The position numbers were made by a program, and so were the translations under genes. Below the pieces are notes generated by a model. It was given only the letters and a program-made list of their open reading frames with translations. It did no database searches and was not told the DNA's origin. A stretch of 64,000 bases of DNA from Ignavibacteriota bacterium (GTDB taxonomy: Bacteria; Bacteroidota; Ignavibacteria; Kapaibacteriales; UBA2268): assembly GCA_024636855.1 (NCBI GenBank), contig JAGXGG010000042.1:536-64535 (forward strand). Reading direction: 5' to 3'. Shown one piece after another: positions 1-64,000 of the stretch (its first letter is position 1; every line of letters starts with the position of its first letter).

Positions 1-306
1 ATTAGCTTCTGCACCGAATAGTTCACCCGATAACCGTTCTGATATCTCGAAAGTATTTATATCTATCTTTTTAGTTATCTCCCAGCTGATAGTATCGCGA
101 GTATATTTGACTTGCTTAGGCGTAGCTTCCCAATATCCGTCCGCATAGAAATGAATATAGCTACTTTTCTGACCTACGGCTGGGGACTCGAATTGTATAT
201 ATCCTGCATCTTCTACTGGGTTTTGGTCATCACCAGGTCCTATATTTGGATCCTTACACGCAGCAAATATCATCACTGCCATTAATATATATAATATCTT
301 TTTCAT
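1..306 (-). CDS. Lipoprotein of unknown function (N-terminal 102 codons; gene runs off the left edge)
   Basis: The reverse complement reads ATG at 304-306 and then MKKILYILMAVMIFAACKDPNIGPGDDQNP, which is a signal peptide plus lipobox Cys. The frame stays open to position 1. The ATG overlaps the stop of the upstream gene (ATGA at 303-306). Confidence 0.6.
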   Translation of the reverse strand, partial: MKKILYILMAVMIFAACKDPNIGPGDDQNPVEDAGYIQFESPAVGQKSSYIHFYADGYWEATPKQVKYTRDTISWEITKKIDINTFEISERLSGELFGAEAN

Positions 307-1559
307 TTTACTTTTACCTCAAAATTCTTCGAAATCGGGATATTTGTTTTTAACATTTTTATAAATATATAATTATCATAATTTTTAGTTAGGTCAGAAT
401 TATCAGGGAACACGAATAAATTTCCTTTTATTCCGTATTCATCTCTTTTTAGATATTCTAACTCAAAATTCTTTGCTTTGAAGTTAGTCGTAGGAGCTTT
501 TATGATCAGCAAATCAAAGAACTCGAAATCAACCTCTATGTCTGCTGGTGTTAGCTCATCTATAGGACTAAATACAGAGAATAGCTCTGCATAATCACTT
601 ACCTTTGCGATAGTAGCAGATGTTTTGATAGATGCTTCTATACTGATTTGTCTATAATTCTCGTGATAAAATTTACCACCAGTGAATACATTATTTATTA
701 TAACTGTTGGGTTGAAATAAATAGGTAATCCAGTCTTTTTTATTTTAATAAAATGGTTTGCTTGCTTGTCTGTATTCGATTCTAATTTTATCATAGTGAA
801 TACGGAATTAACTATTATACGACCACCTTGTTGTTGTACATTAGTTATTCTATAATTATAAAGACCAGATTGGAATCTATTGTTACCTACACTGATTACT
901 ACTTCTTTTTCAAAATCAACATCATCGATAAAATCTGTTTCATTTGCATTATATTCGCTTTCCCATTGTTTAAACTCATCTTCAGAATTGAATACAGCTT
1001 TCCATCTTCGTTTACTATCTATTGTAATGTCTTCTGCAATCGTCTTGAACCCATCTAAATCTGGAACTTCACCGTCATTTTCGAATCGTTTGTTGAATTT
1101 AAAAATAGCATCTTTTCTGTTTTTAATAAGAATAGCTAAAGCCGGTGATTTGGCTCTCGAATTGACTCCTATTTTACGATATACTCGATAATTGATTTGT
1201 ATTATCCCTGAGTTATCTAAATAAATAGAGTCCAGAGAAATCAATGCTTTTTCTGAATATGTATTTCCAGAAATAATAACCAAAGCGTCTTTTTCTAATT
1301 CAATTTTCAATAATTTATCTACCAAATCTAGATTTGTAGTGGTCGAGTAATTAGAAATAATTCTCTTCAATTCCTTATCGTCTCTTATCACTAGTTCGGC
1401 AAACACTTCTGATTGGAATCCCAATTCCGTTTGGTCTATTATCTGGTATTCCAATACATCATTTATATCACGTTTAGTGTCTGGCTCAGCCGGATTCGGC
1501 TCTTTACATGCAGTAAAAAGTAGAATAGATGTGAGCAATATGTAAATATATTTTTTCAT
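303..1559 (-). CDS. Lipoprotein with three internal ~130-aa repeats (PrcB C-terminal-like modules), function unknown
   Basis: 418-aa ORF with a signal peptide and lipobox LLFTAC. Three repeat units each start with an F/L-E-K/F-hydrophobic run (LEKDALVIISGN, FEKEVVISVGNN, FEFFDLLIIKAP). The start is translationally coupled to the anti-sigma gene (TAATG at 1557-1561). Confidence 0.6.
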   Translation of the reverse strand: MKKYIYILLTSILLFTACKEPNPAEPDTKRDINDVLEYQIIDQTELGFQSEVFAELVIRDDKELKRIISNYSTTTNLDLVDKLLKIELEKDALVIISGNTYSEKALISLDSIYLDNSGIIQINYRVYRKIGVNSRAKSPALAILIKNRKDAIFKFNKRFENDGEVPDLDGFKTIAEDITIDSKRRWKAVFNSEDEFKQWESEYNANETDFIDDVDFEKEVVISVGNNRFQSGLYNYRITNVQQQGGRIIVNSVFTMIKLESNTDKQANHFIKIKKTGLPIYFNPTVIINNVFTGGKFYHENYRQISIEASIKTSATIAKVSDYAELFSVFSPIDELTPADIEVDFEFFDLLIIKAPTTNFKAKNFELEYLKRDEYGIKGNLFVFPDNSDLTKNYDNYIFIKMLKTNIPISKNFEVKVK

Positions 1560-2845
1560 TAGAATTGGACACTTATCCCGTAGTTTATACCGATTTTACC
1601 CGAGTTAAATCTATCACCTTGATATTGGAAAGACATATTATTGTATTCTAATCCTAGTATCATATTCAAATTATCATAAGGCGAATACATCAAACCACCC
1701 ATCAGACGGCCTACTACTCCTATCTTATTACCACCGAATGTGAACTGAGCAAAAGGGTCTATAGTAGCACTCATGTCATAGCTATAGCGACCAAGGAAGC
1801 TGAGAGTAGTGAAGTTTGGTTCTTGTCTATATAGGTATGTAATATCATTTATATCTTTACCTGTGAACTCTAGTAAGAAAGTCTCTTGTCTTAGCTCAGA
1901 GCCAACGGAGAATCCATTCTCAAAATTGTACATTATAGAGATCGAATTATTATTGAACTGTGATAAATCAGTCTTATTGAAATCATACGAATTTGTATTG
2001 AAAGTCTGACTTCCTTTCCATTCCGCAGACCAACTACTAGTTCCATTTCTTGGTTGCAATAGCATAGGTTCTATATTATTATCTATTTTCATAGAGCTTA
2101 TTTGCTCTTGTAGTGCAAGATTGGTAGAACCCAACTGACTTATTAGTTTTTCGCTTTCTTTATGCTTTTGATTTAGTTCTTGATAGTTTTCATTATTCAA
2201 ATTCAAATTACCTTGTACTGTTCTTACTTCATAGCTGAGAGTTGCAATCTCTGACTTTTGAGCCATTATAACCGAACTTTGCTCTTCAACTTTTGCAGCA
2301 TATTCGCTTATTTGTTGTTGCAAAGAATTATTTACATTCATTGCTCTTTCGTACATTGCTTTGTATTTTGTATCTTCTTTATACACTACTACTTCCTTAG
2401 AAGAAACCATAGGCGTTTCATGAGGTATTACAACTTCTAGTTGCTGAGAAAGATGAGCAGAGTCAATATTCTGAATTTCATTCTTATCACTAGTTCCTAT
2501 ACCCCAAAGTATAATAGCTGTAACAACAGCTGAAAGCACTCCAGTAGCTAATAGTGATTTGAAACCATAACCAATAGCCGAACCAGTAGCCGTAGTTGCT
2601 ACACCTCCAGTCACTGCATCAGCAACAGGGATAGATAAACCAAGCATAGCGAATACTGCTTTTTTCGACTTTTTGTTCTTAGTGAAAGCGTTTCGATTAT
2701 TTTTGACAGCCGCAGAAATAGCGAGCAAGTTTTTAAACTCACCTCTCATTTCTTCGTTTGTTGCCATTTCGTTGAAAAGCTCTTGCTCTTGCGACGGATC
2801 CAATTCACCTTCTACGAAACTATTTATTTTCTCAAATTCACTCAT
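1559..2845 (-). CDS. Anti-sigma-factor-like membrane protein with periplasmic coiled coil and C-terminal OMP-type beta-barrel-like domain
   Basis: The N-terminus (FVEGELDPSQEQELFNEMATNEEMRGEF) resembles anti-sigma N-domains. A Gly/Ala-rich hydrophobic region lies at about residues 64-115, followed by a Q/E/K-rich heptad-like stretch. The last ~170 aa show an alternating hydrophobic pattern and end ...GINYGISVQF. The gene starts 17 nt downstream of the ECF sigma gene. Confidence 0.6.
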   Translation of the reverse strand: MSEFEKINSFVEGELDPSQEQELFNEMATNEEMRGEFKNLLAISAAVKNNRNAFTKNKKSKKAVFAMLGLSIPVADAVTGGVATTATGSAIGYGFKSLLATGVLSAVVTAIILWGIGTSDKNEIQNIDSAHLSQQLEVVIPHETPMVSSKEVVVYKEDTKYKAMYERAMNVNNSLQQQISEYAAKVEEQSSVIMAQKSEIATLSYEVRTVQGNLNLNNENYQELNQKHKESEKLISQLGSTNLALQEQISSMKIDNNIEPMLLQPRNGTSSWSAEWKGSQTFNTNSYDFNKTDLSQFNNNSISIMYNFENGFSVGSELRQETFLLEFTGKDINDITYLYRQEPNFTTLSFLGRYSYDMSATIDPFAQFTFGGNKIGVVGRLMGGLMYSPYDNLNMILGLEYNNMSFQYQGDRFNSGKIGINYGISVQF

Positions 2846-2862
2846 TGTATTTACCTTTCGGT

Positions 2863-3504
2863 CTATTTACTTATATCTTTTATATATGGTTTTAGAGTAC
2901 TTATTATCATTTTTCTTGCTCTCATAACTCGGATTTTAGCAGTAGCTAAAGCGATTGATTCTATCTCAGCTATTTCTCTGTATTTCAATCCGTCGAATTC
3001 TTTGAACATAAACGCTCTTCTATATTTATCTTTTAGAAACTCCGTTGACATTATTATCAACTCTAATAGTTCCTTATTCTCGTATCCACTAGTATTATCA
3101 CTTGCTATATCATAGTCACCTAGTGGGGTATTACGATTATCTTTTCTCTTCGTATTCAAACACAAATTACGAGCAACTTTTATCAAAAATCCCGGTACAT
3201 TTGGGAATTCATTACCTTTTTTAATTGTATTATAGAACGTAATGAAGGTCTCTTGTACTAAATCTTCTGTTATTATATGGTCCCTAATCACAGTAATAAC
3301 ATAAGCTCTAAGCATAGTCTCATAGCGGTCATATAGCTCACTAAAAGCTATTTCCTCTTCTTGTTTGCTCTCAAACATTAGTGAGATCAATTCTAAGTCG
3401 TTATGTTTCTTTAAATTCCTATTCATAATCCGCATTATGTCACTGTCTAAACCTAATAACACATAAATCCCAAAAAGGGAACAAAAATATGTTAATTTTC
3501 CCAT
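2863..3504 (-). CDS. ECF-type (group 4) sigma-70 family RNA polymerase sigma factor
   Basis: Region 2-like segment AFSELYDRYETMLRAYV...DLVQETFITFY. Region 4 HTH-like segment YRRAFMFKEFDGLKYREIAEIESIALATAKIRVMRARK. The true start is probably internal (MRIMNRN at about 3435 or MNRN at about 3426), because the first ~23 residues of the ORF look non-native. Confidence 0.85.
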   Translation of the reverse strand: MGKLTYFCSLFGIYVLLGLDSDIMRIMNRNLKKHNDLELISLMFESKQEEEIAFSELYDRYETMLRAYVITVIRDHIITEDLVQETFITFYNTIKKGNEFPNVPGFLIKVARNLCLNTKRKDNRNTPLGDYDIASDNTSGYENKELLELIIMSTEFLKDKYRRAFMFKEFDGLKYREIAEIESIALATAKIRVMRARKMIISTLKPYIKDISK

Positions 3505-3574
3505 AATTATACTAATGATGGGGGTAATATACTAAATATTAGTCAAGGAGTGTGGTTTAGAATGAGTCAAACTA

Positions 3575-5833
3575 CTATTTTATTTTGATGAACTTAGCTG
3601 CTTTGCCACCAATTTTCACAAAATAAACAGATGGAGCAAATTTACTTATATCTATAGTTAGCTTATTCTTGAACTGAGTATCTATTTGCATTAGCTCTTT
3701 GCCGTGTATATCAACTATTGTTATCACATCGGAACTAATATTATCTATAGTTATATAGTCATTTGCTGGGTTTGGAGAAATGTTAAAATCATTAATAACT
3801 GTATTATTTACTGAGGTAGGAATACACAAGACATTGTTTTCCAAATCAAAGAAATCCTTTAGATGCTGCCTAAAGTAACACTCTCTTTCACGAGCGAAAT
3901 ATGTTAGATAATAATCTATATCAGCTAACCATTTTTCTTTACTTTCAGGGAATCCAAATCTTTGTATGTTGTTATCTATTTCACGTCCATAAGTAGTCAA
4001 AAAGGAATCTATTTTGATTTTAATTCTGTTGAATCTAAAGTCATTTTCAAGCAACACAATAGCTCGGTTAATAAACTTATTTCTAAATTCATTATTCTTA
4101 AATAGACTTTGTTGAAAAATATTCTTACTTCTGGGGTTAGGCCACTTTTCACTCTCTAATTGATTAGTATGTTCAAACATATTCATGTCTGGGTCTTCCC
4201 ACCCTGCATCAATATCAAAGAATAAATTCTTATACTTTTTTTCTTTGCCTTGACCATTCCAAATTAAGTAATTTGAGCCTGGCCAATCATAATTTGCGAA
4301 GTACATTTCGGCAATATAATAATCTATAAAATCATCTATATCTAAATGGTTTTTTACAAACTCATAGTTTTCATTTATCGATATATCATTATCCTTTACA
4401 AAATGGTAAATCTCTGAAAACTCATCATAAGAGCCATTTCTAGGGGAATCCCGATTATCAACAGATACTATGTTTATACTATCTTTATCCAAATCATACT
4501 TTTCAGCTAAGTAGTTCTCATCTAGGCGAGTTCTTAACTCACTAATCCCCCAATAGTTTCCATTTATATAAACAACTACTGGCTTTACATAAGTTCTTTC
4601 ATGAACAAGGTTTTGAATACAACTTAAAGTTAATGCATCTTTGATTAAAGTTCTGCTCATACAAGACATAGTTGAGCGAATTACTAAACTATTAAATTCA
4701 TCTACGGGAGCATCTTCAAAAAAAATATTTTTAAACTTATTTATCCCGTACTTTTTACGAGCATAGAACCTTAGTGATTTCTGTGGCGCTGTCCTAGTAG
4801 TCTCACCGTGCAGCTGTATTCCAGTATCCTCTTGAAAAGTCGTTTTACCATTCTCAAAGTAAGAAATTGTAGCAGGTTTTTCCCACCCCTTTTGAAAGTA
4901 ATTACCTGTCCAACAAGGTATGTCAATGTCCCAGTTTACACCCGGTACAAATATCCCCGAGTCCTGGCTAAATAGATTATAGTTATCTATTACGATACTC
5001 ACGACAGGCAAATTATGATTACTATGGAAGAAGAAGGAGTTCCTATAAACCTTACCCCTATTACCATCATTATCAATAGTACAATAGCTGATTACTTTAC
5101 ATCGTGGAATCTCTTCTTTAGGGATATACCACTTTACTCTGCAATTAGTACTATCCGGGCCAGTTGTAGGTATATCTAAGTATTCATATACCTCGTACTC
5201 ATCTTTTATTGCGATTGCACTTTCGTAAAGTTTTGACTCTATTGTTGGGTCATCACCATTGGTTGTATAGTAGATTTTCTGTCCAGCAGCAGCAGTTAAA
5301 TTCAAGTCAAACTCTGAAGTATATATTCCTGATTCTTTATCAGTTATAATGGTACCACTTAAACTATTTGACTTACCCGGTGTGGGAATAGCTAAAGGAG
5401 TAAGAAATTGAGAGTTTTCTTCTAGTCGTCCAAAGGAGTAATCTTCATTAATAGATCCGAATTCAACTTTGTCAATTATATTTGTACCATCAGTTAAATA
5501 GAGTGTCTCACCCTTACTTGATAATTTGAAATTCGAATGTTGATCCCCTGCCGTTAACTCACCCAAACCAGAAGCATAAACTAACATAAACTGATTGGAA
5601 GGTAGTATCTGTGAAGTGAATTTCCATTTATCTAATTTCTTCTCGTCATCCGTTAGATAATAGTTAGAAAGTTGTTCCGGTTTATTAGAGTTGTTATATA
5701 TCTCTACCCAATCGTAGTACTCTCCATCTGCTGCTTGGAGTAATTCATCATTATCTGAGCAAATTTCGTTGATTTGTAGCTGTCCATAGCTGATATAGCT
5801 AAACAGTAATAGTAATATTATTATATATTTCAT
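3575..5833 (-). CDS. Secreted CotH-family (atypical kinase fold) protein with N-terminal lamin-tail domain and T9SS C-terminal sorting domain
   Basis: Signal peptide. LTD-like segment LQINEICSDNDELL...YYDWVEIYNNS...YYLTDD. CotH-like core YVKPVVVYINGNYWGISELRTRLDENYLAEKY...YYIAEMYFANYDWPGSN. The C-terminus ISPNPANDYITIDNI...VYFVKIGGKAAKFIKIK is typical of T9SS sorting domains. Confidence 0.8.
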   Translation of the reverse strand: MKYIIILLLLFSYISYGQLQINEICSDNDELLQAADGEYYDWVEIYNNSNKPEQLSNYYLTDDEKKLDKWKFTSQILPSNQFMLVYASGLGELTAGDQHSNFKLSSKGETLYLTDGTNIIDKVEFGSINEDYSFGRLEENSQFLTPLAIPTPGKSNSLSGTIITDKESGIYTSEFDLNLTAAAGQKIYYTTNGDDPTIESKLYESAIAIKDEYEVYEYLDIPTTGPDSTNCRVKWYIPKEEIPRCKVISYCTIDNDGNRGKVYRNSFFFHSNHNLPVVSIVIDNYNLFSQDSGIFVPGVNWDIDIPCWTGNYFQKGWEKPATISYFENGKTTFQEDTGIQLHGETTRTAPQKSLRFYARKKYGINKFKNIFFEDAPVDEFNSLVIRSTMSCMSRTLIKDALTLSCIQNLVHERTYVKPVVVYINGNYWGISELRTRLDENYLAEKYDLDKDSINIVSVDNRDSPRNGSYDEFSEIYHFVKDNDISINENYEFVKNHLDIDDFIDYYIAEMYFANYDWPGSNYLIWNGQGKEKKYKNLFFDIDAGWEDPDMNMFEHTNQLESEKWPNPRSKNIFQQSLFKNNEFRNKFINRAIVLLENDFRFNRIKIKIDSFLTTYGREIDNNIQRFGFPESKEKWLADIDYYLTYFARERECYFRQHLKDFFDLENNVLCIPTSVNNTVINDFNISPNPANDYITIDNISSDVITIVDIHGKELMQIDTQFKNKLTIDISKFAPSVYFVKIGGKAAKFIKIK

Positions 5834-8100
5834 TATCTTATTATTATGAATTTTACTATTCTATTACCCATTCTGATAAAATAAACAGACGGAGCTAATT
5901 TACTTATATCTACTTTTAGTTTACTTATATACTTACTATCTAAACTCATTAGTTCAGTCCCTTGCAAATCATATATTGAAATATAATCCGATGATACGTT
6001 TTCAACTGTTATTATGTTATTTGCAGGGTTTGGAGAGATAGATGGAGAACCAGAATTAATATCTGATATACTTGTTTTAGAACATAATATTTCTTCATCT
6101 AAGTTAAAGTGATTTACCAAATGCTCTTTATAATAGCAGCCACGTAGCCGAGCAAACTCATAATAGTCTCTGAATAGTGTCTCTTGCCACCTTGATTCAC
6201 TCTCTGGGAAATGCCATCTATCCATATTTAGACTCAATTCGGGTCTATATTGATTGGCATATTTATCTATGATTGGTTTGATTTTTTCATAAGTAAACTC
6301 ATTGTCGATTAGATACAATGCTCTATCTATGAAATGTTGTCTGAATTCATCGTTAGATAATAATTTGGAAAAAATTACATTAGTACTACTAGGGTTAGGA
6401 TATTCGTCATGCTCCATTTGGGTAGTAAACTCTATCATATCTCTCTCCCTATCACGCCAACTAGCGTCTAGGTCGTAAAATATCGGCTTGTATCTTCTAT
6501 CAACTACCGAATTCCAAAATTGTAGGTTATTACCGGGCCAATCTGTATTTGCAAAATAAGTTTCTGCTATATAATAATCTATTATCTGAGGTATATCATA
6601 TACTTGCTTTATATATTCATAATTTTCTTCTAAAGAAAGATCATTTTCAACTATGAAATCATATACAACTTTCATTTTTTGATATTTAATTTGTCCTGGA
6701 GTACCAAAAACAACTGGAGCTACTATATCAATGCTATCTTTATCTATATCATATTTTTCTGAGAAAAACTCTTCGTCCAAGCGATTCCTTATCTCGTGTA
6801 TTCCCCAATAATTACTGTTGATATAGGCGACGACTGGTCTTATATATGTTTGTTCGAAATTTAACCCTCTTACACATTCCATAGTAACAGCATCTTTGAT
6901 TAAAGCCATACTATGGTCGCTCATAGTACCACGAAGAATTAGATTATCAAGTTCATTTATATCTAATTCAGGAAAATATAAATTCGGGAATTTGTTTATA
7001 CCGTAACTCTTTTTCGCATATAGACGCAATGATTTTTGAGCAGCATCTCTAGAACCTGAGCCGTGTATTCGAACTCCAGCATTATGTTCAATTATTAGCC
7101 TCTCATTCTCAAATAAAGAATAAGTTATAGGTCTTTCCCACTCATCACCTCTCATCTTATAATTACCAGTCGAACATGGATCCTTTTCGTCGAAATTTAC
7201 ACCTGGTACATAAATGCCTGTATCAAAACTAAATAGATTTAGATTATCAGTTACTAAACTAATGACTTGTAAGGCATGAGGGTTTTGGAAAAAATATGAT
7301 TTGTTATATACTTTACCTAATTCTCCATTCTCATTAATTAAACGATAGCTGATTACTTTACAGCGAGGTATTCCTGTCTCAACTTTTTTCCATTCAAAGT
7401 AGCATTTCGAAGTATTAGTTGGAGTAGTTGGGACATCTAAGTATTTGTAATATTCATAATTGTCTTTTATTTCTATTGCGCCTGTGTATTCCAATGATTG
7501 GACAGTAGGGTCATCTCCGTTAGTAGTATAGTAGATTTTTTGACCAGCAGCAGCATATAATTTCAAATCAAATTCGGAGACATAATAACCTGATTCACGA
7601 CTTGCTAATATGGTTCCGCTATTTCTGTTTGATTCACCTGGTGTGGGCTTTGCGAGATGCGTTACAATTTCAGAGCTTTCTTCTATTCTCCCAAAAGTAT
7701 AATCTTCATTTATTTTTCCGAATTTAATTCTATCTATTATCTTCGTACCATCAGTTAAATAGATAGTTTCTCCATTGCTCGAGAGTTTGAAGTTTGCATG
7801 TAGTTCATCAGGAATATTTATATTATCGTCAGAAGCATAAATTATTATATATTCATTCGAAAATAGAACTCCATAATCTATATTCCACTTTTCTAGGTCA
7901 TTTTTATCATCTGTTAAATAATAATTATACATCTGAATAGGATTATCAGAGTTATTATATATCTCTATCCAATCATAATATTCGTCATTAGCGGATTGTA
8001 ATAGTTCATCATTATCCGAACATACTTCATTGATTTGTAATTGTGCTAAGCCAGTGTAACAAAGCAACAATATTAATATTAATAATCTTCTCATCCCCAA
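5833..8100 (-). CDS. Secreted CotH-family protein with lamin-tail domain and T9SS sorting domain (tandem paralogue)
   Basis: Architecture and motifs match the downstream gene (LQINEVCSDNDELL, YIRPVVAYINSNYWGIHEIRNRLDE, YYIAETYFANTDWPGNN, C-terminal ISPNPANNIITVENV...VYFIRMGNRIVKFIIIR). Its stop shares one nt with the next ATG. Confidence 0.8.
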   Translation of the reverse strand: MGMRRLLILILLLCYTGLAQLQINEVCSDNDELLQSANDEYYDWIEIYNNSDNPIQMYNYYLTDDKNDLEKWNIDYGVLFSNEYIIIYASDDNINIPDELHANFKLSSNGETIYLTDGTKIIDRIKFGKINEDYTFGRIEESSEIVTHLAKPTPGESNRNSGTILASRESGYYVSEFDLKLYAAAGQKIYYTTNGDDPTVQSLEYTGAIEIKDNYEYYKYLDVPTTPTNTSKCYFEWKKVETGIPRCKVISYRLINENGELGKVYNKSYFFQNPHALQVISLVTDNLNLFSFDTGIYVPGVNFDEKDPCSTGNYKMRGDEWERPITYSLFENERLIIEHNAGVRIHGSGSRDAAQKSLRLYAKKSYGINKFPNLYFPELDINELDNLILRGTMSDHSMALIKDAVTMECVRGLNFEQTYIRPVVAYINSNYWGIHEIRNRLDEEFFSEKYDIDKDSIDIVAPVVFGTPGQIKYQKMKVVYDFIVENDLSLEENYEYIKQVYDIPQIIDYYIAETYFANTDWPGNNLQFWNSVVDRRYKPIFYDLDASWRDRERDMIEFTTQMEHDEYPNPSSTNVIFSKLLSNDEFRQHFIDRALYLIDNEFTYEKIKPIIDKYANQYRPELSLNMDRWHFPESESRWQETLFRDYYEFARLRGCYYKEHLVNHFNLDEEILCSKTSISDINSGSPSISPNPANNIITVENVSSDYISIYDLQGTELMSLDSKYISKLKVDISKLAPSVYFIRMGNRIVKFIIIR

Positions 8101-8112
8101 ATATAATCAATA

Positions 8113-9612
8113 TCAATCCATTGTGAAACTATCAGGGTAATATTTGTTTGCAAGGTTTACAAATTCATCACCTCTGACAAACATGTCCATATCTACTTCT
8201 TCTATACTATCTTTGCCACATGCTGCGAGTAATTCCATTACAGCATATACTGTGTTATTATGAAAGTTAAATACTCTTTCGGCCTTATCGCTTACTACTA
8301 ACCCCTTTACTAGCCCTTCTTCTTGGGTAGCTACTCCTGTGGGGCAATTGTTCGTATTGCATCGTAATGCTTGGATACAGCCAACCGCAAACATAAATCC
8401 ACGAGCTGAATTACATATATCTGCTCCTAATGCTAGATTTTTAAGTATAGATTCTGCTGTCACTATCTTACCCGATGCTACTAAGTTTATTTTATCTCTC
8501 AATCCATATTTTTTCAAGGTATTATTAACGAAAATTAGCCCAGGTTGTAGAGGCATGCCTACGGAGTCAGAAAACTCTAGAGGTGCAGCACCAGTTCCAC
8601 CTTCAGCTCCATCTACTGTAATGTAATCAGGCATCATTCCTGTCTTTTCCATCAGCTCACATATTTCTCTAAATTCCTCTGTTCGACCTATACAGAGCTT
8701 CATACCTATTGGCTTTCCTCCTGACAACTCCCGTAGTTTTTCTATGAACTCTAATAACCCCATAGCATCATTGAATTCCTTGTGGCCTGGAGGTGACAGT
8801 ACTGTAGTTCCGGGCTTTATATGTCTAATTGCTGCTATCTCTTCTGTGTTTTTTATAGCGGGGAGTACTCCCCCATGACCGGGTTTCGCTCCTTGAGATA
8901 TTTTTAGCTCTATCATTTTAATTTCTGGAAGAGCAGCTTTCTCTTTAAATGTTTCTGGGTTGAATCGGCCATCATCAGTTCTACAACCAAAATAACCTGT
9001 ACCGATTTGCCAAACCAAATCTCCACCTTGTAAATGATAAGGTGATATACCTCCCTCACCAGTATTGTGGTAAAACTGTCCTTTGATAGCACCTTTGTTT
9101 AGTGCCATAATTGCATTTTTACTCAATGCCCCAAAGCTCATAGCTGAGATATTGTAAATAGATGCAGAATAAGGCTTTTCGCATTTTGAACCACCTATCA
9201 CTACTCTTGGAAGTTCGTGCTTTGGTTCTTTAGCATAAATAGAGTGTCTCAAACCCTCATAATCCATATTATCCAATTCATTCTGCGTACCGAATGCAAC
9301 CGTATCACTAACATTCTTTGCTCTTCTATAAACTAATGAACGGTGATTACGTGAGAATGGTCTTCCTTCTGTAGAGGTCTCTATGAAGTATTGTTGTATT
9401 TCCGGAGAGATAAATTCGAATAAATATCTGAAATAGCCCAAAAGAGGGAAATTCCTCAGTATAGTATGCTTCGTTTGGAATACATTGTATATACCCAATA
9501 CGTAGAGGGCTGCAATTATAGCAAATATCCAAGTTGGAAAAATTTGTAAGTATGTAGGTATAAAAAGAAGTATCAGGATGATAAGACCACTGACTAAATA
9601 TTTCGTTCTCAT
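8113..9612 (-). CDS. FMN-binding glutamate synthase family protein (GltB central-domain-like), membrane anchored
   Basis: Two N-terminal hydrophobic helices. The motifs ISQGAKPGHGGVLPAIK and ITVDGAEGGTGAAP are characteristic of the glutamate-synthase-related FMN domain. Confidence 0.85.
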   Translation of the reverse strand: MRTKYLVSGLIILILLFIPTYLQIFPTWIFAIIAALYVLGIYNVFQTKHTILRNFPLLGYFRYLFEFISPEIQQYFIETSTEGRPFSRNHRSLVYRRAKNVSDTVAFGTQNELDNMDYEGLRHSIYAKEPKHELPRVVIGGSKCEKPYSASIYNISAMSFGALSKNAIMALNKGAIKGQFYHNTGEGGISPYHLQGGDLVWQIGTGYFGCRTDDGRFNPETFKEKAALPEIKMIELKISQGAKPGHGGVLPAIKNTEEIAAIRHIKPGTTVLSPPGHKEFNDAMGLLEFIEKLRELSGGKPIGMKLCIGRTEEFREICELMEKTGMMPDYITVDGAEGGTGAAPLEFSDSVGMPLQPGLIFVNNTLKKYGLRDKINLVASGKIVTAESILKNLALGADICNSARGFMFAVGCIQALRCNTNNCPTGVATQEEGLVKGLVVSDKAERVFNFHNNTVYAVMELLAACGKDSIEEVDMDMFVRGDEFVNLANKYYPDSFTMD

Positions 9613-9788
9613 AAGTTATTGCTGACTTTTATGAATTGAATTTAATAACATACGAAATCCGTGTAGAAATTTAATAAAAAGTGCAAAAAATTTCCCAAAA
9701 TGTAATTTTTTTAATCAATAATTGTTGTTATCAAGTGCGGATATTACTATATTTAGAAACTAATTTGTATTTAAATTATTAAAAAGGT

Positions 9789-11771
9789 GTGAAGATGAAA
9801 AAAATCCTACTGATTTGCTCTATTATTGTACTAGCTCTCGGCCAAAGCTTTTCGGCCGAGCCAAAGCTAATATTAGTTGAGCAAATGACTACTAGCTCGA
9901 ACAATAGCCCTGACTTATTACCAATAGCGAACCAATTTAACAATATAGTGAATGGTAGTGTAGAGGTTATTCCTTTGACAATACACATGAATTTTAACCC
10001 AGATTTATTCTGGGAGCAACGCAAAGATTTGTCCGACAGAATACTAATGTATAAAAAGCAAAATGAGCAATTTCCTATTCCTAGTTTCTATGTGAATGGT
10101 TCAGAGGTAGTTGGCATCCAAGGGCTTCAAAATAAAATCAATACCCAAAAAAATCAAACTTCTCCTATCAAAATGAAAGTACAGGTTGGTACAAATACCG
10201 ATAAGTTCTTTTTCGTAGAAGTGAAAATGGATTTGGATACAGTGTTACAATCTTCGGATGTACTTTTCTGTGCTTTGATAGAAAAACACATAGTAGCACC
10301 ACAAGTGGGTAACACTAACGAATCTGATTATTATTATGTAACTAGAAAGATTGATTTGCAACCAACAGGTGGAGCGAAAATTACCAGAAATGATCTTGGT
10401 TTCTCTGGCAATAGATTCGATTTTAACATGGAAGACTATTGGAATTTGGATGAGATTTACGCTATCGCATGGGTGCAAAATGGAGTTACTAAAAAAGTAC
10501 TGCAAGCTGAGAAAGTAAAAATATATAATGAAGACCCTAAAATAGCAGCTAATAAGGATACTGTAAAATTCAATGATACTAACAAGAATGAAGTTGAGAC
10601 TATAGAAATTTACAACAATTCGATGAATTACTTAGATATATCAACTATCGAACTAGAATCTGATGCGAATTTCTCTGCTAAGTTTATAGCTGCTGAAACA
10701 AGAATCTATCCAGGGATGACTAAGCTAATTGATGTTAGTCTAAAGAACCAAGAGACAGGTGAGTATAGCACAAACTTAACTATCAAATCTAATGCAACAA
10801 ATATTCCAGATATGGTAATACCGATATATGCAAAAGTAGAAACAAGTGACAACCCTATATTGACTACAGATGTATCTACTATAGATTTTGGTAAAGTATC
10901 TAAATCTCAGAAAGAAGTTGTTAATATAACTAATACTGGAAAAGGACCATTAAAAATTAGTTCTGTAGATATATTAGATAATGAAGATGGTGTATTCAGT
11001 ATATTGAACACTGAAATACCAGATATTAAAGAAACAGAGACTTTATTCCTTCAAGTGAATTTCAAACCGAAAGAAGAAATAAACTATTTTGCTACTTTGG
11101 TTATAAAATCCAATGCTAGTAATGAGTCTTCTTATAGCATTACTCTAAGAGGTCAAGGCGATAATTTACAACAGTTCTCTTCTATCCAAGTGGCAACTGA
11201 TAAAGTTGATTTTGGGACTACAGATTTCATTGAGCCTGTTAGAAAATCAGTTGTGATAGAAAATATTGGTAATATAGATTTGGTGTTGAGTAATAGTGAA
11301 ATAGAAGACAAGGATATGGATGGAGTATTCAAATTCGTAGGGGGTTCTAGTAAAACTATTGCTGCAGAATCTCAAGATTCACTTGTAATTGAATTTCTAC
11401 CGAAGGACAACAAACTATATACTGACAAATTAATAATCCGATCTAATAATACTGATGCTGCACTAAGAAGAATAGAGGTACCATTAGAAGGTATGGGTGA
11501 CGGTGTGTCATCAGTAGAAAGCTTTATCAGAGATTTCAAAGTTAGCTATTTCAACCAGACTTTAGTTGTAGAGAATAGCAATGAAACCGTTAGCACAATT
11601 AATGTTTCTTTTTATGATTTAAGTGGGAATTTATTGAATAAGCAGAATTCGAATATTGGTATTGGTAATATAAATATAGCAACTAGTGAACTAAGCCGTA
11701 ATCAAGTTATTATATATAATATTACTTCTAATGGTAAGGTAATCTGTGCAGGCAAGTTCATAAACAACTAG
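9789..11771 (+). CDS. Secreted multi-domain protein: Omp28-related/thioredoxin-like N-domain, three Ig-like (choice-of-anchor-D/ASH-like) repeats, weak T9SS-like C-terminus
   Basis: Signal peptide. The ORF-track start is GTG at 9789, and the likely true start is ATG at 9795, preceded by AAAGGTG. Three repeats of the pattern [VI]DFG/KFN...I.N.G...L.IS...F...L.I+SN. The N-domain LILVEQMTTSSNNSPD resembles the L-x-E-x-F-T-x-x-C-x-x-C-P motif. Confidence 0.6.
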   Translation: MKMKKILLICSIIVLALGQSFSAEPKLILVEQMTTSSNNSPDLLPIANQFNNIVNGSVEVIPLTIHMNFNPDLFWEQRKDLSDRILMYKKQNEQFPIPSFYVNGSEVVGIQGLQNKINTQKNQTSPIKMKVQVGTNTDKFFFVEVKMDLDTVLQSSDVLFCALIEKHIVAPQVGNTNESDYYYVTRKIDLQPTGGAKITRNDLGFSGNRFDFNMEDYWNLDEIYAIAWVQNGVTKKVLQAEKVKIYNEDPKIAANKDTVKFNDTNKNEVETIEIYNNSMNYLDISTIELESDANFSAKFIAAETRIYPGMTKLIDVSLKNQETGEYSTNLTIKSNATNIPDMVIPIYAKVETSDNPILTTDVSTIDFGKVSKSQKEVVNITNTGKGPLKISSVDILDNEDGVFSILNTEIPDIKETETLFLQVNFKPKEEINYFATLVIKSNASNESSYSITLRGQGDNLQQFSSIQVATDKVDFGTTDFIEPVRKSVVIENIGNIDLVLSNSEIEDKDMDGVFKFVGGSSKTIAAESQDSLVIEFLPKDNKLYTDKLIIRSNNTDAALRRIEVPLEGMGDGVSSVESFIRDFKVSYFNQTLVVENSNETVSTINVSFYDLSGNLLNKQNSNIGIGNINIATSELSRNQVIIYNITSNGKVICAGKFINN

Positions 11772-11794
11772 CGGCATCACAAAATAGAATTCAA

Positions 11795-11830
11795 AAAAGA
11801 GCTACCAAATTGGTAGCTCTTTTAGTTTTA
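11795..11830 (+). terminator. Bidirectional intrinsic terminator between convergent genes
   Basis: The stem AGAGCTACCA (11799-11807 region) pairs with TGGTAGCTCT (11811-11820) around a 3-nt loop. It is flanked by an A-run upstream and a T-rich tract downstream. Confidence 0.7.
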
Positions 11831-11871
11831 TTAACCACAGATGTATAAAATTCTGAAAAACTAATGTAGTG

Positions 11872-12117
11872 TTATATTTTCTTTTTGGCTAAGTTCTCCT
11901 GTACTCTGAACTCAACAATTTTAGTTATTAGCTCAATGGGGAGAGGCATAGTAAATGGGAATTGTACAGAGCCTTTTGCCGTTTTGTAGTCAACAAGCTC
12001 ATCTGCGAAATGAGAAATAGCAGAAGGTGATGGGTAGAATCCTATATGGCTCTTAGCTGCAGCAAACCCAAATAGATTGCCATTTATTACATATTTGAAT
12101 GTCTTATTCTCAGGCAT
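11872..12117 (-). CDS. DUF1801 (YdhG-like) domain protein, apparently N-terminally truncated
   Basis: GNLFGFAAAKSHIGFYPSPSAISHFADEL...KGSVQFPFTMPLPIELITKIVEFRVQE matches the C-terminal two-thirds of DUF1801 proteins. The usual ~40-aa N-terminal part is missing. Confidence 0.55.
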   Translation of the reverse strand: MPENKTFKYVINGNLFGFAAAKSHIGFYPSPSAISHFADELVDYKTAKGSVQFPFTMPLPIELITKIVEFRVQENLAKKKI

Positions 12118-12168
12118 ATTCAGCCAAGGTAGTAAGAATTGAGGTTGGAAAAGCCGAAACAGTTTTTG

Positions 12169-12652
12169 TCATACTCTAACTTTTGTTATGTCTGCATCTG
12201 TTATAGTAGATATATTAGATTTAACTGGGAATTTATCGCCAATTCTCTCATATCCTTTATCTTTGAATGAAATCTCAAATCCACCTTTCTGGTAGAATCC
12301 TTGCATATCAACAACTCCATCCATACCAATTAGTTGAATTTGGGCGTAATCTACCGATTAGTGCGTCACGTCTCTCGTGCCAGTGCTTTCTAGCGAATCC
12401 TGCAGCCCTGTACTCAGGTTTCACTATGAAAAACCCCATAAAACCAAAGTCTTTATTATACGATACTATAGAGTCACCAGCTATTAACTCCCAATTATGA
12501 TGGTAACCGTAGTAACCATCGGGGTCTGTAAGCTAGTAAACTTCTGCATCATAGGGAACTGGATTCCAACCTTCTTGCTCTGCCCATTGGACTAGTGTAT
12601 GCAATCCTTCGTAATCCATCTTTTGAAATTTGAGTTCGTATTTATCTATCAT
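12169..12652 (-). pseudogene. Disrupted GNAT-family N-acetyltransferase (in-frame TAG plus a frameshift, 3' part lost)
   Basis: The reverse complement from ATG 12650-12652 reads MIDKYELKFQKMDYEGLHTLVQWAEQEGWNPVPYDAEVY, then TAG (12533-12535). It continues LTDPDGYYGYHHNWELIAGDSIVSYNKDFGFMGFFIVKPEYRAAGFARKHW. The remainder (IGMDGVVDMQGFYQKGGFEISFKDKGYERIG) lies in another frame. Confidence 0.7.
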
Positions 12653-12667
12653 TTATTATTTCGAGTA

Positions 12668-15238
12668 TTATTCAACTATTAATTTACCAGTGTGTACTTT
12701 ATCGCCGCTAGTTATTTGATAAATATATGCCCCACTTTGAATATTCTTATTGAAATCCAATGTTAGAATATGGTTGCCAGAAGTTATTAATCTATAATCT
12801 TTTTTCTGGAGCAATCGCCCATCAAGAGAAAGCAATTTAATCTCATATTCTAAACTGTTTGCGTCTATCCCAAACCGAACGTAATTTGTAGCTGGTTGAG
12901 GGTATATGGATATACTGTTGCCAAGATTACCTTCCTCTATTATTGATGATAAAACCGGATCAGTAGTTTCAAAAATCGGAGTTTCGCTATAGCGAATTCC
13001 TTCAGTATTTGTGGAATAGCACTGTGAAAGTTTTGGCTTTTGGAGATTCTCAAATGAATTACCCAGCTCAGCTTTATATTTTTCTAACCATTCACCATCA
13101 TCTAACCTTGTAAAGTTATCAGTAGTGAAATCATAAAAGCTATAAACAGGACCAGAATAAATAGTCTTTTCCCCATCATTATTCTCTGTAACTACACTGC
13201 ATAGATTCACAGGTCCAGTGGCTATATGTTTTACCCAACCAACCATTTCGCCGCCTTCATCTGTTGGGGAAGTATGTATGTCAGCTACTGATAATTGAGG
13301 GTCTTTGACTTTGTCGATGTACCCTCTTCTTGTAAGCTCTATTCCGTACATCAAATCTGACATCCAGCCAGTGAAAACCTCTTGACTGGCATCACAATCC
13401 CAATTACTACAATCAAATAGAATCCTTCTTAAGAAGATATTGTCCTTCTCAGAAATTGGTTTTTTAGAATGGACTTTTTTTGAAATTGTCTTAAGTGTAT
13501 CATATAAGTTTATCATTTTCATTGTTTCGTAAGCAAACCTTTTAAAATAAACAGTATCTTGAATGAATGTAAATATGTTAATCAGTCTTTGAAAAAACTC
13601 AGGGGATGGCTCTAAATAAGCATCTGGATATTCACAAATATTAGCCCCACTTGTAGGTTGTTTACCATGCAAGATATAGTCGTGTCGTAGTTCTGCCCAC
13701 GAGGATAGTTGCGTAGTAGCCGTCTTCTGTTGCCAAGCTGCTGTTGTCTCATAATCATGGGTTGATTCTCTTTCAACTTGAGTATTTGCTGGGTTTAAAC
13801 TGCGGAGAGCACCTAGCCAGTTTGTATATACATTCTGTCCCCAGAATGATTCATCATATCCATCTATTAAGTAGCGTACCGAAGCAAGATTGGGAGAATA
13901 GTTGAAAGCGTTCAATTCATCTTTCAAACCATTCAGCACAGCATTATTACCCAAGGCAAATAGTACATCCATACTATTGGGAAGCATTCTTTTTACTTTC
14001 TCATTCTTGTGTATTATATTATCAAATACTACTTTGGAAGTGATAAACCCATCTATTAGAGGTCTCTGACCTAATGTCAAAAAAACTGCACCGGCACCAA
14101 TTTTCTTTATTGTATCTCTACTAAAAAGAATAGATGAATTATAACTCTGAACTGATGATTCCAATTCTAATAAATCATTTCTTATTTGAGTGATATTTTC
14201 TTTAGCAAATAGGTCTTCGTAGCTGAATTGTAGTTTCTCCAGTACATTATTTGTTTCGTTATAAGTTATATTGTCTTGTCTGCCTACAAGTACTTTTAGC
14301 CGATTGTCAATAATATCCAAGTGTTCTTTTGCACCTGATTTGTCTATTAATTGAGATATGAAAGCAGCAAGTCGAGTTTGTCTATCCAAATCCTCTTCAT
14401 CAAGCTCAAAAAATACGTTGTTCTTTGGGTTTTCTATATATATGTTGATATGACCTAGCCAAATAATTGCTCTGAAATACCCTTCTAATGGCTTGTAGTC
14501 ACTAAATGAGTTTCGTAACTCATCATAGAATCCTCTCGGCTTGAATAGAGAGAAATCATACTTCCTATTAACTTTGGAGAATAACTTAACCTCTGCTAGT
14601 TTTTCATTATAAACCAAATCTAATAACTCATTTGCCTTTTCGCTAACATTACTATCTATTTCGTATTCTGCCTGTGGAATATTTAAATTTCTAGCCACAG
14701 AAATATAAGTTTTAGCGTCATTTATCATGTTTGTAAATTCCTCTTCATCCCTATTACTAACTGATTCCATCTCATCAATTTCAATTAAAATGCTGTCTAA
14801 TGCCTTAGATAATTCACTTCGGTTATCATATTCTATCGATTTGAAAAGCTCTTTGAATGTTACGTGTAGTGTGTTCAAGAATAAATCGTTTGAAAGATAA
14901 ATAGGTAAATCTTTCTTCCATATTTCATACAATCCATGAACGAATGTGGGGTAAGCAAACCTCTCAGATACAACGAATGAATTTTGCTCCAGTACACCAA
15001 TTTCATCATTGCTATAATTCAGATTTTTATTTGATAATGAGTAGTATAATATACTATCCAATAAAACAGAATCTGAACTGTAGAAAGGGTCAGAGGGGTA
15101 TAGTGCTTTCAGCTCATCATAAGTAAGATTTTCTGTTTGCTTGAGAAATACTTCGTATTTCTCTACGTCAAATTCGGACGAACGTGCTATATCCGGAGAT
15201 AGAGCTAATATGCAAAAAATTAGTAATAGTGATTTCAT
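12668..15238 (-). CDS. Secreted DUF3160-like protein with T9SS C-terminal sorting domain
   Basis: Signal peptide. The FKPRGFYDE motif resembles the PRGHY motif I associate with DUF3160. The C-terminus ISIYPQPATNYVRFGIDAN...GAYIYQITSGDKVHTGKLIVE is T9SS-type. Confidence 0.6.
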   Translation of the reverse strand: MKSLLLIFCILALSPDIARSSEFDVEKYEVFLKQTENLTYDELKALYPSDPFYSSDSVLLDSILYYSLSNKNLNYSNDEIGVLEQNSFVVSERFAYPTFVHGLYEIWKKDLPIYLSNDLFLNTLHVTFKELFKSIEYDNRSELSKALDSILIEIDEMESVSNRDEEEFTNMINDAKTYISVARNLNIPQAEYEIDSNVSEKANELLDLVYNEKLAEVKLFSKVNRKYDFSLFKPRGFYDELRNSFSDYKPLEGYFRAIIWLGHINIYIENPKNNVFFELDEEDLDRQTRLAAFISQLIDKSGAKEHLDIIDNRLKVLVGRQDNITYNETNNVLEKLQFSYEDLFAKENITQIRNDLLELESSVQSYNSSILFSRDTIKKIGAGAVFLTLGQRPLIDGFITSKVVFDNIIHKNEKVKRMLPNSMDVLFALGNNAVLNGLKDELNAFNYSPNLASVRYLIDGYDESFWGQNVYTNWLGALRSLNPANTQVERESTHDYETTAAWQQKTATTQLSSWAELRHDYILHGKQPTSGANICEYPDAYLEPSPEFFQRLINIFTFIQDTVYFKRFAYETMKMINLYDTLKTISKKVHSKKPISEKDNIFLRRILFDCSNWDCDASQEVFTGWMSDLMYGIELTRRGYIDKVKDPQLSVADIHTSPTDEGGEMVGWVKHIATGPVNLCSVVTENNDGEKTIYSGPVYSFYDFTTDNFTRLDDGEWLEKYKAELGNSFENLQKPKLSQCYSTNTEGIRYSETPIFETTDPVLSSIIEEGNLGNSISIYPQPATNYVRFGIDANSLEYEIKLLSLDGRLLQKKDYRLITSGNHILTLDFNKNIQSGAYIYQITSGDKVHTGKLIVE

Positions 15239-15487
15239 GTTTTCCTCTTTTTGTCAATCCTATATCTATATAGACACATGAACACATTTTTTGTCTCAAA
15301 TTTGACAAAGATTTTTTATTTCACAATCACTTTTTTCATTCTATAGATATATTCTTTGAAAGTAGTGTATCAACAAATATATTGAAAATATACAGATATA
15401 CTTTCTTTTCTCCCCAAATATCCCTAGTAATCTCATCATTAGTTATATTGCTAACTGCAGCATAGTAATAACCATAACTTTTAGATA

Positions 15488-16786
15488 ATGAACATAGATA
15501 TAACCGAAGAATTCAAAAAAGCACTCAATATATTAGAAAACACAAACGATAGTATTTTCATCACGGGTAGAGCAGGCACAGGAAAGTCAACTCTACTGCG
15601 TGAATTCACTCGCAAGACCAAGAAAAACTTCGTGGTAATTGCTCCTACGGGTATTGCGGCTCTGAACGTGGGTGGTCAAACAATACATTCATTCTTCCGA
15701 TTCAAACCCGGTAAGCTAGAGATAGAAAAGCTGAAAATGGATTACAGAAAAGACCTATTCGAAGAGATAGATACTCTGATAATAGATGAAGTGTCGATGG
15801 TTCGCTCGGATATGATGCACGGAATAGATACGGCATTACGACTCAATAGGAACCGCCCAGCTGAGCCATTCGGTGGTGTGCAGATGGTATTCATTGGGGA
15901 TTTGTATCAACTGCCACCAGTTATGAGAAATGATGAACAGGACTATATACTGAAAACGTATGGGGGAGAGCAGTTCTACGATGCGCCAGTATTCAAAGAT
16001 TACGGCTACCACTTCATAGAGCTGACCCAGATATTCCGTCAATCAGAAGATGAGGTCGTCTTCAAGCAATTATTAGAGAATATTAGGATAAACTCTATAA
16101 ACGATAGTGATATTCAATTGCTCAACTCTCGTCACAAAAGTAAAGTAGGCATACCAGAAACTGCGACATTTCTTACCTCTATGAGAAGAACTGCATCGAA
16201 TATTAATCAGAAAAAACTAGACCAGCTAACTAGTACAGAACATGTATTTACTGGTGAGTTATCAGGGAAATATGCTAAATTAGCTGAGCAAGGTGAAGAG
16301 CAATTAGAAAATAAGCTGCCAGCTCCATATAAGCTGAAGCTACGTGAAGGAGCACAGGTTATGATGCTCAAAAATGATCCAGGTTTCAGATGGGTGAATG
16401 GCTCAGTAGGGAAAATCACTAAAATCGACAAAAAAGATATATACGTAGATATAAATGGAACGGAGCATCTAGTAGAGCCAGAATCATGGAGAGAAGTTAA
16501 GTTCGAGCTAAACCGAGACACTGACAAAATAGAGCAATCCACTGCTGCAGAGTTCACTCAATACCCACTGCAATTGGCCTATGCTATAACTATACATAAG
16601 AGCCAAGGCAAGACGTTTGATAATGTAATAATAGACGTTGGATATGGTGCATTCGCCCATGGTCAAGTATATGTTGCCCTTAGTCGCTGCCGCTCACTAG
16701 GTGGTGTAGTGCTTAATACTCCAATCCAAAAGAAAGACATAATTGTGAACCAGCGAGTAGCTAAGTACTATCAGAAAATGGGGTAG
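15488..16786 (+). CDS. pif1: Pif1/RecD-family SF1B DNA helicase
   Basis: Walker A GRAGTGKST and Walker B LIIDEVSMV. The motifs GDLYQLPPV and AITIHKSQGKTFD, together with the ~430-aa size, match bacterial Pif1-like helicases. Confidence 0.85.
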   Translation: MNIDITEEFKKALNILENTNDSIFITGRAGTGKSTLLREFTRKTKKNFVVIAPTGIAALNVGGQTIHSFFRFKPGKLEIEKLKMDYRKDLFEEIDTLIIDEVSMVRSDMMHGIDTALRLNRNRPAEPFGGVQMVFIGDLYQLPPVMRNDEQDYILKTYGGEQFYDAPVFKDYGYHFIELTQIFRQSEDEVVFKQLLENIRINSINDSDIQLLNSRHKSKVGIPETATFLTSMRRTASNINQKKLDQLTSTEHVFTGELSGKYAKLAEQGEEQLENKLPAPYKLKLREGAQVMMLKNDPGFRWVNGSVGKITKIDKKDIYVDINGTEHLVEPESWREVKFELNRDTDKIEQSTAAEFTQYPLQLAYAITIHKSQGKTFDNVIIDVGYGAFAHGQVYVALSRCRSLGGVVLNTPIQKKDIIVNQRVAKYYQKMG

Positions 16787-16859
16787 GGTGGTAATTAACA
16801 ACATAATTTCTTATATTTCGTAATTATTAGAAGACAACTTTTTCTAAAAGGTAAATTAA

Positions 16860-17066
16860 ATGAAAGTATTACTAGACATACCTGATAATGAGTCCAACGA
16901 ATTTCTGGCAATTGTATCTACTTTTAAGAATATAAAGCTAGAAAAATTGACTGAAACAAAAGCTCAGATTATAAGTGAGCTATCTGAGTCTATTCGAGAT
17001 GTAAACTTAGCAATACAGGGAGAACTGAAGCCGAAATTAGCTCGAGAAATCTTAGATGAACTGTGA
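16860..17066 (+). CDS. Putative antitoxin of the adjacent RelE/ParE-family toxin
   Basis: 68-aa acidic helical protein. It overlaps the toxin gene by 11 nt and is preceded by AAAGGT. The assignment rests on position and size only. Confidence 0.5.
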   Translation: MKVLLDIPDNESNEFLAIVSTFKNIKLEKLTETKAQIISELSESIRDVNLAIQGELKPKLAREILDEL

Positions 17067-17385
17067 TATTTATACTGTAGCACCCTTCGAACGGCAAGTC
17101 AAACGACTCTCCAAAAAGTACCCATCTTTGAAAGCAGACTTGCTAGAATTAATCACCAAATTAGAAAACCAACCCAAACTGGGCACAAGTTTAGGTAATA
17201 ATTGTTATAAAATTAGAATTGCAATTACTTCAAAAGGCAAGGGTAAAAGTGGTGGTGCTAGAGTTATAACATATTATTTAACATCCGAAAATGCTGTTTA
17301 TCTGCTTTCAATTTTTGATAAATCTGAGTTTGAAACGATTGCCGATTCAGTCCTAAAAGAATTACTAAAACTAATTAAGACATAA
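17056..17385 (+). CDS. Type II toxin-antitoxin system RelE/ParE-family toxin
   Basis: 109 aa. The motifs CYKIRIAI...GKSGGARVITYY...VYLLSIFDKSE are typical of the RelE-like family carrying the KSGG-x-R-V/I-I motif. Confidence 0.75.
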   Translation: MNCDIYTVAPFERQVKRLSKKYPSLKADLLELITKLENQPKLGTSLGNNCYKIRIAITSKGKGKSGGARVITYYLTSENAVYLLSIFDKSEFETIADSVLKELLKLIKT

Positions 17386-17541
17386 TAGTAAACCAACGCG
17401 TTTCTAAATACACCCAGAAAATGGGGTAAGGATAAACGACTAATTTTACAATCCGAAATTATTTTCACTTGAAATTGTAACAAATCAGACATTGATTTGT
17501 TAATTTGTCTTAACCTATTTTTTCTAATTGAGGACAAATTT

Positions 17542-19878
17542 ATGAAAAGAGTTATTCTACTTCTTGTAGTACTACTATCTACTAGCTTAGTACAATCTCA
17601 ATCGTTTGAAACAAACTATAATTATTTCAATTATTCAGCATTCGCTGTCGATGATGTGAATTTCTATATAGGTCTCAAAAATGGATTAGTAGTCCAGAAC
17701 AAAGAAACAGGTGAAGCTGAGTTTTATAATGCTCTTAATTCTAATCTTTTGTCTAGTTCTATTGAGGAAATAGAAATATATAAAGGGGATGTTTATCTGA
17801 GTAGCCTAAGTGGACTATACAAATTTGCCGATAAATCTTTAAATAGAGTTGAAATGGGCAAAGAGGATATACGAAAGTTACAAGTAATTGACGATAATAT
17901 TTGGACTTTTGATGCAAAATCAATTTATAAGTACGATGGGGTAGAAGTTAAAGAATGGAAAATAGATGAATTAGTCGAATTCGGTTTTGAATTATATGAT
18001 TTGATATTATATAAGAATTATGCTTGGATTTCGTACAAAGGAGCTTCTTATGACAATAAATATTACTATTCAGGTGGGAAAACTACAAAGGACTATCGCT
18101 TTATACTATTAAATTTAGATGATAGCTCTGTTCTTACTTTCACTGATGAAGAGAGGGGCTATGAAGAATGGAATGCTGTTTCATTCCAAATTATTACAAA
18201 TGATGAAGTATGGGTTTCATTAGGTAGTAGCATTAGCTACATATATAGTATAAAGGATAATAATTGGCGTGAGAACGAACATATAAACCTAATTCCAGAT
18301 GGTTATCAACTACTATATGGTCATGCAGTAAATGATAATAATGGGGACGTATGGTTTACAGTAGTAAATCAGAACCAAAATTGGATGATAGCTGTTTACA
18401 ATTATGAATCTAATACAGTTGAAATGAAATTCCCAGAAAAAGCTAAAGATTCTACATTCAAACCATATTCTTATCGTTTGTTTAATGGTAAAGTTGTAGC
18501 AGAAGGTGTAAATGGATTCTACTTTATAGATGGGGATAAAATAGAGACTATTGCCGCTTCAAATTTCTCAGATGAATATCTTAACAAGTCTAAGATATTC
18601 AAGAATGGCGAAAACTTCTATATGATGTTGACTGAATGGTACTCACCTAATATCTATGATAGGATTGTGAATATAAAAGAGAAAAAAATTATTGAATACA
18701 CTTTAGACAAAGCTTCTACAATTCCTACTCCTTCGATTAATGCTTATGTACAAGATAACCAAACAAAAATGATAAAAGGAAGTACTGATTATGTTTATAA
18801 AGATAATAAGTGGATAAAAGAAAGAGATTTAGATTTGAAAATATCTGTACCTAATATATTGTATGATAGATTTAGTAACGGAGATTTAGCTGTATCTTAT
18901 GGTAAATTATTTAGCATAATCGATGATCAACTCTTGTTATATGATAATATAAATAAAGCTACTTCTGAGTATAATACAATTCATGATTTTAAAATTTATA
19001 ATGATAAAATGTATATATATGGTAGCTATTTAAGGGAAGGCGAAAATTTGAATGCATTTGTTTCTGTACTAGACAGAGATAATAATGAGCTGTTTATTTA
19101 TGATGAAATGAATTCTTGTATACCTGACTTTCGTAAACAGGGTACAATAATAACACGCTATATAGATTCTGTTCCAGAAGCTATTGAAGTTGATAATAGA
19201 GGAAATTTGTGGATTCTTACTCAACAAAGTCTTTTCATAATAGATGAGAATTTGAACTGTACTTATAGAGACGGATTGATGGAAAGCCCAGGGGACATAG
19301 TTGATTTTAATCAATTGGGATATTCTTCTGCCCAAGATAAGATGTATGGTTATGCTAATAATATTCTTTTCAATTTGAATAGTGAGACACTAGATTCGAT
19401 CAGTACGACTACTTTGGGACGCAATAAAATTGTCTTCTTTGGGGCATGTTCTGATGGCTATGTATATGTGACTACTGATAAAGGTGAGCTTTTTAGATTG
19501 AATTCAATAACGGATTGGACACAGATAGAAGTTGTACCTAGTAAAAAAGAGCTTGACTTTAATTTCAAACACGTATCCTATTTTCAAGATACTTTGTACC
19601 TTTCAACAGATTTAGGATTATTCAAAATTGGTGCTACAATTACCTCTGTAGAAAATGACGAAGGTTTAAATAATAGTATATCAGTATTCCCTAACCCATC
19701 GGCAGACTATATTACTTTGGAAAATATTGCTCCGAACTCTACTATTCAGATACTTTCGCTTTCGGGCAGTATAGTAAAAGAAGTAAGAGCTGAGAACAGG
19801 ATCAATGTTCGCGATTTATCTTCAGGCGTATATGTGATAAAGGTAGGGGAGAAAGTCCAGAAATTTGTGAAGTATTAG
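17542..19878 (+). CDS. Secreted beta-propeller-like protein with T9SS C-terminal sorting domain
   Basis: The likely start is ATG 17542 (MKRVILLLVVLL signal peptide). The ORF track extends to an upstream non-ATG start at 17497. The C-terminus ISVFPNPSADYITLENIAPNSTIQILSLSG...GVYVIKVGEKVQKFVKY is T9SS-type. Confidence 0.65.
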   Translation: MKRVILLLVVLLSTSLVQSQSFETNYNYFNYSAFAVDDVNFYIGLKNGLVVQNKETGEAEFYNALNSNLLSSSIEEIEIYKGDVYLSSLSGLYKFADKSLNRVEMGKEDIRKLQVIDDNIWTFDAKSIYKYDGVEVKEWKIDELVEFGFELYDLILYKNYAWISYKGASYDNKYYYSGGKTTKDYRFILLNLDDSSVLTFTDEERGYEEWNAVSFQIITNDEVWVSLGSSISYIYSIKDNNWRENEHINLIPDGYQLLYGHAVNDNNGDVWFTVVNQNQNWMIAVYNYESNTVEMKFPEKAKDSTFKPYSYRLFNGKVVAEGVNGFYFIDGDKIETIAASNFSDEYLNKSKIFKNGENFYMMLTEWYSPNIYDRIVNIKEKKIIEYTLDKASTIPTPSINAYVQDNQTKMIKGSTDYVYKDNKWIKERDLDLKISVPNILYDRFSNGDLAVSYGKLFSIIDDQLLLYDNINKATSEYNTIHDFKIYNDKMYIYGSYLREGENLNAFVSVLDRDNNELFIYDEMNSCIPDFRKQGTIITRYIDSVPEAIEVDNRGNLWILTQQSLFIIDENLNCTYRDGLMESPGDIVDFNQLGYSSAQDKMYGYANNILFNLNSETLDSISTTTLGRNKIVFFGACSDGYVYVTTDKGELFRLNSITDWTQIEVVPSKKELDFNFKHVSYFQDTLYLSTDLGLFKIGATITSVENDEGLNNSISVFPNPSADYITLENIAPNSTIQILSLSGSIVKEVRAENRINVRDLSSGVYVIKVGEKVQKFVKY

Positions 19879-19879
19879 A

Positions 19880-20440
19880 CTACCCAAACATCTCGGTTTG
19901 CGAATTTCTAGTATTTCGGTTTTCTAGGGATAATAGTTTTCGTTTGGTGGGGTTGCCACCAGCATAGCCAACCATCTCTCCACTGCTGCCGATTATCCTA
20001 TGGCAAGGAATGATGATTGATATTGCATTTGCTCCGTTGGCGGTGGCGATAGCTCGGATGGCTTTTTCGTTTCCCATCTGTTTAGCAAGTCCTAAGTAGG
20101 ATTGTGTAGTTCCGTATGGTATTTTGATTAGCTGTTCCCACACGCTTTTCTGGAAATCTGTGCCGACTAACAGTAATGGTATGTCGAATGAGACTCTCTC
20201 TCCAGCAATGTATTCGGAGATTTGCTTAATGGGCTCAGCAATTATTGTCGAATTTTGCTGAACGTATTCGGCATTTAGCCCTTTTTTGATTCGGCTGTCT
20301 AAGGTGTCCCGCATTTTTCGGTATCTCCAATCGCATAGGCATAGCTCATTTTTGTACGAGCCGAGTATTAGTTCACCGAGTTCTGTTTTGTGATATTGTA
20401 TGCTGATTACATCAGTCATATTATTTATTGACCAATTCAA
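19880..20440 (-). CDS. ogt: Methylated-DNA--protein-cysteine methyltransferase
   Basis: Active-site motif IIPCHRIIGSSGEMVGYAGG. FQKSVWEQLIKIPYGTTQSY is also characteristic. The probable start is MTDV at 20419, one nt after the cyclase stop. Confidence 0.9.
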   Translation of the reverse strand: MNWSINNMTDVISIQYHKTELGELILGSYKNELCLCDWRYRKMRDTLDSRIKKGLNAEYVQQNSTIIAEPIKQISEYIAGERVSFDIPLLLVGTDFQKSVWEQLIKIPYGTTQSYLGLAKQMGNEKAIRAIATANGANAISIIIPCHRIIGSSGEMVGYAGGNPTKRKLLSLENRNTRNSQTEMFG

Positions 20441-23400
20441 CGAAGAACATTTCCATTTCGCCCTTGCCTTTTGCTTCTATTTTCCCACGTGGAGTGAATC
20501 TGAAATCGGGGTCATCTTTGACTATTTCATAAGTGACTTGGCTTATGTTAATTTGACCCGGTGCACCCGAGCTTTCCATTCTGGAAGCGGTGTTCACAGT
20601 GTCGCCCCATATATCATAAGCGAATTTTTTTATCCCAACTATTCCTGCTACTACAGGCCCTGTGTGCAGTCCTAATCGCATTTCAAATGGAATTTTCCCT
20701 TCTCGTTCTTTCTGTATTTTTCTTTCTATTATAAATTCGGACATTTCCAATGCAGCTAGTATAGTGTTTTTCACTGACCCTTCGAATGGAACAGGTAAAC
20801 CACCAGCCGCCATATAGGCGTCCCCGATTGTCTTGATTTTCTCTACATTATACTTACCACAAATAGAGTCAAAATACTTGAAACAAGTATCTATTTCCTC
20901 TACTAACTCTTTCGCTGTTAGCTTTTCTGACGCTTGTGTGAATCCCTTGAAATCAGTGAAAAGTATTGTCACCAAATCGAATTCTTTTGCATCCGAGCTA
21001 CCTTTTTCTTTCAGCTCTTCTGCTATCTCAGCAGGTAAGATGTTGAGTAATAGATTATCGGAGCGTTCTCTCTGTCTGTCCGCTTCTTTCTTCTCTTCTA
21101 CTACTTCGGCAGTTCTTATCATTACTGTTTCTTCTAGCATTTCTTTCTCTTTTTCTAGCTTAGCTAAACGCCAACGAACGAAACCATAAACCACAACAAT
21201 AGCAAGTAAGACATATATAGCATAAGCCCACCAAGTTCTATACCAAGGAGGAAGAACTTCGAATGTATAAGAAATTGGTTTTGACCAAACGCCATTTAGT
21301 CCTTGAGCCATTACTTTGAATTCATATTCACCTTCGGTTATATTACCGAAATTCGAGCTAGTTTTATGTGATACGGGACTCCAATCATCTTCGTAGCCAA
21401 CTAAGTGATGCTTGTAGTTTACTTGATTGGGTTTTCCTGTTTCTATAGCTCCGTAATCAATTGTCAAGTGGTTATTCTTATATGGTAATACTAGATTAAG
21501 AGGAATATAATAGAATGGACTTACACTGTCAAATTCTATTTTCTCGAATTTAGCTGTTAAGCTATCACGAATGGCATCCGTTAGCTCCTTGCCTAGAGTT
21601 GTTACTTCCTCAGTTATATAAGCAGGGGTGATAGTACTGTCTTTTATAGTTTTATCTCTGAAAGAATTCCAGATAATAGAATTATCGTTGACCTTTACGT
21701 TCTTCAATACTATGCTAGGGGCTGCTTTGCTTTTGTTTAATTCATTAATATCAAATCGAACTAATGCAGTTTCTTCGTTGCCAGTACCTGCCCATAGAAC
21801 CCCTCTCTTGTCCAGGAACATTCCGTTTTGCCCAGCGTTTACGTCTTTCACAGGGAAGTCAGTATTTGTGTTATAGATTTCTATGTTCTCTAATTTGGAA
21901 TAATCATCACTCGGATTAAAAATAGTTATACCGAGATTAGTACCGATAGCTAATTTACCTTCTGGGAGTTTTAGTACTTGAGTTACTAGATTATCTGCTA
22001 ATCCATCTGTAGTTGTGAATGTTTTTACTGTTGGCTCATTTGCTTTGGTGTCTAATCTATCAGTATAAACTAGGTTAAGTCCGTTTGCAGTACCTATCCA
22101 TATATTCCCATTCTCATCTTCTGATATGCTATATACATTGTCGTCTGATAGCCCTTGATTAGTGGTTAGAGTAAGGAAAGATTTTCCGTCAAATCGACTC
22201 ACTCCGCCGCCCAAAGTACCAAACCACATATTGTCCTTACTGTCTTTGAATATGCTCCATACGGAGTTGTTTGCAAGCCCATGAGCCGTTGTATAGTTTG
22301 TAAAGGAAGTGCCATCATATTTTACAACACCACCTTCATAAGTGCCGAACCAGAGATTCTGATTATTGTCTTTACGAATAGCGAATACTTGGTTGCTCGG
22401 TAGTCCTTGTGTAGTTGAGTAGCTAGTGAATGCAGCTCCGTCAAAGCTAGTAACTCCACCGCCATTAGTTCCAAACCATAGAGTACCTCGGCTGTCTTCC
22501 TCTATTGCCATAATAACTCTATCGGCTACTCCTTGTTTACTAGAGTAGTTAGTGAATTCTTTGCCATTATACTTGCTAATTCCACCACCATTTGTACCGA
22601 ACCACATATTGCCTTTTCTATCTTCGTTGATACTGAAGACTGTACTATTAGCAAGTCCGATTGACTCATCGAACTTAGTAAATGATTCGCCCTCGAACCG
22701 ACTTACTCCACCTCCGAATGTACCGAGCCATAGATTATTCCCTTTGTCTTTGGTTATAGTCCATACTCTGTCATTAGTCAGTCCTTGCTTAGTCGAAAAG
22801 CTTTTGAATTTTTTGCCATCGAATGAGCTGACTCCGTATCCATTAGTAGCAAACCAAAGTTTACCCTTTTTGTCTTCTACGATGCTCATCACTAACTTAC
22901 TAGCTAATCCATTTTCTGTTGAATAGTTTGTGAAGTCTTTGCCATCGTATTTACTAGCCCCACCTCCATAAGTCCCTAGCCAGAGATTACCCTTACTATC
23001 TTCCATTATACTTCTTATCCAATCGCTTGCTAATCCATCATCTTTGGTGAAAGTTTTAAATTTATTCCCACTATATTTGCTTAGCCCTTTACCGTTCGTA
23101 CCGAACCACATATTACCTTTGCTGTCTTCCATTATAGCCATTATGAAATTATCAGCTAGTCCATCTTCAGTACTAATAGTTTTGAATGTCTTTCCATCAT
23201 ATTTACTTACACCTCCTCCATAAGAGCCAAACCACATATTGCCCTTACTATCCTCAGTCATGCTATAAATACTGTTGTTTGCCAAGCTATCATCTGTGGT
23301 ATATGTACGGAATGTGTGACCATCAAACTTGCTCACTCCACCACCATTAGTCCCGAACCATATATTTCCCTTCGTATCGGCTAAAATACTCATTACTGAG

Positions 23401-24011
23401 TTATTAGCTAATCCCTGCGCTGTAGTGTAAGTAGTGAATGTGTATCCATCATATTTACTTACTCCTCCACCTTGCGTACCGAACCATAGATTCCCTTCAT
23501 TATCCATCACCGAGCAGCTCACACCATCTAAAGCCAAGCCATCATTTGTGGTGAAGTTTGTGAAGTGCGATATACCACCATTCCCCATAGTAAAGCTATT
23601 GCCGGACGAATCGGTAATGGCAATGCCTTTGTTATCTGTTAAAATTGGAAGTGTAGTTGTAGTAGGTGGTAATAATTCTAGGTCTATTTTTTTGTCGTTT
23701 GAGTTTATATAACTAAAATCACGTTTCTTAGTCGGTATTGCAATGGTCCTAGCTGGTGGCATCTCATTGATAATTATTGGTTTCGGTTGTAATGAATCGG
23801 ATAAATCGGAGATGTTTGTTATTATTGGGGATTCAAATTCTTGTGTAACTATTACTTCGGTTTTACTTGTATTCTCTTCACTCTTCTTACAAGAAGTAAG
23901 TATTAGAATGGCTGTGAATAATAGACCAATACGAAGAAGCATAGATTTCTCAAAAAGATAAATTGCGAATCTGTTAATACAAAGATTATAAATATACAAA
24001 ATAGATATCAA
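20421..24011 (-). CDS. Class III adenylate cyclase with periplasmic two-component-regulator-propeller repeats and Y_Y_Y domain
   Basis: The likely start is MLLRIGLLFTAILILTSC (about 23942). There are about 13 repeats of GN[LM]WFGT.GGGVSK[YF]DG..F..Y. The Y_Y_Y-like segment is YKHHLVGYEDDWSPV...GEYEFKV, followed by a TM helix and a coiled coil. The cyclase domain reads ILFTDFKGFT...EKIKTIGDAYMAAGG...FAYDIWGDTVNTASRMES. The Lys of KTIGD and the Asp of YDIWG are the adenine-specifying pair. Confidence 0.85.
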   Translation of the reverse strand: MISILYIYNLCINRFAIYLFEKSMLLRIGLLFTAILILTSCKKSEENTSKTEVIVTQEFESPIITNISDLSDSLQPKPIIINEMPPARTIAIPTKKRDFSYINSNDKKIDLELLPPTTTTLPILTDNKGIAITDSSGNSFTMGNGGISHFTNFTTNDGLALDGVSCSVMDNEGNLWFGTQGGGVSKYDGYTFTTYTTAQGLANNSVMSILADTKGNIWFGTNGGGVSKFDGHTFRTYTTDDSLANNSIYSMTEDSKGNMWFGSYGGGVSKYDGKTFKTISTEDGLADNFIMAIMEDSKGNMWFGTNGKGLSKYSGNKFKTFTKDDGLASDWIRSIMEDSKGNLWLGTYGGGASKYDGKDFTNYSTENGLASKLVMSIVEDKKGKLWFATNGYGVSSFDGKKFKSFSTKQGLTNDRVWTITKDKGNNLWLGTFGGGVSRFEGESFTKFDESIGLANSTVFSINEDRKGNMWFGTNGGGISKYNGKEFTNYSSKQGVADRVIMAIEEDSRGTLWFGTNGGGVTSFDGAAFTSYSTTQGLPSNQVFAIRKDNNQNLWFGTYEGGVVKYDGTSFTNYTTAHGLANNSVWSIFKDSKDNMWFGTLGGGVSRFDGKSFLTLTTNQGLSDDNVYSISEDENGNIWIGTANGLNLVYTDRLDTKANEPTVKTFTTTDGLADNLVTQVLKLPEGKLAIGTNLGITIFNPSDDYSKLENIEIYNTNTDFPVKDVNAGQNGMFLDKRGVLWAGTGNEETALVRFDINELNKSKAAPSIVLKNVKVNDNSIIWNSFRDKTIKDSTITPAYITEEVTTLGKELTDAIRDSLTAKFEKIEFDSVSPFYYIPLNLVLPYKNNHLTIDYGAIETGKPNQVNYKHHLVGYEDDWSPVSHKTSSNFGNITEGEYEFKVMAQGLNGVWSKPISYTFEVLPPWYRTWWAYAIYVLLAIVVVYGFVRWRLAKLEKEKEMLEETVMIRTAEVVEEKKEADRQRERSDNLLLNILPAEIAEELKEKGSSDAKEFDLVTILFTDFKGFTQASEKLTAKELVEEIDTCFKYFDSICGKYNVEKIKTIGDAYMAAGGLPVPFEGSVKNTILAALEMSEFIIERKIQKEREGKIPFEMRLGLHTGPVVAGIVGIKKFAYDIWGDTVNTASRMESSGAPGQINISQVTYEIVKDDPDFRFTPRGKIEAKGKGEMEMFFVELVNK

Positions 24012-24244
24012 CTTCGGCTTTACATTTCATCCACAAATAAAATTTAATTGATGTAAATTAATAAGCATATAATTTGTTGATGGGTCATCATATCTTCTAA
24101 TCTCACTTTCATTATCGGAAGGCTTTTTATTTTAAGCAATTAAAAGACTAGTTAACCGTTGTCAATTTATATTGAAAGTTCGCTTTTAGTTGCAAGACGG
24201 AATGGTTTCGTTCATGCTTTTTTAACAAGTATACAGGATACATT

Positions 24245-24529
24245 ATGTCAATAGATAAAGAACTAATAATTAAGCAACTACAAAAAGTAATGTCATTTAT
24301 AGGAAGTGATTTATTAGAACATATTACTGGTAGGGTTAGACGAGAGCTGAACTTAGAATTAAAGGAAGAAAATGAAATAAGAATGGTGATATTTAAATAT
24401 GCTTTATCTAATCCTAATTTTAAATTATACAATAAGCCAAACAAACCCATTCCTGACAGTGTAGGTGAACTACATTATCCCAACAACAAAAAATTTGAAA
24501 CTACGATTGAAAGAATAGAATTCGCTTAA
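24245..24529 (+). CDS. Hypothetical small protein
   Basis: 94-aa ORF with protein-like charged composition in an otherwise gene-free gap. No motif was recognised. The overlapping minus-strand ORF looks like a shadow ORF. Confidence 0.3.
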   Translation: MSIDKELIIKQLQKVMSFIGSDLLEHITGRVRRELNLELKEENEIRMVIFKYALSNPNFKLYNKPNKPIPDSVGELHYPNNKKFETTIERIEFA

Positions 24530-24571
24530 TTTCAGAATAGTTTAATTCAATTTTGGATCTATAAGTTTAGA

Positions 24572-26776
24572 TTACTTTTGTAATTTCACGAAGTACATAT
24601 CAATTTCGCCCTTTCCTTTTGCGTTGATTTTACCTCTATGTTCGAATATAAAGTCGGGATCATTTTTGAGTTGTTCGTAAGTACTATGACCTATATTTAC
24701 TTTATGTACTTCTCCAGCACTCTCCATTCTTGACGCAGTGTTAACGGTGTCACCCCATATATCGTATTGGAATTTACGGGCTCCCACAATCCCTGCCACT
24801 ACTGGCCCCGAGTAAAGTCCAACTCTCATTTCAAATACTGCTTTTCCTTCAGCTTCTCTTTCTAGTTTTCTATTGATAATAAATTGCTGCATTTCAATAC
24901 CAGCTAGGACTGTATTTTTAGTAGATAAATCATATGGGCGTGGCAATCCTCCAGCAGCCATATAAGAATCTCCAATCGTTTTTATCTTTTCAACGCGATA
25001 TTTGTCGCATATATCATCAAATTTTTCAAAACAATGATTGATTTCATTTAAGAGTTCATGAGCAGTAAGTTTTTCTGATGCTTGTGTGAATTCTTTGAAG
25101 TCGGTGAACATAATAGTGACATTTTTGAAATCCCTGGCTTCTGATTTTCCTTTTTCCTTTAGTTCATTTGCTATTTCTGCTGGCAGTATATTTAACAATA
25201 AATTTTCTGAGCGGTCTCTTTCATTCGTAATTTCGTCTTTGGTTTTACGTATGTATTTATTTCTATTATATAGACCTCCAGCAACTAGCACAAAAATCAA
25301 ACCTATTCCAAGTGCTATATTTCTTTGTTGATTCTCTTCTGATATTCTGTTTTCAAATTCTAGTTTTGTAGTTATTCGTAATTCTTCTTGTCTTAAGCTA
25401 TCAGCTAGCTTCACCTTCTGAAATTCCATTTTTTGAATATCTTTCGAAGCATCAATTGTACTCATCTTATTAGAGTAATCTATATATTTCTCATAATATA
25501 GCAGGGCTTTAGACGGTTGGGAGGTTCCTTTATACGCTTGATACAAACACTCGCAAGATAACTTTTTAGAAATAATGTCATCTGATTTCATTGCAATATC
25601 TTTTGCACGTACGCAGTATGCTAGAGCTTCACTCAATATTCCATTTTTAATTTTAGATAGACCTAAAGAACTTAAAGCAATGGATATCCCTCTTTCTTCA
25701 CCTATTTCTTCGTAGTGTTCTAAGCTCTCTTTGTAATAATAATTAGCTTTATTATGATTATTTTGCTTGTTATAAGCGTTTCCCATAGTGAGTAATGAAA
25801 ATGCAACTCCACTTTTATTTCCAATTTCCATATTCATTTCTAATGAATTTTCAATATTTTTAAATGCTTCTTTATACTTTTTCTGAGTGATTAATATTTC
25901 ACCCATTTCTACATAAGAATTTGCTAGACCACGTATGTTATTATTCTCTTTTTCTATTTTTATGCTCTTATTTAAGTACTCTTTTGCTTTATCATACTCA
26001 TTGAATTCCATATAGATAAGACCTAAGTTATGTAATGTAGAAGCTTTACCAGCTCTATCTCCAAGAATAGTTTTTATACTCAAGCTTTTATCAAAGTATT
26101 CAATTGCGTTTATATACTCAGCTTTCTCTTGATATATAAGCCCAAGATTATTATAAACAGCAGAGAGGGGTACTTTTTTATCTAATTCGACATATATTTT
26201 TAAGGCACCGTGGTAATTTTCAAGTGCTTCATTATAGTCCAATAATTCTTTATACACTGAGCCTAAATTTAGATAAGTTGATGCTAAACTAGCCTTGAAA
26301 CCAGGGTGAATTTTTTGAAGTTCTTTGTATAATAAAACAACATGCTTTAGACCTTTAAGTGCTATTTCATAGTTACCTTTGTAGTAATTTGCTATAGCAA
26401 TATACGAAAGTGATGAAGCTCTAATTGTATTGCTATTATTGTCATCACCAATTTTCAGACCAACGTTAAAGTATTCTATCGCCTTATCATAGTGACCCGA
26501 TTTTAGTTCTAGTACACCTTTTATATTTGAACTAACTGCTAAGCCAATGGCTGAATTAGTTACTTTGCTGAAATTTATGAGTTTTTCGAGATGGTATTCT
26601 ACAGAATCGGAGTTTTTATTTATATGCTGTTCAAAAATATATTTATCGTATGAAATTATACGAGCGGAATCACTAAGGGATTTATTATGCCATTTTACAA
26701 GCAGAGTATCCTTTGCCGCAAACAAATTGAGGTTAATTGAAAATGATAGGTATATTAGTATTAATAATAATTTCAT
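24572..26776 (-). CDS. Class III adenylate cyclase with periplasmic TPR-repeat sensor region
   Basis: Signal peptide, multiple TPR-like units (A..YY..AL.IY.ELGD pattern) and a TM helix. The cyclase domain reads IMFTDFKEFT...EKIKTIGDSYMAAGG...FQYDIWGDTVNTASRMES. Confidence 0.85.
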   Translation of the reverse strand: MKLLLILIYLSFSINLNLFAAKDTLLVKWHNKSLSDSARIISYDKYIFEQHINKNSDSVEYHLEKLINFSKVTNSAIGLAVSSNIKGVLELKSGHYDKAIEYFNVGLKIGDDNNSNTIRASSLSYIAIANYYKGNYEIALKGLKHVVLLYKELQKIHPGFKASLASTYLNLGSVYKELLDYNEALENYHGALKIYVELDKKVPLSAVYNNLGLIYQEKAEYINAIEYFDKSLSIKTILGDRAGKASTLHNLGLIYMEFNEYDKAKEYLNKSIKIEKENNNIRGLANSYVEMGEILITQKKYKEAFKNIENSLEMNMEIGNKSGVAFSLLTMGNAYNKQNNHNKANYYYKESLEHYEEIGEERGISIALSSLGLSKIKNGILSEALAYCVRAKDIAMKSDDIISKKLSCECLYQAYKGTSQPSKALLYYEKYIDYSNKMSTIDASKDIQKMEFQKVKLADSLRQEELRITTKLEFENRISEENQQRNIALGIGLIFVLVAGGLYNRNKYIRKTKDEITNERDRSENLLLNILPAEIANELKEKGKSEARDFKNVTIMFTDFKEFTQASEKLTAHELLNEINHCFEKFDDICDKYRVEKIKTIGDSYMAAGGLPRPYDLSTKNTVLAGIEMQQFIINRKLEREAEGKAVFEMRVGLYSGPVVAGIVGARKFQYDIWGDTVNTASRMESAGEVHKVNIGHSTYEQLKNDPDFIFEHRGKINAKGKGEIDMYFVKLQK

Positions 26777-26847
26777 AGGAAATTGTAAGTAACTTTATTA
26801 TCAATATACTAAATATTTCAATTCAATGGTTTTTTTCTGCTTTTGAT

Positions 26848-28224
26848 CTATGACTTCCTTCGTTTTATAAAATAACCACCTGCGATTAGCAATACTAGCA
26901 TCCCACTTCCCAAGAATAACAAATTTTTGACATTGTTGTTTTCTTTTAATTTCTTTTCAACTCTTGTTTTCTCCAACACTAGACTATCAGCAAGCGTTTT
27001 ATTTTCATATTCTAACTCTGCCAGCTTTTCAGTAGTTTCTTTATTGTTTATGCTATCCAGTAGTTTGTTAGATATTTCCATGTACTCTATTGCCTTCTTG
27101 TCATTTCCCTTAGTTCTGTATGATTCGTATAAACAGTCGCAAGCATCTTTTTCAATTTCGATAGCACCTATGCTATTGGAAATAGTATAACCTTTCTCAC
27201 AATTATCTATTGCTTTTCTTATTTCACTCAACTTCAAATAACATTTACCTATATTCATATAGCAAGCAGAGATATCATAACTTTGTTCTATCTCTTCATA
27301 AGATTCCAAGCTTTCGCTAAAGTACCATAGAGCTTGTTTGAAATCACCTTGATTCTTTGAGAGCTCACCTAATAAGAACATCACATTGGCAATACCTTTT
27401 ATATCATTAAGTTCTATGTGTAGTTTCAAAGCCTTATTGTAATATTCTAGTGCATCATCGTAATTATTCATACCTGCTTTTATATACCCTACATTAGAAT
27501 AAGTATCTGCCAAATAGAATTTATCTTTTAGTTTTTTTGCTATTTCTAGTGACTGATTAATATTAACTAACGCTTTTTCCATCTCTTCTAGATCATAATA
27601 AATAAGTGCTATATTCAAATGTCCATTACCTATCCCTTCTTGATAAGCTATTTCTTTTGACAGCTTTATTGTCAACTCATAGTTTTCTATTGCCTTCTTG
27701 TTGTTTCCTATGTTATCATAGATAATACCCATATTATTATATGTCTTTATTATACCTTGTTTATCATTCAACTCTTTTTGAATCTTCAAGCAACGTTCAT
27801 TGTACTCCATTGCCTTATCGTAATCGCCCAGATAAGTATACATAAAGGCTATATTCGTGAGTGAATTTGTTATTCTAACTTTGCTCTTCATTTTTTTATT
27901 TATCTCTAACCCCTTACCCAGATAATCTAATGCTTTCTTATAGTTCCCATTATAAGAGCTTAATATAGCATAGTTGTTATATGCTTCGCTCATGCCTACA
28001 TCATTCTTTTTTATTTCAGAAAATAGATAAAGTTCGTCATTCAATGATTTTGCTGAGTCAGGGCTTGTATTAATCACATTGAAAGTTATGAATTTGGCAA
28101 GAGCAATAATACGACTAGAATCTGGTTCACTTTTGTTCTCCCAAAGCGAGAATAGCGAGTCAGGGTTATTTGCGTATAATAATGATGAGACAATTATAAA
28201 AAGAATAAGGATAGCTTTTTTCAT
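26848..28224 (-). CDS. TPR-repeat protein with C-terminal transmembrane anchor (cyclase-less paralogue of the upstream sensor)
   Basis: The signal peptide and N-terminal region (SLFSLWENKSEPDSSRIIAL) parallel the neighbouring cyclase (LLVKWHNKSLSDSARIISY). The TPR units are followed by a coiled coil and a TM helix, LLFLGSGMLVLLIAGGYFI. No catalytic domain is present. Confidence 0.75.
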   Translation of the reverse strand: MKKAILILFIIVSSLLYANNPDSLFSLWENKSEPDSSRIIALAKFITFNVINTSPDSAKSLNDELYLFSEIKKNDVGMSEAYNNYAILSSYNGNYKKALDYLGKGLEINKKMKSKVRITNSLTNIAFMYTYLGDYDKAMEYNERCLKIQKELNDKQGIIKTYNNMGIIYDNIGNNKKAIENYELTIKLSKEIAYQEGIGNGHLNIALIYYDLEEMEKALVNINQSLEIAKKLKDKFYLADTYSNVGYIKAGMNNYDDALEYYNKALKLHIELNDIKGIANVMFLLGELSKNQGDFKQALWYFSESLESYEEIEQSYDISACYMNIGKCYLKLSEIRKAIDNCEKGYTISNSIGAIEIEKDACDCLYESYRTKGNDKKAIEYMEISNKLLDSINNKETTEKLAELEYENKTLADSLVLEKTRVEKKLKENNNVKNLLFLGSGMLVLLIAGGYFIKRRKS

Positions 28225-28406
28225 TCTGGTCTTAGGATTATGATAAAAGAAATTTAAATTTTAATAGACAAAGATAATAAATTATTCACAGAAGTTTAGA
28301 ATTCTATTCATAACGATTCATTTCTCATGTTAAGAAAATGCTATAGATTTAACATTAAGTGATTAAGAATAAGCAGGTAGAAAAACCGAAAATTAATTAG
28401 TTAATA

Positions 28407-29846
28407 CTACTTCTTCCAGTAAGAAGGAGCCAAAAGAATTATTACTGTCAGGACTTCCAGCCTACCTACTAACATCAAAAATGACATCAACCATTTGGAT
28501 ATATCTGGTAAAAATCCGAAATTATCAGTGGGGCCAGTAAGGTTCAAACCTGGTCCGATATTGTTGATAGCTGTAACTGCTGAACCAATTGCTGATTCCA
28601 AATCCAACCCAAATAGAATAAGCAAGTATATAGATATTCCTAATATGAACATATATAGAACAAAAAAACCAAGCACATCATGTATTACCTTGTCGTCTAT
28701 TCTTGTATCTCCAACTTTGATTGGTACTATTGCCCTTGGGTGAAGCACTTTTACGAATTGATTATAAGCGAATTTGATTAATAGGATTACTCTTATTACT
28801 TTCATACCTCCAGAAGTGGAGCCAGCCATTCCTCCTACGAACATTAGAGCAAGAGTCATAATCTGTGACGAATTAGACCAAAGTTCAAAATCGGAAGTAG
28901 CGAAACCTGTAGTAGTCATAACGGCGACTACGTGGAATAAGACGTCTCGTATTGCAGGTTCTACAGCACCTGCATATAGATGATAAACATCAGTAAATAT
29001 AACAGTAGAGGAAAACAGTATTATAAATAGATAGACTCTAAATTCTGTACTTTTATATACACTTTTTATATCACCTCGCATCCAATAATAATGTAGTGAG
29101 AAATTGGTACCAGCTATAAACATGAATATTATTATAATGTATTGCGTATATGGAGTTTCACCTGCCAAACTCAAATTCTTTGTAGAGAAACCACCTGTAG
29201 CCATAGTAGCAAATGCATGATTGAGTGAATGGAAAAAGTCCATTCCTCCTGCCATAAGCAACCCTAATTCGGTAACAGTGAGAAGCAAATAGACTCCCCA
29301 TAATAGTTTTGCAGTTTGTGTGATTCTTGGTTTCAATCTATCAGAAATAGGGCCTGGTGATTCTGCCTTGAAAAGTGACATACCACCTATACCAAGAAAA
29401 GGTAAAATAGCTATTGTCAGGACGATAATACCCATACCCCCGAACCAATGCGTTATGCTTCTCCATAGTAGGATACCTTGTGGCAGACTCTCAATTTCTG
29501 ATAAAATAGTAGAGCCGGTTGTGGTAAATCCCGACATGGATTCAAAAAAGGCATCTGAGAATGATGGTATTGCACCAGATAACATATATGGTAAGCTTCC
29601 TAGCAAAGCCATAATTATCCAGCCAAATGAGACTATGGCAAATCCATCTTTGGTTTTCAAATCAGTTTTTTTGTCATTAGTAAGAAATGCAAGGACACCA
29701 ATTCCAAAGCAAATAGCTGACGAAATCAGAAATGCCTGCGCATCACCTGAACCATAGTAATAGCAGAAGGGTAAAGGTAATAACATACCCAAACCTAGGA
29801 ATATAGAGAGAAAAGCTAATACTCTTATTACTATTTTATAATTCAT
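28407..29846 (-). CDS. trkH: Trk-type potassium uptake protein TrkH (copy 2)
   Basis: 479-aa polytopic membrane protein. The selectivity-filter-like motifs SGFTTTGST, MATGGFS, TTTGFAT and GGMAGSTSGGMK match the TrkH/KtrB family. Confidence 0.9.
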   Translation of the reverse strand: MNYKIVIRVLAFLSIFLGLGMLLPLPFCYYYGSGDAQAFLISSAICFGIGVLAFLTNDKKTDLKTKDGFAIVSFGWIIMALLGSLPYMLSGAIPSFSDAFFESMSGFTTTGSTILSEIESLPQGILLWRSITHWFGGMGIIVLTIAILPFLGIGGMSLFKAESPGPISDRLKPRITQTAKLLWGVYLLLTVTELGLLMAGGMDFFHSLNHAFATMATGGFSTKNLSLAGETPYTQYIIIIFMFIAGTNFSLHYYWMRGDIKSVYKSTEFRVYLFIILFSSTVIFTDVYHLYAGAVEPAIRDVLFHVVAVMTTTGFATSDFELWSNSSQIMTLALMFVGGMAGSTSGGMKVIRVILLIKFAYNQFVKVLHPRAIVPIKVGDTRIDDKVIHDVLGFFVLYMFILGISIYLLILFGLDLESAIGSAVTAINNIGPGLNLTGPTDNFGFLPDISKWLMSFLMLVGRLEVLTVIILLAPSYWKK

Positions 29847-29965
29847 TCAGGTGCATTATTATTTATTTGTGAAGTCAATAAAGCCTTGTTTATGTAATAT
29901 TATAATCGAGCAATATACGAAATATATAGAATAATCTTAGCTAAGAAAATATTCTTAATTATGGC

Positions 29966-31405
29966 TTACTTTTTCCAATAGTTAGGAGAAAGTAATATTA
30001 TAACAGTTAATAACTCTAATCTACCGGCTAACATCAGAAATGAGAGTAACCACTTAGATATATCGGGTAAGAATGAGAAATTATCCATTGGACCTACTAG
30101 ATTCAAACCAGGGCCTACGCCACTCATTGCTGTGACTACGGCTCCAATAGAGCTAATAATATCTAACCCAAAAACTGTTAGCAGTAAAACAGATGTAGCT
30201 AGGATAAATACATACAACATAAAGAAACCAAGTACATCTAGTACCGTTTTATCATCTACATATCTATTACCTATTCGAAGAGGGACAACTGCGCGAGGAT
30301 GTAGCACTTTCACAAATTGATTATATGTAAACTTGAATAGTAATATAAGTCTAACTGTTTTGATACCACCAGCAGTCGATCCCGCCATACCCCCACCCAT
30401 CATCAATAGTAATAAGATAACTTGCGATGTCGAACCCCACAGTTCGTAGTCTGCTGATGCGAAGCCAGTACAAGTAATACATGAAGTGACTTGGAATACT
30501 GAATCACGAAATGCTGTTTCTATTGCACCGTTGTATTGTGTATATATATTAAAGAATATGAGTAAACTTGCTATTATAATCGAGAAGAAATAAAACCGAA
30601 ACTCTGGACTTTTGAAATATACTCTCCAATTGCCAGTTACGAAGTAGTAGTGAAGAGAGAAATTTGTTCCTGCTAATACCATAAATGCTATTAGTATATA
30701 TTGAATATATGCAGTTTGCCCTACTATACTGGCGTTATACGTAGAAAAGCCACCAGTCGCAAGAGTTGCAAAAGAATGATTGATAGAATCATAAAAATTC
30801 ATCCCACCACTCATTAATAATAATATTTCAGCAATAGTTAATACAAGATAAACTGTCCATAGTAGCTTTGCTGTGTGTGTAATACGAGGTTTTAATTTTT
30901 CCGAAAATGGACCTGAAGACTCTGCTTTGAATAGCTGCATACCTGCAATTCCTAAGAAGGGAAGTATAGCAATTGTTAACACAATAATACCCATACCACC
31001 GAGCCAGTGAGTTATACTTCGCCAAAACAGTATGCCTTTGGGTAATGACTCTATATCAGTTAGAATAGTCGACCCAGTAGTTGTAAAGCCCGACATAGTC
31101 TCGAATATCGCATTTGTAAAGTTTGGGATAGAACCCGAAAATAGATATGGTAAACACCCTAGCAGTGCCATTATTATCCATCCAAAAGTAACTATAGCAA
31201 AACCATCTTTAGTTTTGAAATCTTTACTTATATCCTTTGGAATAAATACTAATAGTCCGATAGCAAAACAAACAGAAGCCGATTTTAGTAATGCGCTAGC
31301 ATCACCCGAACCATAATAGTAAGAAAATGGTAGAGGTAAGAGCATACCTATTCCTAAAAAGATAGATAGGAAAGCTAGTACTCGTAAAACTAGTTTTACA
31401 TTCAT
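29966..31405 (-). CDS. trkH: Trk-type potassium uptake protein TrkH (copy 1)
   Basis: 479 aa with the same motif set as copy 2 (SGFTTTGST, LATGGFS, GGMAGSTAGGIK). It starts 6 nt downstream of trkA. Confidence 0.9.
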   Translation of the reverse strand: MNVKLVLRVLAFLSIFLGIGMLLPLPFSYYYGSGDASALLKSASVCFAIGLLVFIPKDISKDFKTKDGFAIVTFGWIIMALLGCLPYLFSGSIPNFTNAIFETMSGFTTTGSTILTDIESLPKGILFWRSITHWLGGMGIIVLTIAILPFLGIAGMQLFKAESSGPFSEKLKPRITHTAKLLWTVYLVLTIAEILLLMSGGMNFYDSINHSFATLATGGFSTYNASIVGQTAYIQYILIAFMVLAGTNFSLHYYFVTGNWRVYFKSPEFRFYFFSIIIASLLIFFNIYTQYNGAIETAFRDSVFQVTSCITCTGFASADYELWGSTSQVILLLLMMGGGMAGSTAGGIKTVRLILLFKFTYNQFVKVLHPRAVVPLRIGNRYVDDKTVLDVLGFFMLYVFILATSVLLLTVFGLDIISSIGAVVTAMSGVGPGLNLVGPMDNFSFLPDISKWLLSFLMLAGRLELLTVIILLSPNYWKK

Positions 31406-31411
31406 TTTATA

Positions 31412-32752
31412 TTACTCGAAAAGAGATTCAACACTTGAGAATGATTCAGGCAAAGAGAATACTACTACTTTGTCGCCAGTTATTATCTGCGTGTCTCCTT
31501 TAGGTATTATTAGTTCATCATCGCGCAATATTGCCCCTAGAACAGCACCCTTAGGTATTTTTAGATGCATAATAGGTTTGCGTGTGATTTTTGATTTTTC
31601 TTTTACTACGAATTCTACTATTTCCGCATCTAATCCGGGTAACTCAGCAAATTTTGCGATACCATCACCTTTTATTAGGCGAGTTATAGCATTAACTGTT
31701 ATTTGTTGCTTACTAACTACTGCATCTAAGTTGAGTGCTGGAGTTAATGGAAGATATTCACTTTTCTTGATAAGTGATACTGTTCTTTTGACGCCTATGT
31801 GCTGCGCTACTATACTAGTGATTATATTAGTTTCGTCATCGCCAGTGATAGCAATGAACTGATCCATAGAGTCTAGACTTTCTGACATAAGTAGATCAAG
31901 GTTCGACCCATCACCATGAATAACTAGTGATTTATTGAGCTTCTCAGCAATTGCACGAGCCTTCTTTTCATCACTTTCTATTATTTTCATATTGATTTCG
32001 CCGTCTAGCTCCATCGCCACAAAAGTTGCAGTCAGCCCACCACCTATTATCAATATATCTTCTATTTGTTTTTTAGTTTTACCTAAGTATTCCAAAGCGG
32101 TATCTTGATAATAAGGGGCACAAACCATATATATCTGGTCACCAGGTAAAAGTATATCACTACCTTTGGGGACTATAGTATGTTGCCCACGCTTGATAGC
32201 AGTAACTGTCAAAGGTGGGTTATTTAGTTCTTTACCCAAATCCATTAACTTTTTGTGAAGTAAAGATGAGCTACTATCCAACCGAAGCCCGAAGAATTTC
32301 ACTTTCCCGCCTTCGAATTCTATAATGTCTGTAGCATTTGATTGCCTAATTAATCTAATTATAGTGTCAGCGGTTTCTTTTTCTGGTTGTAAAAAATGGT
32401 CAACTCCAAACTCTTCTTTACTTATAATATGGTCTTCTTTTAGATATTCTGGATTTCTAATTCTAGCAATTGTAGTTTTTACACCATATTTTTTAGCTAT
32501 TTTACAGGCAAGAATATTTACCTCATCATTATCTGTAAGAGCTGCAAGTACGTCTGCTTTTTCTACACCAGCATCTTTTAGTACAGAAGTGCTGCACCCA
32601 TTGCCGGTGATAACAAAGGCATCTAGTGTATCAGAAGCAAAATTAGCCAATTCTTCGTTACTTTCTATAAGTGCTATATTATGCTTTTCTTTAGAAAATC
32701 GACGTGCAGATTGATATCCAATATCACCTGCACCAATAATAATTATTTCCAT
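31412..32752 (-). CDS. trkA: Trk system potassium uptake protein TrkA (two RCK/NAD-binding modules)
   Basis: Two Rossmann motifs (IIIGAGDIGYQSA and LIIGGGLTATFVA), each followed by an RCK_C-like segment. The ~446-aa size is typical of TrkA. Confidence 0.9.
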   Translation of the reverse strand: MEIIIIGAGDIGYQSARRFSKEKHNIALIESNEELANFASDTLDAFVITGNGCSTSVLKDAGVEKADVLAALTDNDEVNILACKIAKKYGVKTTIARIRNPEYLKEDHIISKEEFGVDHFLQPEKETADTIIRLIRQSNATDIIEFEGGKVKFFGLRLDSSSSLLHKKLMDLGKELNNPPLTVTAIKRGQHTIVPKGSDILLPGDQIYMVCAPYYQDTALEYLGKTKKQIEDILIIGGGLTATFVAMELDGEINMKIIESDEKKARAIAEKLNKSLVIHGDGSNLDLLMSESLDSMDQFIAITGDDETNIITSIVAQHIGVKRTVSLIKKSEYLPLTPALNLDAVVSKQQITVNAITRLIKGDGIAKFAELPGLDAEIVEFVVKEKSKITRKPIMHLKIPKGAVLGAILRDDELIIPKGDTQIITGDKVVVFSLPESFSSVESLFE

Positions 32753-32905
32753 TTTAAATATTTTTTTTTATATTATGCTTTCCGTAAGATATAATTTAAA
32801 ATTAATTATTTAGAATAAGAAAAAAAGGAGCCGCTTATAAGTATATTTTTTACTATTTGATATTTGTTCAGATAATTCGTAAAATAGAGATTCAATTTAT
32901 ACACT

Positions 32906-32939
32906 TTTGTTATTATTATAAAAAAAATGTATATATTTG
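32906..32939 (+). promoter_or_regulatory. Candidate promoter for the 32994-38568 operon (TTTG ... TATATTTG)
   Basis: TTTG at 32906-32909 lies 22 nt before TATATTTG (32932-32939), which fits the Bacteroidota-type TAnnTTTG -7 element. It sits in a 241-bp, very AT-rich divergent intergenic region with A/T tracts. It is not known whether this lineage uses that promoter type. Confidence 0.2.
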
Positions 32940-32993
32940 ATATGTGTCTGTTTTTATAAAAATTGAAATTTAAAATAAATCAAAGGTAAAAAT

Positions 32994-35297
32994 ATGTCTA
33001 AAGGCGGTGGAGCTGGTAAGGTTTATTTCGTACTTTATCTTGCGGTAGTATTAGAGCTTCTAATTATTATCGTAGAAAGAGATGAAGCGGAAGAGCACTT
33101 ACACAAAAAGCAAAAAGAGGCGATGAAAATTGTCCAGTCTATTCTTTCGCAACTTCAGTCCGGTTCTGGTACTGAGGGTATAAATACAAGACCACAAGAT
33201 GAGATTACTATTCCGCCTCCAGGTGTGAATATTAAAGAGGTTTTGGGTATTGATATCAAATCTGAAAGAAGATATATTGTAGAAGTAGGTGTTACAGACG
33301 TTAGTTCTAACTCTACCAGAATGGAAGGTGAAGGACAGAAAGAATATATGGAAAGACTAGAAAAGCTAGTTAGATTGGCTAATGTAGAAGATTTGGAATA
33401 TCAAGTTTTTTATAATAGTAGTCTAGAAACCGGAGCCGTCCCTCCATTCCCTGATAACGACTTTTTCAAAGATAAGACATATGATTTAACCAAATTTGAT
33501 TTGGGTAAAGCTATAATTGAACCGGAATCAAATACTGCTTGGGAGTTCGTTGGAATTCAGAAAATTAAAATGGATGCTGAAGCTACATTTAAAAAGTTAG
33601 ATTTAGCGAACATTAGTACTGATTTGATGCACCCTGTGTATGACAAAGTGAATAAACTTGTTCGTGGCCCAACTTTCGGACCAAATAATTTCCCTGAAGA
33701 TAGTATATTCCACTATTCCATACCTGAAACGAAATTAGCTTCTGGTATTCACGGTGATAGAGGTACATTAAGTAAACGTGCATTCGTTGTTAATTTCCAA
33801 CCACCTGGAAAAGCAGGTTGGTATAAATTACGTTTTGTTTCTAAAACGAATAGAATTTTGGGTGTTCGCTCTGACCAAAAAGTAGAAGAGCTAGACAAAG
33901 ATGCTACAGTTAACATAGGTACCGTACAACTAAAAGTAACTGATTTGATGAAAGTTGAGAAAGAACTAGAACGAAAATTAGAAAAATATGATGTTCCAAG
34001 AGCAGATGTATTGACTTCAGAAGGTGGATTCAGAGCTTTCGATGAAGCAATAGAGAAAGCTAAAACGATAGCATCAAAAGAAGAAGATGCTGGAGATTTG
34101 ATTGGTAATATCAGATTATACGGTTATATAGTAAAACTATTAACTCCAGGTCAATCACAAAACTTCGATCAGAACAAAGGCGATATTGAGTTTAACATCC
34201 GTGTTATGACTCCTAAACCTAAGGTGGCTGACCCAGTTATCCAAGTTGCTGACAATTTCTATAGATTTAATGAAGGTAAAATAAACTTCAGAATGAGTAT
34301 CTCGCCTTATCAGGGTGATGCAAACGTAATCAGAGGTACTGTACACGATGCAGCTTCTGGTACTTCTAGCCAACCTGTTGCTAATGTTACTTTCAAAAGA
34401 GCTACGGATGGTGCTCCTGCTAATGGTGGTAGTGCAGATTATATTGGTACTCTTGATAAAGAATTAGCAGCTGGTACAACCGGCGGTCCTCGTACATTCA
34501 AAATCAAACTAACTCACCAATTACAAGGTAAGAGTGAGACAAAAGAACCTACTTTAGTAGTTTTCCCTGCACAAGTAGAAGAGAAAATCCGAAACTTACA
34601 AGCAAAGTTGAGTGCATTATCAGTATATGGTGAACAGTTATTCTTCAATTTCGAGCCACCATCTGGTAATAAAATCGCTCCTGAGCAATTCGGTTACTAT
34701 TTCAAAACTGATGCTGACCCACAAGACAGAGGCTTAACAACTGGTCTTGCTGCTGAAAGAGCTGACAATCTGTACTTCTCTGCTGATATGAAGAAAGCGT
34801 CTCTTAGAATAGTATGGACGGATCCTATTTCTAAAGAAGAAGTAGATATTTTCCCTAAATATGAATTCAAAATTGTACAATCTGAACCTGGTATTTCGTA
34901 TCTAAACCAACAAGTAAATGCGTCTGTTGATGGTGATATGGTCAGAGTTAGAGTAACTGGAATTAATGTGATTGCTCCTAAGATTGGTAAAGAAGGTGGT
35001 AGTGAGGAAGCTGAAGTGTCATTGACATTAGATGCTCCTCAAGTAAGAATACCTGGGTACACAGTTGTAGGAAAACCAACGATTACAGTAAAAGGTGGTC
35101 AAGCACAAATTGACTTTACTCTAAGAGGTGAGCCAGATGATGATGGAAATATACGTGGAACTGTAGTTGTTAAAGGTTCAGCTGTTGCAATTAATCCAAT
35201 TAATGGAGCTCAATCTAATCCTAGACCTATTAATTTGAACGTTCAAATTAAGCAAAAAGCAGAGAAACAAGATAATTTCTACAATGAGTACGATTAA
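32994..35297 (+). CDS. P1: N-terminally membrane-anchored large periplasmic protein, unknown family
   Basis: 767 aa. A short N-tail (MSKGGGAGK) is followed by a single hydrophobic helix, VYFVLYLAVVLELLIIIV, containing Glu21, then a charged helical segment, then a long beta-rich region. The SD AAGGT lies 6 nt before the ATG. I recognise no named domain. Confidence 0.7.
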   Translation: MSKGGGAGKVYFVLYLAVVLELLIIIVERDEAEEHLHKKQKEAMKIVQSILSQLQSGSGTEGINTRPQDEITIPPPGVNIKEVLGIDIKSERRYIVEVGVTDVSSNSTRMEGEGQKEYMERLEKLVRLANVEDLEYQVFYNSSLETGAVPPFPDNDFFKDKTYDLTKFDLGKAIIEPESNTAWEFVGIQKIKMDAEATFKKLDLANISTDLMHPVYDKVNKLVRGPTFGPNNFPEDSIFHYSIPETKLASGIHGDRGTLSKRAFVVNFQPPGKAGWYKLRFVSKTNRILGVRSDQKVEELDKDATVNIGTVQLKVTDLMKVEKELERKLEKYDVPRADVLTSEGGFRAFDEAIEKAKTIASKEEDAGDLIGNIRLYGYIVKLLTPGQSQNFDQNKGDIEFNIRVMTPKPKVADPVIQVADNFYRFNEGKINFRMSISPYQGDANVIRGTVHDAASGTSSQPVANVTFKRATDGAPANGGSADYIGTLDKELAAGTTGGPRTFKIKLTHQLQGKSETKEPTLVVFPAQVEEKIRNLQAKLSALSVYGEQLFFNFEPPSGNKIAPEQFGYYFKTDADPQDRGLTTGLAAERADNLYFSADMKKASLRIVWTDPISKEEVDIFPKYEFKIVQSEPGISYLNQQVNASVDGDMVRVRVTGINVIAPKIGKEGGSEEAEVSLTLDAPQVRIPGYTVVGKPTITVKGGQAQIDFTLRGEPDDDGNIRGTVVVKGSAVAINPINGAQSNPRPINLNVQIKQKAEKQDNFYNEYD

Positions 35298-35321
35298 TAA
35301 AATAATTCAAAGGTTAAAATA

Positions 35322-37082
35322 ATGAACAGTTTTAAAATAAAAGTATATGCTATCTTTGTAGCTATCTTTGTACTCTCTTCCTTAGGGTTAGAGGCGCAAC
35401 GCATAGACGATGTTAGCTCTATACTTACTAGATTTAAAAACTACAGATTTGGTGCAGTTAACGTTTATAAGATAACGACGCCAGATGAGATAAAAGAGAT
35501 TGTAGAATCTAAGCGAAAGAAAAAGGCTACCGCCGCTGGCGGTGCTACTGATGAAAAGTGTCTAGATGAAGTGGAATCGGGTGTAAAAAGTATAATTGAA
35601 ACAGAAATACTAAACGGTAATTCTCAATCTGGAACAGCAAGAGCTGTAATTATTGCTGGATATACTATGCCTCCAGATGACATATTTGAATGTGCTTACA
35701 AGACACTTTTCGATAAACTTATTGGTAATCAAGGTGAAGCTCTTTCTCCAAAAGCTTATTTGATAACTTCTCGACCTGAAAAAGGTGCAATTCCTGATAG
35801 AATCATAGGTATGATTTATATGGAACAAGAGTTCGATTTGGCTAATCAAGAGGTAAGAGAAGATTTGGATTTTGTATCAAGTGACAATGTTTACTCTTAT
35901 GATAGATTAAAAGATACTGAAATCGATCCTGCTAAATATGGATATGCTAACTTGTATGATTTGGCTTATGCTTATCTAATCCAAGGTAACTTTGAGAATG
36001 AAACAATGGCAGCTCGTGCTATAGGTACAGATGTTATATATATTGGTAAAGTATTTGGAGTTTCGCAACCATTAATCAGCGATAATAGAGTTAGCTCTAA
36101 AGATATTCAGATGTACAAGAGAATATCTCAAGGACAACCAGAAAGATATTTAGGTAAAAACAATATCTTGACTGTCAGCCCTGATTTGGTAAGTTGGACT
36201 CAATATGAGCCACGATTTGCTCGTAAGAGAGATGGCTCTACGGTTACTGATTCTTTGGGTAATCCAATAATTGATCCTCGTAATGCAACTAATGATTACT
36301 TACCTAATTTCGGTGTTGAATTGAAATACGGTATAGAAGGTATAAACTATCCTTCTTTCTGGAGTAATAGAATGACACTTTCTGCTATATGGAAGAATGT
36401 GAAATTTGGATTCATTTTACCGACTGACGGTTGGGCTTCATTCTCTGAAGATGTTTACAATCAACAAAGAACAATGACTTATGCTGGAGTGGGAGTATCT
36501 GGTACTTTAGATTTCCCATTTGCTATAATTCCTCGTAGTGATGTATTCCAAGTAAAGTTTGGATATGTATTCGGTGATGCTGTAGCTGGTAATGGAACTT
36601 CTACTGTAAAAACTGACCCTTTTGATTTTCTTCCACAAGTAAGTGCTTTAAGCAATGATTATCTAATGAGATTTAATACTCAAGTTCATTATACTTTCGG
36701 TATAAGTATAGATGATGACTATTTTATGCGATTTAGTGTCGGTGGTACTGGTTACTCTATGGAAACTTGGGGATATGAAATCAATGAAGATTTGGATAAT
36801 CCAAGTGTTGACCTAAAAGAAAGAGGAAGTGAATTTGTTGGTGGAATCTCTGGTAAATTAGAATTCATGACAACCAATAACACAACACCTTTTGGTGGTG
36901 GTATTCAGTATTTCGACGAATCATTGCAATTCAATGGTTGGGTGCAAGTTCCTGTAGTTGAGAATACATTCTCTATTAGATTGGAAGCTAATGGCTATGC
37001 TGTTGCTTTCAGAAAAGATGCTAGACCTTGGGAAATGAACTCGTTACTAGTGCCTATGGCTCGTTTAATTTATGTATTCTAA
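35322..37082 (+). CDS. P2: secreted protein with C-terminal outer-membrane beta-barrel-like domain, unknown family
   Basis: 586 aa. Signal peptide (VAIFVLSSLGLEAQ). The C-terminal ~260 aa are rich in alternating aromatic/Gly strands and end ...ARLIYVF. The SD AAGGT is present. The gene starts 24 nt after the P1 stop. Confidence 0.7.
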   Translation: MNSFKIKVYAIFVAIFVLSSLGLEAQRIDDVSSILTRFKNYRFGAVNVYKITTPDEIKEIVESKRKKKATAAGGATDEKCLDEVESGVKSIIETEILNGNSQSGTARAVIIAGYTMPPDDIFECAYKTLFDKLIGNQGEALSPKAYLITSRPEKGAIPDRIIGMIYMEQEFDLANQEVREDLDFVSSDNVYSYDRLKDTEIDPAKYGYANLYDLAYAYLIQGNFENETMAARAIGTDVIYIGKVFGVSQPLISDNRVSSKDIQMYKRISQGQPERYLGKNNILTVSPDLVSWTQYEPRFARKRDGSTVTDSLGNPIIDPRNATNDYLPNFGVELKYGIEGINYPSFWSNRMTLSAIWKNVKFGFILPTDGWASFSEDVYNQQRTMTYAGVGVSGTLDFPFAIIPRSDVFQVKFGYVFGDAVAGNGTSTVKTDPFDFLPQVSALSNDYLMRFNTQVHYTFGISIDDDYFMRFSVGGTGYSMETWGYEINEDLDNPSVDLKERGSEFVGGISGKLEFMTTNNTTPFGGGIQYFDESLQFNGWVQVPVVENTFSIRLEANGYAVAFRKDARPWEMNSLLVPMARLIYVF

Positions 37083-37110
37083 TAATTGTAAAACAGAAAG
37101 AAAATTGAAT

Positions 37111-38568
37111 ATGAAAAATATAAAAATAATAATAATTGTAAGTATCTTAATGTTAGCTAGTTCTTCTTACAAGACAATGGCACAAGCATCAAGTGATTAC
37201 AACTACGTTGATTCTTTGACAACGATTGATTATGAATTACGTAAAATGTTCCCTCGTTGGAAAGTTTGCGAGCCAGATTTGCAATTCCAAATCTATCAAG
37301 CATTCTCTATTTACGGATATTCTAAAGATGAATTGAATATAGAAGAAATCGAAGTTTTGGCTTCACCAAAGCCACCAAGAGAAAAAAATTATGAAATCTT
37401 ATTGATTTCTTGTGGGGATGCAACTATGAAACCACAAGAGATTGACCAGAATATTAAGCAAATTTCTAAATACTTATCAGGTGACGATAATTACAATAGA
37501 TACGAAAGACCTACTCCAGGTGCTGATTCTAGAACCTATTGTTATATCGAGATACCACCAGAAATTCCAGTTAAGCCTTCAGAAGCTACTGCAATCCAAG
37601 ATTATTTGAAACCAGAAGACAAGATACAAGCAATCACTATATCTTTATTCGAGCAATCACTTAAAATAGGTGAAACAGGATTTTGGATTCAAAATAAAGT
37701 AGGTACTGACGAAGTTGGTTATCAATTCTGGTCTGCTGGTGAAAGTAAAGTTACTCTCCAAAGACCATTGATGAATAACACTGACCCAGTTACTAGAGAA
37801 TTCGTTCCTAGATTAATCAACGCATATTTAGGTGGTGGTTATAGGCATTCTTCTGGAATTGATAATGCTGGAACTGCTTTCTCATGGGTTGCTAATCGTA
37901 AATTAAATGCAGGTCCTGATGGTAAATTAGTTGCTGGGTTTGATGTTCACATGCCTTTCCATCCTCAATTCGGTATTGGTTTGAATTTGGAACTACCTTT
38001 TAGTGACTTGAGAAATAGAAATGTTGCTATAGAATCTTACGGAAGATATGATAATACTAACGGTGCTGAATTTAGAAGAGACGCAGAATTCCAAGACCCT
38101 CGTAATGGTGACACTACTATTATGAAATTGGGTATTGCCCCATTGTTAAGAGAAACTGGTCAATTCACATTGTTCTATAATTTATGGTTAGGTAACGATA
38201 ATACACCATCACACTATTTCAGATTTGATGTAGGTGCTAGTTATGCACAAGTAGATGAGTATTTGATGTACCAACAAGGATTCGAATATATAATAGAAAG
38301 AGAAAATGTAACAGGACTAAATAGTTTTAAACCAAATGAATTTGCTGATTGGGTATTTTTGAAAGCTCAATATAGAAATCAACAAGCGTTTCCATTTAGT
38401 TTGAGTGTTCAGTACTCTAATCAAATACTAATGGCTCAGGCATATATGCCTATATTCGGTAACTGGTTCTTACTAGAAGGAAGATTCTCAAGTATATTAA
38501 GGGATCAGAGACCTTATGAGATACAAAACTTCTTTATGATAAGCCCGATACTAAGAATAACTATATAA
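37111..38568 (+). CDS. P3: secreted protein with C-terminal beta-barrel-like domain, paralogous to P2 in its C-terminal part
   Basis: The likely start is ATG 37111 (MKNIKIIIIVSILMLASSSYKTMAQA signal peptide). The ORF track begins at 37072, overlapping P2. The C-terminal motif DQRPYEIQNFFMISPILRITI parallels DARPWEMNSLLVPMARLIYVF in P2. Confidence 0.7.
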   Translation: MKNIKIIIIVSILMLASSSYKTMAQASSDYNYVDSLTTIDYELRKMFPRWKVCEPDLQFQIYQAFSIYGYSKDELNIEEIEVLASPKPPREKNYEILLISCGDATMKPQEIDQNIKQISKYLSGDDNYNRYERPTPGADSRTYCYIEIPPEIPVKPSEATAIQDYLKPEDKIQAITISLFEQSLKIGETGFWIQNKVGTDEVGYQFWSAGESKVTLQRPLMNNTDPVTREFVPRLINAYLGGGYRHSSGIDNAGTAFSWVANRKLNAGPDGKLVAGFDVHMPFHPQFGIGLNLELPFSDLRNRNVAIESYGRYDNTNGAEFRRDAEFQDPRNGDTTIMKLGIAPLLRETGQFTLFYNLWLGNDNTPSHYFRFDVGASYAQVDEYLMYQQGFEYIIERENVTGLNSFKPNEFADWVFLKAQYRNQQAFPFSLSVQYSNQILMAQAYMPIFGNWFLLEGRFSSILRDQRPYEIQNFFMISPILRITI

Positions 38569-38579
38569 GAAATCAACAA

Positions 38580-38612
38580 CCCTTCTGTTTTAGAGCAGAG
38601 GGGTTTTTTTTT
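38580..38612 (+). terminator. Intrinsic terminator after P3, immediately upstream of P4
   Basis: The stem CCCTTCTG (38580-38587) pairs with CAGAGGGG (38596-38603), with one G-U pair and an 8-nt loop. Nine T residues follow (38604-38612). Confidence 0.75.
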
Positions 38613-38637
38613 ATTTCTACATTCAGTAACTTGCAAG

Positions 38638-39993
38638 ATGATTAGAGCCATTGTCATATTAATTGCATTAACTTCAGTATTTACTACCAGTAATATACTT
38701 GTTGCCCAATCTGATAATATAAGTGAACAACCCACGGCTGCAGATAGCTCTGCCAAGAGAAAAGACCTGATGCGTTCAGCATCCGTTACCTACGAAAAGA
38801 AAGATATAAAGCTTACTATACAAAACGTAGATATTTCTAATTACCCTATAATAAAAGTAATAGTAGAAGCATATAATATTTACGGTCAACCGCTAGATAC
38901 CTTATATTCTGAAGGATTATCAGTATTAGAAAATGGCGTAGAACACGAAGTAATATCAGTAGATAAGCTTTCGATTAATGAAAGAGTACCTGTTGATTTT
39001 ATATTTGTAATAGACCAAACAGGTTCTATGCAGACCTATATTGATGCTGTTAGACAGAAAGTACGTGATTTGACTGATTTCTTGAAGACTCGTGGTATTG
39101 ACTATACTCTGGGATTGATTTTATTTTCTGATGAAGTAGATAAAGTTTACCAACCTACACCTGATGTAAATGATTTTCTAGGTTGGATAGGTAGAGTAAA
39201 GGCAAGAGGTGGTGGAGATGTTAAAGAAAATGCACTCGAAGCACTAAAAGCAGCTTCAAAACAAATCGAATATAGACCCTCAGCAAATAAAGTAGCAGTC
39301 TTAGTTACTGATGCACCATATCATCAAGTAGGTGAGTCAGGAGTGGGCAGCACTGAGCAAACTACTGAATCTATAACTAAAATGCTTTTCGATGATCAAA
39401 TTAGGGTGTTTAGTATTGTACCTCCAAGATTATCGGCTTACAACTATATCTCCTCAAATACGAGAGGGAATTTCTACGATATAGATTATCCGTTTTCTAC
39501 TATTCTAGATAATTTTTCTAATCAGTTGACTAATCTGTATGCTCTAAAATATAGAACTGAGAAGCCAGCTATCCCAGATAGTATAGACATTGCTATAATC
39601 AATGAAAGAAAAGAAGAGCTAACTAAAAAGACTATTCCTATAGTAGAGTTAGGTCGTAGATTAATCATAGAGAATATGTTATATCAAACTGGTAGTTCTA
39701 ATTTGCCAGACACTGTTCCCGAGCTAGAAGTGCTTTCTATGTTTATGAATAATAGAAAGAACGTAGTAGTTATGATAGAAGGACATACTGATGCTATAGG
39801 CAGCGAAGAGACTAATAATCGTCTCTCAAAATTCAGAGCAGAAAATGTAAAGTCATACCTAATCAAAAAAGGCATATCTGCTAAGAGAATAAAAACACAA
39901 GGCTATGGAGAAAGTCGCCCTATAGCTTCTAATAATACAGATTTCGGTCGTAAACTTAATAGGCGCACTGAGATAATAATAATTGCTAAGTAG
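38638..39993 (+). CDS. P4: secreted von Willebrand factor A domain protein with C-terminal OmpA/MotB-type peptidoglycan-binding domain
   Basis: Signal peptide. vWA MIDAS-like segment VDFIFVIDQTGSM...LVTDAPYH. OmpA_C segment IEGHTDAIGSEETNNRLSKFRAENVKSYLIKKGISAKRIKTQGYGESRPIASN...NRRTEIIII. Confidence 0.85.
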   Translation: MIRAIVILIALTSVFTTSNILVAQSDNISEQPTAADSSAKRKDLMRSASVTYEKKDIKLTIQNVDISNYPIIKVIVEAYNIYGQPLDTLYSEGLSVLENGVEHEVISVDKLSINERVPVDFIFVIDQTGSMQTYIDAVRQKVRDLTDFLKTRGIDYTLGLILFSDEVDKVYQPTPDVNDFLGWIGRVKARGGGDVKENALEALKAASKQIEYRPSANKVAVLVTDAPYHQVGESGVGSTEQTTESITKMLFDDQIRVFSIVPPRLSAYNYISSNTRGNFYDIDYPFSTILDNFSNQLTNLYALKYRTEKPAIPDSIDIAIINERKEELTKKTIPIVELGRRLIIENMLYQTGSSNLPDTVPELEVLSMFMNNRKNVVVMIEGHTDAIGSEETNNRLSKFRAENVKSYLIKKGISAKRIKTQGYGESRPIASNNTDFGRKLNRRTEIIIIAK

Positions 39994-40055
39994 TTGGTGG
40001 AAATTTAAGGGTAAAATTTGAACAGTCGTATATAAATTAATAAACAAAAACACAA

Positions 40056-40544
40056 ATGAAATCATATTTTATATTACTTATTAGTATTCTTTTTGTTTTC
40101 TCTTGTAGTGATGATAGTACTGTTAAATATGTAGAGGTTCCAGTTGATACTCTAAAAACTATTAAATTCAAGCATAATCTTCAAGAAAGTAATTTTATGA
40201 CAGACGTTGATACTTTGAAAATAGAAATACTTGATAAAAATTTAAAAGAATACAAGATGCCATTTTCTAATTTACTTTTAGTAAAAGGACGTTTATCACC
40301 CAATATTACGGGGAGACCTAATTTCGCTTTTGAACAAATAAATTCTGATTTGAGATTTGAAATTAATCCTAATAATAAGTATGAAATATGGATTACTAAC
40401 TTACAACCTACAATCGATTCAACGAGAAGTCATGGGGATGTAAGTCGTTATGATTACTACACAATCGATATTCTGTTTTCGTTAATAGATGAATATTATA
40501 AAGATAGTTTTTTCACATTTTTCGTTCAATCTACAACAGAGTAA
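40056..40544 (+). CDS. P5: small lipoprotein, unknown function
   Basis: 162 aa with a signal peptide and lipobox ILFVFSCSDD. It lies on the same strand, 62 nt after P4. No motif was recognised. Confidence 0.55.
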   Translation: MKSYFILLISILFVFSCSDDSTVKYVEVPVDTLKTIKFKHNLQESNFMTDVDTLKIEILDKNLKEYKMPFSNLLLVKGRLSPNITGRPNFAFEQINSDLRFEINPNNKYEIWITNLQPTIDSTRSHGDVSRYDYYTIDILFSLIDEYYKDSFFTFFVQSTTE

Positions 40545-40547
40545 GAA

Positions 40548-41078
40548 CTAGCTGATGTTTTTCAACTCAGTCATGGTAAATAATGAGTAAAGCTTAATAC
40601 CAACTTCTTTCAACTTTTCCTCACCACCTGCTTCACGATTAATTACGCAAATAGCTTCTTCTACAATTGCACCTCGCTCACGCAATTCATCAGCACTGAT
40701 TATAATCTGACCACCACTAGTAACAACATCTTCTATTATCAAAAGCCTTTTACCAGCTATATCTGGGCCTTCAGCTAGTTTACAAGTACCATATTCCTTA
40801 GCTTCTTTGCGAACTAATACCATATCATATCCTGCTGCTAATGAGATAGCAGTAGCTATAGGAATACCACCCATTTCTAAAGGAGCAAGCATATCGAATT
40901 CTAATCCTGGGACTATTGTTTCGTTAATTTGATTACTAATCTCACGAAGTAAATGAGGTCTTGATTCGAATTGGTATTTGTCAAAATATTCGTGACTAGT
41001 AACACCAGAACGAAGTTTAAATTCGCCAGTTATGTGAGCCACATTGTAAATTTCTTTGCAAAGTTCTTGTTTTGTCAT
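40548..41078 (-). CDS. pyrE: Orotate phosphoribosyltransferase
   Basis: MTKQELCKEIYNVAHITGEFKLRSGVTSHEYFDKY plus the PRPP-binding loop LLIIEDVVTSGG. The start ATG at 41076-41078 overlaps the upstream stop (ATGA). The ORF-track N-extension to 41132 is unlikely to be real. Confidence 0.9.
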   Translation of the reverse strand: MTKQELCKEIYNVAHITGEFKLRSGVTSHEYFDKYQFESRPHLLREISNQINETIVPGLEFDMLAPLEMGGIPIATAISLAAGYDMVLVRKEAKEYGTCKLAEGPDIAGKRLLIIEDVVTSGGQIIISADELRERGAIVEEAICVINREAGGEEKLKEVGIKLYSLFTMTELKNIS

Positions 41079-42415
41079 TCTAATTCTAATATTGAGTATA
41101 AATAAATAGTAACTGCAATAGCTGCTACACATTGCTTGAATTCATCTTTATCTACTTTATCAAAAGTATCGGCAGGGGAGTGGTGATACCAGAAATATCT
41201 ACCTTTATCATCTGGAGATAAACTCATCCCAGGGACACCTGTATCCATAAGTGGACTTATGTCAACTCCACCACCACCTTCATCAACAGTGATTTGAGGG
41301 TTGACTTTTTGAAGTAGTGGTTCGAATTTCTTTACTTGTTCCATTATCTCTGGGCTACCTTTGAATCTAATGACAAGAGGTGCGAATGTACCTGCATCAG
41401 ATTCGAATGCCATAGCGTGTTTCTCATTTGCAAAGCCCTTAGCGTACTCTTTACCACCCATGGCACCATTCTCTTCGTTTGTCCAAAGAACAGAGCGTAT
41501 AGTGCGTTTATTGTTTAATCCTAGTTCATCTATCAAACGAACGGCTTCCCAAGTTGTCATACAACCTCCACCGTCATCTTGAGCACCTTGACCGGCATCC
41601 CAAGCATCTATGTGTCCACCAACTGAGATTATCTCGTCAGCTAAAGTACTACCTTTTGTTTCACCCATCACATTATGCGAGAGTGCATCTGGATAATGCT
41701 TTGCGTGCATAGTTAGGTTTATAGTGGCTCTTTGTCCTTTATCTTGGTATCTTTGTAGTAGCTCAGCCCCTTCTAGAGTAATAGCAGCATGTGGTATTTT
41801 AGTAGTACTGTCATTGTAAGCCATCATCCCTGTATGCGGATTGTCAAAACCAATCGGACTAACAGAACGGATAAGACTAGCTACAGCTCCGTATTGAGCT
41901 GCCCATTGTGCTCCGTAGAATCTATATTGGACAGTTTGTCCATAAGTAGTGAAAGGTGCGTTGAAAAGAACAATCTTTCCTTTTACTTCGTCTTTTCTTC
42001 TATCTAATTCATCTCTATCTCTTACGACTAATACTTCTGCCGTTATACCTTCTTGAGGAGTAGCTACACTACCGCCTAACCCAAGCAAATCTATATCATA
42101 TTCCATAGGGAAAATGACTTTCAAAGACTCGTAGTGTCTCTTCCAATTCGGAACCATTACGGGTTGTTTTTGTACATTAGTTAACCCATCTTTGTGCATC
42201 TCTTCGTATATCCAATCGATAGTCCTTTCGAGCTGAGGAGTTCCACTAAGGCGATTAGCGAAATTATTACATAGATATTCTAATCTCTCCCAACCGATAT
42301 TGCTTTTCATAGCAGCTTCTATGATCTTATCTACATCATCTTCATAATCATCGGGATTGAAGTCTTTTGAGAATAATAGTATTGGGAATAATAGTAGGAA
42401 AAGTATCTTTTTCAT
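41075..42415 (-). CDS. M28-family metallopeptidase with PA domain
   Basis: Signal peptide. Metal-ligand motifs VGGHIDAWDAGQGAQDDGGG and WTNEENGAMGG, with a PA-like insert. Confidence 0.8.
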   Translation of the reverse strand: MKKILFLLLFPILLFSKDFNPDDYEDDVDKIIEAAMKSNIGWERLEYLCNNFANRLSGTPQLERTIDWIYEEMHKDGLTNVQKQPVMVPNWKRHYESLKVIFPMEYDIDLLGLGGSVATPQEGITAEVLVVRDRDELDRRKDEVKGKIVLFNAPFTTYGQTVQYRFYGAQWAAQYGAVASLIRSVSPIGFDNPHTGMMAYNDSTTKIPHAAITLEGAELLQRYQDKGQRATINLTMHAKHYPDALSHNVMGETKGSTLADEIISVGGHIDAWDAGQGAQDDGGGCMTTWEAVRLIDELGLNNKRTIRSVLWTNEENGAMGGKEYAKGFANEKHAMAFESDAGTFAPLVIRFKGSPEIMEQVKKFEPLLQKVNPQITVDEGGGGVDISPLMDTGVPGMSLSPDDKGRYFWYHHSPADTFDKVDKDEFKQCVAAIAVTIYLYSILELE

Positions 42416-42593
42416 TCTGCTCTATGACTATTTTATGTATTTACAAATATAGGAAAAAATTGTGAGTTGGGGAATAGTTTAATATTTGTTTAGCTTAATC
42501 TATGCACGTTTTTGTTGTTCATGCGACTATGTATTATATTAGAAATATATAATCAACATGCAGTTAAGATTAAACTGCTTATGAGCAGCTCCT

Positions 42594-43991
42594 ATGAAAA
42601 AACTACTATTAATTCTGGCGATAATCCTACTAACTAACACAGCACTGCAAAGTGCAGAAGTCATTCCTGTTTGGATGAACATTTGGAAACAAGGTGGTTG
42701 GGTTAATGATTTTGAATTACTAAGAGGGGAAGATCAATTTATTATGATTGCTGGCTTAGAAGGATCAGGTGCAGTAGAAATAAGGGAAACACTTACGGGT
42801 GAATTGGTAAAATCGTTTCCATTACCAACCGCTTCTTATTTCAACCAAATTGAAATAACTCCAGACAGCAATAAAATTGTAATTACAACAGGTGGAGATA
42901 AAGTAAATAACCCCACTTTAGAGTTAAGGAACATTGGGAACTTTGAGTTAATAAAAAAACTCGATATAAAGATGGATGCTGATTCTGTTGATCCTAAAAA
43001 TCAACCATATTATTATCAGTTTAGAGATATAATTATAGACCCAATTAAACAATATATATATGCTTTTATAACAAAGACAAACTATTATATGGATGAAGAT
43101 GAAGACAGAACTTGGTTAAAAGTATATAATTATGAAACAATGGAAGAAGTAAGAGATTTAACACCGCAAGGTTATGAATATGAACAAATGAAATGTATGG
43201 ATGTTTCTGATGATGGTACGCAATTAGCAGTACTAAACGAAGGTAAATCTTATTTAAAAATATGGAAGGCCGAAACTTTTGAATTATTAATAGACAAACA
43301 ACTTTATGATAACAGTTATTTTGACCCAAAAGATTACTTGTGCAAAGCGGGTGATATTGAGTTTTCTCATATAGATAATGACCTTTTATATATATCAGGA
43401 GTTTTTCCGAATAAAGAGAAATCTAAAAATCCAAATTTTAGTGCTTCTGGTTTTTACAAATATAAACTATCAAAGTATAATTTTTATAAAGATTATTTAG
43501 GAACTAATCAAAATGATAAATTTATATTATTCGACAACGAAGTACGAGTGCTTTTAGGTATGACAGGTATTGTTGTTTTAAATCAATATACGAATAAATT
43601 AGAGATTCTAAGTAAATCGGATATAAAATATCCAACAGGAGTTGGAAATTTATATTCAAAAAAGTTTAACTTTTTCATAGGAAGAGCTTCTAACATATAT
43701 TCTGGATTTAAGTACGATTCTCAGACAATAATAGAAGCAGGTAGTGAAGAAGAAATGATTGTTTCTCCTAACCCAACTAATAGCTTTGTGAAAATAAACA
43801 TGAATTGCATTAGCGAGACAAGTAGTTATTCAATTACTAATCAATCAGGAATGCAATTAGAACAGAAGACTATATCTAATAACTTGAATTCTCTTGAAAT
43901 AGATTTCACCTCTTACCCAACTGGGATTTACTTTCTTACTATCCAATGTCAAGGGGAGATAAAGACATATAAAGTAGTGAGAGAAGGATAG
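42594..43991 (+). CDS. Secreted beta-propeller-like protein with T9SS C-terminal sorting domain
   Basis: Signal peptide. The C-terminus MIVSPNPTNSFVKINMN...GIYFLTIQCQGEIKTYKVVRE is T9SS-type. The body is repeat-like and beta-rich, with no catalytic motif recognised. Confidence 0.6.
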   Translation: MKKLLLILAIILLTNTALQSAEVIPVWMNIWKQGGWVNDFELLRGEDQFIMIAGLEGSGAVEIRETLTGELVKSFPLPTASYFNQIEITPDSNKIVITTGGDKVNNPTLELRNIGNFELIKKLDIKMDADSVDPKNQPYYYQFRDIIIDPIKQYIYAFITKTNYYMDEDEDRTWLKVYNYETMEEVRDLTPQGYEYEQMKCMDVSDDGTQLAVLNEGKSYLKIWKAETFELLIDKQLYDNSYFDPKDYLCKAGDIEFSHIDNDLLYISGVFPNKEKSKNPNFSASGFYKYKLSKYNFYKDYLGTNQNDKFILFDNEVRVLLGMTGIVVLNQYTNKLEILSKSDIKYPTGVGNLYSKKFNFFIGRASNIYSGFKYDSQTIIEAGSEEEMIVSPNPTNSFVKINMNCISETSSYSITNQSGMQLEQKTISNNLNSLEIDFTSYPTGIYFLTIQCQGEIKTYKVVREG

Positions 43992-44056
43992 AATAAATTA
44001 AAAAATTTTATTGCCGACTTTTTTCAATGTGTTTGAAGGCAAATAGAATGCATTGC

Positions 44057-44225
44057 CGTCGGTTTTAACCGACGAATAATTTGTATATCAGCGAGCCCCA
44101 AAGGACTTTAGTCCCATATTTATTCAACTCCTAACGGAGTTGTTTTGTGTATTATCGTCATTAGTAGCTACTAATATTGAACTGCTCCGCAGTTCTCCTG
44201 GATACTTCTAACGCCTGCGGCGTTA
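44057..44225. repeat. Array of five short GC-rich hairpins in an AT-rich convergent intergenic region
   Basis: The five hairpins are: CGTCGGTT-TT-AACCGACG (44057-44074), GGACT-TT-AGTCC (44103-44114), CAACTCC-TAAC-GGAGTTG (44125-44142), GAACTGC-TCC-GCAGTTC (44179-44195) and TAACGCC-TGC-GGCGTTA (44209-44225). Confidence 0.55.
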
Positions 44226-44281
44226 TCAGTATGACAATATTACAAAGGGTTTGAGAATTAGAAGCAAGGTACAATTTAGAC

Positions 44282-44316
44282 AAAAAAAAAGCCATTTTCA
44301 ATTAAGAAAATGGCTT
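44282..44316 (-). terminator. Intrinsic terminator of acnA
   Basis: The stem GCCATTTTC (44291-44299) pairs with GAAAATGGC (44306-44314) around a 6-nt loop. On the minus strand it is followed by a nine-U run (A-run at 44282-44290), 25 nt after the acnA stop. Confidence 0.8.
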
Positions 44317-44341
44317 ACTAATTTTAACTTTTAAGCATTAC

Positions 44342-47101
44342 TTACTTTTTCAAGAAGTCACGCAATACGTAGTGAAGAATACCACCATTTTTGTAGTACT
44401 CAATTTCTATTTCAGAATCCAAACGACAAAGAACATCAAAGCTGCCTTTCTCGCCATTCTTTCTTACGAAGTCAACTTTAAGAGTTTTAGCAGGAGTTAA
44501 TCCTTCGCTTATACCGTTGATAGTGTATTTCTCAGTACCATCTAATCCAAGAATGTCTGGGTCAGTACCTATGAATTCTAAAGGCATAACACCCATTCCA
44601 ACTAGATTACTTCTATGGATACGCTCAAAACTCTCTACTATAACAGCTTTCACCCCTAATAGGGTTGTACCTTTTGCCGCCCAATCGCGTGATGAACCAC
44701 TACCGTACTCTTTACCACCAATGATAACTAGAGGTATTTCGTTCTCAATATACTTCATAGCTGCGTCATATACTGACATTGGTTCATTAGTTGGTAAGTA
44801 AGTTGTGTAACCACCTTCTTTTTCAGAAAGAGCATTATTGATACGAACGTTTGCAAAAGTACCTCTCATCATCACTTCGTGATTACCACGACGAGAACCA
44901 TAAGAATTAAACATAGGTCTCTCAACACCATTTTCTTGTAAGTATTTACCAGCTGGTGAAGTTGCAGCGAATGAACCTGCAGGAGAAATATGGTCAGTAG
45001 TAACTGAATCGCCTAGTTTTAGTAGAACGTTTGCGTTTACTATATCCTGAGGATCAGGTACTGTTTTCGAGATGTCTTGGAAGAATGGAGCTTCTTTGAT
45101 ATATGTAGAATCGTCTCCCCAAGCGTAGTTCTCGCCAACAGGAGCATTCAGTTTTTGCCAATCTTCTTCACCATCGAAAATAACACTATAAGTGCTTTCG
45201 AAATCTGCTTTTGTCAATGATGCGGCTAATACATCATTTATTTCTTTCTGAGTTGGCCAAATATCTTTCAGATAAACAGCTTCACCGTTCGGGTCATAAC
45301 CGATTACATCTTCTAATATATTAACATCTACTCTACCCACTAGTGCATAAGCAACTACTAGCATAGGAGAAGCTAAGAAGTTCATTTTCACTTTAGGGTG
45401 AACTCTCGCTTCGAAGTTTCTATTACCTGAAATAACAGAAGTCAGTACAAGGTTTGCTTTGTCTATTGCACTGTCTATGTGCGGAGGCAAAGGACCACTA
45501 TTACCGATACAAGAAGTACAACCGTAACCCACAAGGTGGAATTTCAACGCTTCCAAATCTTCTAATAATCCTGAACGTTGAAGATATTCAGTTACAACTT
45601 TAGAACCCGGAGCCAAACTTGTTTTTACCCATGGTTTAGCTTGTAGGCCACGTTCGATTGCTTTCTTAGCAACCAAACCTGCACCTATCATAACGTTAGG
45701 GTTAGAAGTGTTAGTACAACTAGTAATTGCTGCAATAGCTATAGCACCATCACTGATTACATATTCTTCGTTCTTTAGTTTTATTCTTACTGATTTGATA
45801 GTTTCATTTTCAACAGCTACATCACCTTCATGCACTTGATTTTCACCATAAGTGAACTCTGTACCAGAACCGCCTTCAGCTAACCAAGCATTTTCTTTTC
45901 TTTCATTCAAAGGCACATATTTACGTTTATAGCCATTGTCCAATAAATCAGGGAACTTATTACCTAATTCTTCAACCAAAATCTTATCTTGAGGACGTTT
46001 TGGTCCAGCAACGTTTGGCTTCAATTTATTCAAATCTAATTCTAATACGTGGGTATAACCTATTTTATCTTCGTCTTCTCTCCAAAGCATATTCGATTTG
46101 CAATAGTCTTCAACTAATTTGATTTGCTTATCAGAACGATTTGTTCTTCTCATATAATCAATAGTCTGATCGTCAATCGGGAAATAAGTTGCAGTACAAC
46201 CAAACTCAGGTGACATATTAGATATAGTGGCTCTGTCTGTAACGCTCAGATTACCAACACCTTCACCAAATACTTCTACGAATTTGTTTACTACACCATA
46301 GTTACGAAGCAATTGAGTGATTTCCAATACCATATCAGTTGCTGTTATGCCCTCTTGCAGGCTACCAGTTAATTTCAAACCAATAACTTGTGGACATGTA
46401 AAGAACATTGGTTGTCCTAATATAGCCGCTTCTGCCTCTATACCACCGACACCCCATCCTAATACTCCAATACCGTTGACCATAGGAGTGTGTGAGTCTG
46501 TACCAACTAGTGTGTCTGGGAAAGCCCATCCATCACGTTCTACTATACCCGTTGCCAAATACTCTAGATTTACTTGGTGACAAATACCCATACCCGGAGG
46601 TACTACTGTGAAGTTTTTGAATGTATTTTGAGCCCATTTTAGAAATTGGTATCTCTCCAAGTTTCTCTCATATTCCATATCCACATTACGTTTCAATGAA
46701 TAATCAGTACCAAAGAAATCTACTTGAACAGAGTGGTCAATAACCAAATCAACCGGTATTAGTGGGTTGATTTTAGAACCATCTTTGCCCTTTCTGATTA
46801 CTTCCGAACGTATAGAAGCTATATCAACTACAGCTGGTACACCAGTGAAATCTTGCATCAATACTCTAGCTGGCTTGAATGGTATTTCTTTATCAGTACC
46901 ATTTGGATTCCAGTTAAGTAATGTTTCTACGTGTTCTTGCGTAATAGCAAAATCATCTTTATTTCTAAGTACGTTCTCTAAGAGTATTCTTATAGAGAAG
47001 GGTAGTTTTTCAATTTTATCTTTTCCTAGCTCGGTTAGGGAAGCGATTTTCAAATCCATTTTATCCAATCCTATGTTTAGTTTTTCAATTTTGTATATCA
47101 T
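44342..47101 (-). CDS. acnA: Aconitate hydratase A
   Basis: ~900-aa protein with LPFSIRILLENVLRN, the DSHTPM motif, cluster-ligand regions CTNTSNP and GCTSCIGNSG, and the swivel-domain motif GSSRDWAAKG. The start may be the internal MDLKIASL (47059), which has an AGGA upstream. Confidence 0.95.
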   Translation of the reverse strand: MIYKIEKLNIGLDKMDLKIASLTELGKDKIEKLPFSIRILLENVLRNKDDFAITQEHVETLLNWNPNGTDKEIPFKPARVLMQDFTGVPAVVDIASIRSEVIRKGKDGSKINPLIPVDLVIDHSVQVDFFGTDYSLKRNVDMEYERNLERYQFLKWAQNTFKNFTVVPPGMGICHQVNLEYLATGIVERDGWAFPDTLVGTDSHTPMVNGIGVLGWGVGGIEAEAAILGQPMFFTCPQVIGLKLTGSLQEGITATDMVLEITQLLRNYGVVNKFVEVFGEGVGNLSVTDRATISNMSPEFGCTATYFPIDDQTIDYMRRTNRSDKQIKLVEDYCKSNMLWREDEDKIGYTHVLELDLNKLKPNVAGPKRPQDKILVEELGNKFPDLLDNGYKRKYVPLNERKENAWLAEGGSGTEFTYGENQVHEGDVAVENETIKSVRIKLKNEEYVISDGAIAIAAITSCTNTSNPNVMIGAGLVAKKAIERGLQAKPWVKTSLAPGSKVVTEYLQRSGLLEDLEALKFHLVGYGCTSCIGNSGPLPPHIDSAIDKANLVLTSVISGNRNFEARVHPKVKMNFLASPMLVVAYALVGRVDVNILEDVIGYDPNGEAVYLKDIWPTQKEINDVLAASLTKADFESTYSVIFDGEEDWQKLNAPVGENYAWGDDSTYIKEAPFFQDISKTVPDPQDIVNANVLLKLGDSVTTDHISPAGSFAATSPAGKYLQENGVERPMFNSYGSRRGNHEVMMRGTFANVRINNALSEKEGGYTTYLPTNEPMSVYDAAMKYIENEIPLVIIGGKEYGSGSSRDWAAKGTTLLGVKAVIVESFERIHRSNLVGMGVMPLEFIGTDPDILGLDGTEKYTINGISEGLTPAKTLKVDFVRKNGEKGSFDVLCRLDSEIEIEYYKNGGILHYVLRDFLKK

Positions 47102-47238
47102 TCAACTCTAAAATTACAAAATAATGGTATTATTGCCGAAAAATACAAAGATAATGTTTGATAGCATGTATTTATCGGGAATATTAGCGAATTATACTAC
47201 TTAAATACCTCAAAACTAAACTCTATATCACTCAATTA

Positions 47239-48024
47239 TTGAATATATTTCATTATATTGACTATTATAGAATCAATAAAATAGCAGAAACGCCAATGGA
47301 AAGATATATAGTATTTGATATAGAAACAGCCTCGATTGATTTCGATTCATTTTCTGAATCGCAACAAGAGTATCTGATAAGGGGAGCAGTCTCAGACGAA
47401 GAAATAGAACAAAAGAAATTCATGATGGGACTATACCCTTTTACAGCTCAGGTTGTTTGTATTGGATTGCAGCTAATGGAAGGCGTTAACGGAGAATATG
47501 AGATAAAAAATGAAGCAGCTTTTTCAACTTTACCTGATTATGATGGAGAGGAAGGGGCAGAGCTGACATTACCTAGTGGTAAACAATGTTTACTTTACTC
47601 GGAACGAGGGCTACTAGAAGCATTTTGGAAGATTGTAACAAAGTATAATGGTGCAACTCTTATATCATTTAATGGTCGGAGCTTTGACGTACCTTTTCTA
47701 ATGTTACGGAGTGCTTTGCTTAAGATTCGCCCTTCACGTAATTTGATGAATGGCACTAAGTGGAATTATCCTGGACATGTCGATTTGATAGATGAACTTA
47801 GCTTTTATAATCCGTCACCTTATTCTGCATCAAAAAGATTTAATTTTGATTTTTATACTCGTGCTTTCGGAATTACTTCCCCGAAAAGTGAAGGAGTAGA
47901 TGGCTCGATGGTAACCGAACTTTATAAGAAAGGCGATATAGCGATAATATCAGATTATTGCCTTCGAGATATAAACGCGACTTGGGAATTGTTTTTAGTT
48001 TGGCAGAAGTATCTGAAATTCTAA
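47239..48024 (+). CDS. RNase H-like 3'-5' exonuclease (PolB exonuclease-domain-like)
   Basis: Exo motifs VFDIETAS, SFNGRSFDVPFL and YCLRDINATWELF. The ORF-track start is TTG at 47239. The likely true start is ATG 47296 (MERYIVFD). Confidence 0.7.
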   Translation: MNIFHYIDYYRINKIAETPMERYIVFDIETASIDFDSFSESQQEYLIRGAVSDEEIEQKKFMMGLYPFTAQVVCIGLQLMEGVNGEYEIKNEAAFSTLPDYDGEEGAELTLPSGKQCLLYSERGLLEAFWKIVTKYNGATLISFNGRSFDVPFLMLRSALLKIRPSRNLMNGTKWNYPGHVDLIDELSFYNPSPYSASKRFNFDFYTRAFGITSPKSEGVDGSMVTELYKKGDIAIISDYCLRDINATWELFLVWQKYLKF

Positions 48025-48947
48025 GGTAACAGACTATCTTCGAATGTTTCTTCGGTCTGATGATCACGATCCCATTTATTGTCGTAGATATATTTGCCAA
48101 GTTCAGCACTTAGTAAGATAATAAGTGATGAATAATATATCCATACAGCAATAGATACAATTACTGCATAAGTACCGTAGAATTTACCATAATCTGTTAC
48201 GGATGATATATACCAAGCAAATACATGCCGAGATATTTCTATCATAACAACGGTTAAACTAGTTGCAAAGACTCTTGGCTTCCGTGGTATTCTCTCATTC
48301 GGCACCCATCTGAAAATAAAATATATAAGTAGAAATGAGGTTAGTAATGAGAAAAACATTAAGAATATATTGCTCACGAAACTAGTAAACATTTCAGGTA
48401 ATAGATGAGTAATCGAATCTATAAAAAATGTCACTATGGGGACTGCATATGAATAGATGAGTATCAAAACAGTTAGCACTAGAGTCAAAAGCATATCTTT
48501 AAACCTATATAATATAAAGACATGTGGGCTTTTCAAACTGTAAATCTCATTAAGTGCACTTCTGAAAGTACTTATAAGTATAGATGATAACCAAAGTAAG
48601 GAAATACCACCAATAATACCAAATACAGATGAATAATCAACTAGTATTTCAACTTCTTTGGATATAGTTTCTAGCAGTACATACGTATCTTGTGTGGGAG
48701 GTAGAAAATCAAAAAGCAAACCACTAAACACCTCTACAATACCTTCCGAACCTAAAAAGATTCGAATAGTCAAGACAAGAATTAAGAAAACCGGTAATAA
48801 GTAAAGAAGAATATTAAAAGCTATTCCAGAAGCCATCATAAAAGTTTGATGTCTATCTAATCGCTCTTCGAATAGCTCTAGCCACCTATATACTCTTTTG
48901 AATGTACCTTTGGGGTCTTTTATTACTTCTTTTATCTTATTTAGCAT
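48021..48947 (-). CDS. YihY/BrkB-family membrane protein
   Basis: 308 aa with six hydrophobic helices. The N-terminal FMMASGIAFNILLYLLPVFL and the C-terminal YGTYAVIVSIAVWIYYSSLIILLSAELG are typical of the family. Confidence 0.8.
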   Translation of the reverse strand: MLNKIKEVIKDPKGTFKRVYRWLELFEERLDRHQTFMMASGIAFNILLYLLPVFLILVLTIRIFLGSEGIVEVFSGLLFDFLPPTQDTYVLLETISKEVEILVDYSSVFGIIGGISLLWLSSILISTFRSALNEIYSLKSPHVFILYRFKDMLLTLVLTVLILIYSYAVPIVTFFIDSITHLLPEMFTSFVSNIFLMFFSLLTSFLLIYFIFRWVPNERIPRKPRVFATSLTVVMIEISRHVFAWYISSVTDYGKFYGTYAVIVSIAVWIYYSSLIILLSAELGKYIYDNKWDRDHQTEETFEDSLLP

Positions 48948-49026
48948 ATAACTTGTATTGTTTTGTACTTATATATGTATTCTAAAGTACAAATGAAGAT
49001 ATTATTTTTTATTATCATTGGAATTA

Positions 49027-49797
49027 TTAGAACCCATGATTAATAAGTATCTCTTTTCTTCCTTCGAATACACCGGCAAGTTCGTTCGGGTCCTGTTGGA
49101 TTGAGTAAATACCGATTCCTTCTATGAAAGCATAGTACATATCAGACTTTCGTTTTTCATCCATATTCGTGGTAGGTGAATCAACCTTAGCTGCCAAATC
49201 AAAAGTTAATTTGACCAAATCAGCACTATAGTTAGCCCCCTTATAAGTGACATCTATTTTGCCTTCTCTCTGACCAGAAATCAATATTTTCCCAGCAATA
49301 GTATCCATTTCTACAATTGTATTTAACTCTACGAAAAATGATTCCCAACTATCTTTTTCAAAATCCAATACTTTTATCCAGCCTGGTATCAGTATTGGAA
49401 TATTAGTAGTAGTGCTAGGGTCGGTAATATAATTATTAAGGTTTATCTCATCCAGATAAAGAAAAATCCCATCAAAGTCTGCACTTATATGTGTGAATAT
49501 ATCGGTATCTGTCTTAGAATCATTCAGTAGGGGGTATGCATCTCTATCATCCAATTCTATTGCTTCACCTAAGTATATAGTCTTGGAACCTATAACTTCA
49601 TCTGTAAACTCACCTTGAGCATCCAAACTATAACTATCATAGTCCCAATATAAACCTTGCTTTAATTCTAAATAAGTAAAATCTTCAGATGTAAAAGTAG
49701 ATTTTTCACAGCTACTAATAGTCATTAACAAAGCGAGTGAAGTTAGTAATATCAATACTTTATGTGATTTCATTTTTGTATTCCAATTTGTTTGCAA
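49027..49797 (-). CDS. Lipoprotein, tandem paralogue family member L1 (B-type)
   Basis: The likely start is MKSHKVL (49773). Lipobox MTISSC. Shared family motifs: W.YD near the N-terminus, YKG..Y, GIGIYS, and KEILINH at the C-terminus. Confidence 0.7.
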   Translation of the reverse strand: MQTNWNTKMKSHKVLILLTSLALLMTISSCEKSTFTSEDFTYLELKQGLYWDYDSYSLDAQGEFTDEVIGSKTIYLGEAIELDDRDAYPLLNDSKTDTDIFTHISADFDGIFLYLDEINLNNYITDPSTTTNIPILIPGWIKVLDFEKDSWESFFVELNTIVEMDTIAGKILISGQREGKIDVTYKGANYSADLVKLTFDLAAKVDSPTTNMDEKRKSDMYYAFIEGIGIYSIQQDPNELAGVFEGRKEILINHGF

Positions 49798-49816
49798 TTA
49801 TTTGTTTCTAATATAG

Positions 49817-49844
49817 AAAAAGTCCAGCTAATACTGGACTTTTA
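49817..49844 (-). terminator. Intrinsic terminator after lipoprotein gene L2
   Basis: The stem GTCCAG (49822-49827) pairs with CTGGAC (49834-49839) and is extended by A/T pairs. T-runs lie on both strands. The stem is nearly identical to the hairpin at 51447-51464. Confidence 0.7.
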
Positions 49845-49881
49845 TTTTAGATTTATTTTAAATTTATTTTAAATTAAAAAC

Positions 49882-50616
49882 TCACTTTAAGTAGTGGTCA
49901 ACTAGTATTTCTTTTCTTTTGAAATGTCTTTCATTAGGAGTTTTATCCATCCTAGTGTAAGAATAAATACCAAGACCTGGTACAAACTGGTATTCTACTG
50001 TGTCTGTTTTCATTGTTCTAAAAATTGTAGTGTCGTTAGTATTGATCATTTTAGTTACTACATCTTCATCAAATATATTCAATATATTCATCGTGCTATA
50101 ATTTACACCTTTATATTCTATAATTTCAGAGCCAACATTCTCGCCAATCTTTTTTGTGTATCCTGAATTTTCTATATCTCTTTCTTTTAGATTCTGATCC
50201 AAGTAAAACATTTCCCAGTTAGTATTATTATAATCAATCGCAACTGACCAATAGTCCATTTCTATTTGTTCAAAATCTTTATAAAAAAAAGGCTGAAGGA
50301 AATATACACCGTCATTAGCAACATCTACAGTTAATCCATATCCACCTGGCTTTCTTCCATCTGCACTTAATATGTAAGCATATCTACCTTCTACTGAATC
50401 TCTCTTATCAACAGTAATAGTAAAAGTATTTAGAATCGAGCCGACTATTTCACCATTCTTATCTACTTCATATACGTCATATTTCCACCAATTACCTATG
50501 CTCAATGGCATTTTCGACTCTTCTACTATGGTGGGTGAAGTTGTCTTATCTGCAGAACAAGAGGAAATCAGGGCGACTGATATTAATAGAATCAAAATTC
50601 GAGTTATGTTTTTCAT
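49882..50616 (-). CDS. Lipoprotein, tandem paralogue family member L2 (A-type)
   Basis: Lipobox ALISSC. Motifs MPLSIGNWWKYDVYEVDKNGEIVGS, EYKGVNYS, FVPGLGIYSYT and KEILVDHYLK. SD AAGGGT. Confidence 0.7.
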   Translation of the reverse strand: MKNITRILILLISVALISSCSADKTTSPTIVEESKMPLSIGNWWKYDVYEVDKNGEIVGSILNTFTITVDKRDSVEGRYAYILSADGRKPGGYGLTVDVANDGVYFLQPFFYKDFEQIEMDYWSVAIDYNNTNWEMFYLDQNLKERDIENSGYTKKIGENVGSEIIEYKGVNYSTMNILNIFDEDVVTKMINTNDTTIFRTMKTDTVEYQFVPGLGIYSYTRMDKTPNERHFKRKEILVDHYLK

Positions 50617-50673
50617 AGGTTTTTACCCTTATTACTAAGCTACTATCTCACTAATATAAAAAAAAGCTATAAA

Positions 50674-51399
50674 TTAATCTGTCTTATTATCTTTTAATAT
50701 AGTAAAAACATTGTATTTAGAACCCTCAGTTAGGTCACGCGAACTATATATACCAATGTTTTTAATTATAATAATTTCAGTTTTAGTTATTCTATCAAAT
50801 TCAGTGGTTACTTCATTGTTAATTGTATATCTATGTTTATTCTTTGAAGTTATTTGGCATTTCAATGCTTTATATGATTTGCCTTTGTAATCTACATACA
50901 ATTCTTCTATTCTTTTACCAGATTTGTCGACTTCTATTTCTATTCTTTCACCACTTGACTCTAAGAGAGTGTCTATTTCAAAATGTAGAGTATTCCAACT
51001 TTCTTCAGTAAATGAAATTTCCTTTACCCAAACATCTGTAGACAATGTTGCATCCAATTTGGGGTGATATCTTGTGCTATCATAAAAATAGTATAACCCA
51101 TCTCTTTCAGTTCTACCGTATTCAATTCTTGAAGGAGTAATTTCTTCCTCTGCATTCCCCGCATAGAATTTATATGCAATATAGCCAGCCTTTTCTATTC
51201 CTTCAAATACTTTATAAATAACATTAATAGTATCAAAGTTACCTATTTCTCTATAAGTTAAAATTTGATCATAGTACCACTCATTCCCCTCTTTGAACTC
51301 ATAATAATATGAATTATCATCGGGGTTTGTAGCACTGTCATCACTGCATGAGCCAACGATAATAGCAAGTACTACAATTATTAATAAAGATTTTCTCAT
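50674..51399 (-). CDS. Lipoprotein, tandem paralogue family member L3 (B-type, most divergent)
   Basis: Lipobox IVGSCSDD. Motifs YYYEFKEGNEWYYDQ, DYKGKSYKAL and IKNIGIYSS. SD GAGGGG. Confidence 0.7.
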   Translation of the reverse strand: MRKSLLIIVVLAIIVGSCSDDSATNPDDNSYYYEFKEGNEWYYDQILTYREIGNFDTINVIYKVFEGIEKAGYIAYKFYAGNAEEEITPSRIEYGRTERDGLYYFYDSTRYHPKLDATLSTDVWVKEISFTEESWNTLHFEIDTLLESSGERIEIEVDKSGKRIEELYVDYKGKSYKALKCQITSKNKHRYTINNEVTTEFDRITKTEIIIIKNIGIYSSRDLTEGSKYNVFTILKDNKTD

Positions 51400-51440
51400 T
51401 TTCCCCTCTTAATTGTTGAATCAATATCTGTCAATATACT

Positions 51441-51469
51441 AAAAATGTCCAGCTATTGCTGGACTTTTT
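51441..51469 (-). terminator. Intrinsic terminator after lipoprotein gene L4
   Basis: The stem GTCCAGC (51447-51453) pairs with GCTGGAC (51458-51464) around a 4-nt loop. A U-run follows on the minus strand. Confidence 0.7.
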
Positions 51470-51495
51470 ATTCTTAAATTCTGATTAAATGAAAT

Positions 51496-52233
51496 TTACT
51501 TTAGGTTATGATTAACTAAAATATCTTTATTTGTAGTTTTAATTACTTCTCCACCCGAAAAATTATACTCTAGGTTTGTAGAAGAATAAACTCCTAACCC
51601 TGGGATGAAGCTTATTTGAGTTGTATCGCTTTCAAACTGAGTATCAGTTACTAATTCATCATTCTCATCTAGGTACGTATTAACAAGATCAGAGTATATT
51701 ATATTTAGGTAATTCTGTACATCATAAGATTTGCCCTTGTAAGTTACTTTCGACGAAGTAATTCGCTCTCCTTTCATACCAGCAACACCTTTTGATGAGG
51801 TACCTTCTTCTTCATCTTCTTCATCTATATTAACTTTAAATATATCCCATTTAGTATTCTTGAAATCAATTGTTTTTATCCAAATACTAAGGTCACCAAT
51901 TTCTTCTGGCTCATTATACCCATATATCCCATTTTCATCAGTATATATATACGTAGTATCCAATGATTCTCCCGAATCATCAGTAAGTAAAAACGCCTCT
52001 TTACCTGCTATTGTTCCTTTACCAATTATTGAAAGACTATAATTATCTAATGCTGAACCAGTCGTATTTCCGTTTGCATCAGTATTATAAGTTTCATATT
52101 CCCATGTATTACCAACTGCTAGTGGCATACCAGTCCCATTATCTGTGCTGGGAGTAGTAGTAGTGTCATCTGAGCAACTACTTAAAAATGCAACCATAAA
52201 AACTGCCGTAATAAATAGAACTAATTTTTTCAT
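51496..52233 (-). CDS. Lipoprotein, tandem paralogue family member L4 (A-type)
   Basis: Lipobox AFLSSCSDD. Motifs MPLAVGNTWEYETYNTDANGNTTGS, TYKGKSYD, FIPGLGVYSST and KDILVNHNLK. SD AGGAG. Confidence 0.7.
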   Translation of the reverse strand: MKKLVLFITAVFMVAFLSSCSDDTTTTPSTDNGTGMPLAVGNTWEYETYNTDANGNTTGSALDNYSLSIIGKGTIAGKEAFLLTDDSGESLDTTYIYTDENGIYGYNEPEEIGDLSIWIKTIDFKNTKWDIFKVNIDEEDEEEGTSSKGVAGMKGERITSSKVTYKGKSYDVQNYLNIIYSDLVNTYLDENDELVTDTQFESDTTQISFIPGLGVYSSTNLEYNFSGGEVIKTTNKDILVNHNLK

Positions 52234-52361
52234 AAAAACTCCTAAATAATTATTAAATAATATTTGCTATCAAAACGTTGAAAAAATAAGCAAAAAGTAA
52301 TAAAAAATAAGAATTTATTTTCAATAAATATAAAGTTCAAGCAAATTAGTGATTTATATTA

Positions 52362-52706
52362 TTACGAAATTTCGTTAGTCTTTTTTTTTGGCCTTTTCCA
52401 AAACAAAAATCGAGTAAGCATTGTTTTTAAAAAGTTCTTGAAGAATTTATGTTGACCAAATATTGTCCCTACTGTTAGTAGTATTACTTGGTAAGCTGGG
52501 AGTACAGTTACTATATATACGACTGCACGAAGCCAAAATGGGTCTTCTTTTGTTAGGTGTAGTATTTCAAATACAAATCGGCTAACGTAAACAGAAAGCA
52601 TCCCAGTTATTGCAAAAACAAGAAATATAATTGCTACTTGATACGGTGATGTTACTCCCCATCGCTTCTTTAAAAAGACTATTATTTTTTCTATTTTATT
52701 CTTCAT
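52362..52706 (-). CDS. Small integral membrane protein (2-3 TM helices), last gene of the haem operon
   Basis: 114 aa with hydrophobic helices VAIIFLVFAITGMLSVYV and AVVYIVTVLPAYQVILLTVGTIF. Its ATG shares one nt with the ChuS/HemS stop (TAATG). Confidence 0.55.
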   Translation of the reverse strand: MKNKIEKIIVFLKKRWGVTSPYQVAIIFLVFAITGMLSVYVSRFVFEILHLTKEDPFWLRAVVYIVTVLPAYQVILLTVGTIFGQHKFFKNFLKTMLTRFLFWKRPKKKTNEIS

Positions 52707-53749
52707 TATTTTGCTATTTCTAATTCAGCTATTATTGCTTGCCACTCCGGTAACTCTGGTATTCCAGGCTTTCTTTTGCCGAAGAAAGTGATTGCTAGTT
52801 CGCCTTCCATATCATAAAGTTCGAGTGACGTAACTATACCATCATTTGTTGGTTTGAATAGCACATAAGATTCAGCTATCAAATCATTACGTAAGTGCAT
52901 ATTGAAATCCTCGTCCATAATATTAGTCCAATTTTCTATGAGACGTATGTTACTTATTACGCCAGTATGTATTTGAACTATATCATCATTTGCTACGAAT
53001 ACCATTATAGGTACTTGCCTATCAACAGCACTATGAAGTATATCAATCACTGCATCATTGTAAACTCTGTAAGCCAGATTATCAGGTGCTCTCTTTACTA
53101 GCTCTATTCTTTTAATCTTCTGTGTGTCTAGTATTGCCTGGAAGTTATGAGTGTCTTCTAGTTTCTCCCACTCGCCAATTGCTTTATCGAAATCAATATC
53201 TTCTATTTCATTGTAAACTTTTGGCTTTTCACCTTTCTCAACTACTGGTATAGTAGTATCATCTGATTTGAATGTCTCAATCAACTTTTGATATTCTTCT
53301 TCATTACTTTCATCCGTTAGATAGACTTTCTGAGCGGGTTTGCCATATTTGTTGAAGAACTGAATAGAGCGTAACATCTTTCCATTATGTTCTTTTTCTA
53401 CATTATATACATATTTCCAATCATCGAAAAATATTCTTAGGTCTATGTCCTCACCTAGTACTAGTCCCATAGTTCCTTGAACTTGCACTTTGCCGATTGT
53501 ACCTTTGCGTTCGTGAACGGCATTTTCATTTCTAGCTAACACCATAACTCTACCCAATTTGGGTAGCACTTTGTAAATTTCAATTGGGTTTTCTTGTAAC
53601 TTGACACATGGGTCATGCAGGTTAGATGCTAATAGTTCCAACTCACTAATGCCTAGCAAATCAGCATATTCCTTGATTCTTAATTTAGGATTTCTTTGTA
53701 TCACCTCATCATATCTTTCTCTCAATTTGAGAGTATTAGCCGTTGGCAT
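52706..53749 (-). CDS. hemS: ChuS/HemS/PhuS-family haem-binding/degrading protein
   Basis: 347 aa. RNENAVHERKGTI, DLRIFFDDWKYVYNV and RSIQFFNKYGKPAQKVY align with my recollection of E. coli ChuS (RNEYAVHEQVGTF, DLRLFLNQWASVFHI, QSIQFFDHQGDALLKVY). SD AAGGTG. Confidence 0.85.
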   Translation of the reverse strand: MPTANTLKLRERYDEVIQRNPKLRIKEYADLLGISELELLASNLHDPCVKLQENPIEIYKVLPKLGRVMVLARNENAVHERKGTIGKVQVQGTMGLVLGEDIDLRIFFDDWKYVYNVEKEHNGKMLRSIQFFNKYGKPAQKVYLTDESNEEEYQKLIETFKSDDTTIPVVEKGEKPKVYNEIEDIDFDKAIGEWEKLEDTHNFQAILDTQKIKRIELVKRAPDNLAYRVYNDAVIDILHSAVDRQVPIMVFVANDDIVQIHTGVISNIRLIENWTNIMDEDFNMHLRNDLIAESYVLFKPTNDGIVTSLELYDMEGELAITFFGKRKPGIPELPEWQAIIAELEIAK

Positions 53750-53774
53750 AGCACACCTTTTTTAATCTTTTATT

Positions 53775-54776
53775 CTATAATAACTTAAACTCAAATTCTG
53801 GGAAGCCTTTCACAGCTTTACCATCTATTATTTTCTGAAAGCCAACGAATCTCATTTTGTAGATGAATCCTTCAGTGTCTTTTATCAAATATTTCTTAAA
53901 TGGATTAACAGTATAGACGCCAGTATTAATATCTACTTGTTTCCAATCCCATCCAATTTCATTTCTAACTTTTGTGAATTTGGTCATCTGAGCAATCTCT
54001 GTAGTCAAATCATTGAAATCCATCACACTATCTGCTTCAGCAACCATACACATCCTATCGTTAAGTAAAGCACCATTAACAGGGTATATTTCGAACCCAG
54101 GGACATCAAAAAACTCAGTGTATTTAGTAAACAAGATATCCCATTTGTTAGCAGGTGGTTCAAGGTTGTTTACTTCCCCGCCATTTTCGAACGACATTGT
54201 TATATAATTATATCCATCGATTCTTGGTATATATAGTGTATCAATTACATTTGATTTTAGTTCTGAAAACTTAATTGTAAATCCATTTTCATCAGCTCCT
54301 AATATCATCATCTTCCATATCCCGCCTTTAGAACGATCATGACTTCGACCTCTGTCTATTACGTACACGTGATTTTTAGATTGAATACTGCCTTCTTTTA
54401 CTTCCCACCACTTACCGATAGCGGAGGAATCCATATTGCCATTAGGTAGGTCTCGTTTGTATTGATCCTTTTCTAATTCCGTTGTTACAGTTTCAAAATC
54501 TACAATTCCTAAATCTTGGATAGCCATATCACGAGCCGCATTTATCCTAATATAATAATCATCGTAAGCCTGGAAACCCAAATCCCACAAGCCGAATAGA
54601 TTAGTCTTCACTACTGAGTTAGTTGATAAATCAAAGTATATCTGATTCTCATAAACATCAAAATCTACCTGATTGGAGGTGATATCGCCTCTATCAAATG
54701 GATTAACCGCCGTGTCTTCTTTGAAGCAAGAATTAAGTAAAAGAAGTAGGGGTAATATGTAAATTAACTTTTTCAT
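53775..54776 (-). CDS. hmuY: HmuY-family lipoprotein (putative haem-binding hemophore-like protein)
   Basis: Lipobox LLLLNSC. The W-D-L/W-D-I motifs (LFGLWDLGFQ, NKWDILFTKY) and the position directly after a TonB-dependent receptor (TAATG coupling) are typical of HmuY-family genes. Confidence 0.65.
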   Translation of the reverse strand: MKKLIYILPLLLLLNSCFKEDTAVNPFDRGDITSNQVDFDVYENQIYFDLSTNSVVKTNLFGLWDLGFQAYDDYYIRINAARDMAIQDLGIVDFETVTTELEKDQYKRDLPNGNMDSSAIGKWWEVKEGSIQSKNHVYVIDRGRSHDRSKGGIWKMMILGADENGFTIKFSELKSNVIDTLYIPRIDGYNYITMSFENGGEVNNLEPPANKWDILFTKYTEFFDVPGFEIYPVNGALLNDRMCMVAEADSVMDFNDLTTEIAQMTKFTKVRNEIGWDWKQVDINTGVYTVNPFKKYLIKDTEGFIYKMRFVGFQKIIDGKAVKGFPEFEFKLL

Positions 54777-56974
54777 TATGGTATATTGAACTCCACTTTA
54801 GCAAAAAATGCTCTTCCGTAACCAACTGGAAGAGATGAACTATTGCCCGAATGAGCAGCACCGTTTGTAACTTGATTACTATTAACAGTAGTTACATCGA
54901 ACATATTAATTATTCCAACTGAGAAAGTTGTATTTAACTCCTCAAATTTTCTAAGTACTGTGAAATCTAAATTACTGTAAGAATTGATAATGAAATTTTC
55001 TATTTCATCTTGGTCATTTAGTACAAATCCTGGTGATTCACCTGTGAACTTATAGAAAAGAGAGAATTTCAAATCAAATATATTAGATTCCCATGATGAG
55101 TTGACCGTTACTTCTGGAGTATATTGTACTCCGTTCGACTGACCATCAATGAAATTTTCAGTACCTAGGTAATTGAAACCAAATTTATTATAGAACTCTT
55201 CATATATATATTTGAGTGTGATATTAGTACCCAAAGTTCTATGCTGCCCTATGTTGATATAAGTAAATAGATTACTATTCAAATTAGCAAGTGAAATCTT
55301 ATTTACTATTTCATTATAGTAGAAGTTTGGTTCTAATTTTAGCACTCGCTTTTCGTTCACAAGTGTATATGTTAGACCTAAGTTGAATGCATCTGAACTT
55401 TCTGCACCCAAATCAGCATTACCTCTGATATTATGACTGGCATCTACAAAGAAAAAGTATAGTTCTTTCAATGACGGTGCTCTGAACCCTTTTGCATAAG
55501 ATGCTCTTATGGTCAAGTCGTCTGTTAACACAGACATAATATTAAGAGCAGGAACTAATGGCGCTTTATATTTAGTATTGTATATATATCTAACAGCAGG
55601 TTGTACGGTCAGGAAATCACCGAATATATATTTAGTGCTTATATATGCTGCATAATCATTGATTATTGGTGCTCCTTCTATACGGCCGCCTTCTCCATTA
55701 TCTAGATTGAAATCAATACCAACACTATAACCAAGATTATCGTTCAGAAATTCATCATAAAATGCAGCACGTATGTTAGTGGAATTGAATCTAGTAGTGT
55801 CTTGCTCAGCATCATCACCCGTTAGTATTTCTTCTAGCGTAACTAGGTCTTTATAAAATGTATTTCTTGATCTTTGATAATTAGAGTAGGAAAGTGAAAA
55901 GTTGAAATTTTTGTTGTTCTCTAATTGTTTAGATATAAAGATAGCATTATTCAATCTATCAGTTTTATATTTGTTATCATAGGCGCCCTCATAGTATGGG
56001 GCAATAAGTAATCCTTTTGATATAAGTAACTCTTCGAAATAGCCCCCTTTGTATCGGACGTCAAATCCGAGAAGCACAGTTTTAGCATCTATATCGGCGA
56101 AATATTGTTCTTTCGGTTTCCAAAGTTGAGTTCTGGAACCTTCGATAGGAGAGTATCCACCGAAGAAATGACGACCAATATTCAAGTTCACATAGCTATC
56201 ATAAAAACTGCTATTAAGCCCAACATCGAAATTATATCTACCAACGGACTCATAAGTTCCCAATCCTCTAGCGCTAATATTATCACTTGATTCCTTCTTT
56301 GAGATTAGATTTATAACACCACCTAGAGCATCAGTACCATATATAGTGGACATTGGGCCTTTTACTATTTCTACTCTATCTATATTAGTCAAACTAAGCT
56401 GACTTATATCTATGTTTCCATTAGTACGACCGATTATAGGAATACCATCTACGAGTATTTTTACATTCTCGCCACCAAGGCCGTTAATAGAGATATTACT
56501 CCCTAATTGAGCGTCTTGGTTTATATTAATAGCGCCTTCTTGCATAAGTAAATCTCGGAGATTGTTAGCTCCTTTGCTTACTATGAAATCACGATCCAAT
56601 ACATCGACTTTGATAATAGAGTTAGTAGATAAGGTAGGTGAATACTGTCCCGTAGTTACTATTTCAGAGTAAAGTATTGAAACTTGGTTAAGTAAAATCT
56701 GATTGCGTCTAGTTTTATATACTACTATTTCATTCGATTCATATCCTAAGTAGGATACTCTAGCAATAGCTGAATCATAAGGTACACGAACTGAGCCATA
56801 GCTATCGGTTTTACGGAAATTTGAATCGACTTTGGACGGTTCTAGATTAACAAACTGAACGGAAGCCGATATAAGCGGTTCATTAGTGTTAATATCATAA
56901 ACTTTTAAAGTACCTTCGGCTAGTAGTGAACTACCAGCCAATAGGAATATTATTAGTGCCTTAAGGTTGTTCAA
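54776..56974 (-). CDS. TonB-dependent receptor, haem/haemoprotein-type
   Basis: Signal peptide, a carboxypeptidase-regulatory-like N-domain, and the plug motif IVKGPMSTIYGTDALGGVINLISK. The barrel segment GFRAPSLKELYFFFVDASHNIRGNADL fits the FRAP...H...NPNL-type haem-receptor signature. Confidence 0.85.
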   Translation of the reverse strand: MNNLKALIIFLLAGSSLLAEGTLKVYDINTNEPLISASVQFVNLEPSKVDSNFRKTDSYGSVRVPYDSAIARVSYLGYESNEIVVYKTRRNQILLNQVSILYSEIVTTGQYSPTLSTNSIIKVDVLDRDFIVSKGANNLRDLLMQEGAININQDAQLGSNISINGLGGENVKILVDGIPIIGRTNGNIDISQLSLTNIDRVEIVKGPMSTIYGTDALGGVINLISKKESSDNISARGLGTYESVGRYNFDVGLNSSFYDSYVNLNIGRHFFGGYSPIEGSRTQLWKPKEQYFADIDAKTVLLGFDVRYKGGYFEELLISKGLLIAPYYEGAYDNKYKTDRLNNAIFISKQLENNKNFNFSLSYSNYQRSRNTFYKDLVTLEEILTGDDAEQDTTRFNSTNIRAAFYDEFLNDNLGYSVGIDFNLDNGEGGRIEGAPIINDYAAYISTKYIFGDFLTVQPAVRYIYNTKYKAPLVPALNIMSVLTDDLTIRASYAKGFRAPSLKELYFFFVDASHNIRGNADLGAESSDAFNLGLTYTLVNEKRVLKLEPNFYYNEIVNKISLANLNSNLFTYINIGQHRTLGTNITLKYIYEEFYNKFGFNYLGTENFIDGQSNGVQYTPEVTVNSSWESNIFDLKFSLFYKFTGESPGFVLNDQDEIENFIINSYSNLDFTVLRKFEELNTTFSVGIINMFDVTTVNSNQVTNGAAHSGNSSSLPVGYGRAFFAKVEFNIP

Positions 56975-58321
56975 TTATCTCACAACAAATTTCTGAGTGT
57001 AAATTGAGTTTCCTTTTTGTATTCTAACAAAGTAAACACCTGAATTGAAATCAGCAGTGTTGATATTTGATATCTGTATGTTCTGAGTTAAATTTACATT
57101 TTGAGTGTGTACAGTTGTACCTGTGGAAGAGAATATATTCAAGCTAGCTTGTCCTATTTCGCTACCAGCATAAACTAAATTTACTGTTTCATTTTTACTT
57201 ATAACATTAGGATAAACAGCAAATTTGCTATTATCATAGTTCGTTTCATTAACAGAAAGTTGAGGGTCAGCTATCTCGAAAGTATATGTGCCACCTTCAA
57301 ACCCTTTGAATACTAACTTATAAAGTTCTCCAACCGGTACTTCAACTGTCTCACCATTCATTTGTTGTAATTCAAATCTTTGTACGAAGTAAACTCTGTT
57401 TTCAATTATTTCATATTCGAAAGTAGAGAAATTTAATTCTTTCCAATCATGGCCGATTTCAGTTATTATTGATGAAAAGTCCTCAGGCTTTGGTTCAGGA
57501 GTATTGACAACGTTCACGCCATCTAGTTGAGCAACTTTTACCCCTCTATTTGTTCTTACACCTACTACTGGGTAAGGTTGAGTTACACCTTGTCCTTCTA
57601 CTATTTGTATATATTTAGAGAACTCCAAATGCCATTGGCCTATTGCTGGCTCTCTATCTAGAGATTCACCTTTTTGCAAATCATAATAACCATTGAGCTT
57701 ACCACTGAAATTAGATTTTACAAACTCTTTAGATTTTTGATTATCATTGTTTAAATCAGAGTAAAAGAAATAAAATGTACCAGAAGCCAACTCATCGATT
57801 GCAATTTTTTTATACTCGCCGTTACGTAGTTTGATTACAAATAGCTCAGTACCAGTTACAATTGTTTGTCCATATTGTCCCCATCCAAATTCACCTGGAT
57901 TATCGTCAGAAAATCCATCTAATCCCATATTGAAAGCACCAATTTGCCAAGCATCCGTAGAATTGAATAATTCAGTCCAAGTCTTGAATTTGCCAGTCGT
58001 ATCTAAAGGAGCATCAAAATCAGCAATGCCACCGTCCGTTACGTGCCATAGTCTAACGCCTTGTCCATCGTTGATTCTGATTGCTGCACTTAGTGGGGTC
58101 ATAAATGCCAAATCCCAATTAGTATTATCTACTAAATTTATATCTGGAGATGCAAGATTTACATAAGCACTTTCAGTTCTTTTTGTATCTATATCCACTT
58201 TCACTTCTTTTGCGAAAGTTTGATTTGTTGCTACTAGAGATAGTGCAACTAGTGTAACAAGAGTAATTAATCTATTCATTTTTATAAACCTTAATTGTTT
58301 TGTGTGAAATCTATTTTTCAA
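56975..58321 (-). CDS. HmuY-like protein with T9SS C-terminal sorting domain
   Basis: The likely start is ATG 58279 (MNRLITLVTLVALSL). The ORF-track start at 58321 is a TTG. HmuY-like motifs NWDLAFMT and WHLEFSKY. The C-terminus FAVYPNVISKNETVNLVY...GVYFVRIQKGNSIYTQKFVVR is T9SS-type. Its stop abuts the receptor ATG. Confidence 0.65.
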   Translation of the reverse strand: MKNRFHTKQLRFIKMNRLITLVTLVALSLVATNQTFAKEVKVDIDTKRTESAYVNLASPDINLVDNTNWDLAFMTPLSAAIRINDGQGVRLWHVTDGGIADFDAPLDTTGKFKTWTELFNSTDAWQIGAFNMGLDGFSDDNPGEFGWGQYGQTIVTGTELFVIKLRNGEYKKIAIDELASGTFYFFYSDLNNDNQKSKEFVKSNFSGKLNGYYDLQKGESLDREPAIGQWHLEFSKYIQIVEGQGVTQPYPVVGVRTNRGVKVAQLDGVNVVNTPEPKPEDFSSIITEIGHDWKELNFSTFEYEIIENRVYFVQRFELQQMNGETVEVPVGELYKLVFKGFEGGTYTFEIADPQLSVNETNYDNSKFAVYPNVISKNETVNLVYAGSEIGQASLNIFSSTGTTVHTQNVNLTQNIQISNINTADFNSGVYFVRIQKGNSIYTQKFVVR

Positions 58322-58405
58322 TTACGAATTTAATCATAAGTAATTTTTACTAAAAGCAAACTTAAGACATTTTGAGATTAAAATAAGTTACAATTGTATT
58401 TGTAA

Positions 58406-61400
58406 TTACATGTTGTTTGTACTTAATGCTAATAATTGCTTTATTTTATATACATTGAATGTTTCTAAGGATAGTTTTAGCTCTTTAGTATATTCACGAA
58501 GTGAATCTTCATTTTCCATTTCTGATATGAATTCTATTTTCTCTATAAATTTTGCCAATTCCCTAGTGTTGAGTTTTTTTAATAATTTATTCGATAATTC
58601 GAATACTTTGTGTTCATTTAGTAATTGGTTGGCTTTCATTGATAGTTCCAACCCATCATTAGATTTTATCTGATTTAGCTCACCTTTTTCTTTCATGCCT
58701 GTTTCTACAAGTATAGCCTCATATATAGCCTCTGCACGTACAGGTTTGGTCAAATAGTGCTTGAAATAATCTTTATTAGATTGCTTTTCTTCGTTATATA
58801 CTTCGGCTGTAAGCGCTACTAATGGTATATCTTTCAGATCGTTATCTTGAGTCCAAATTCCTGCCATTGTCATTCCATCCATGATAGGCATATGTAAATC
58901 AATAAATGCCAAATCAATCTTGTTATTGCGGGCTATTTCTAAAGCATCTTCACCATTAATAGCAAAAAGTACATTTACTTTATACTCCTTCAAAAACCCC
59001 TTTACTACTATTCTATTAGACTCTATATCCTCAGCAAATAAGATAGTTTTATAGCTCAAATCATATTTATCAAAATCATTTTTTGTCGAACTGCTAACTT
59101 TATTTGTTTGCATCAGAGAAATGGATACATCAGGGATGGTAACAATAAAAGTACTGCCTTTTCCTAATTCCGATTCTACTTCTACATTACCTTTCTTTAA
59201 TTCTACTATGCTTTTGACTATTGACAAACCAAGCCCAGTCCCTTCATATTTTCTTGAATCATTATCTTCCTCTTGTTCGAATGCATTAAAAATTGATGAG
59301 AGTTTATCTTTTGGAATACCTATCCCAGTATCAGTGATCTTGAATGATAATATAATTTTTGAACTATCGTTCTTATTAAATTCAAAATTAACATCTAAAG
59401 TTACAGAACCTGATTCGGTAAACTTAACTGCATTTCCTAGTAGATTAATAAGAACTTGCTTTATTTTACCTTCATCTAGTATCAAGTATGGGGGAATATT
59501 CTCAGCGAGATTTGTAAAGTATTGGATACCTTTCTTGCTAGTAGTAAATTCGAAAATTCTATCTATATCGGATATTACCCTTTTTATATCAACTGAATTG
59601 TTATTCAGCGTCATCTTATTTGCTTCTATCTTTGAGAAATCTAATATATCATTTATTAGACTGAGTAATGAGTTACCACTCTTTATTATTCCGTCTATAT
59701 AGTCCTTATTCCTATCATCTTTGTTATTATTTTGCAATATTTCACTAAAACCAAGTATTGCATTCATTGGAGTTCTTATCTCGTGGCTCATATTAGCAAG
59801 GAAAGTAGACTTTGCCCTATTTGCCATTTCAGCTTTTTCTTTGGCTTCCATTAGTTGGATTTGAGATTCTTTTAACTCAGTAATATCTAGATTAATACCA
59901 TATATCCTTATTATATTGTTACTTGCGTCCTTTTCTATGTTAGTAATTGACTTTATAAACTTAGTAGTTTTGTCAGCAAGAATAATCCTAAACTCTGACT
60001 CATAATTATCTACCTCTCCACTCATTATCATCTCTAAGTTCTTATCAGCTTTTTCTTTATCATCTGGGTGCAATTTTTTCTCATATTCTGCATATACATC
60101 GTCAGAATCTTTGGATACTTCGAATAAAGTATACATAATATCATTCCATGACAATTTATTTATCCTAAAATCCCAGTCCCAAACACCAATTTCTGTTGAA
60201 TTTAATATCAGATCATATTTTTCGGCTAGTTCCTTTCTCTGTTCTTCACTTCTTTTTTCTTCGGTAACATCCCAATTCAACCCAACCATACGAATTGCAT
60301 TTCCATCATTATCTCTGTAAGTTTTAGAGACAGCACGAATAAATTTTATTTCTCCGTTTTTCCATATCACTCTGAACACAGTATCAAATTCTTTTTCTTT
60401 ATTTTTTAAAACATTTGATATTTCTTCATTCACTCTCTCAATATCATCTGGATGGAGGCTATCTTTATAATCATCATAACTATTAACTTTTTTACCTTCA
60501 TCAAAGTCATACAATTCATACATCAAGTCATTCCAAACTAATTTGTTGGACTCAATGGTCCAATCCCACACACCAATTTTTATTGAATCAAGTATGAATT
60601 TGTATTCTTCATTTGTCTCTTGTTTCTCCACTTCTGCCTTTAATAGGTCAGTTCTATCTTCTAGTCCCCAGATTTCTCCAATCGCAGTCTTTTTATCTAT
60701 GAAAGCTACTTTTCTGATATTACCAGATTTTGTTATTAAATCGACTATTACTTCATTTTCGAAATTTTTACCTTTATTCTGATAGTATAATTCCTTGACT
60801 TCGGCAGAATTCATTTTGTAAAGCAATTGAAACCAATCATCGATATTATTTATTTCTTCATTAGTATAACCAATTATATTCTCTACTGCTTTGTTGAAAT
60901 ATAACCCATCCTCACTATTGAGTACTGCGCCATAAGGGAGATCATCTATTAATGACTCAAACCTTTTTGCTGTAATTTGTAAGTCGAATTGTACTTCTTT
61001 AGCTTTAGTTATATCTTCTATCATTCCTAGGAATGCAGTTATTTCGTTATTCTCATCTTTTATAGGTTTTGATTTTACTGCTATATTCCTAATTTCCTCC
61101 CCTTTTAAAACACGGTATTCATTTACATAAAAGTCATCATTATTTTCTACTGACTCATACCATGTTTTGAATATGCGTTCCCTATCCTCTTCGTAAATAC
61201 CATTCTTCCATCCGTCTCCCATGCAATCGTCATAACTTAATCCAACAATATCTGAATAACGTTGATTTACAAATTGACAATAGCCAGATTCATCCGTTAG
61301 AAATAAACCAATTGGAGAAAGTTCGGCAATTGTAGCAAAGCGCTTTTCTCTTAGGTATATTTCTTTATTTCTTGCCGTCAACTCATTGAGGGATTCTTCT

Positions 61401-61987
61401 TTTTCTTTGCCTAATTGAGCAAGTTCGAGAGCCAATTTGTCCAATCTGCTTACAGCTGGAATTAGTATAAAAATCAAAGCCAATGTAAGTACTATGACGG
61501 ATAAAATTATAAGAGTAAGTACTACTCTTTGTGTTTGGTTGAGAGTAGATTTTACTTTAACTAGTATGTTGTTCGTAAAATCATGACTATCTTGTTTTAT
61601 ACTATAAGCTAATGCAGCAACCTTATCGGTTTTATTAGGGTATTGTTTGTCTAGTAGTAACGACTCTAGTTCATCTAAGTTAGAACTTATGGAGGATTTT
61701 AGCTTCTGATTCGGTTCTAAATATAACAAATCTAATTTATCAACTTCAATTTTTATATTTTCTAAATTCTTTTGAACTTTATCGTAATCTGAAGGTGATT
61801 CAAGTATTTTCTCAGTTATAGTGTATACCTTTGTTATGGTATTAAAATTAACCGAGTTTACTGACATTTTGTTCATCTCCGTTATCGAGATATATGCAAT
61901 TGCTAATACTATGATTACAAAGAAAGAGTAAAATACCCAGAGTAGATTATAGATTCTTTTATATTGATTACTTTTAGGTATTTTCAT
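58406..61987 (-). CDS. Hybrid sensor histidine kinase/response regulator with four PAS domains
   Basis: Two TM helices flank a ~120-aa periplasmic region. Four PAS-like modules follow, the last two closely related (IGVWDW....NKL.WND.MY). HisKA motif SHEIRTPMNAILGF. HATPase motifs GTGLGLSIVK and GKGSTF. Receiver segment DLAFIDLHMPIMDG...LTKP. Confidence 0.9.
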   Translation of the reverse strand: MKIPKSNQYKRIYNLLWVFYSFFVIIVLAIAYISITEMNKMSVNSVNFNTITKVYTITEKILESPSDYDKVQKNLENIKIEVDKLDLLYLEPNQKLKSSISSNLDELESLLLDKQYPNKTDKVAALAYSIKQDSHDFTNNILVKVKSTLNQTQRVVLTLIILSVIVLTLALIFILIPAVSRLDKLALELAQLGKEKEESLNELTARNKEIYLREKRFATIAELSPIGLFLTDESGYCQFVNQRYSDIVGLSYDDCMGDGWKNGIYEEDRERIFKTWYESVENNDDFYVNEYRVLKGEEIRNIAVKSKPIKDENNEITAFLGMIEDITKAKEVQFDLQITAKRFESLIDDLPYGAVLNSEDGLYFNKAVENIIGYTNEEINNIDDWFQLLYKMNSAEVKELYYQNKGKNFENEVIVDLITKSGNIRKVAFIDKKTAIGEIWGLEDRTDLLKAEVEKQETNEEYKFILDSIKIGVWDWTIESNKLVWNDLMYELYDFDEGKKVNSYDDYKDSLHPDDIERVNEEISNVLKNKEKEFDTVFRVIWKNGEIKFIRAVSKTYRDNDGNAIRMVGLNWDVTEEKRSEEQRKELAEKYDLILNSTEIGVWDWDFRINKLSWNDIMYTLFEVSKDSDDVYAEYEKKLHPDDKEKADKNLEMIMSGEVDNYESEFRIILADKTTKFIKSITNIEKDASNNIIRIYGINLDITELKESQIQLMEAKEKAEMANRAKSTFLANMSHEIRTPMNAILGFSEILQNNNKDDRNKDYIDGIIKSGNSLLSLINDILDFSKIEANKMTLNNNSVDIKRVISDIDRIFEFTTSKKGIQYFTNLAENIPPYLILDEGKIKQVLINLLGNAVKFTESGSVTLDVNFEFNKNDSSKIILSFKITDTGIGIPKDKLSSIFNAFEQEEDNDSRKYEGTGLGLSIVKSIVELKKGNVEVESELGKGSTFIVTIPDVSISLMQTNKVSSSTKNDFDKYDLSYKTILFAEDIESNRIVVKGFLKEYKVNVLFAINGEDALEIARNNKIDLAFIDLHMPIMDGMTMAGIWTQDNDLKDIPLVALTAEVYNEEKQSNKDYFKHYLTKPVRAEAIYEAILVETGMKEKGELNQIKSNDGLELSMKANQLLNEHKVFELSNKLLKKLNTRELAKFIEKIEFISEMENEDSLREYTKELKLSLETFNVYKIKQLLALSTNNM

Positions 61988-62087
61988 TTTTTCTTATTAT
62001 CTTAATTATTAGTATAAAAGAGAATTTAGTTTTTCATAATTTGTAAATATAAGAAATAATCAGACACAAAAAGAGGATAAATAAATC

Positions 62088-63278
62088 ATGGAAATGGATA
62101 TTTGTTATGGTGGGATACCAAGTAAAATCCCTAATAATTCGATGGGAATACGTGGTTATGACTATGTAGAATTCTACGTTGGATCTGGTAAAATGACTGC
62201 TTACTGGCACGCCAAAGCATTAGGACTAGACGTAGTAGCATACCAAGGACCGGAAACAGGAACAAGAGATAGAATCTCATTTCTATTAGCTACGAAAACT
62301 AATATGAAGATAATGATAACTGCTTCACTTCAACCTAGCACATCTGAAATAATGTCGTTCGTTAACCAACATGGTGATGGAGTAAAGAGATGGTGTCTAG
62401 AAGTAGTTGATGTGAAGAAAACTTATGCTGCTGCTATAAGTAATGGTGGTGTACCTGTACGTCCACCTTATAAATTGGAAGATGAACACGGATATGTGGA
62501 GCAAGCGGCAATAAAACTATATGATGATGCTGAAATCAATTTTATCAACTATGATAACTACAAAGGTCTTTTCAAACCTGGGTTTGAAGCTCCTGTACAA
62601 AAGTACGATGTAGAACGCAAAACTACTGGATTAACTCACATAGATCATATAGTGGGTAATGTGCACGTAAATGAGATGGACTTTTGGGCAAGTTATATAA
62701 ATAGAGTCCTCGATTTCGAGACATTTGTAGATTACGGACCAGGTGATATATCTACTCAATACTCAGCACTACTTTCTAAAGTTGTTCGCTCCAAAGATGG
62801 AGTGATCCAAAATCCTATCAATGAGCCATACAAAGGCAAACGCCTTTCTCAAATAGATGAATATATCATTCAATATCATGGAACTGGTATTCAGCACATA
62901 GCTCTATCTACTACTGATATTATCCGTTCCGTAAGGAATCTTAGAGAAAATGGAATGGAATTCCTAGACAGAGCTCCTAAGTCATATTATAATGATATAA
63001 GAAGAAAGAGCGAAGAAAGAGGTGGTTTGGTAACGGAAGATATAGATACGCTAGAAGAGTTAGGAATACTAGTCGATGTAGAAATAGGTAGTAATGGATA
63101 TTTATTACAGCTATTTACTAAACCAATTGGGGATAGACCAACCTTCTTCTACGAGATAATTCAAAGAAGAAAAGGTGCTACTGGTTTTGGACAAGGTAAT
63201 TTCCAAGCACTATTCGAAGCTATAGAAAGAGACCAAGAGAAACGTGGTAATCTTACTGAAACAGATGATGATGAATAA
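62088..63278 (+). CDS. hppD: 4-hydroxyphenylpyruvate dioxygenase
   Basis: Motifs GIQHIALSTTDI, LLQLFTKPIGDRPTFFYEIIQRR and GFGQGNFQALFEAIERDQEKRG are characteristic of HppD, and the size is typical. Confidence 0.9.
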   Translation: MEMDICYGGIPSKIPNNSMGIRGYDYVEFYVGSGKMTAYWHAKALGLDVVAYQGPETGTRDRISFLLATKTNMKIMITASLQPSTSEIMSFVNQHGDGVKRWCLEVVDVKKTYAAAISNGGVPVRPPYKLEDEHGYVEQAAIKLYDDAEINFINYDNYKGLFKPGFEAPVQKYDVERKTTGLTHIDHIVGNVHVNEMDFWASYINRVLDFETFVDYGPGDISTQYSALLSKVVRSKDGVIQNPINEPYKGKRLSQIDEYIIQYHGTGIQHIALSTTDIIRSVRNLRENGMEFLDRAPKSYYNDIRRKSEERGGLVTEDIDTLEELGILVDVEIGSNGYLLQLFTKPIGDRPTFFYEIIQRRKGATGFGQGNFQALFEAIERDQEKRGNLTETDDDE

Positions 63279-63305
63279 TTAGCTTTGCTAATATGATATT
63301 AAACG

Positions 63306-63340
63306 AAAGTGTCTGATGATTATTAGGCACTTTTTTTTTG
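63306..63340 (+). terminator. Intrinsic terminator of hppD
   Basis: The stem AAAGTGTCT (63306-63314) pairs with AGGCACTTT (63325-63333), with one G-U pair. It runs into a T-tract (63331-63339). Confidence 0.65.
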
Positions 63341-63465
63341 CTTTAGTTCCCTTATTTCTAATTATATCAGTAACAAGTGAAGAATGAAAGTTAGTAATTT
63401 GAGCAATAGTGATCTGAATAAATTTTCATAAGTTTGCACTTTGAAAATTTACAAGGAATTAATAA

Positions 63466-64000
63466 ATGAGAAAAATAATAATACTTCTCACGACAATGCT
63501 TTTCACAATATCAATAACTTTCGCTCAAGCTGACACTACTAACTATTGGCTAACTAAAGGTAATGCTCAACTATTGGTAAATCAAGCATCATTTACTAAT
63601 TGGGCTCAGGGTGGAAATAACTCAGTTTCAGGTACCGCTATGCTTAACTATAATATCACTTACAATGACTCTATTACTATATGGGAAAATGTATTTGATT
63701 TCGGTTATGGAGTTATAAATACTAAAGAGTTTGGGACTCGTAAGAACGAAGATAAGATTGATATACTTTCTAATTTCAGCCATATAGCAGCGAAAGATCT
63801 TTACTACTCAGGGAAGTTTAATTTCAAATCTCAATTTGTAGAAGGTTATAATTACCCTAATGATACGGTAGAAGTATCGAATTTCTTAGCGCCTGCTTAT
63901 GTGATACTATCAGCCGGGATGACTTACAAACCGAATGCAGATTTCTCATTTTACTTATCACCTACTACTGGCAAGATGACTATAGTTAATGATGATGTAC
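63466..64000 (+). CDS. DUF3078-like outer-membrane protein (5' part; runs off the right edge)
   Basis: ATG at 63466 and signal peptide MRKIIILLTTMLFTISITFAQA. NQASFTNWAQGGNNSVSG and FKSQFVEGYNY resemble the DUF3078 family pattern. The frame is open to the window end. Confidence 0.65.
   Translation, partial: MRKIIILLTTMLFTISITFAQADTTNYWLTKGNAQLLVNQASFTNWAQGGNNSVSGTAMLNYNITYNDSITIWENVFDFGYGVINTKEFGTRKNEDKIDILSNFSHIAAKDLYYSGKFNFKSQFVEGYNYPNDTVEVSNFLAPAYVILSAGMTYKPNADFSFYLSPTTGKMTIVNDDV

Follow-up and report, generated by a model that had tools for sequence, protein, structure and literature searches.

Several described systems link the inner membrane to the outer membrane by way of proteins that resemble those of the locus analysed here. 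The T9SS of the FCB lineage, to which our source organism also belongs, combines PorL/PorM with PorP/SprF and PorE. Its PorM crosses the inner membrane once, and the periplasmic part of the protein has a stack of Ig-like domains at its end; in GldM, the TM helix bears an Arg and the first periplasmic domain after it is helical. In Tol-Pal and TonB, a protein anchored in the inner membrane reaches into the periplasm and is best conserved in its TM helix, a bias common to the single-pass partners of 5:2 motors (TonB, TolA, ExbD, MotB and GldM). In E. coli, tonB is unlinked from exbBD. The Agl-Glt assembly of Myxococcus contains the single-pass inner-membrane proteins GltG/GltJ and the paralogues GltA and GltB. 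The vWA/MIDAS protein of this transducer is CglB (PMC9946355). A 2025 survey detected neither a canonical tol-pal locus nor a pal gene in Bacteroidetes and anticipates that other outer-membrane-stabilising systems exist (PMC12204202).

A three-gene core with a frequent fourth gene

The window, that is, the whole stretch of 64,000 nucleotides that we analysed, carries five same-strand ORFs flanked by trkA/trkH and pyrE. An earlier note on this DNA had placed them between trk and pyrE and proposed that they form a single envelope-spanning module.

P1: 32994..35297, + strand, ORF of 767 aa; opens the conserved P1-P2-P3 core
P2: 35322..37082, + strand, ORF of 586 aa
P3: 37111..38568, + strand, ORF of 485 aa counted from the MKNIK start
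Intrinsic-terminator-like hairpin: 38578..38614, + strand, between P3 and P4, from a terminator scan; 12-bp GC-rich stem and T-rich tail, TTTTTTTTATT
P4: 38638..39993, + strand, ORF of 451 aa; frequent fourth gene
P5: 40056..40544, + strand, ORF with the lipobox VFSC

Gaps are as short as had been claimed, with 24 nt between P1 and P2 and 28 nt between P2 and P3. The note's good SD for each gene was found for P1 and P2 (AAAGGT); P3, P4 and P5 have no obvious one. Folding of 12 loci placed a hairpin and T-run at the same position between P3 and P4 in ten of them, spanning three clades and differing in stem sequence. Among the other loci folded, L116 yielded no hairpin and L011 retained the T-run after P3 with an ambiguous fold. 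This conserved terminator-like hairpin is predicted to set P4 apart from P3 transcriptionally and, together with the short gaps, suggests that P1, P2 and P3 are coupled.

Our locus set comprised 144 distinct loci, 111 of them evaluable for the barrels encoded by P2 and P3 and 105 for P4. Two barrel ORFs lie directly 3' of P1 on the same strand in every evaluable locus (111/111), and the P1-P2-P3 operon is present in every Kapabacteria genome examined. The order withstood the synteny check that the earlier note had called for, with changing flanks: upstream of P1 lie a divergent trkA or other unrelated genes, and no further neighbour is shared by over 18 of the 55 loci compared, so that the flanks vary. 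P4 comes next after P3 in 87 of 105 loci. The 18 loci that lack it beside the module all belong to one clade, so peptidoglycan anchoring would be either not obligatory or encoded elsewhere. P5 is, by its lipobox, a predicted lipoprotein, but its membership did not survive: it occurs in 1 of 80 loci and is missing even from relatives in which P1 is 89-91% identical, which places it outside the module and led us to reject it as a component. Of the five genes first proposed, the P1-P2-P3 core and its frequent P4, itself behind the hairpin, make up the module.

P1: a predicted inner-membrane anchor with a variable stalk

P1 is predicted, from its sequence and an AF2 model (pLDDT 80), to be a type II inner-membrane protein. 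The short tail and single TM helix described earlier were recovered as a 9-residue tail and one hydrophobic segment; the epithet 'giant' overstates a protein of this length. In the model, the TM helix runs on as one long helix (residues 7-55) and is followed by α/β domains and then about four Ig-like domains.

P1 residues 1-77: 32994..33224, + strand; cytoplasmic tail, TM helix, ERDEAEE junction, coiled-coil-like helix and DEITIPPPG motif
P1 TM helix, residues 10-27: nt 33021-33074, + strand; 18 residues, sequence VYFVLYLAVVLELLIIIV, carrying Glu21
P1 central α/β region, residues about 60-385: 33171..34148, + strand; ends in a helical hairpin (AF2 secondary structure)
P1 C-terminal stalk, residues about 395-755: 34176..35258, + strand; about four Ig-like β-sandwich domains (AF2)

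Residues 1-77 are the most conserved block of the whole module. Nearly every residue in this block is invariant, whereas the rest of the alignment is 43-50% identical; against clade L116 the block retains 75% identity, and the rest of P1 is 26% identical or undetectable. The TM helix is nearly invariant, and its membrane-embedded Glu21, beside the acidic ERDEAEE junction, is invariant. All 144 distinct loci contain the motif YLAV.LELL, through which they were themselves partly ascertained; divergent short P1 forms returned by an unbiased HMM search have it as well. A type IV pilin-like reading of the N-terminus was rejected, as the Glu lies ~13 residues past any plausible Gly cleavage site and not at +5.

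A second conserved block, F..P..G.Y.LRF...TN.I.GV...V.IG.V.L.V, lies in the central region, and long and short forms alike keep it unchanged. This region recurs outside the family in three unrelated proteins with a T9SS CTD (P0356, P0366 and P0385), as well as in P1-like paralogues of 390 aa, among them P0330, whose context gave no clue. The stalk, modelled at a pLDDT of about 85-93, is variable, shortened or replaced in other clades, with no detectable similarity between clades. Family members are between about 540 and about 790 aa long, and this variation of more than 200 residues makes P1 a poor fit to a strict periplasm-spanning ruler. Foldseek searches with the whole model returned tandem Ig-domain proteins from the PDB (ICAM, titin, KIT, pilins); across the PDB and viral libraries the matches were generic tandem Ig only and masked the N-terminal domains. 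The P1 family counts at least 655 proteins, all unnamed, and has 207 matches among 1.84 billion cluster representatives.

P2 and P3: paralogous predicted barrels

P2 and P3 begin with N-terminal signal-type segments that end in AQ, in keeping with the signal peptides assigned to them earlier, and P2 does end in Phe (...RLIYVF). Each is predicted to combine a periplasmic domain with a C-terminal barrel.

P2 periplasmic domain: after the signal peptide, + strand; about 300 aa, α/β (AF2)
P2 barrel, residues about 330-586: nt 36309-37079, + strand; predicted C-terminal outer-membrane β-barrel (AF2)
P3 N-terminal part: after the signal peptide, + strand; Cys-containing predicted periplasmic domain
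P3 C-terminal domain: about nt 37813-38565, + strand; paralogous to the P2 barrel

The OMP-like C-terminal domains proposed for both proteins were supported by different routes, through AF2 and Foldseek for P2 and through homology to the P2 barrel for P3. The P2 model (pLDDT 79) contains about 12 long strands from residue 330, and its PDB matches (OmpU, FadL, OmpF, AlgE and COG4313, with E values between 2e-4 and 5e-3) are generic outer-membrane barrels only. Secondary structure and these matches, whose TM-scores are low (0.2-0.4), suggest that the barrel is closed. It is the sole part of P2 kept between clades. Signal peptide, antiparallel C-terminal barrel and aromatic C-terminal β-signal, the hallmarks of an outer-membrane β-barrel, are all found in P2.

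Family alignments of P2 and P3 matched each other over their last ~131 columns (hhalign, 93.4%, E 2.6e-7), and BLASTP aligned the two proteins over 203 residues at E 0.001. By this homology, P3 is also a putative outer-membrane barrel; it ends in Ile, where the last residue of homologues from other clades is F. A wider search with a divergent P3 profile gave 329 matches, the best 120 of which are all unnamed and without Pfam domains.

P4: a vWA domain fused to OmpA_C

The earlier description of P4 as a vWA-OmpA_C protein proved accurate, with both domains above Pfam cut-offs and a conserved MIDAS, D126-x-T128-x-S130.

P4 vWA domain with MIDAS: nt 38995-39477, + strand; three VWA Pfam models above cut-off, 1e-10 to 1e-12
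P4 OmpA_C peptidoglycan-binding domain: nt 39682-39963, + strand; Pfam OmpA, 2.9e-21

P4 scores 76.1 bits against PF00691 (cut-off 27.2), its OmpA_C domain resembles solved OmpA, Pal, MotB and YiaD domains, and the peptidoglycan-binding motif GHTD...N..LS..R is conserved in 55 sequences. Within the MIDAS, D126 and T128 are conserved at 95% or more and S130 at 80% or more, and TDA224-226 is conserved; relative to the pattern D-x-S-x-S...T...D, the first Ser is replaced by Thr and T224-D225 is kept. Judged by sequence, P4 is a bona fide member of the OmpA_C and vWA families, with metal and peptidoglycan binding predicted. It starts with a signal peptide ending in AQ, followed by an N-terminal domain; it has no lipobox, and the mature protein is without Cys. 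We found no described counterpart in the literature of a vWA-OmpA_C fusion fixed behind an orphan three-gene operon.

P1, P2 and P3 belong to families without described relatives

P1-P3 and P5 have no match in Pfam, NCBIfam, PADLOC or PHROGs, and Pfam scans of the alignment members (17 P1, 24 P2 and 24 P3) returned nothing. Searches of P1-P3 against the PDB by sequence and profile gave no real match; hits to NADH peroxidase, Rpo8 and asparaginase, at E 0.1-2, were dismissed as chance. With Foldseek matches generic only, the claim that P1-P3 match no named family is borne out. By these sequence comparisons they are orphans, three families without described relatives, and we found no literature describing the module. 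The presence of the operon in every Kapabacteria genome examined, together with the lack of a described family or machine, makes it probable that these genes encode an undescribed envelope-bridging complex.

A possible envelope-bridging complex

What the analysis shows is the order of the genes, their co-conservation, the folds of their domains and the conservation of their motifs; the description 'unassigned, co-conserved envelope module' is supported. The earlier phrase 'undescribed trans-envelope apparatus' goes one step further, from predicted location and synteny to the apparatus itself. We tentatively favour, at a little short of an even chance, a Kapabacteria-specific envelope-bridging complex of P1, P2 and P3 that P4 usually ties to peptidoglycan. 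The locations of the proteins, all of their contacts and their function are what we infer in the following arrangement. P1 would be held in the inner membrane by its almost invariant TM helix with the buried Glu, probably pairing via the helix that follows, and its α/β domain and Ig-like stalk would reach across the periplasm. P2 and P3, with about 12 strands each, would reside in the outer membrane, their periplasmic N-terminal domains meeting the P1 stalk. P4 would be soluble and periplasmic, gripping peptidoglycan through OmpA_C and an acidic residue of a partner through its MIDAS. The P1 stalk and the P2 N-terminal domain are the parts that diverge between clades, and their matched divergence hints, if faintly, at co-evolving contact surfaces. 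Such a complex would most likely couple inner membrane, wall and outer membrane mechanically and, by analogy with Tol-Pal, PorE or OmpA, would most likely serve envelope integrity or an outer-membrane process. No inner-membrane partner or energy source is encoded within the module; a charge in so conserved a TM helix hints at an unlinked partner in the inner membrane by which the complex may be energised or regulated.

Pressed further, this hint leads to a different reading, in which P1 would transmit force or act as a rotor-like subunit, a functional counterpart of TonB, TolA or GldM. Its Glu helix would dock in an unlinked proton channel of the MotA/ExbB/TolQ/GldL type, and the machine would drive outer-membrane transport, secretion or surface movement through P2/P3. 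We regard this reading as unlikely: none of the clades has a conserved MotA/ExbB/GldL-like gene close to the module, and the buried Glu could equally serve oligomerisation, even though nothing in the module is better conserved than the TM helix, with its Glu beside ERDEAEE, and the P4 OmpA_C resembles the MotB and ZorB peptidoglycan anchors. The module shares with Tol-Pal and TonB an inner-membrane-anchored, periplasm-reaching protein with its TM helix most conserved, an OmpA-like peptidoglycan binder and a presumed outer-membrane coupling role. It differs in being without TolQR or ExbBD genes, and no tol genes lie near it. P1 contains no TonB_C, TolA C-terminal or GldM domain (Pfam, NCBIfam) and no SHLS-type motif in its TM sequence, P4 reaches 66.6 bits against the Pal model TIGR02802 (cut-off 125), and Tol-Pal has no equivalent of the two dedicated barrels and their periplasmic domains.

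As for TamB/AsmA-like bridges, Pfam finds no AsmA/DUF490 in P1, and AF2 gives discrete α/β and Ig-like domains, not a continuous β-taco. None of the Bat operon genes (MoxR ATPase, DUF58, BatA/BatB, BatC) is a conserved neighbour, and the P4 vWA, unlike that of Bat, is fused to OmpA_C and not TM-anchored. Agl-Glt is similar by description, as a trans-envelope assembly with outer-membrane barrels (GltA/GltB) and a vWA/MIDAS protein, but it belongs to an unrelated phylum, and no AglRQS-type motor genes lie at the module. CglB is moreover a surface lipoprotein adhesin, whereas P4 joins its vWA to a peptidoglycan-binding domain in the periplasm.

The genes might instead encode no trans-envelope complex at all. 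P2 and P3 would then be a pair of ordinary outer-membrane channels for small-solute uptake or efflux. P1 would be co-expressed with them as a membrane-anchored periplasmic protein, either a scaffold or a binding protein, and P4 would be a separate wall anchor of the OmpA kind and a neighbour by chance. The fold matches of P2 are indeed diffusion channels only (porins, FadL, AlgE, COG4313); P4 is transcriptionally separate, dispensable in one clade and far better conserved between clades than P1-P3 (40% versus 22-30%), which suggests constraints of its own. This account is nonetheless improbable: P4 stays beside the module in most loci, both barrels carry periplasmic domains of 230-300 residues, unusual for simple porins, and the strict P1-barrel-barrel order in all clades despite changing flanks argues for stoichiometric co-function over mere co-regulation.

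A bolder proposal makes P1-P2-P3(-P4) an energised trans-envelope machine of a new class, found in Kapabacteria alone. The TM helix of P1, with its invariant Glu, would engage a proton-driven partner in the inner membrane, and force would travel along the Ig stalk to a heteromeric barrel pair, with the vWA-OmpA protein as a wall-anchored stator element; we think this distinctly unlikely.

Comparison with the T9SS

T9SS is in use by the organism: three window ORFs carry type A sorting domains and one is PorZ-like. P1 resembles PorM in its single pass and stacked Ig-like periplasmic domains, P2/P3 parallel the accessory outer-membrane β-barrels PorP/SprF, and P4, like PorE, has an OmpA_C peptidoglycan anchor. 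P1 thus has the GldM/PorM architecture of an N-terminal TM helix and periplasmic Ig-like domains, which is no proof of membership. It differs from GldM in its α/β middle region and Glu-bearing TM helix. P4 has a vWA in place of the TPR, β-propeller or CRD of PorE, is not a lipoprotein and scores 65 bits against the PorE model (cut-off 600), through the generic OmpA domain only.

An N-terminal K....YL resemblance had raised GldM/PorM as an identity for P1, and the earlier note had named the pair among characterised systems to check. The check found none: hhalign of P1 (17 sequences) against GldM (15 Flavobacteriia sequences) gave a probability of 1.2%, and we rejected the assignment. GldM models have no match in the window P1 at E up to 1 (Pfam, NCBIfam), PorP_SprF models (Pfam/NCBIfam) none in the window P2 or P3, and GldM, PorP/SprF and type B CTD models none in the 17 P1, 24 P2 and 24 P3 sequences at E up to 5. 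PorM/GldM is absent from the Foldseek top 50 for P1, no gldK, gldL or gldN adjoins P1, and no conserved neighbour is multi-pass or GldK/N-like. That the module is a highly diverged T9SS/gliding branch, with P1 in the place of PorM/GldM, P2/P3 in that of PorP/SprF-type barrels and P4 in that of PorE, is therefore highly improbable, despite the T9SS of the organism, the PorM-like outline of P1, its central domain in proteins with a T9SS C-terminal domain and the weak P4 match to the OmpA part of PorE. A regex for GldM found no match over 2.7 Mb of Kapabacteria loci, an uninformative result.

Distribution and uses of the module

If P1-P3 do form the envelope-bridging complex that we favour, three families without described relatives would make up an envelope system that defines its lineage, a class of the Bacteroidota-Chlorobi group that is widespread but uncultured, and the complex would bear on how outer membrane, wall and inner membrane are coupled in diderms without canonical Tol-Pal. 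The near-invariant, Glu-containing TM helix offers a testable handle on an energy-coupling partner or oligomerisation, and the P1, P2 and P3 families merit definition as domain families. The module can also serve as a clean marker for phylogeny: it is present in several MAGs that bear the names Hyphomicrobiales, Alphaproteobacteria, Desulfobulbaceae or Armatimonadota, and these labels are probably wrong.

Conserved gene order and orphan families

Five plus-strand ORFs lie where the earlier note had placed them, at a G+C content of ~34%.

32994-35297, +, P1, inner-membrane-anchored protein
35322-37082, +, P2, outer-membrane barrel-like protein
37111-38568, +, P3, barrel-like protein; start at the Met of MKNIK, chosen by comparison with relatives (the longest ORF begins upstream, at 37072)
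38638-39993, +, P4, vWA-OmpA_C protein
40056-40544, +, P5, 162-aa lipoprotein, lipobox VFSC

Successive intergenic gaps measure 24, 28, 69 and 62 nt. Upstream lie trkA and two trkH copies, and downstream pyrE and an M28-type peptidase gene, all on the minus strand.

Peptide patterns taken from the P1 N-terminus retrieved 154 related loci in species-representative genomes, 144 of them with distinct P1 sequences. In each of the 111 loci that extend far enough downstream, two same-strand barrel genes follow P1; P4 comes next in 87/105. P4 is missing next to the module in 18 loci, all from a single clade whose P1 is short (~540-560 aa); within that clade, L089 alone retains it. Clustering of ORFs from 55 long loci revealed nothing beyond the module that is conserved in more than 18 of them, so the trk and pyrE neighbours are incidental to this locus and the module travels as a unit. 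The module's co-conservation is strong, and its range, so far as observed, is limited to Kapabacteria-type genomes; the nearest P1 relatives (~90% identity) belong to MAGs annotated as Ignavibacteriae or Candidatus Kapaibacterium. Many contigs with the module (L012, L013, L014, L019, L109, L124, L146 and others) bear the labels uncultured Hyphomicrobiales, Alphaproteobacteria, Desulfobulbaceae, Armatimonadota or Chitinophagaceae. These labels are probably wrong, since the module genes are Kapabacteria-like and some contigs share the trk/pyrE flanks.

P5, originally counted in the module, does not belong there. Loci whose P1 is 89-91% identical lack it, with P4 abutting pyrE, and it was detected in a single relative (L005, 46%), which marks it as an insertion particular to this lineage, lodged between P4 and pyrE. 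Its one match was weak and NigD-like (E 0.027).

No match to P1, P2 or P3 was found in Pfam, NCBIfam, PADLOC or PHROGs, by scanning each family-alignment member singly at E up to 5, or in the PDB by sequence or profile. The P1 family is narrow: its HMM, run against all 1.84 billion cluster representatives, returned only 207 proteins at E ≤0.001, and a divergent P3 profile returned just 329. Where source names are given for P1 relatives, all read 'hypothetical protein', save one evidently spurious CheC label. The earlier note had named PorM/GldM as an example of a system whose recognition here would refute it. We fetched authentic gldM genes, aligned 15 and compared the resulting profile with that of P1; the probability was only 1.2%, and this candidate was rejected. 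On present evidence, the module appears to represent no known system, combining three orphan families with a recognisable vWA-OmpA anchor. The claim of an unassigned gene module thus proved largely right.

Predicted architecture of the module proteins

The AF2 model of P1 (mean pLDDT 80) begins with a single continuous helix (residues 7-55) that includes the sole hydrophobic segment (residues 10-27). Mixed α/β domains extend to about residue 385, closing in a helical hairpin, and residues 395-755 form about four β-sandwich domains for which Foldseek matched only generic tandem Ig-domain proteins. Read as a type II anchor, the hydrophobic segment puts everything beyond residue 27 of P1 in the periplasm. 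Past the membrane, hydrophobic residues recur at a spacing of 3-4, which we read, from sequence, as a coiled coil. Residues 1-77 (GKVYFVLYLAVVLELLIIIVERDEAEE...DEITIPPPG) hardly vary, and neither does the Glu they carry midway along the TM helix. Between clades, this region is 75% identical, the centre ~26% identical and the Ig stalk without detectable identity, and P1 length differs by more than 200 residues. The TM motif occurs in 144/144 distinct loci, a count that is partly circular because P1 N-terminal patterns retrieved them; divergent forms recovered by an unbiased HMM search carry the motif too.

The central domain of P1 (residues ~242-382) recurs in three proteins of ~600-800 aa (P0356, P0366 and P0385), and residues 64-406 resemble a distinct family of 390-aa paralogues without the Glu-bearing helix (P0330; locus L155, 8001-9194). 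Such recurrence suggests a mobile domain. A T9SS C-terminal sorting domain was detected in P0356 and P0366.

P2 (pLDDT 79) is modelled as a signal peptide, a ~300-residue α/β domain and 12 long strands that begin at residue 330 and end with the C-terminal ...RLIYVF. Among PDB structures, Foldseek aligned it with outer-membrane barrels of several sizes (OmpU, FadL, OmpF, AlgE and COG4313; E 2e-4 to 5e-3, target-length-normalised TM-scores ~0.2-0.4), which supports a barrel fold and no particular barrel family; closure and strand number are predicted from secondary structure and these low-TM matches. P3 shares the C-terminal part of this barrel (hhalign 93.4%, E 2.6e-7; BLASTP E 0.001), and in other clades both proteins end in Phe. 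The barrel-like strand pattern and paralogy suspected earlier are thereby supported. From their signal peptides and barrel topology, both proteins are predicted to hold their large N-domains in the periplasm.

The vWA and OmpA_C domains recognised in P4 both exceed Pfam cut-offs. Across 55 sequences, its MIDAS metal-site residues (D126-x-T128-x-S130 and T224-D225) and OmpA peptidoglycan-binding motif are conserved, and the OmpA_C part resembles solved OmpA, Pal, MotB and YiaD domains. With a cleavable-type signal peptide and no lipobox, P4 is a predicted periplasmic wall binder.

Putative transcription and translation signals

A terminator-like hairpin lies directly 3' of the P3 stop.

38578-38614, 12-bp GC-rich stem followed by a T-rich tail

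We folded this spacer in 12 loci and found a hairpin with a T-run in ten (L001, L002, L005, L007, L012, L015, L024, L034, L058 and L089), spanning three clades with differing stem sequences; L011 was ambiguous and L116 showed none. The element resembles a terminator or attenuator that would set P4 apart from a P1-P3 operon. Together with synteny, this makes P1-P2-P3 most likely the conserved transcription unit; P4 expression would then be separate or depend on read-through. The membership proposed for P4 holds in part: it is the usual next gene, but it sits behind a hairpin and is missing in one clade.

A good Shine-Dalgarno sequence had been proposed for every gene. P1 and P2 share an AAAGGT box, but none is obvious before P3, P4 or P5. 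A near-identical 16-17-nt box, TCAAAGGT(T)AAAA(T)A followed by ATG, precedes P1 (32974-32993) and P2 (35302-35321) and is missing before P3-P5. It may be a shared translation-initiation element.

A candidate trans-envelope complex

The predicted locations of P1-P4 and strict co-linearity favour, tentatively and at slightly less than an even chance, a complex of P1-P2-P3, usually with P4, spanning the envelope; the apparatus proposed earlier is thus plausible. A P1 oligomer would be rooted in the inner membrane, its stalk meeting the periplasmic domains of the P2/P3 barrel pair, and P4 would usually anchor the assembly, its OmpA_C domain holding peptidoglycan and its MIDAS a partner. The fastest-diverging parts are the P1 stalk and P2 N-domain, the proposed contact surfaces, a pattern weakly compatible with co-evolution. 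By analogy with Tol-Pal, PorE or OmpA, the module may couple inner membrane, wall and outer membrane. Bacteroidetes are without canonical tol-pal, and further stabilising systems are expected (2025 survey, PMC12204202).

The module's most striking feature, the near-invariant Glu21 helix of P1, points to one of two roles: tight oligomerisation, or docking with a proton-conducting partner encoded elsewhere. The second option would make the module an energised machine, which we consider unlikely given that oligomerisation could equally account for the helix. Co-expressed but separate envelope proteins are improbable to a similar degree: P4 is optional in one clade, but the order P1-P2-P3 stays strictly fixed over deep divergence, which argues for joint action of the three.

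Three sorting-domain ORFs and a PorZ-like ORF show that this organism uses type IX secretion.

12668-15238, -, T9SS type A sorting domain ORF
17497-19878, +, T9SS type A sorting domain ORF
42594-43991, +, T9SS type A sorting domain ORF
20421-24011, -, PorZ-like ORF, 1196 aa (partial match, 92 bits against a cut-off of 260)

A diverged T9SS branch is nevertheless very improbable, as its links to the module are a loose architectural likeness and the P1 central domain in a few T9SS-CTD proteins, set against the GldM profile result.

Neighbouring genes

28407-29846, -, trkH paralogue, 479 aa
29966-31405, -, trkH paralogue, 479 aa, in tandem with the other
31412-32752, -, trkA, next to the trkH pair
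40548-41132, -, pyrE, longest ORF
41075-42415, -, peptidase gene upstream of pyrE
3575-5833 and 5833-8100, -, abutting ~750-aa ORFs, a further unassigned pair, neither with an NCBIfam match at E ≤1e-8
24572-26776, -, TPR-rich protein
26848-28224, -, TPR-rich protein

At its longest, the pyrE ORF shares 58 nt with the peptidase gene. Since the pyrE profile match begins only at residue 35 of this ORF and residue 19 is an internal Met (MTKQEL), translation probably starts downstream of the first ATG. Both TPR-rich proteins partially match the N-terminal region of FimS-type sensor kinases, far below cut-off, and may be tandem paralogues.
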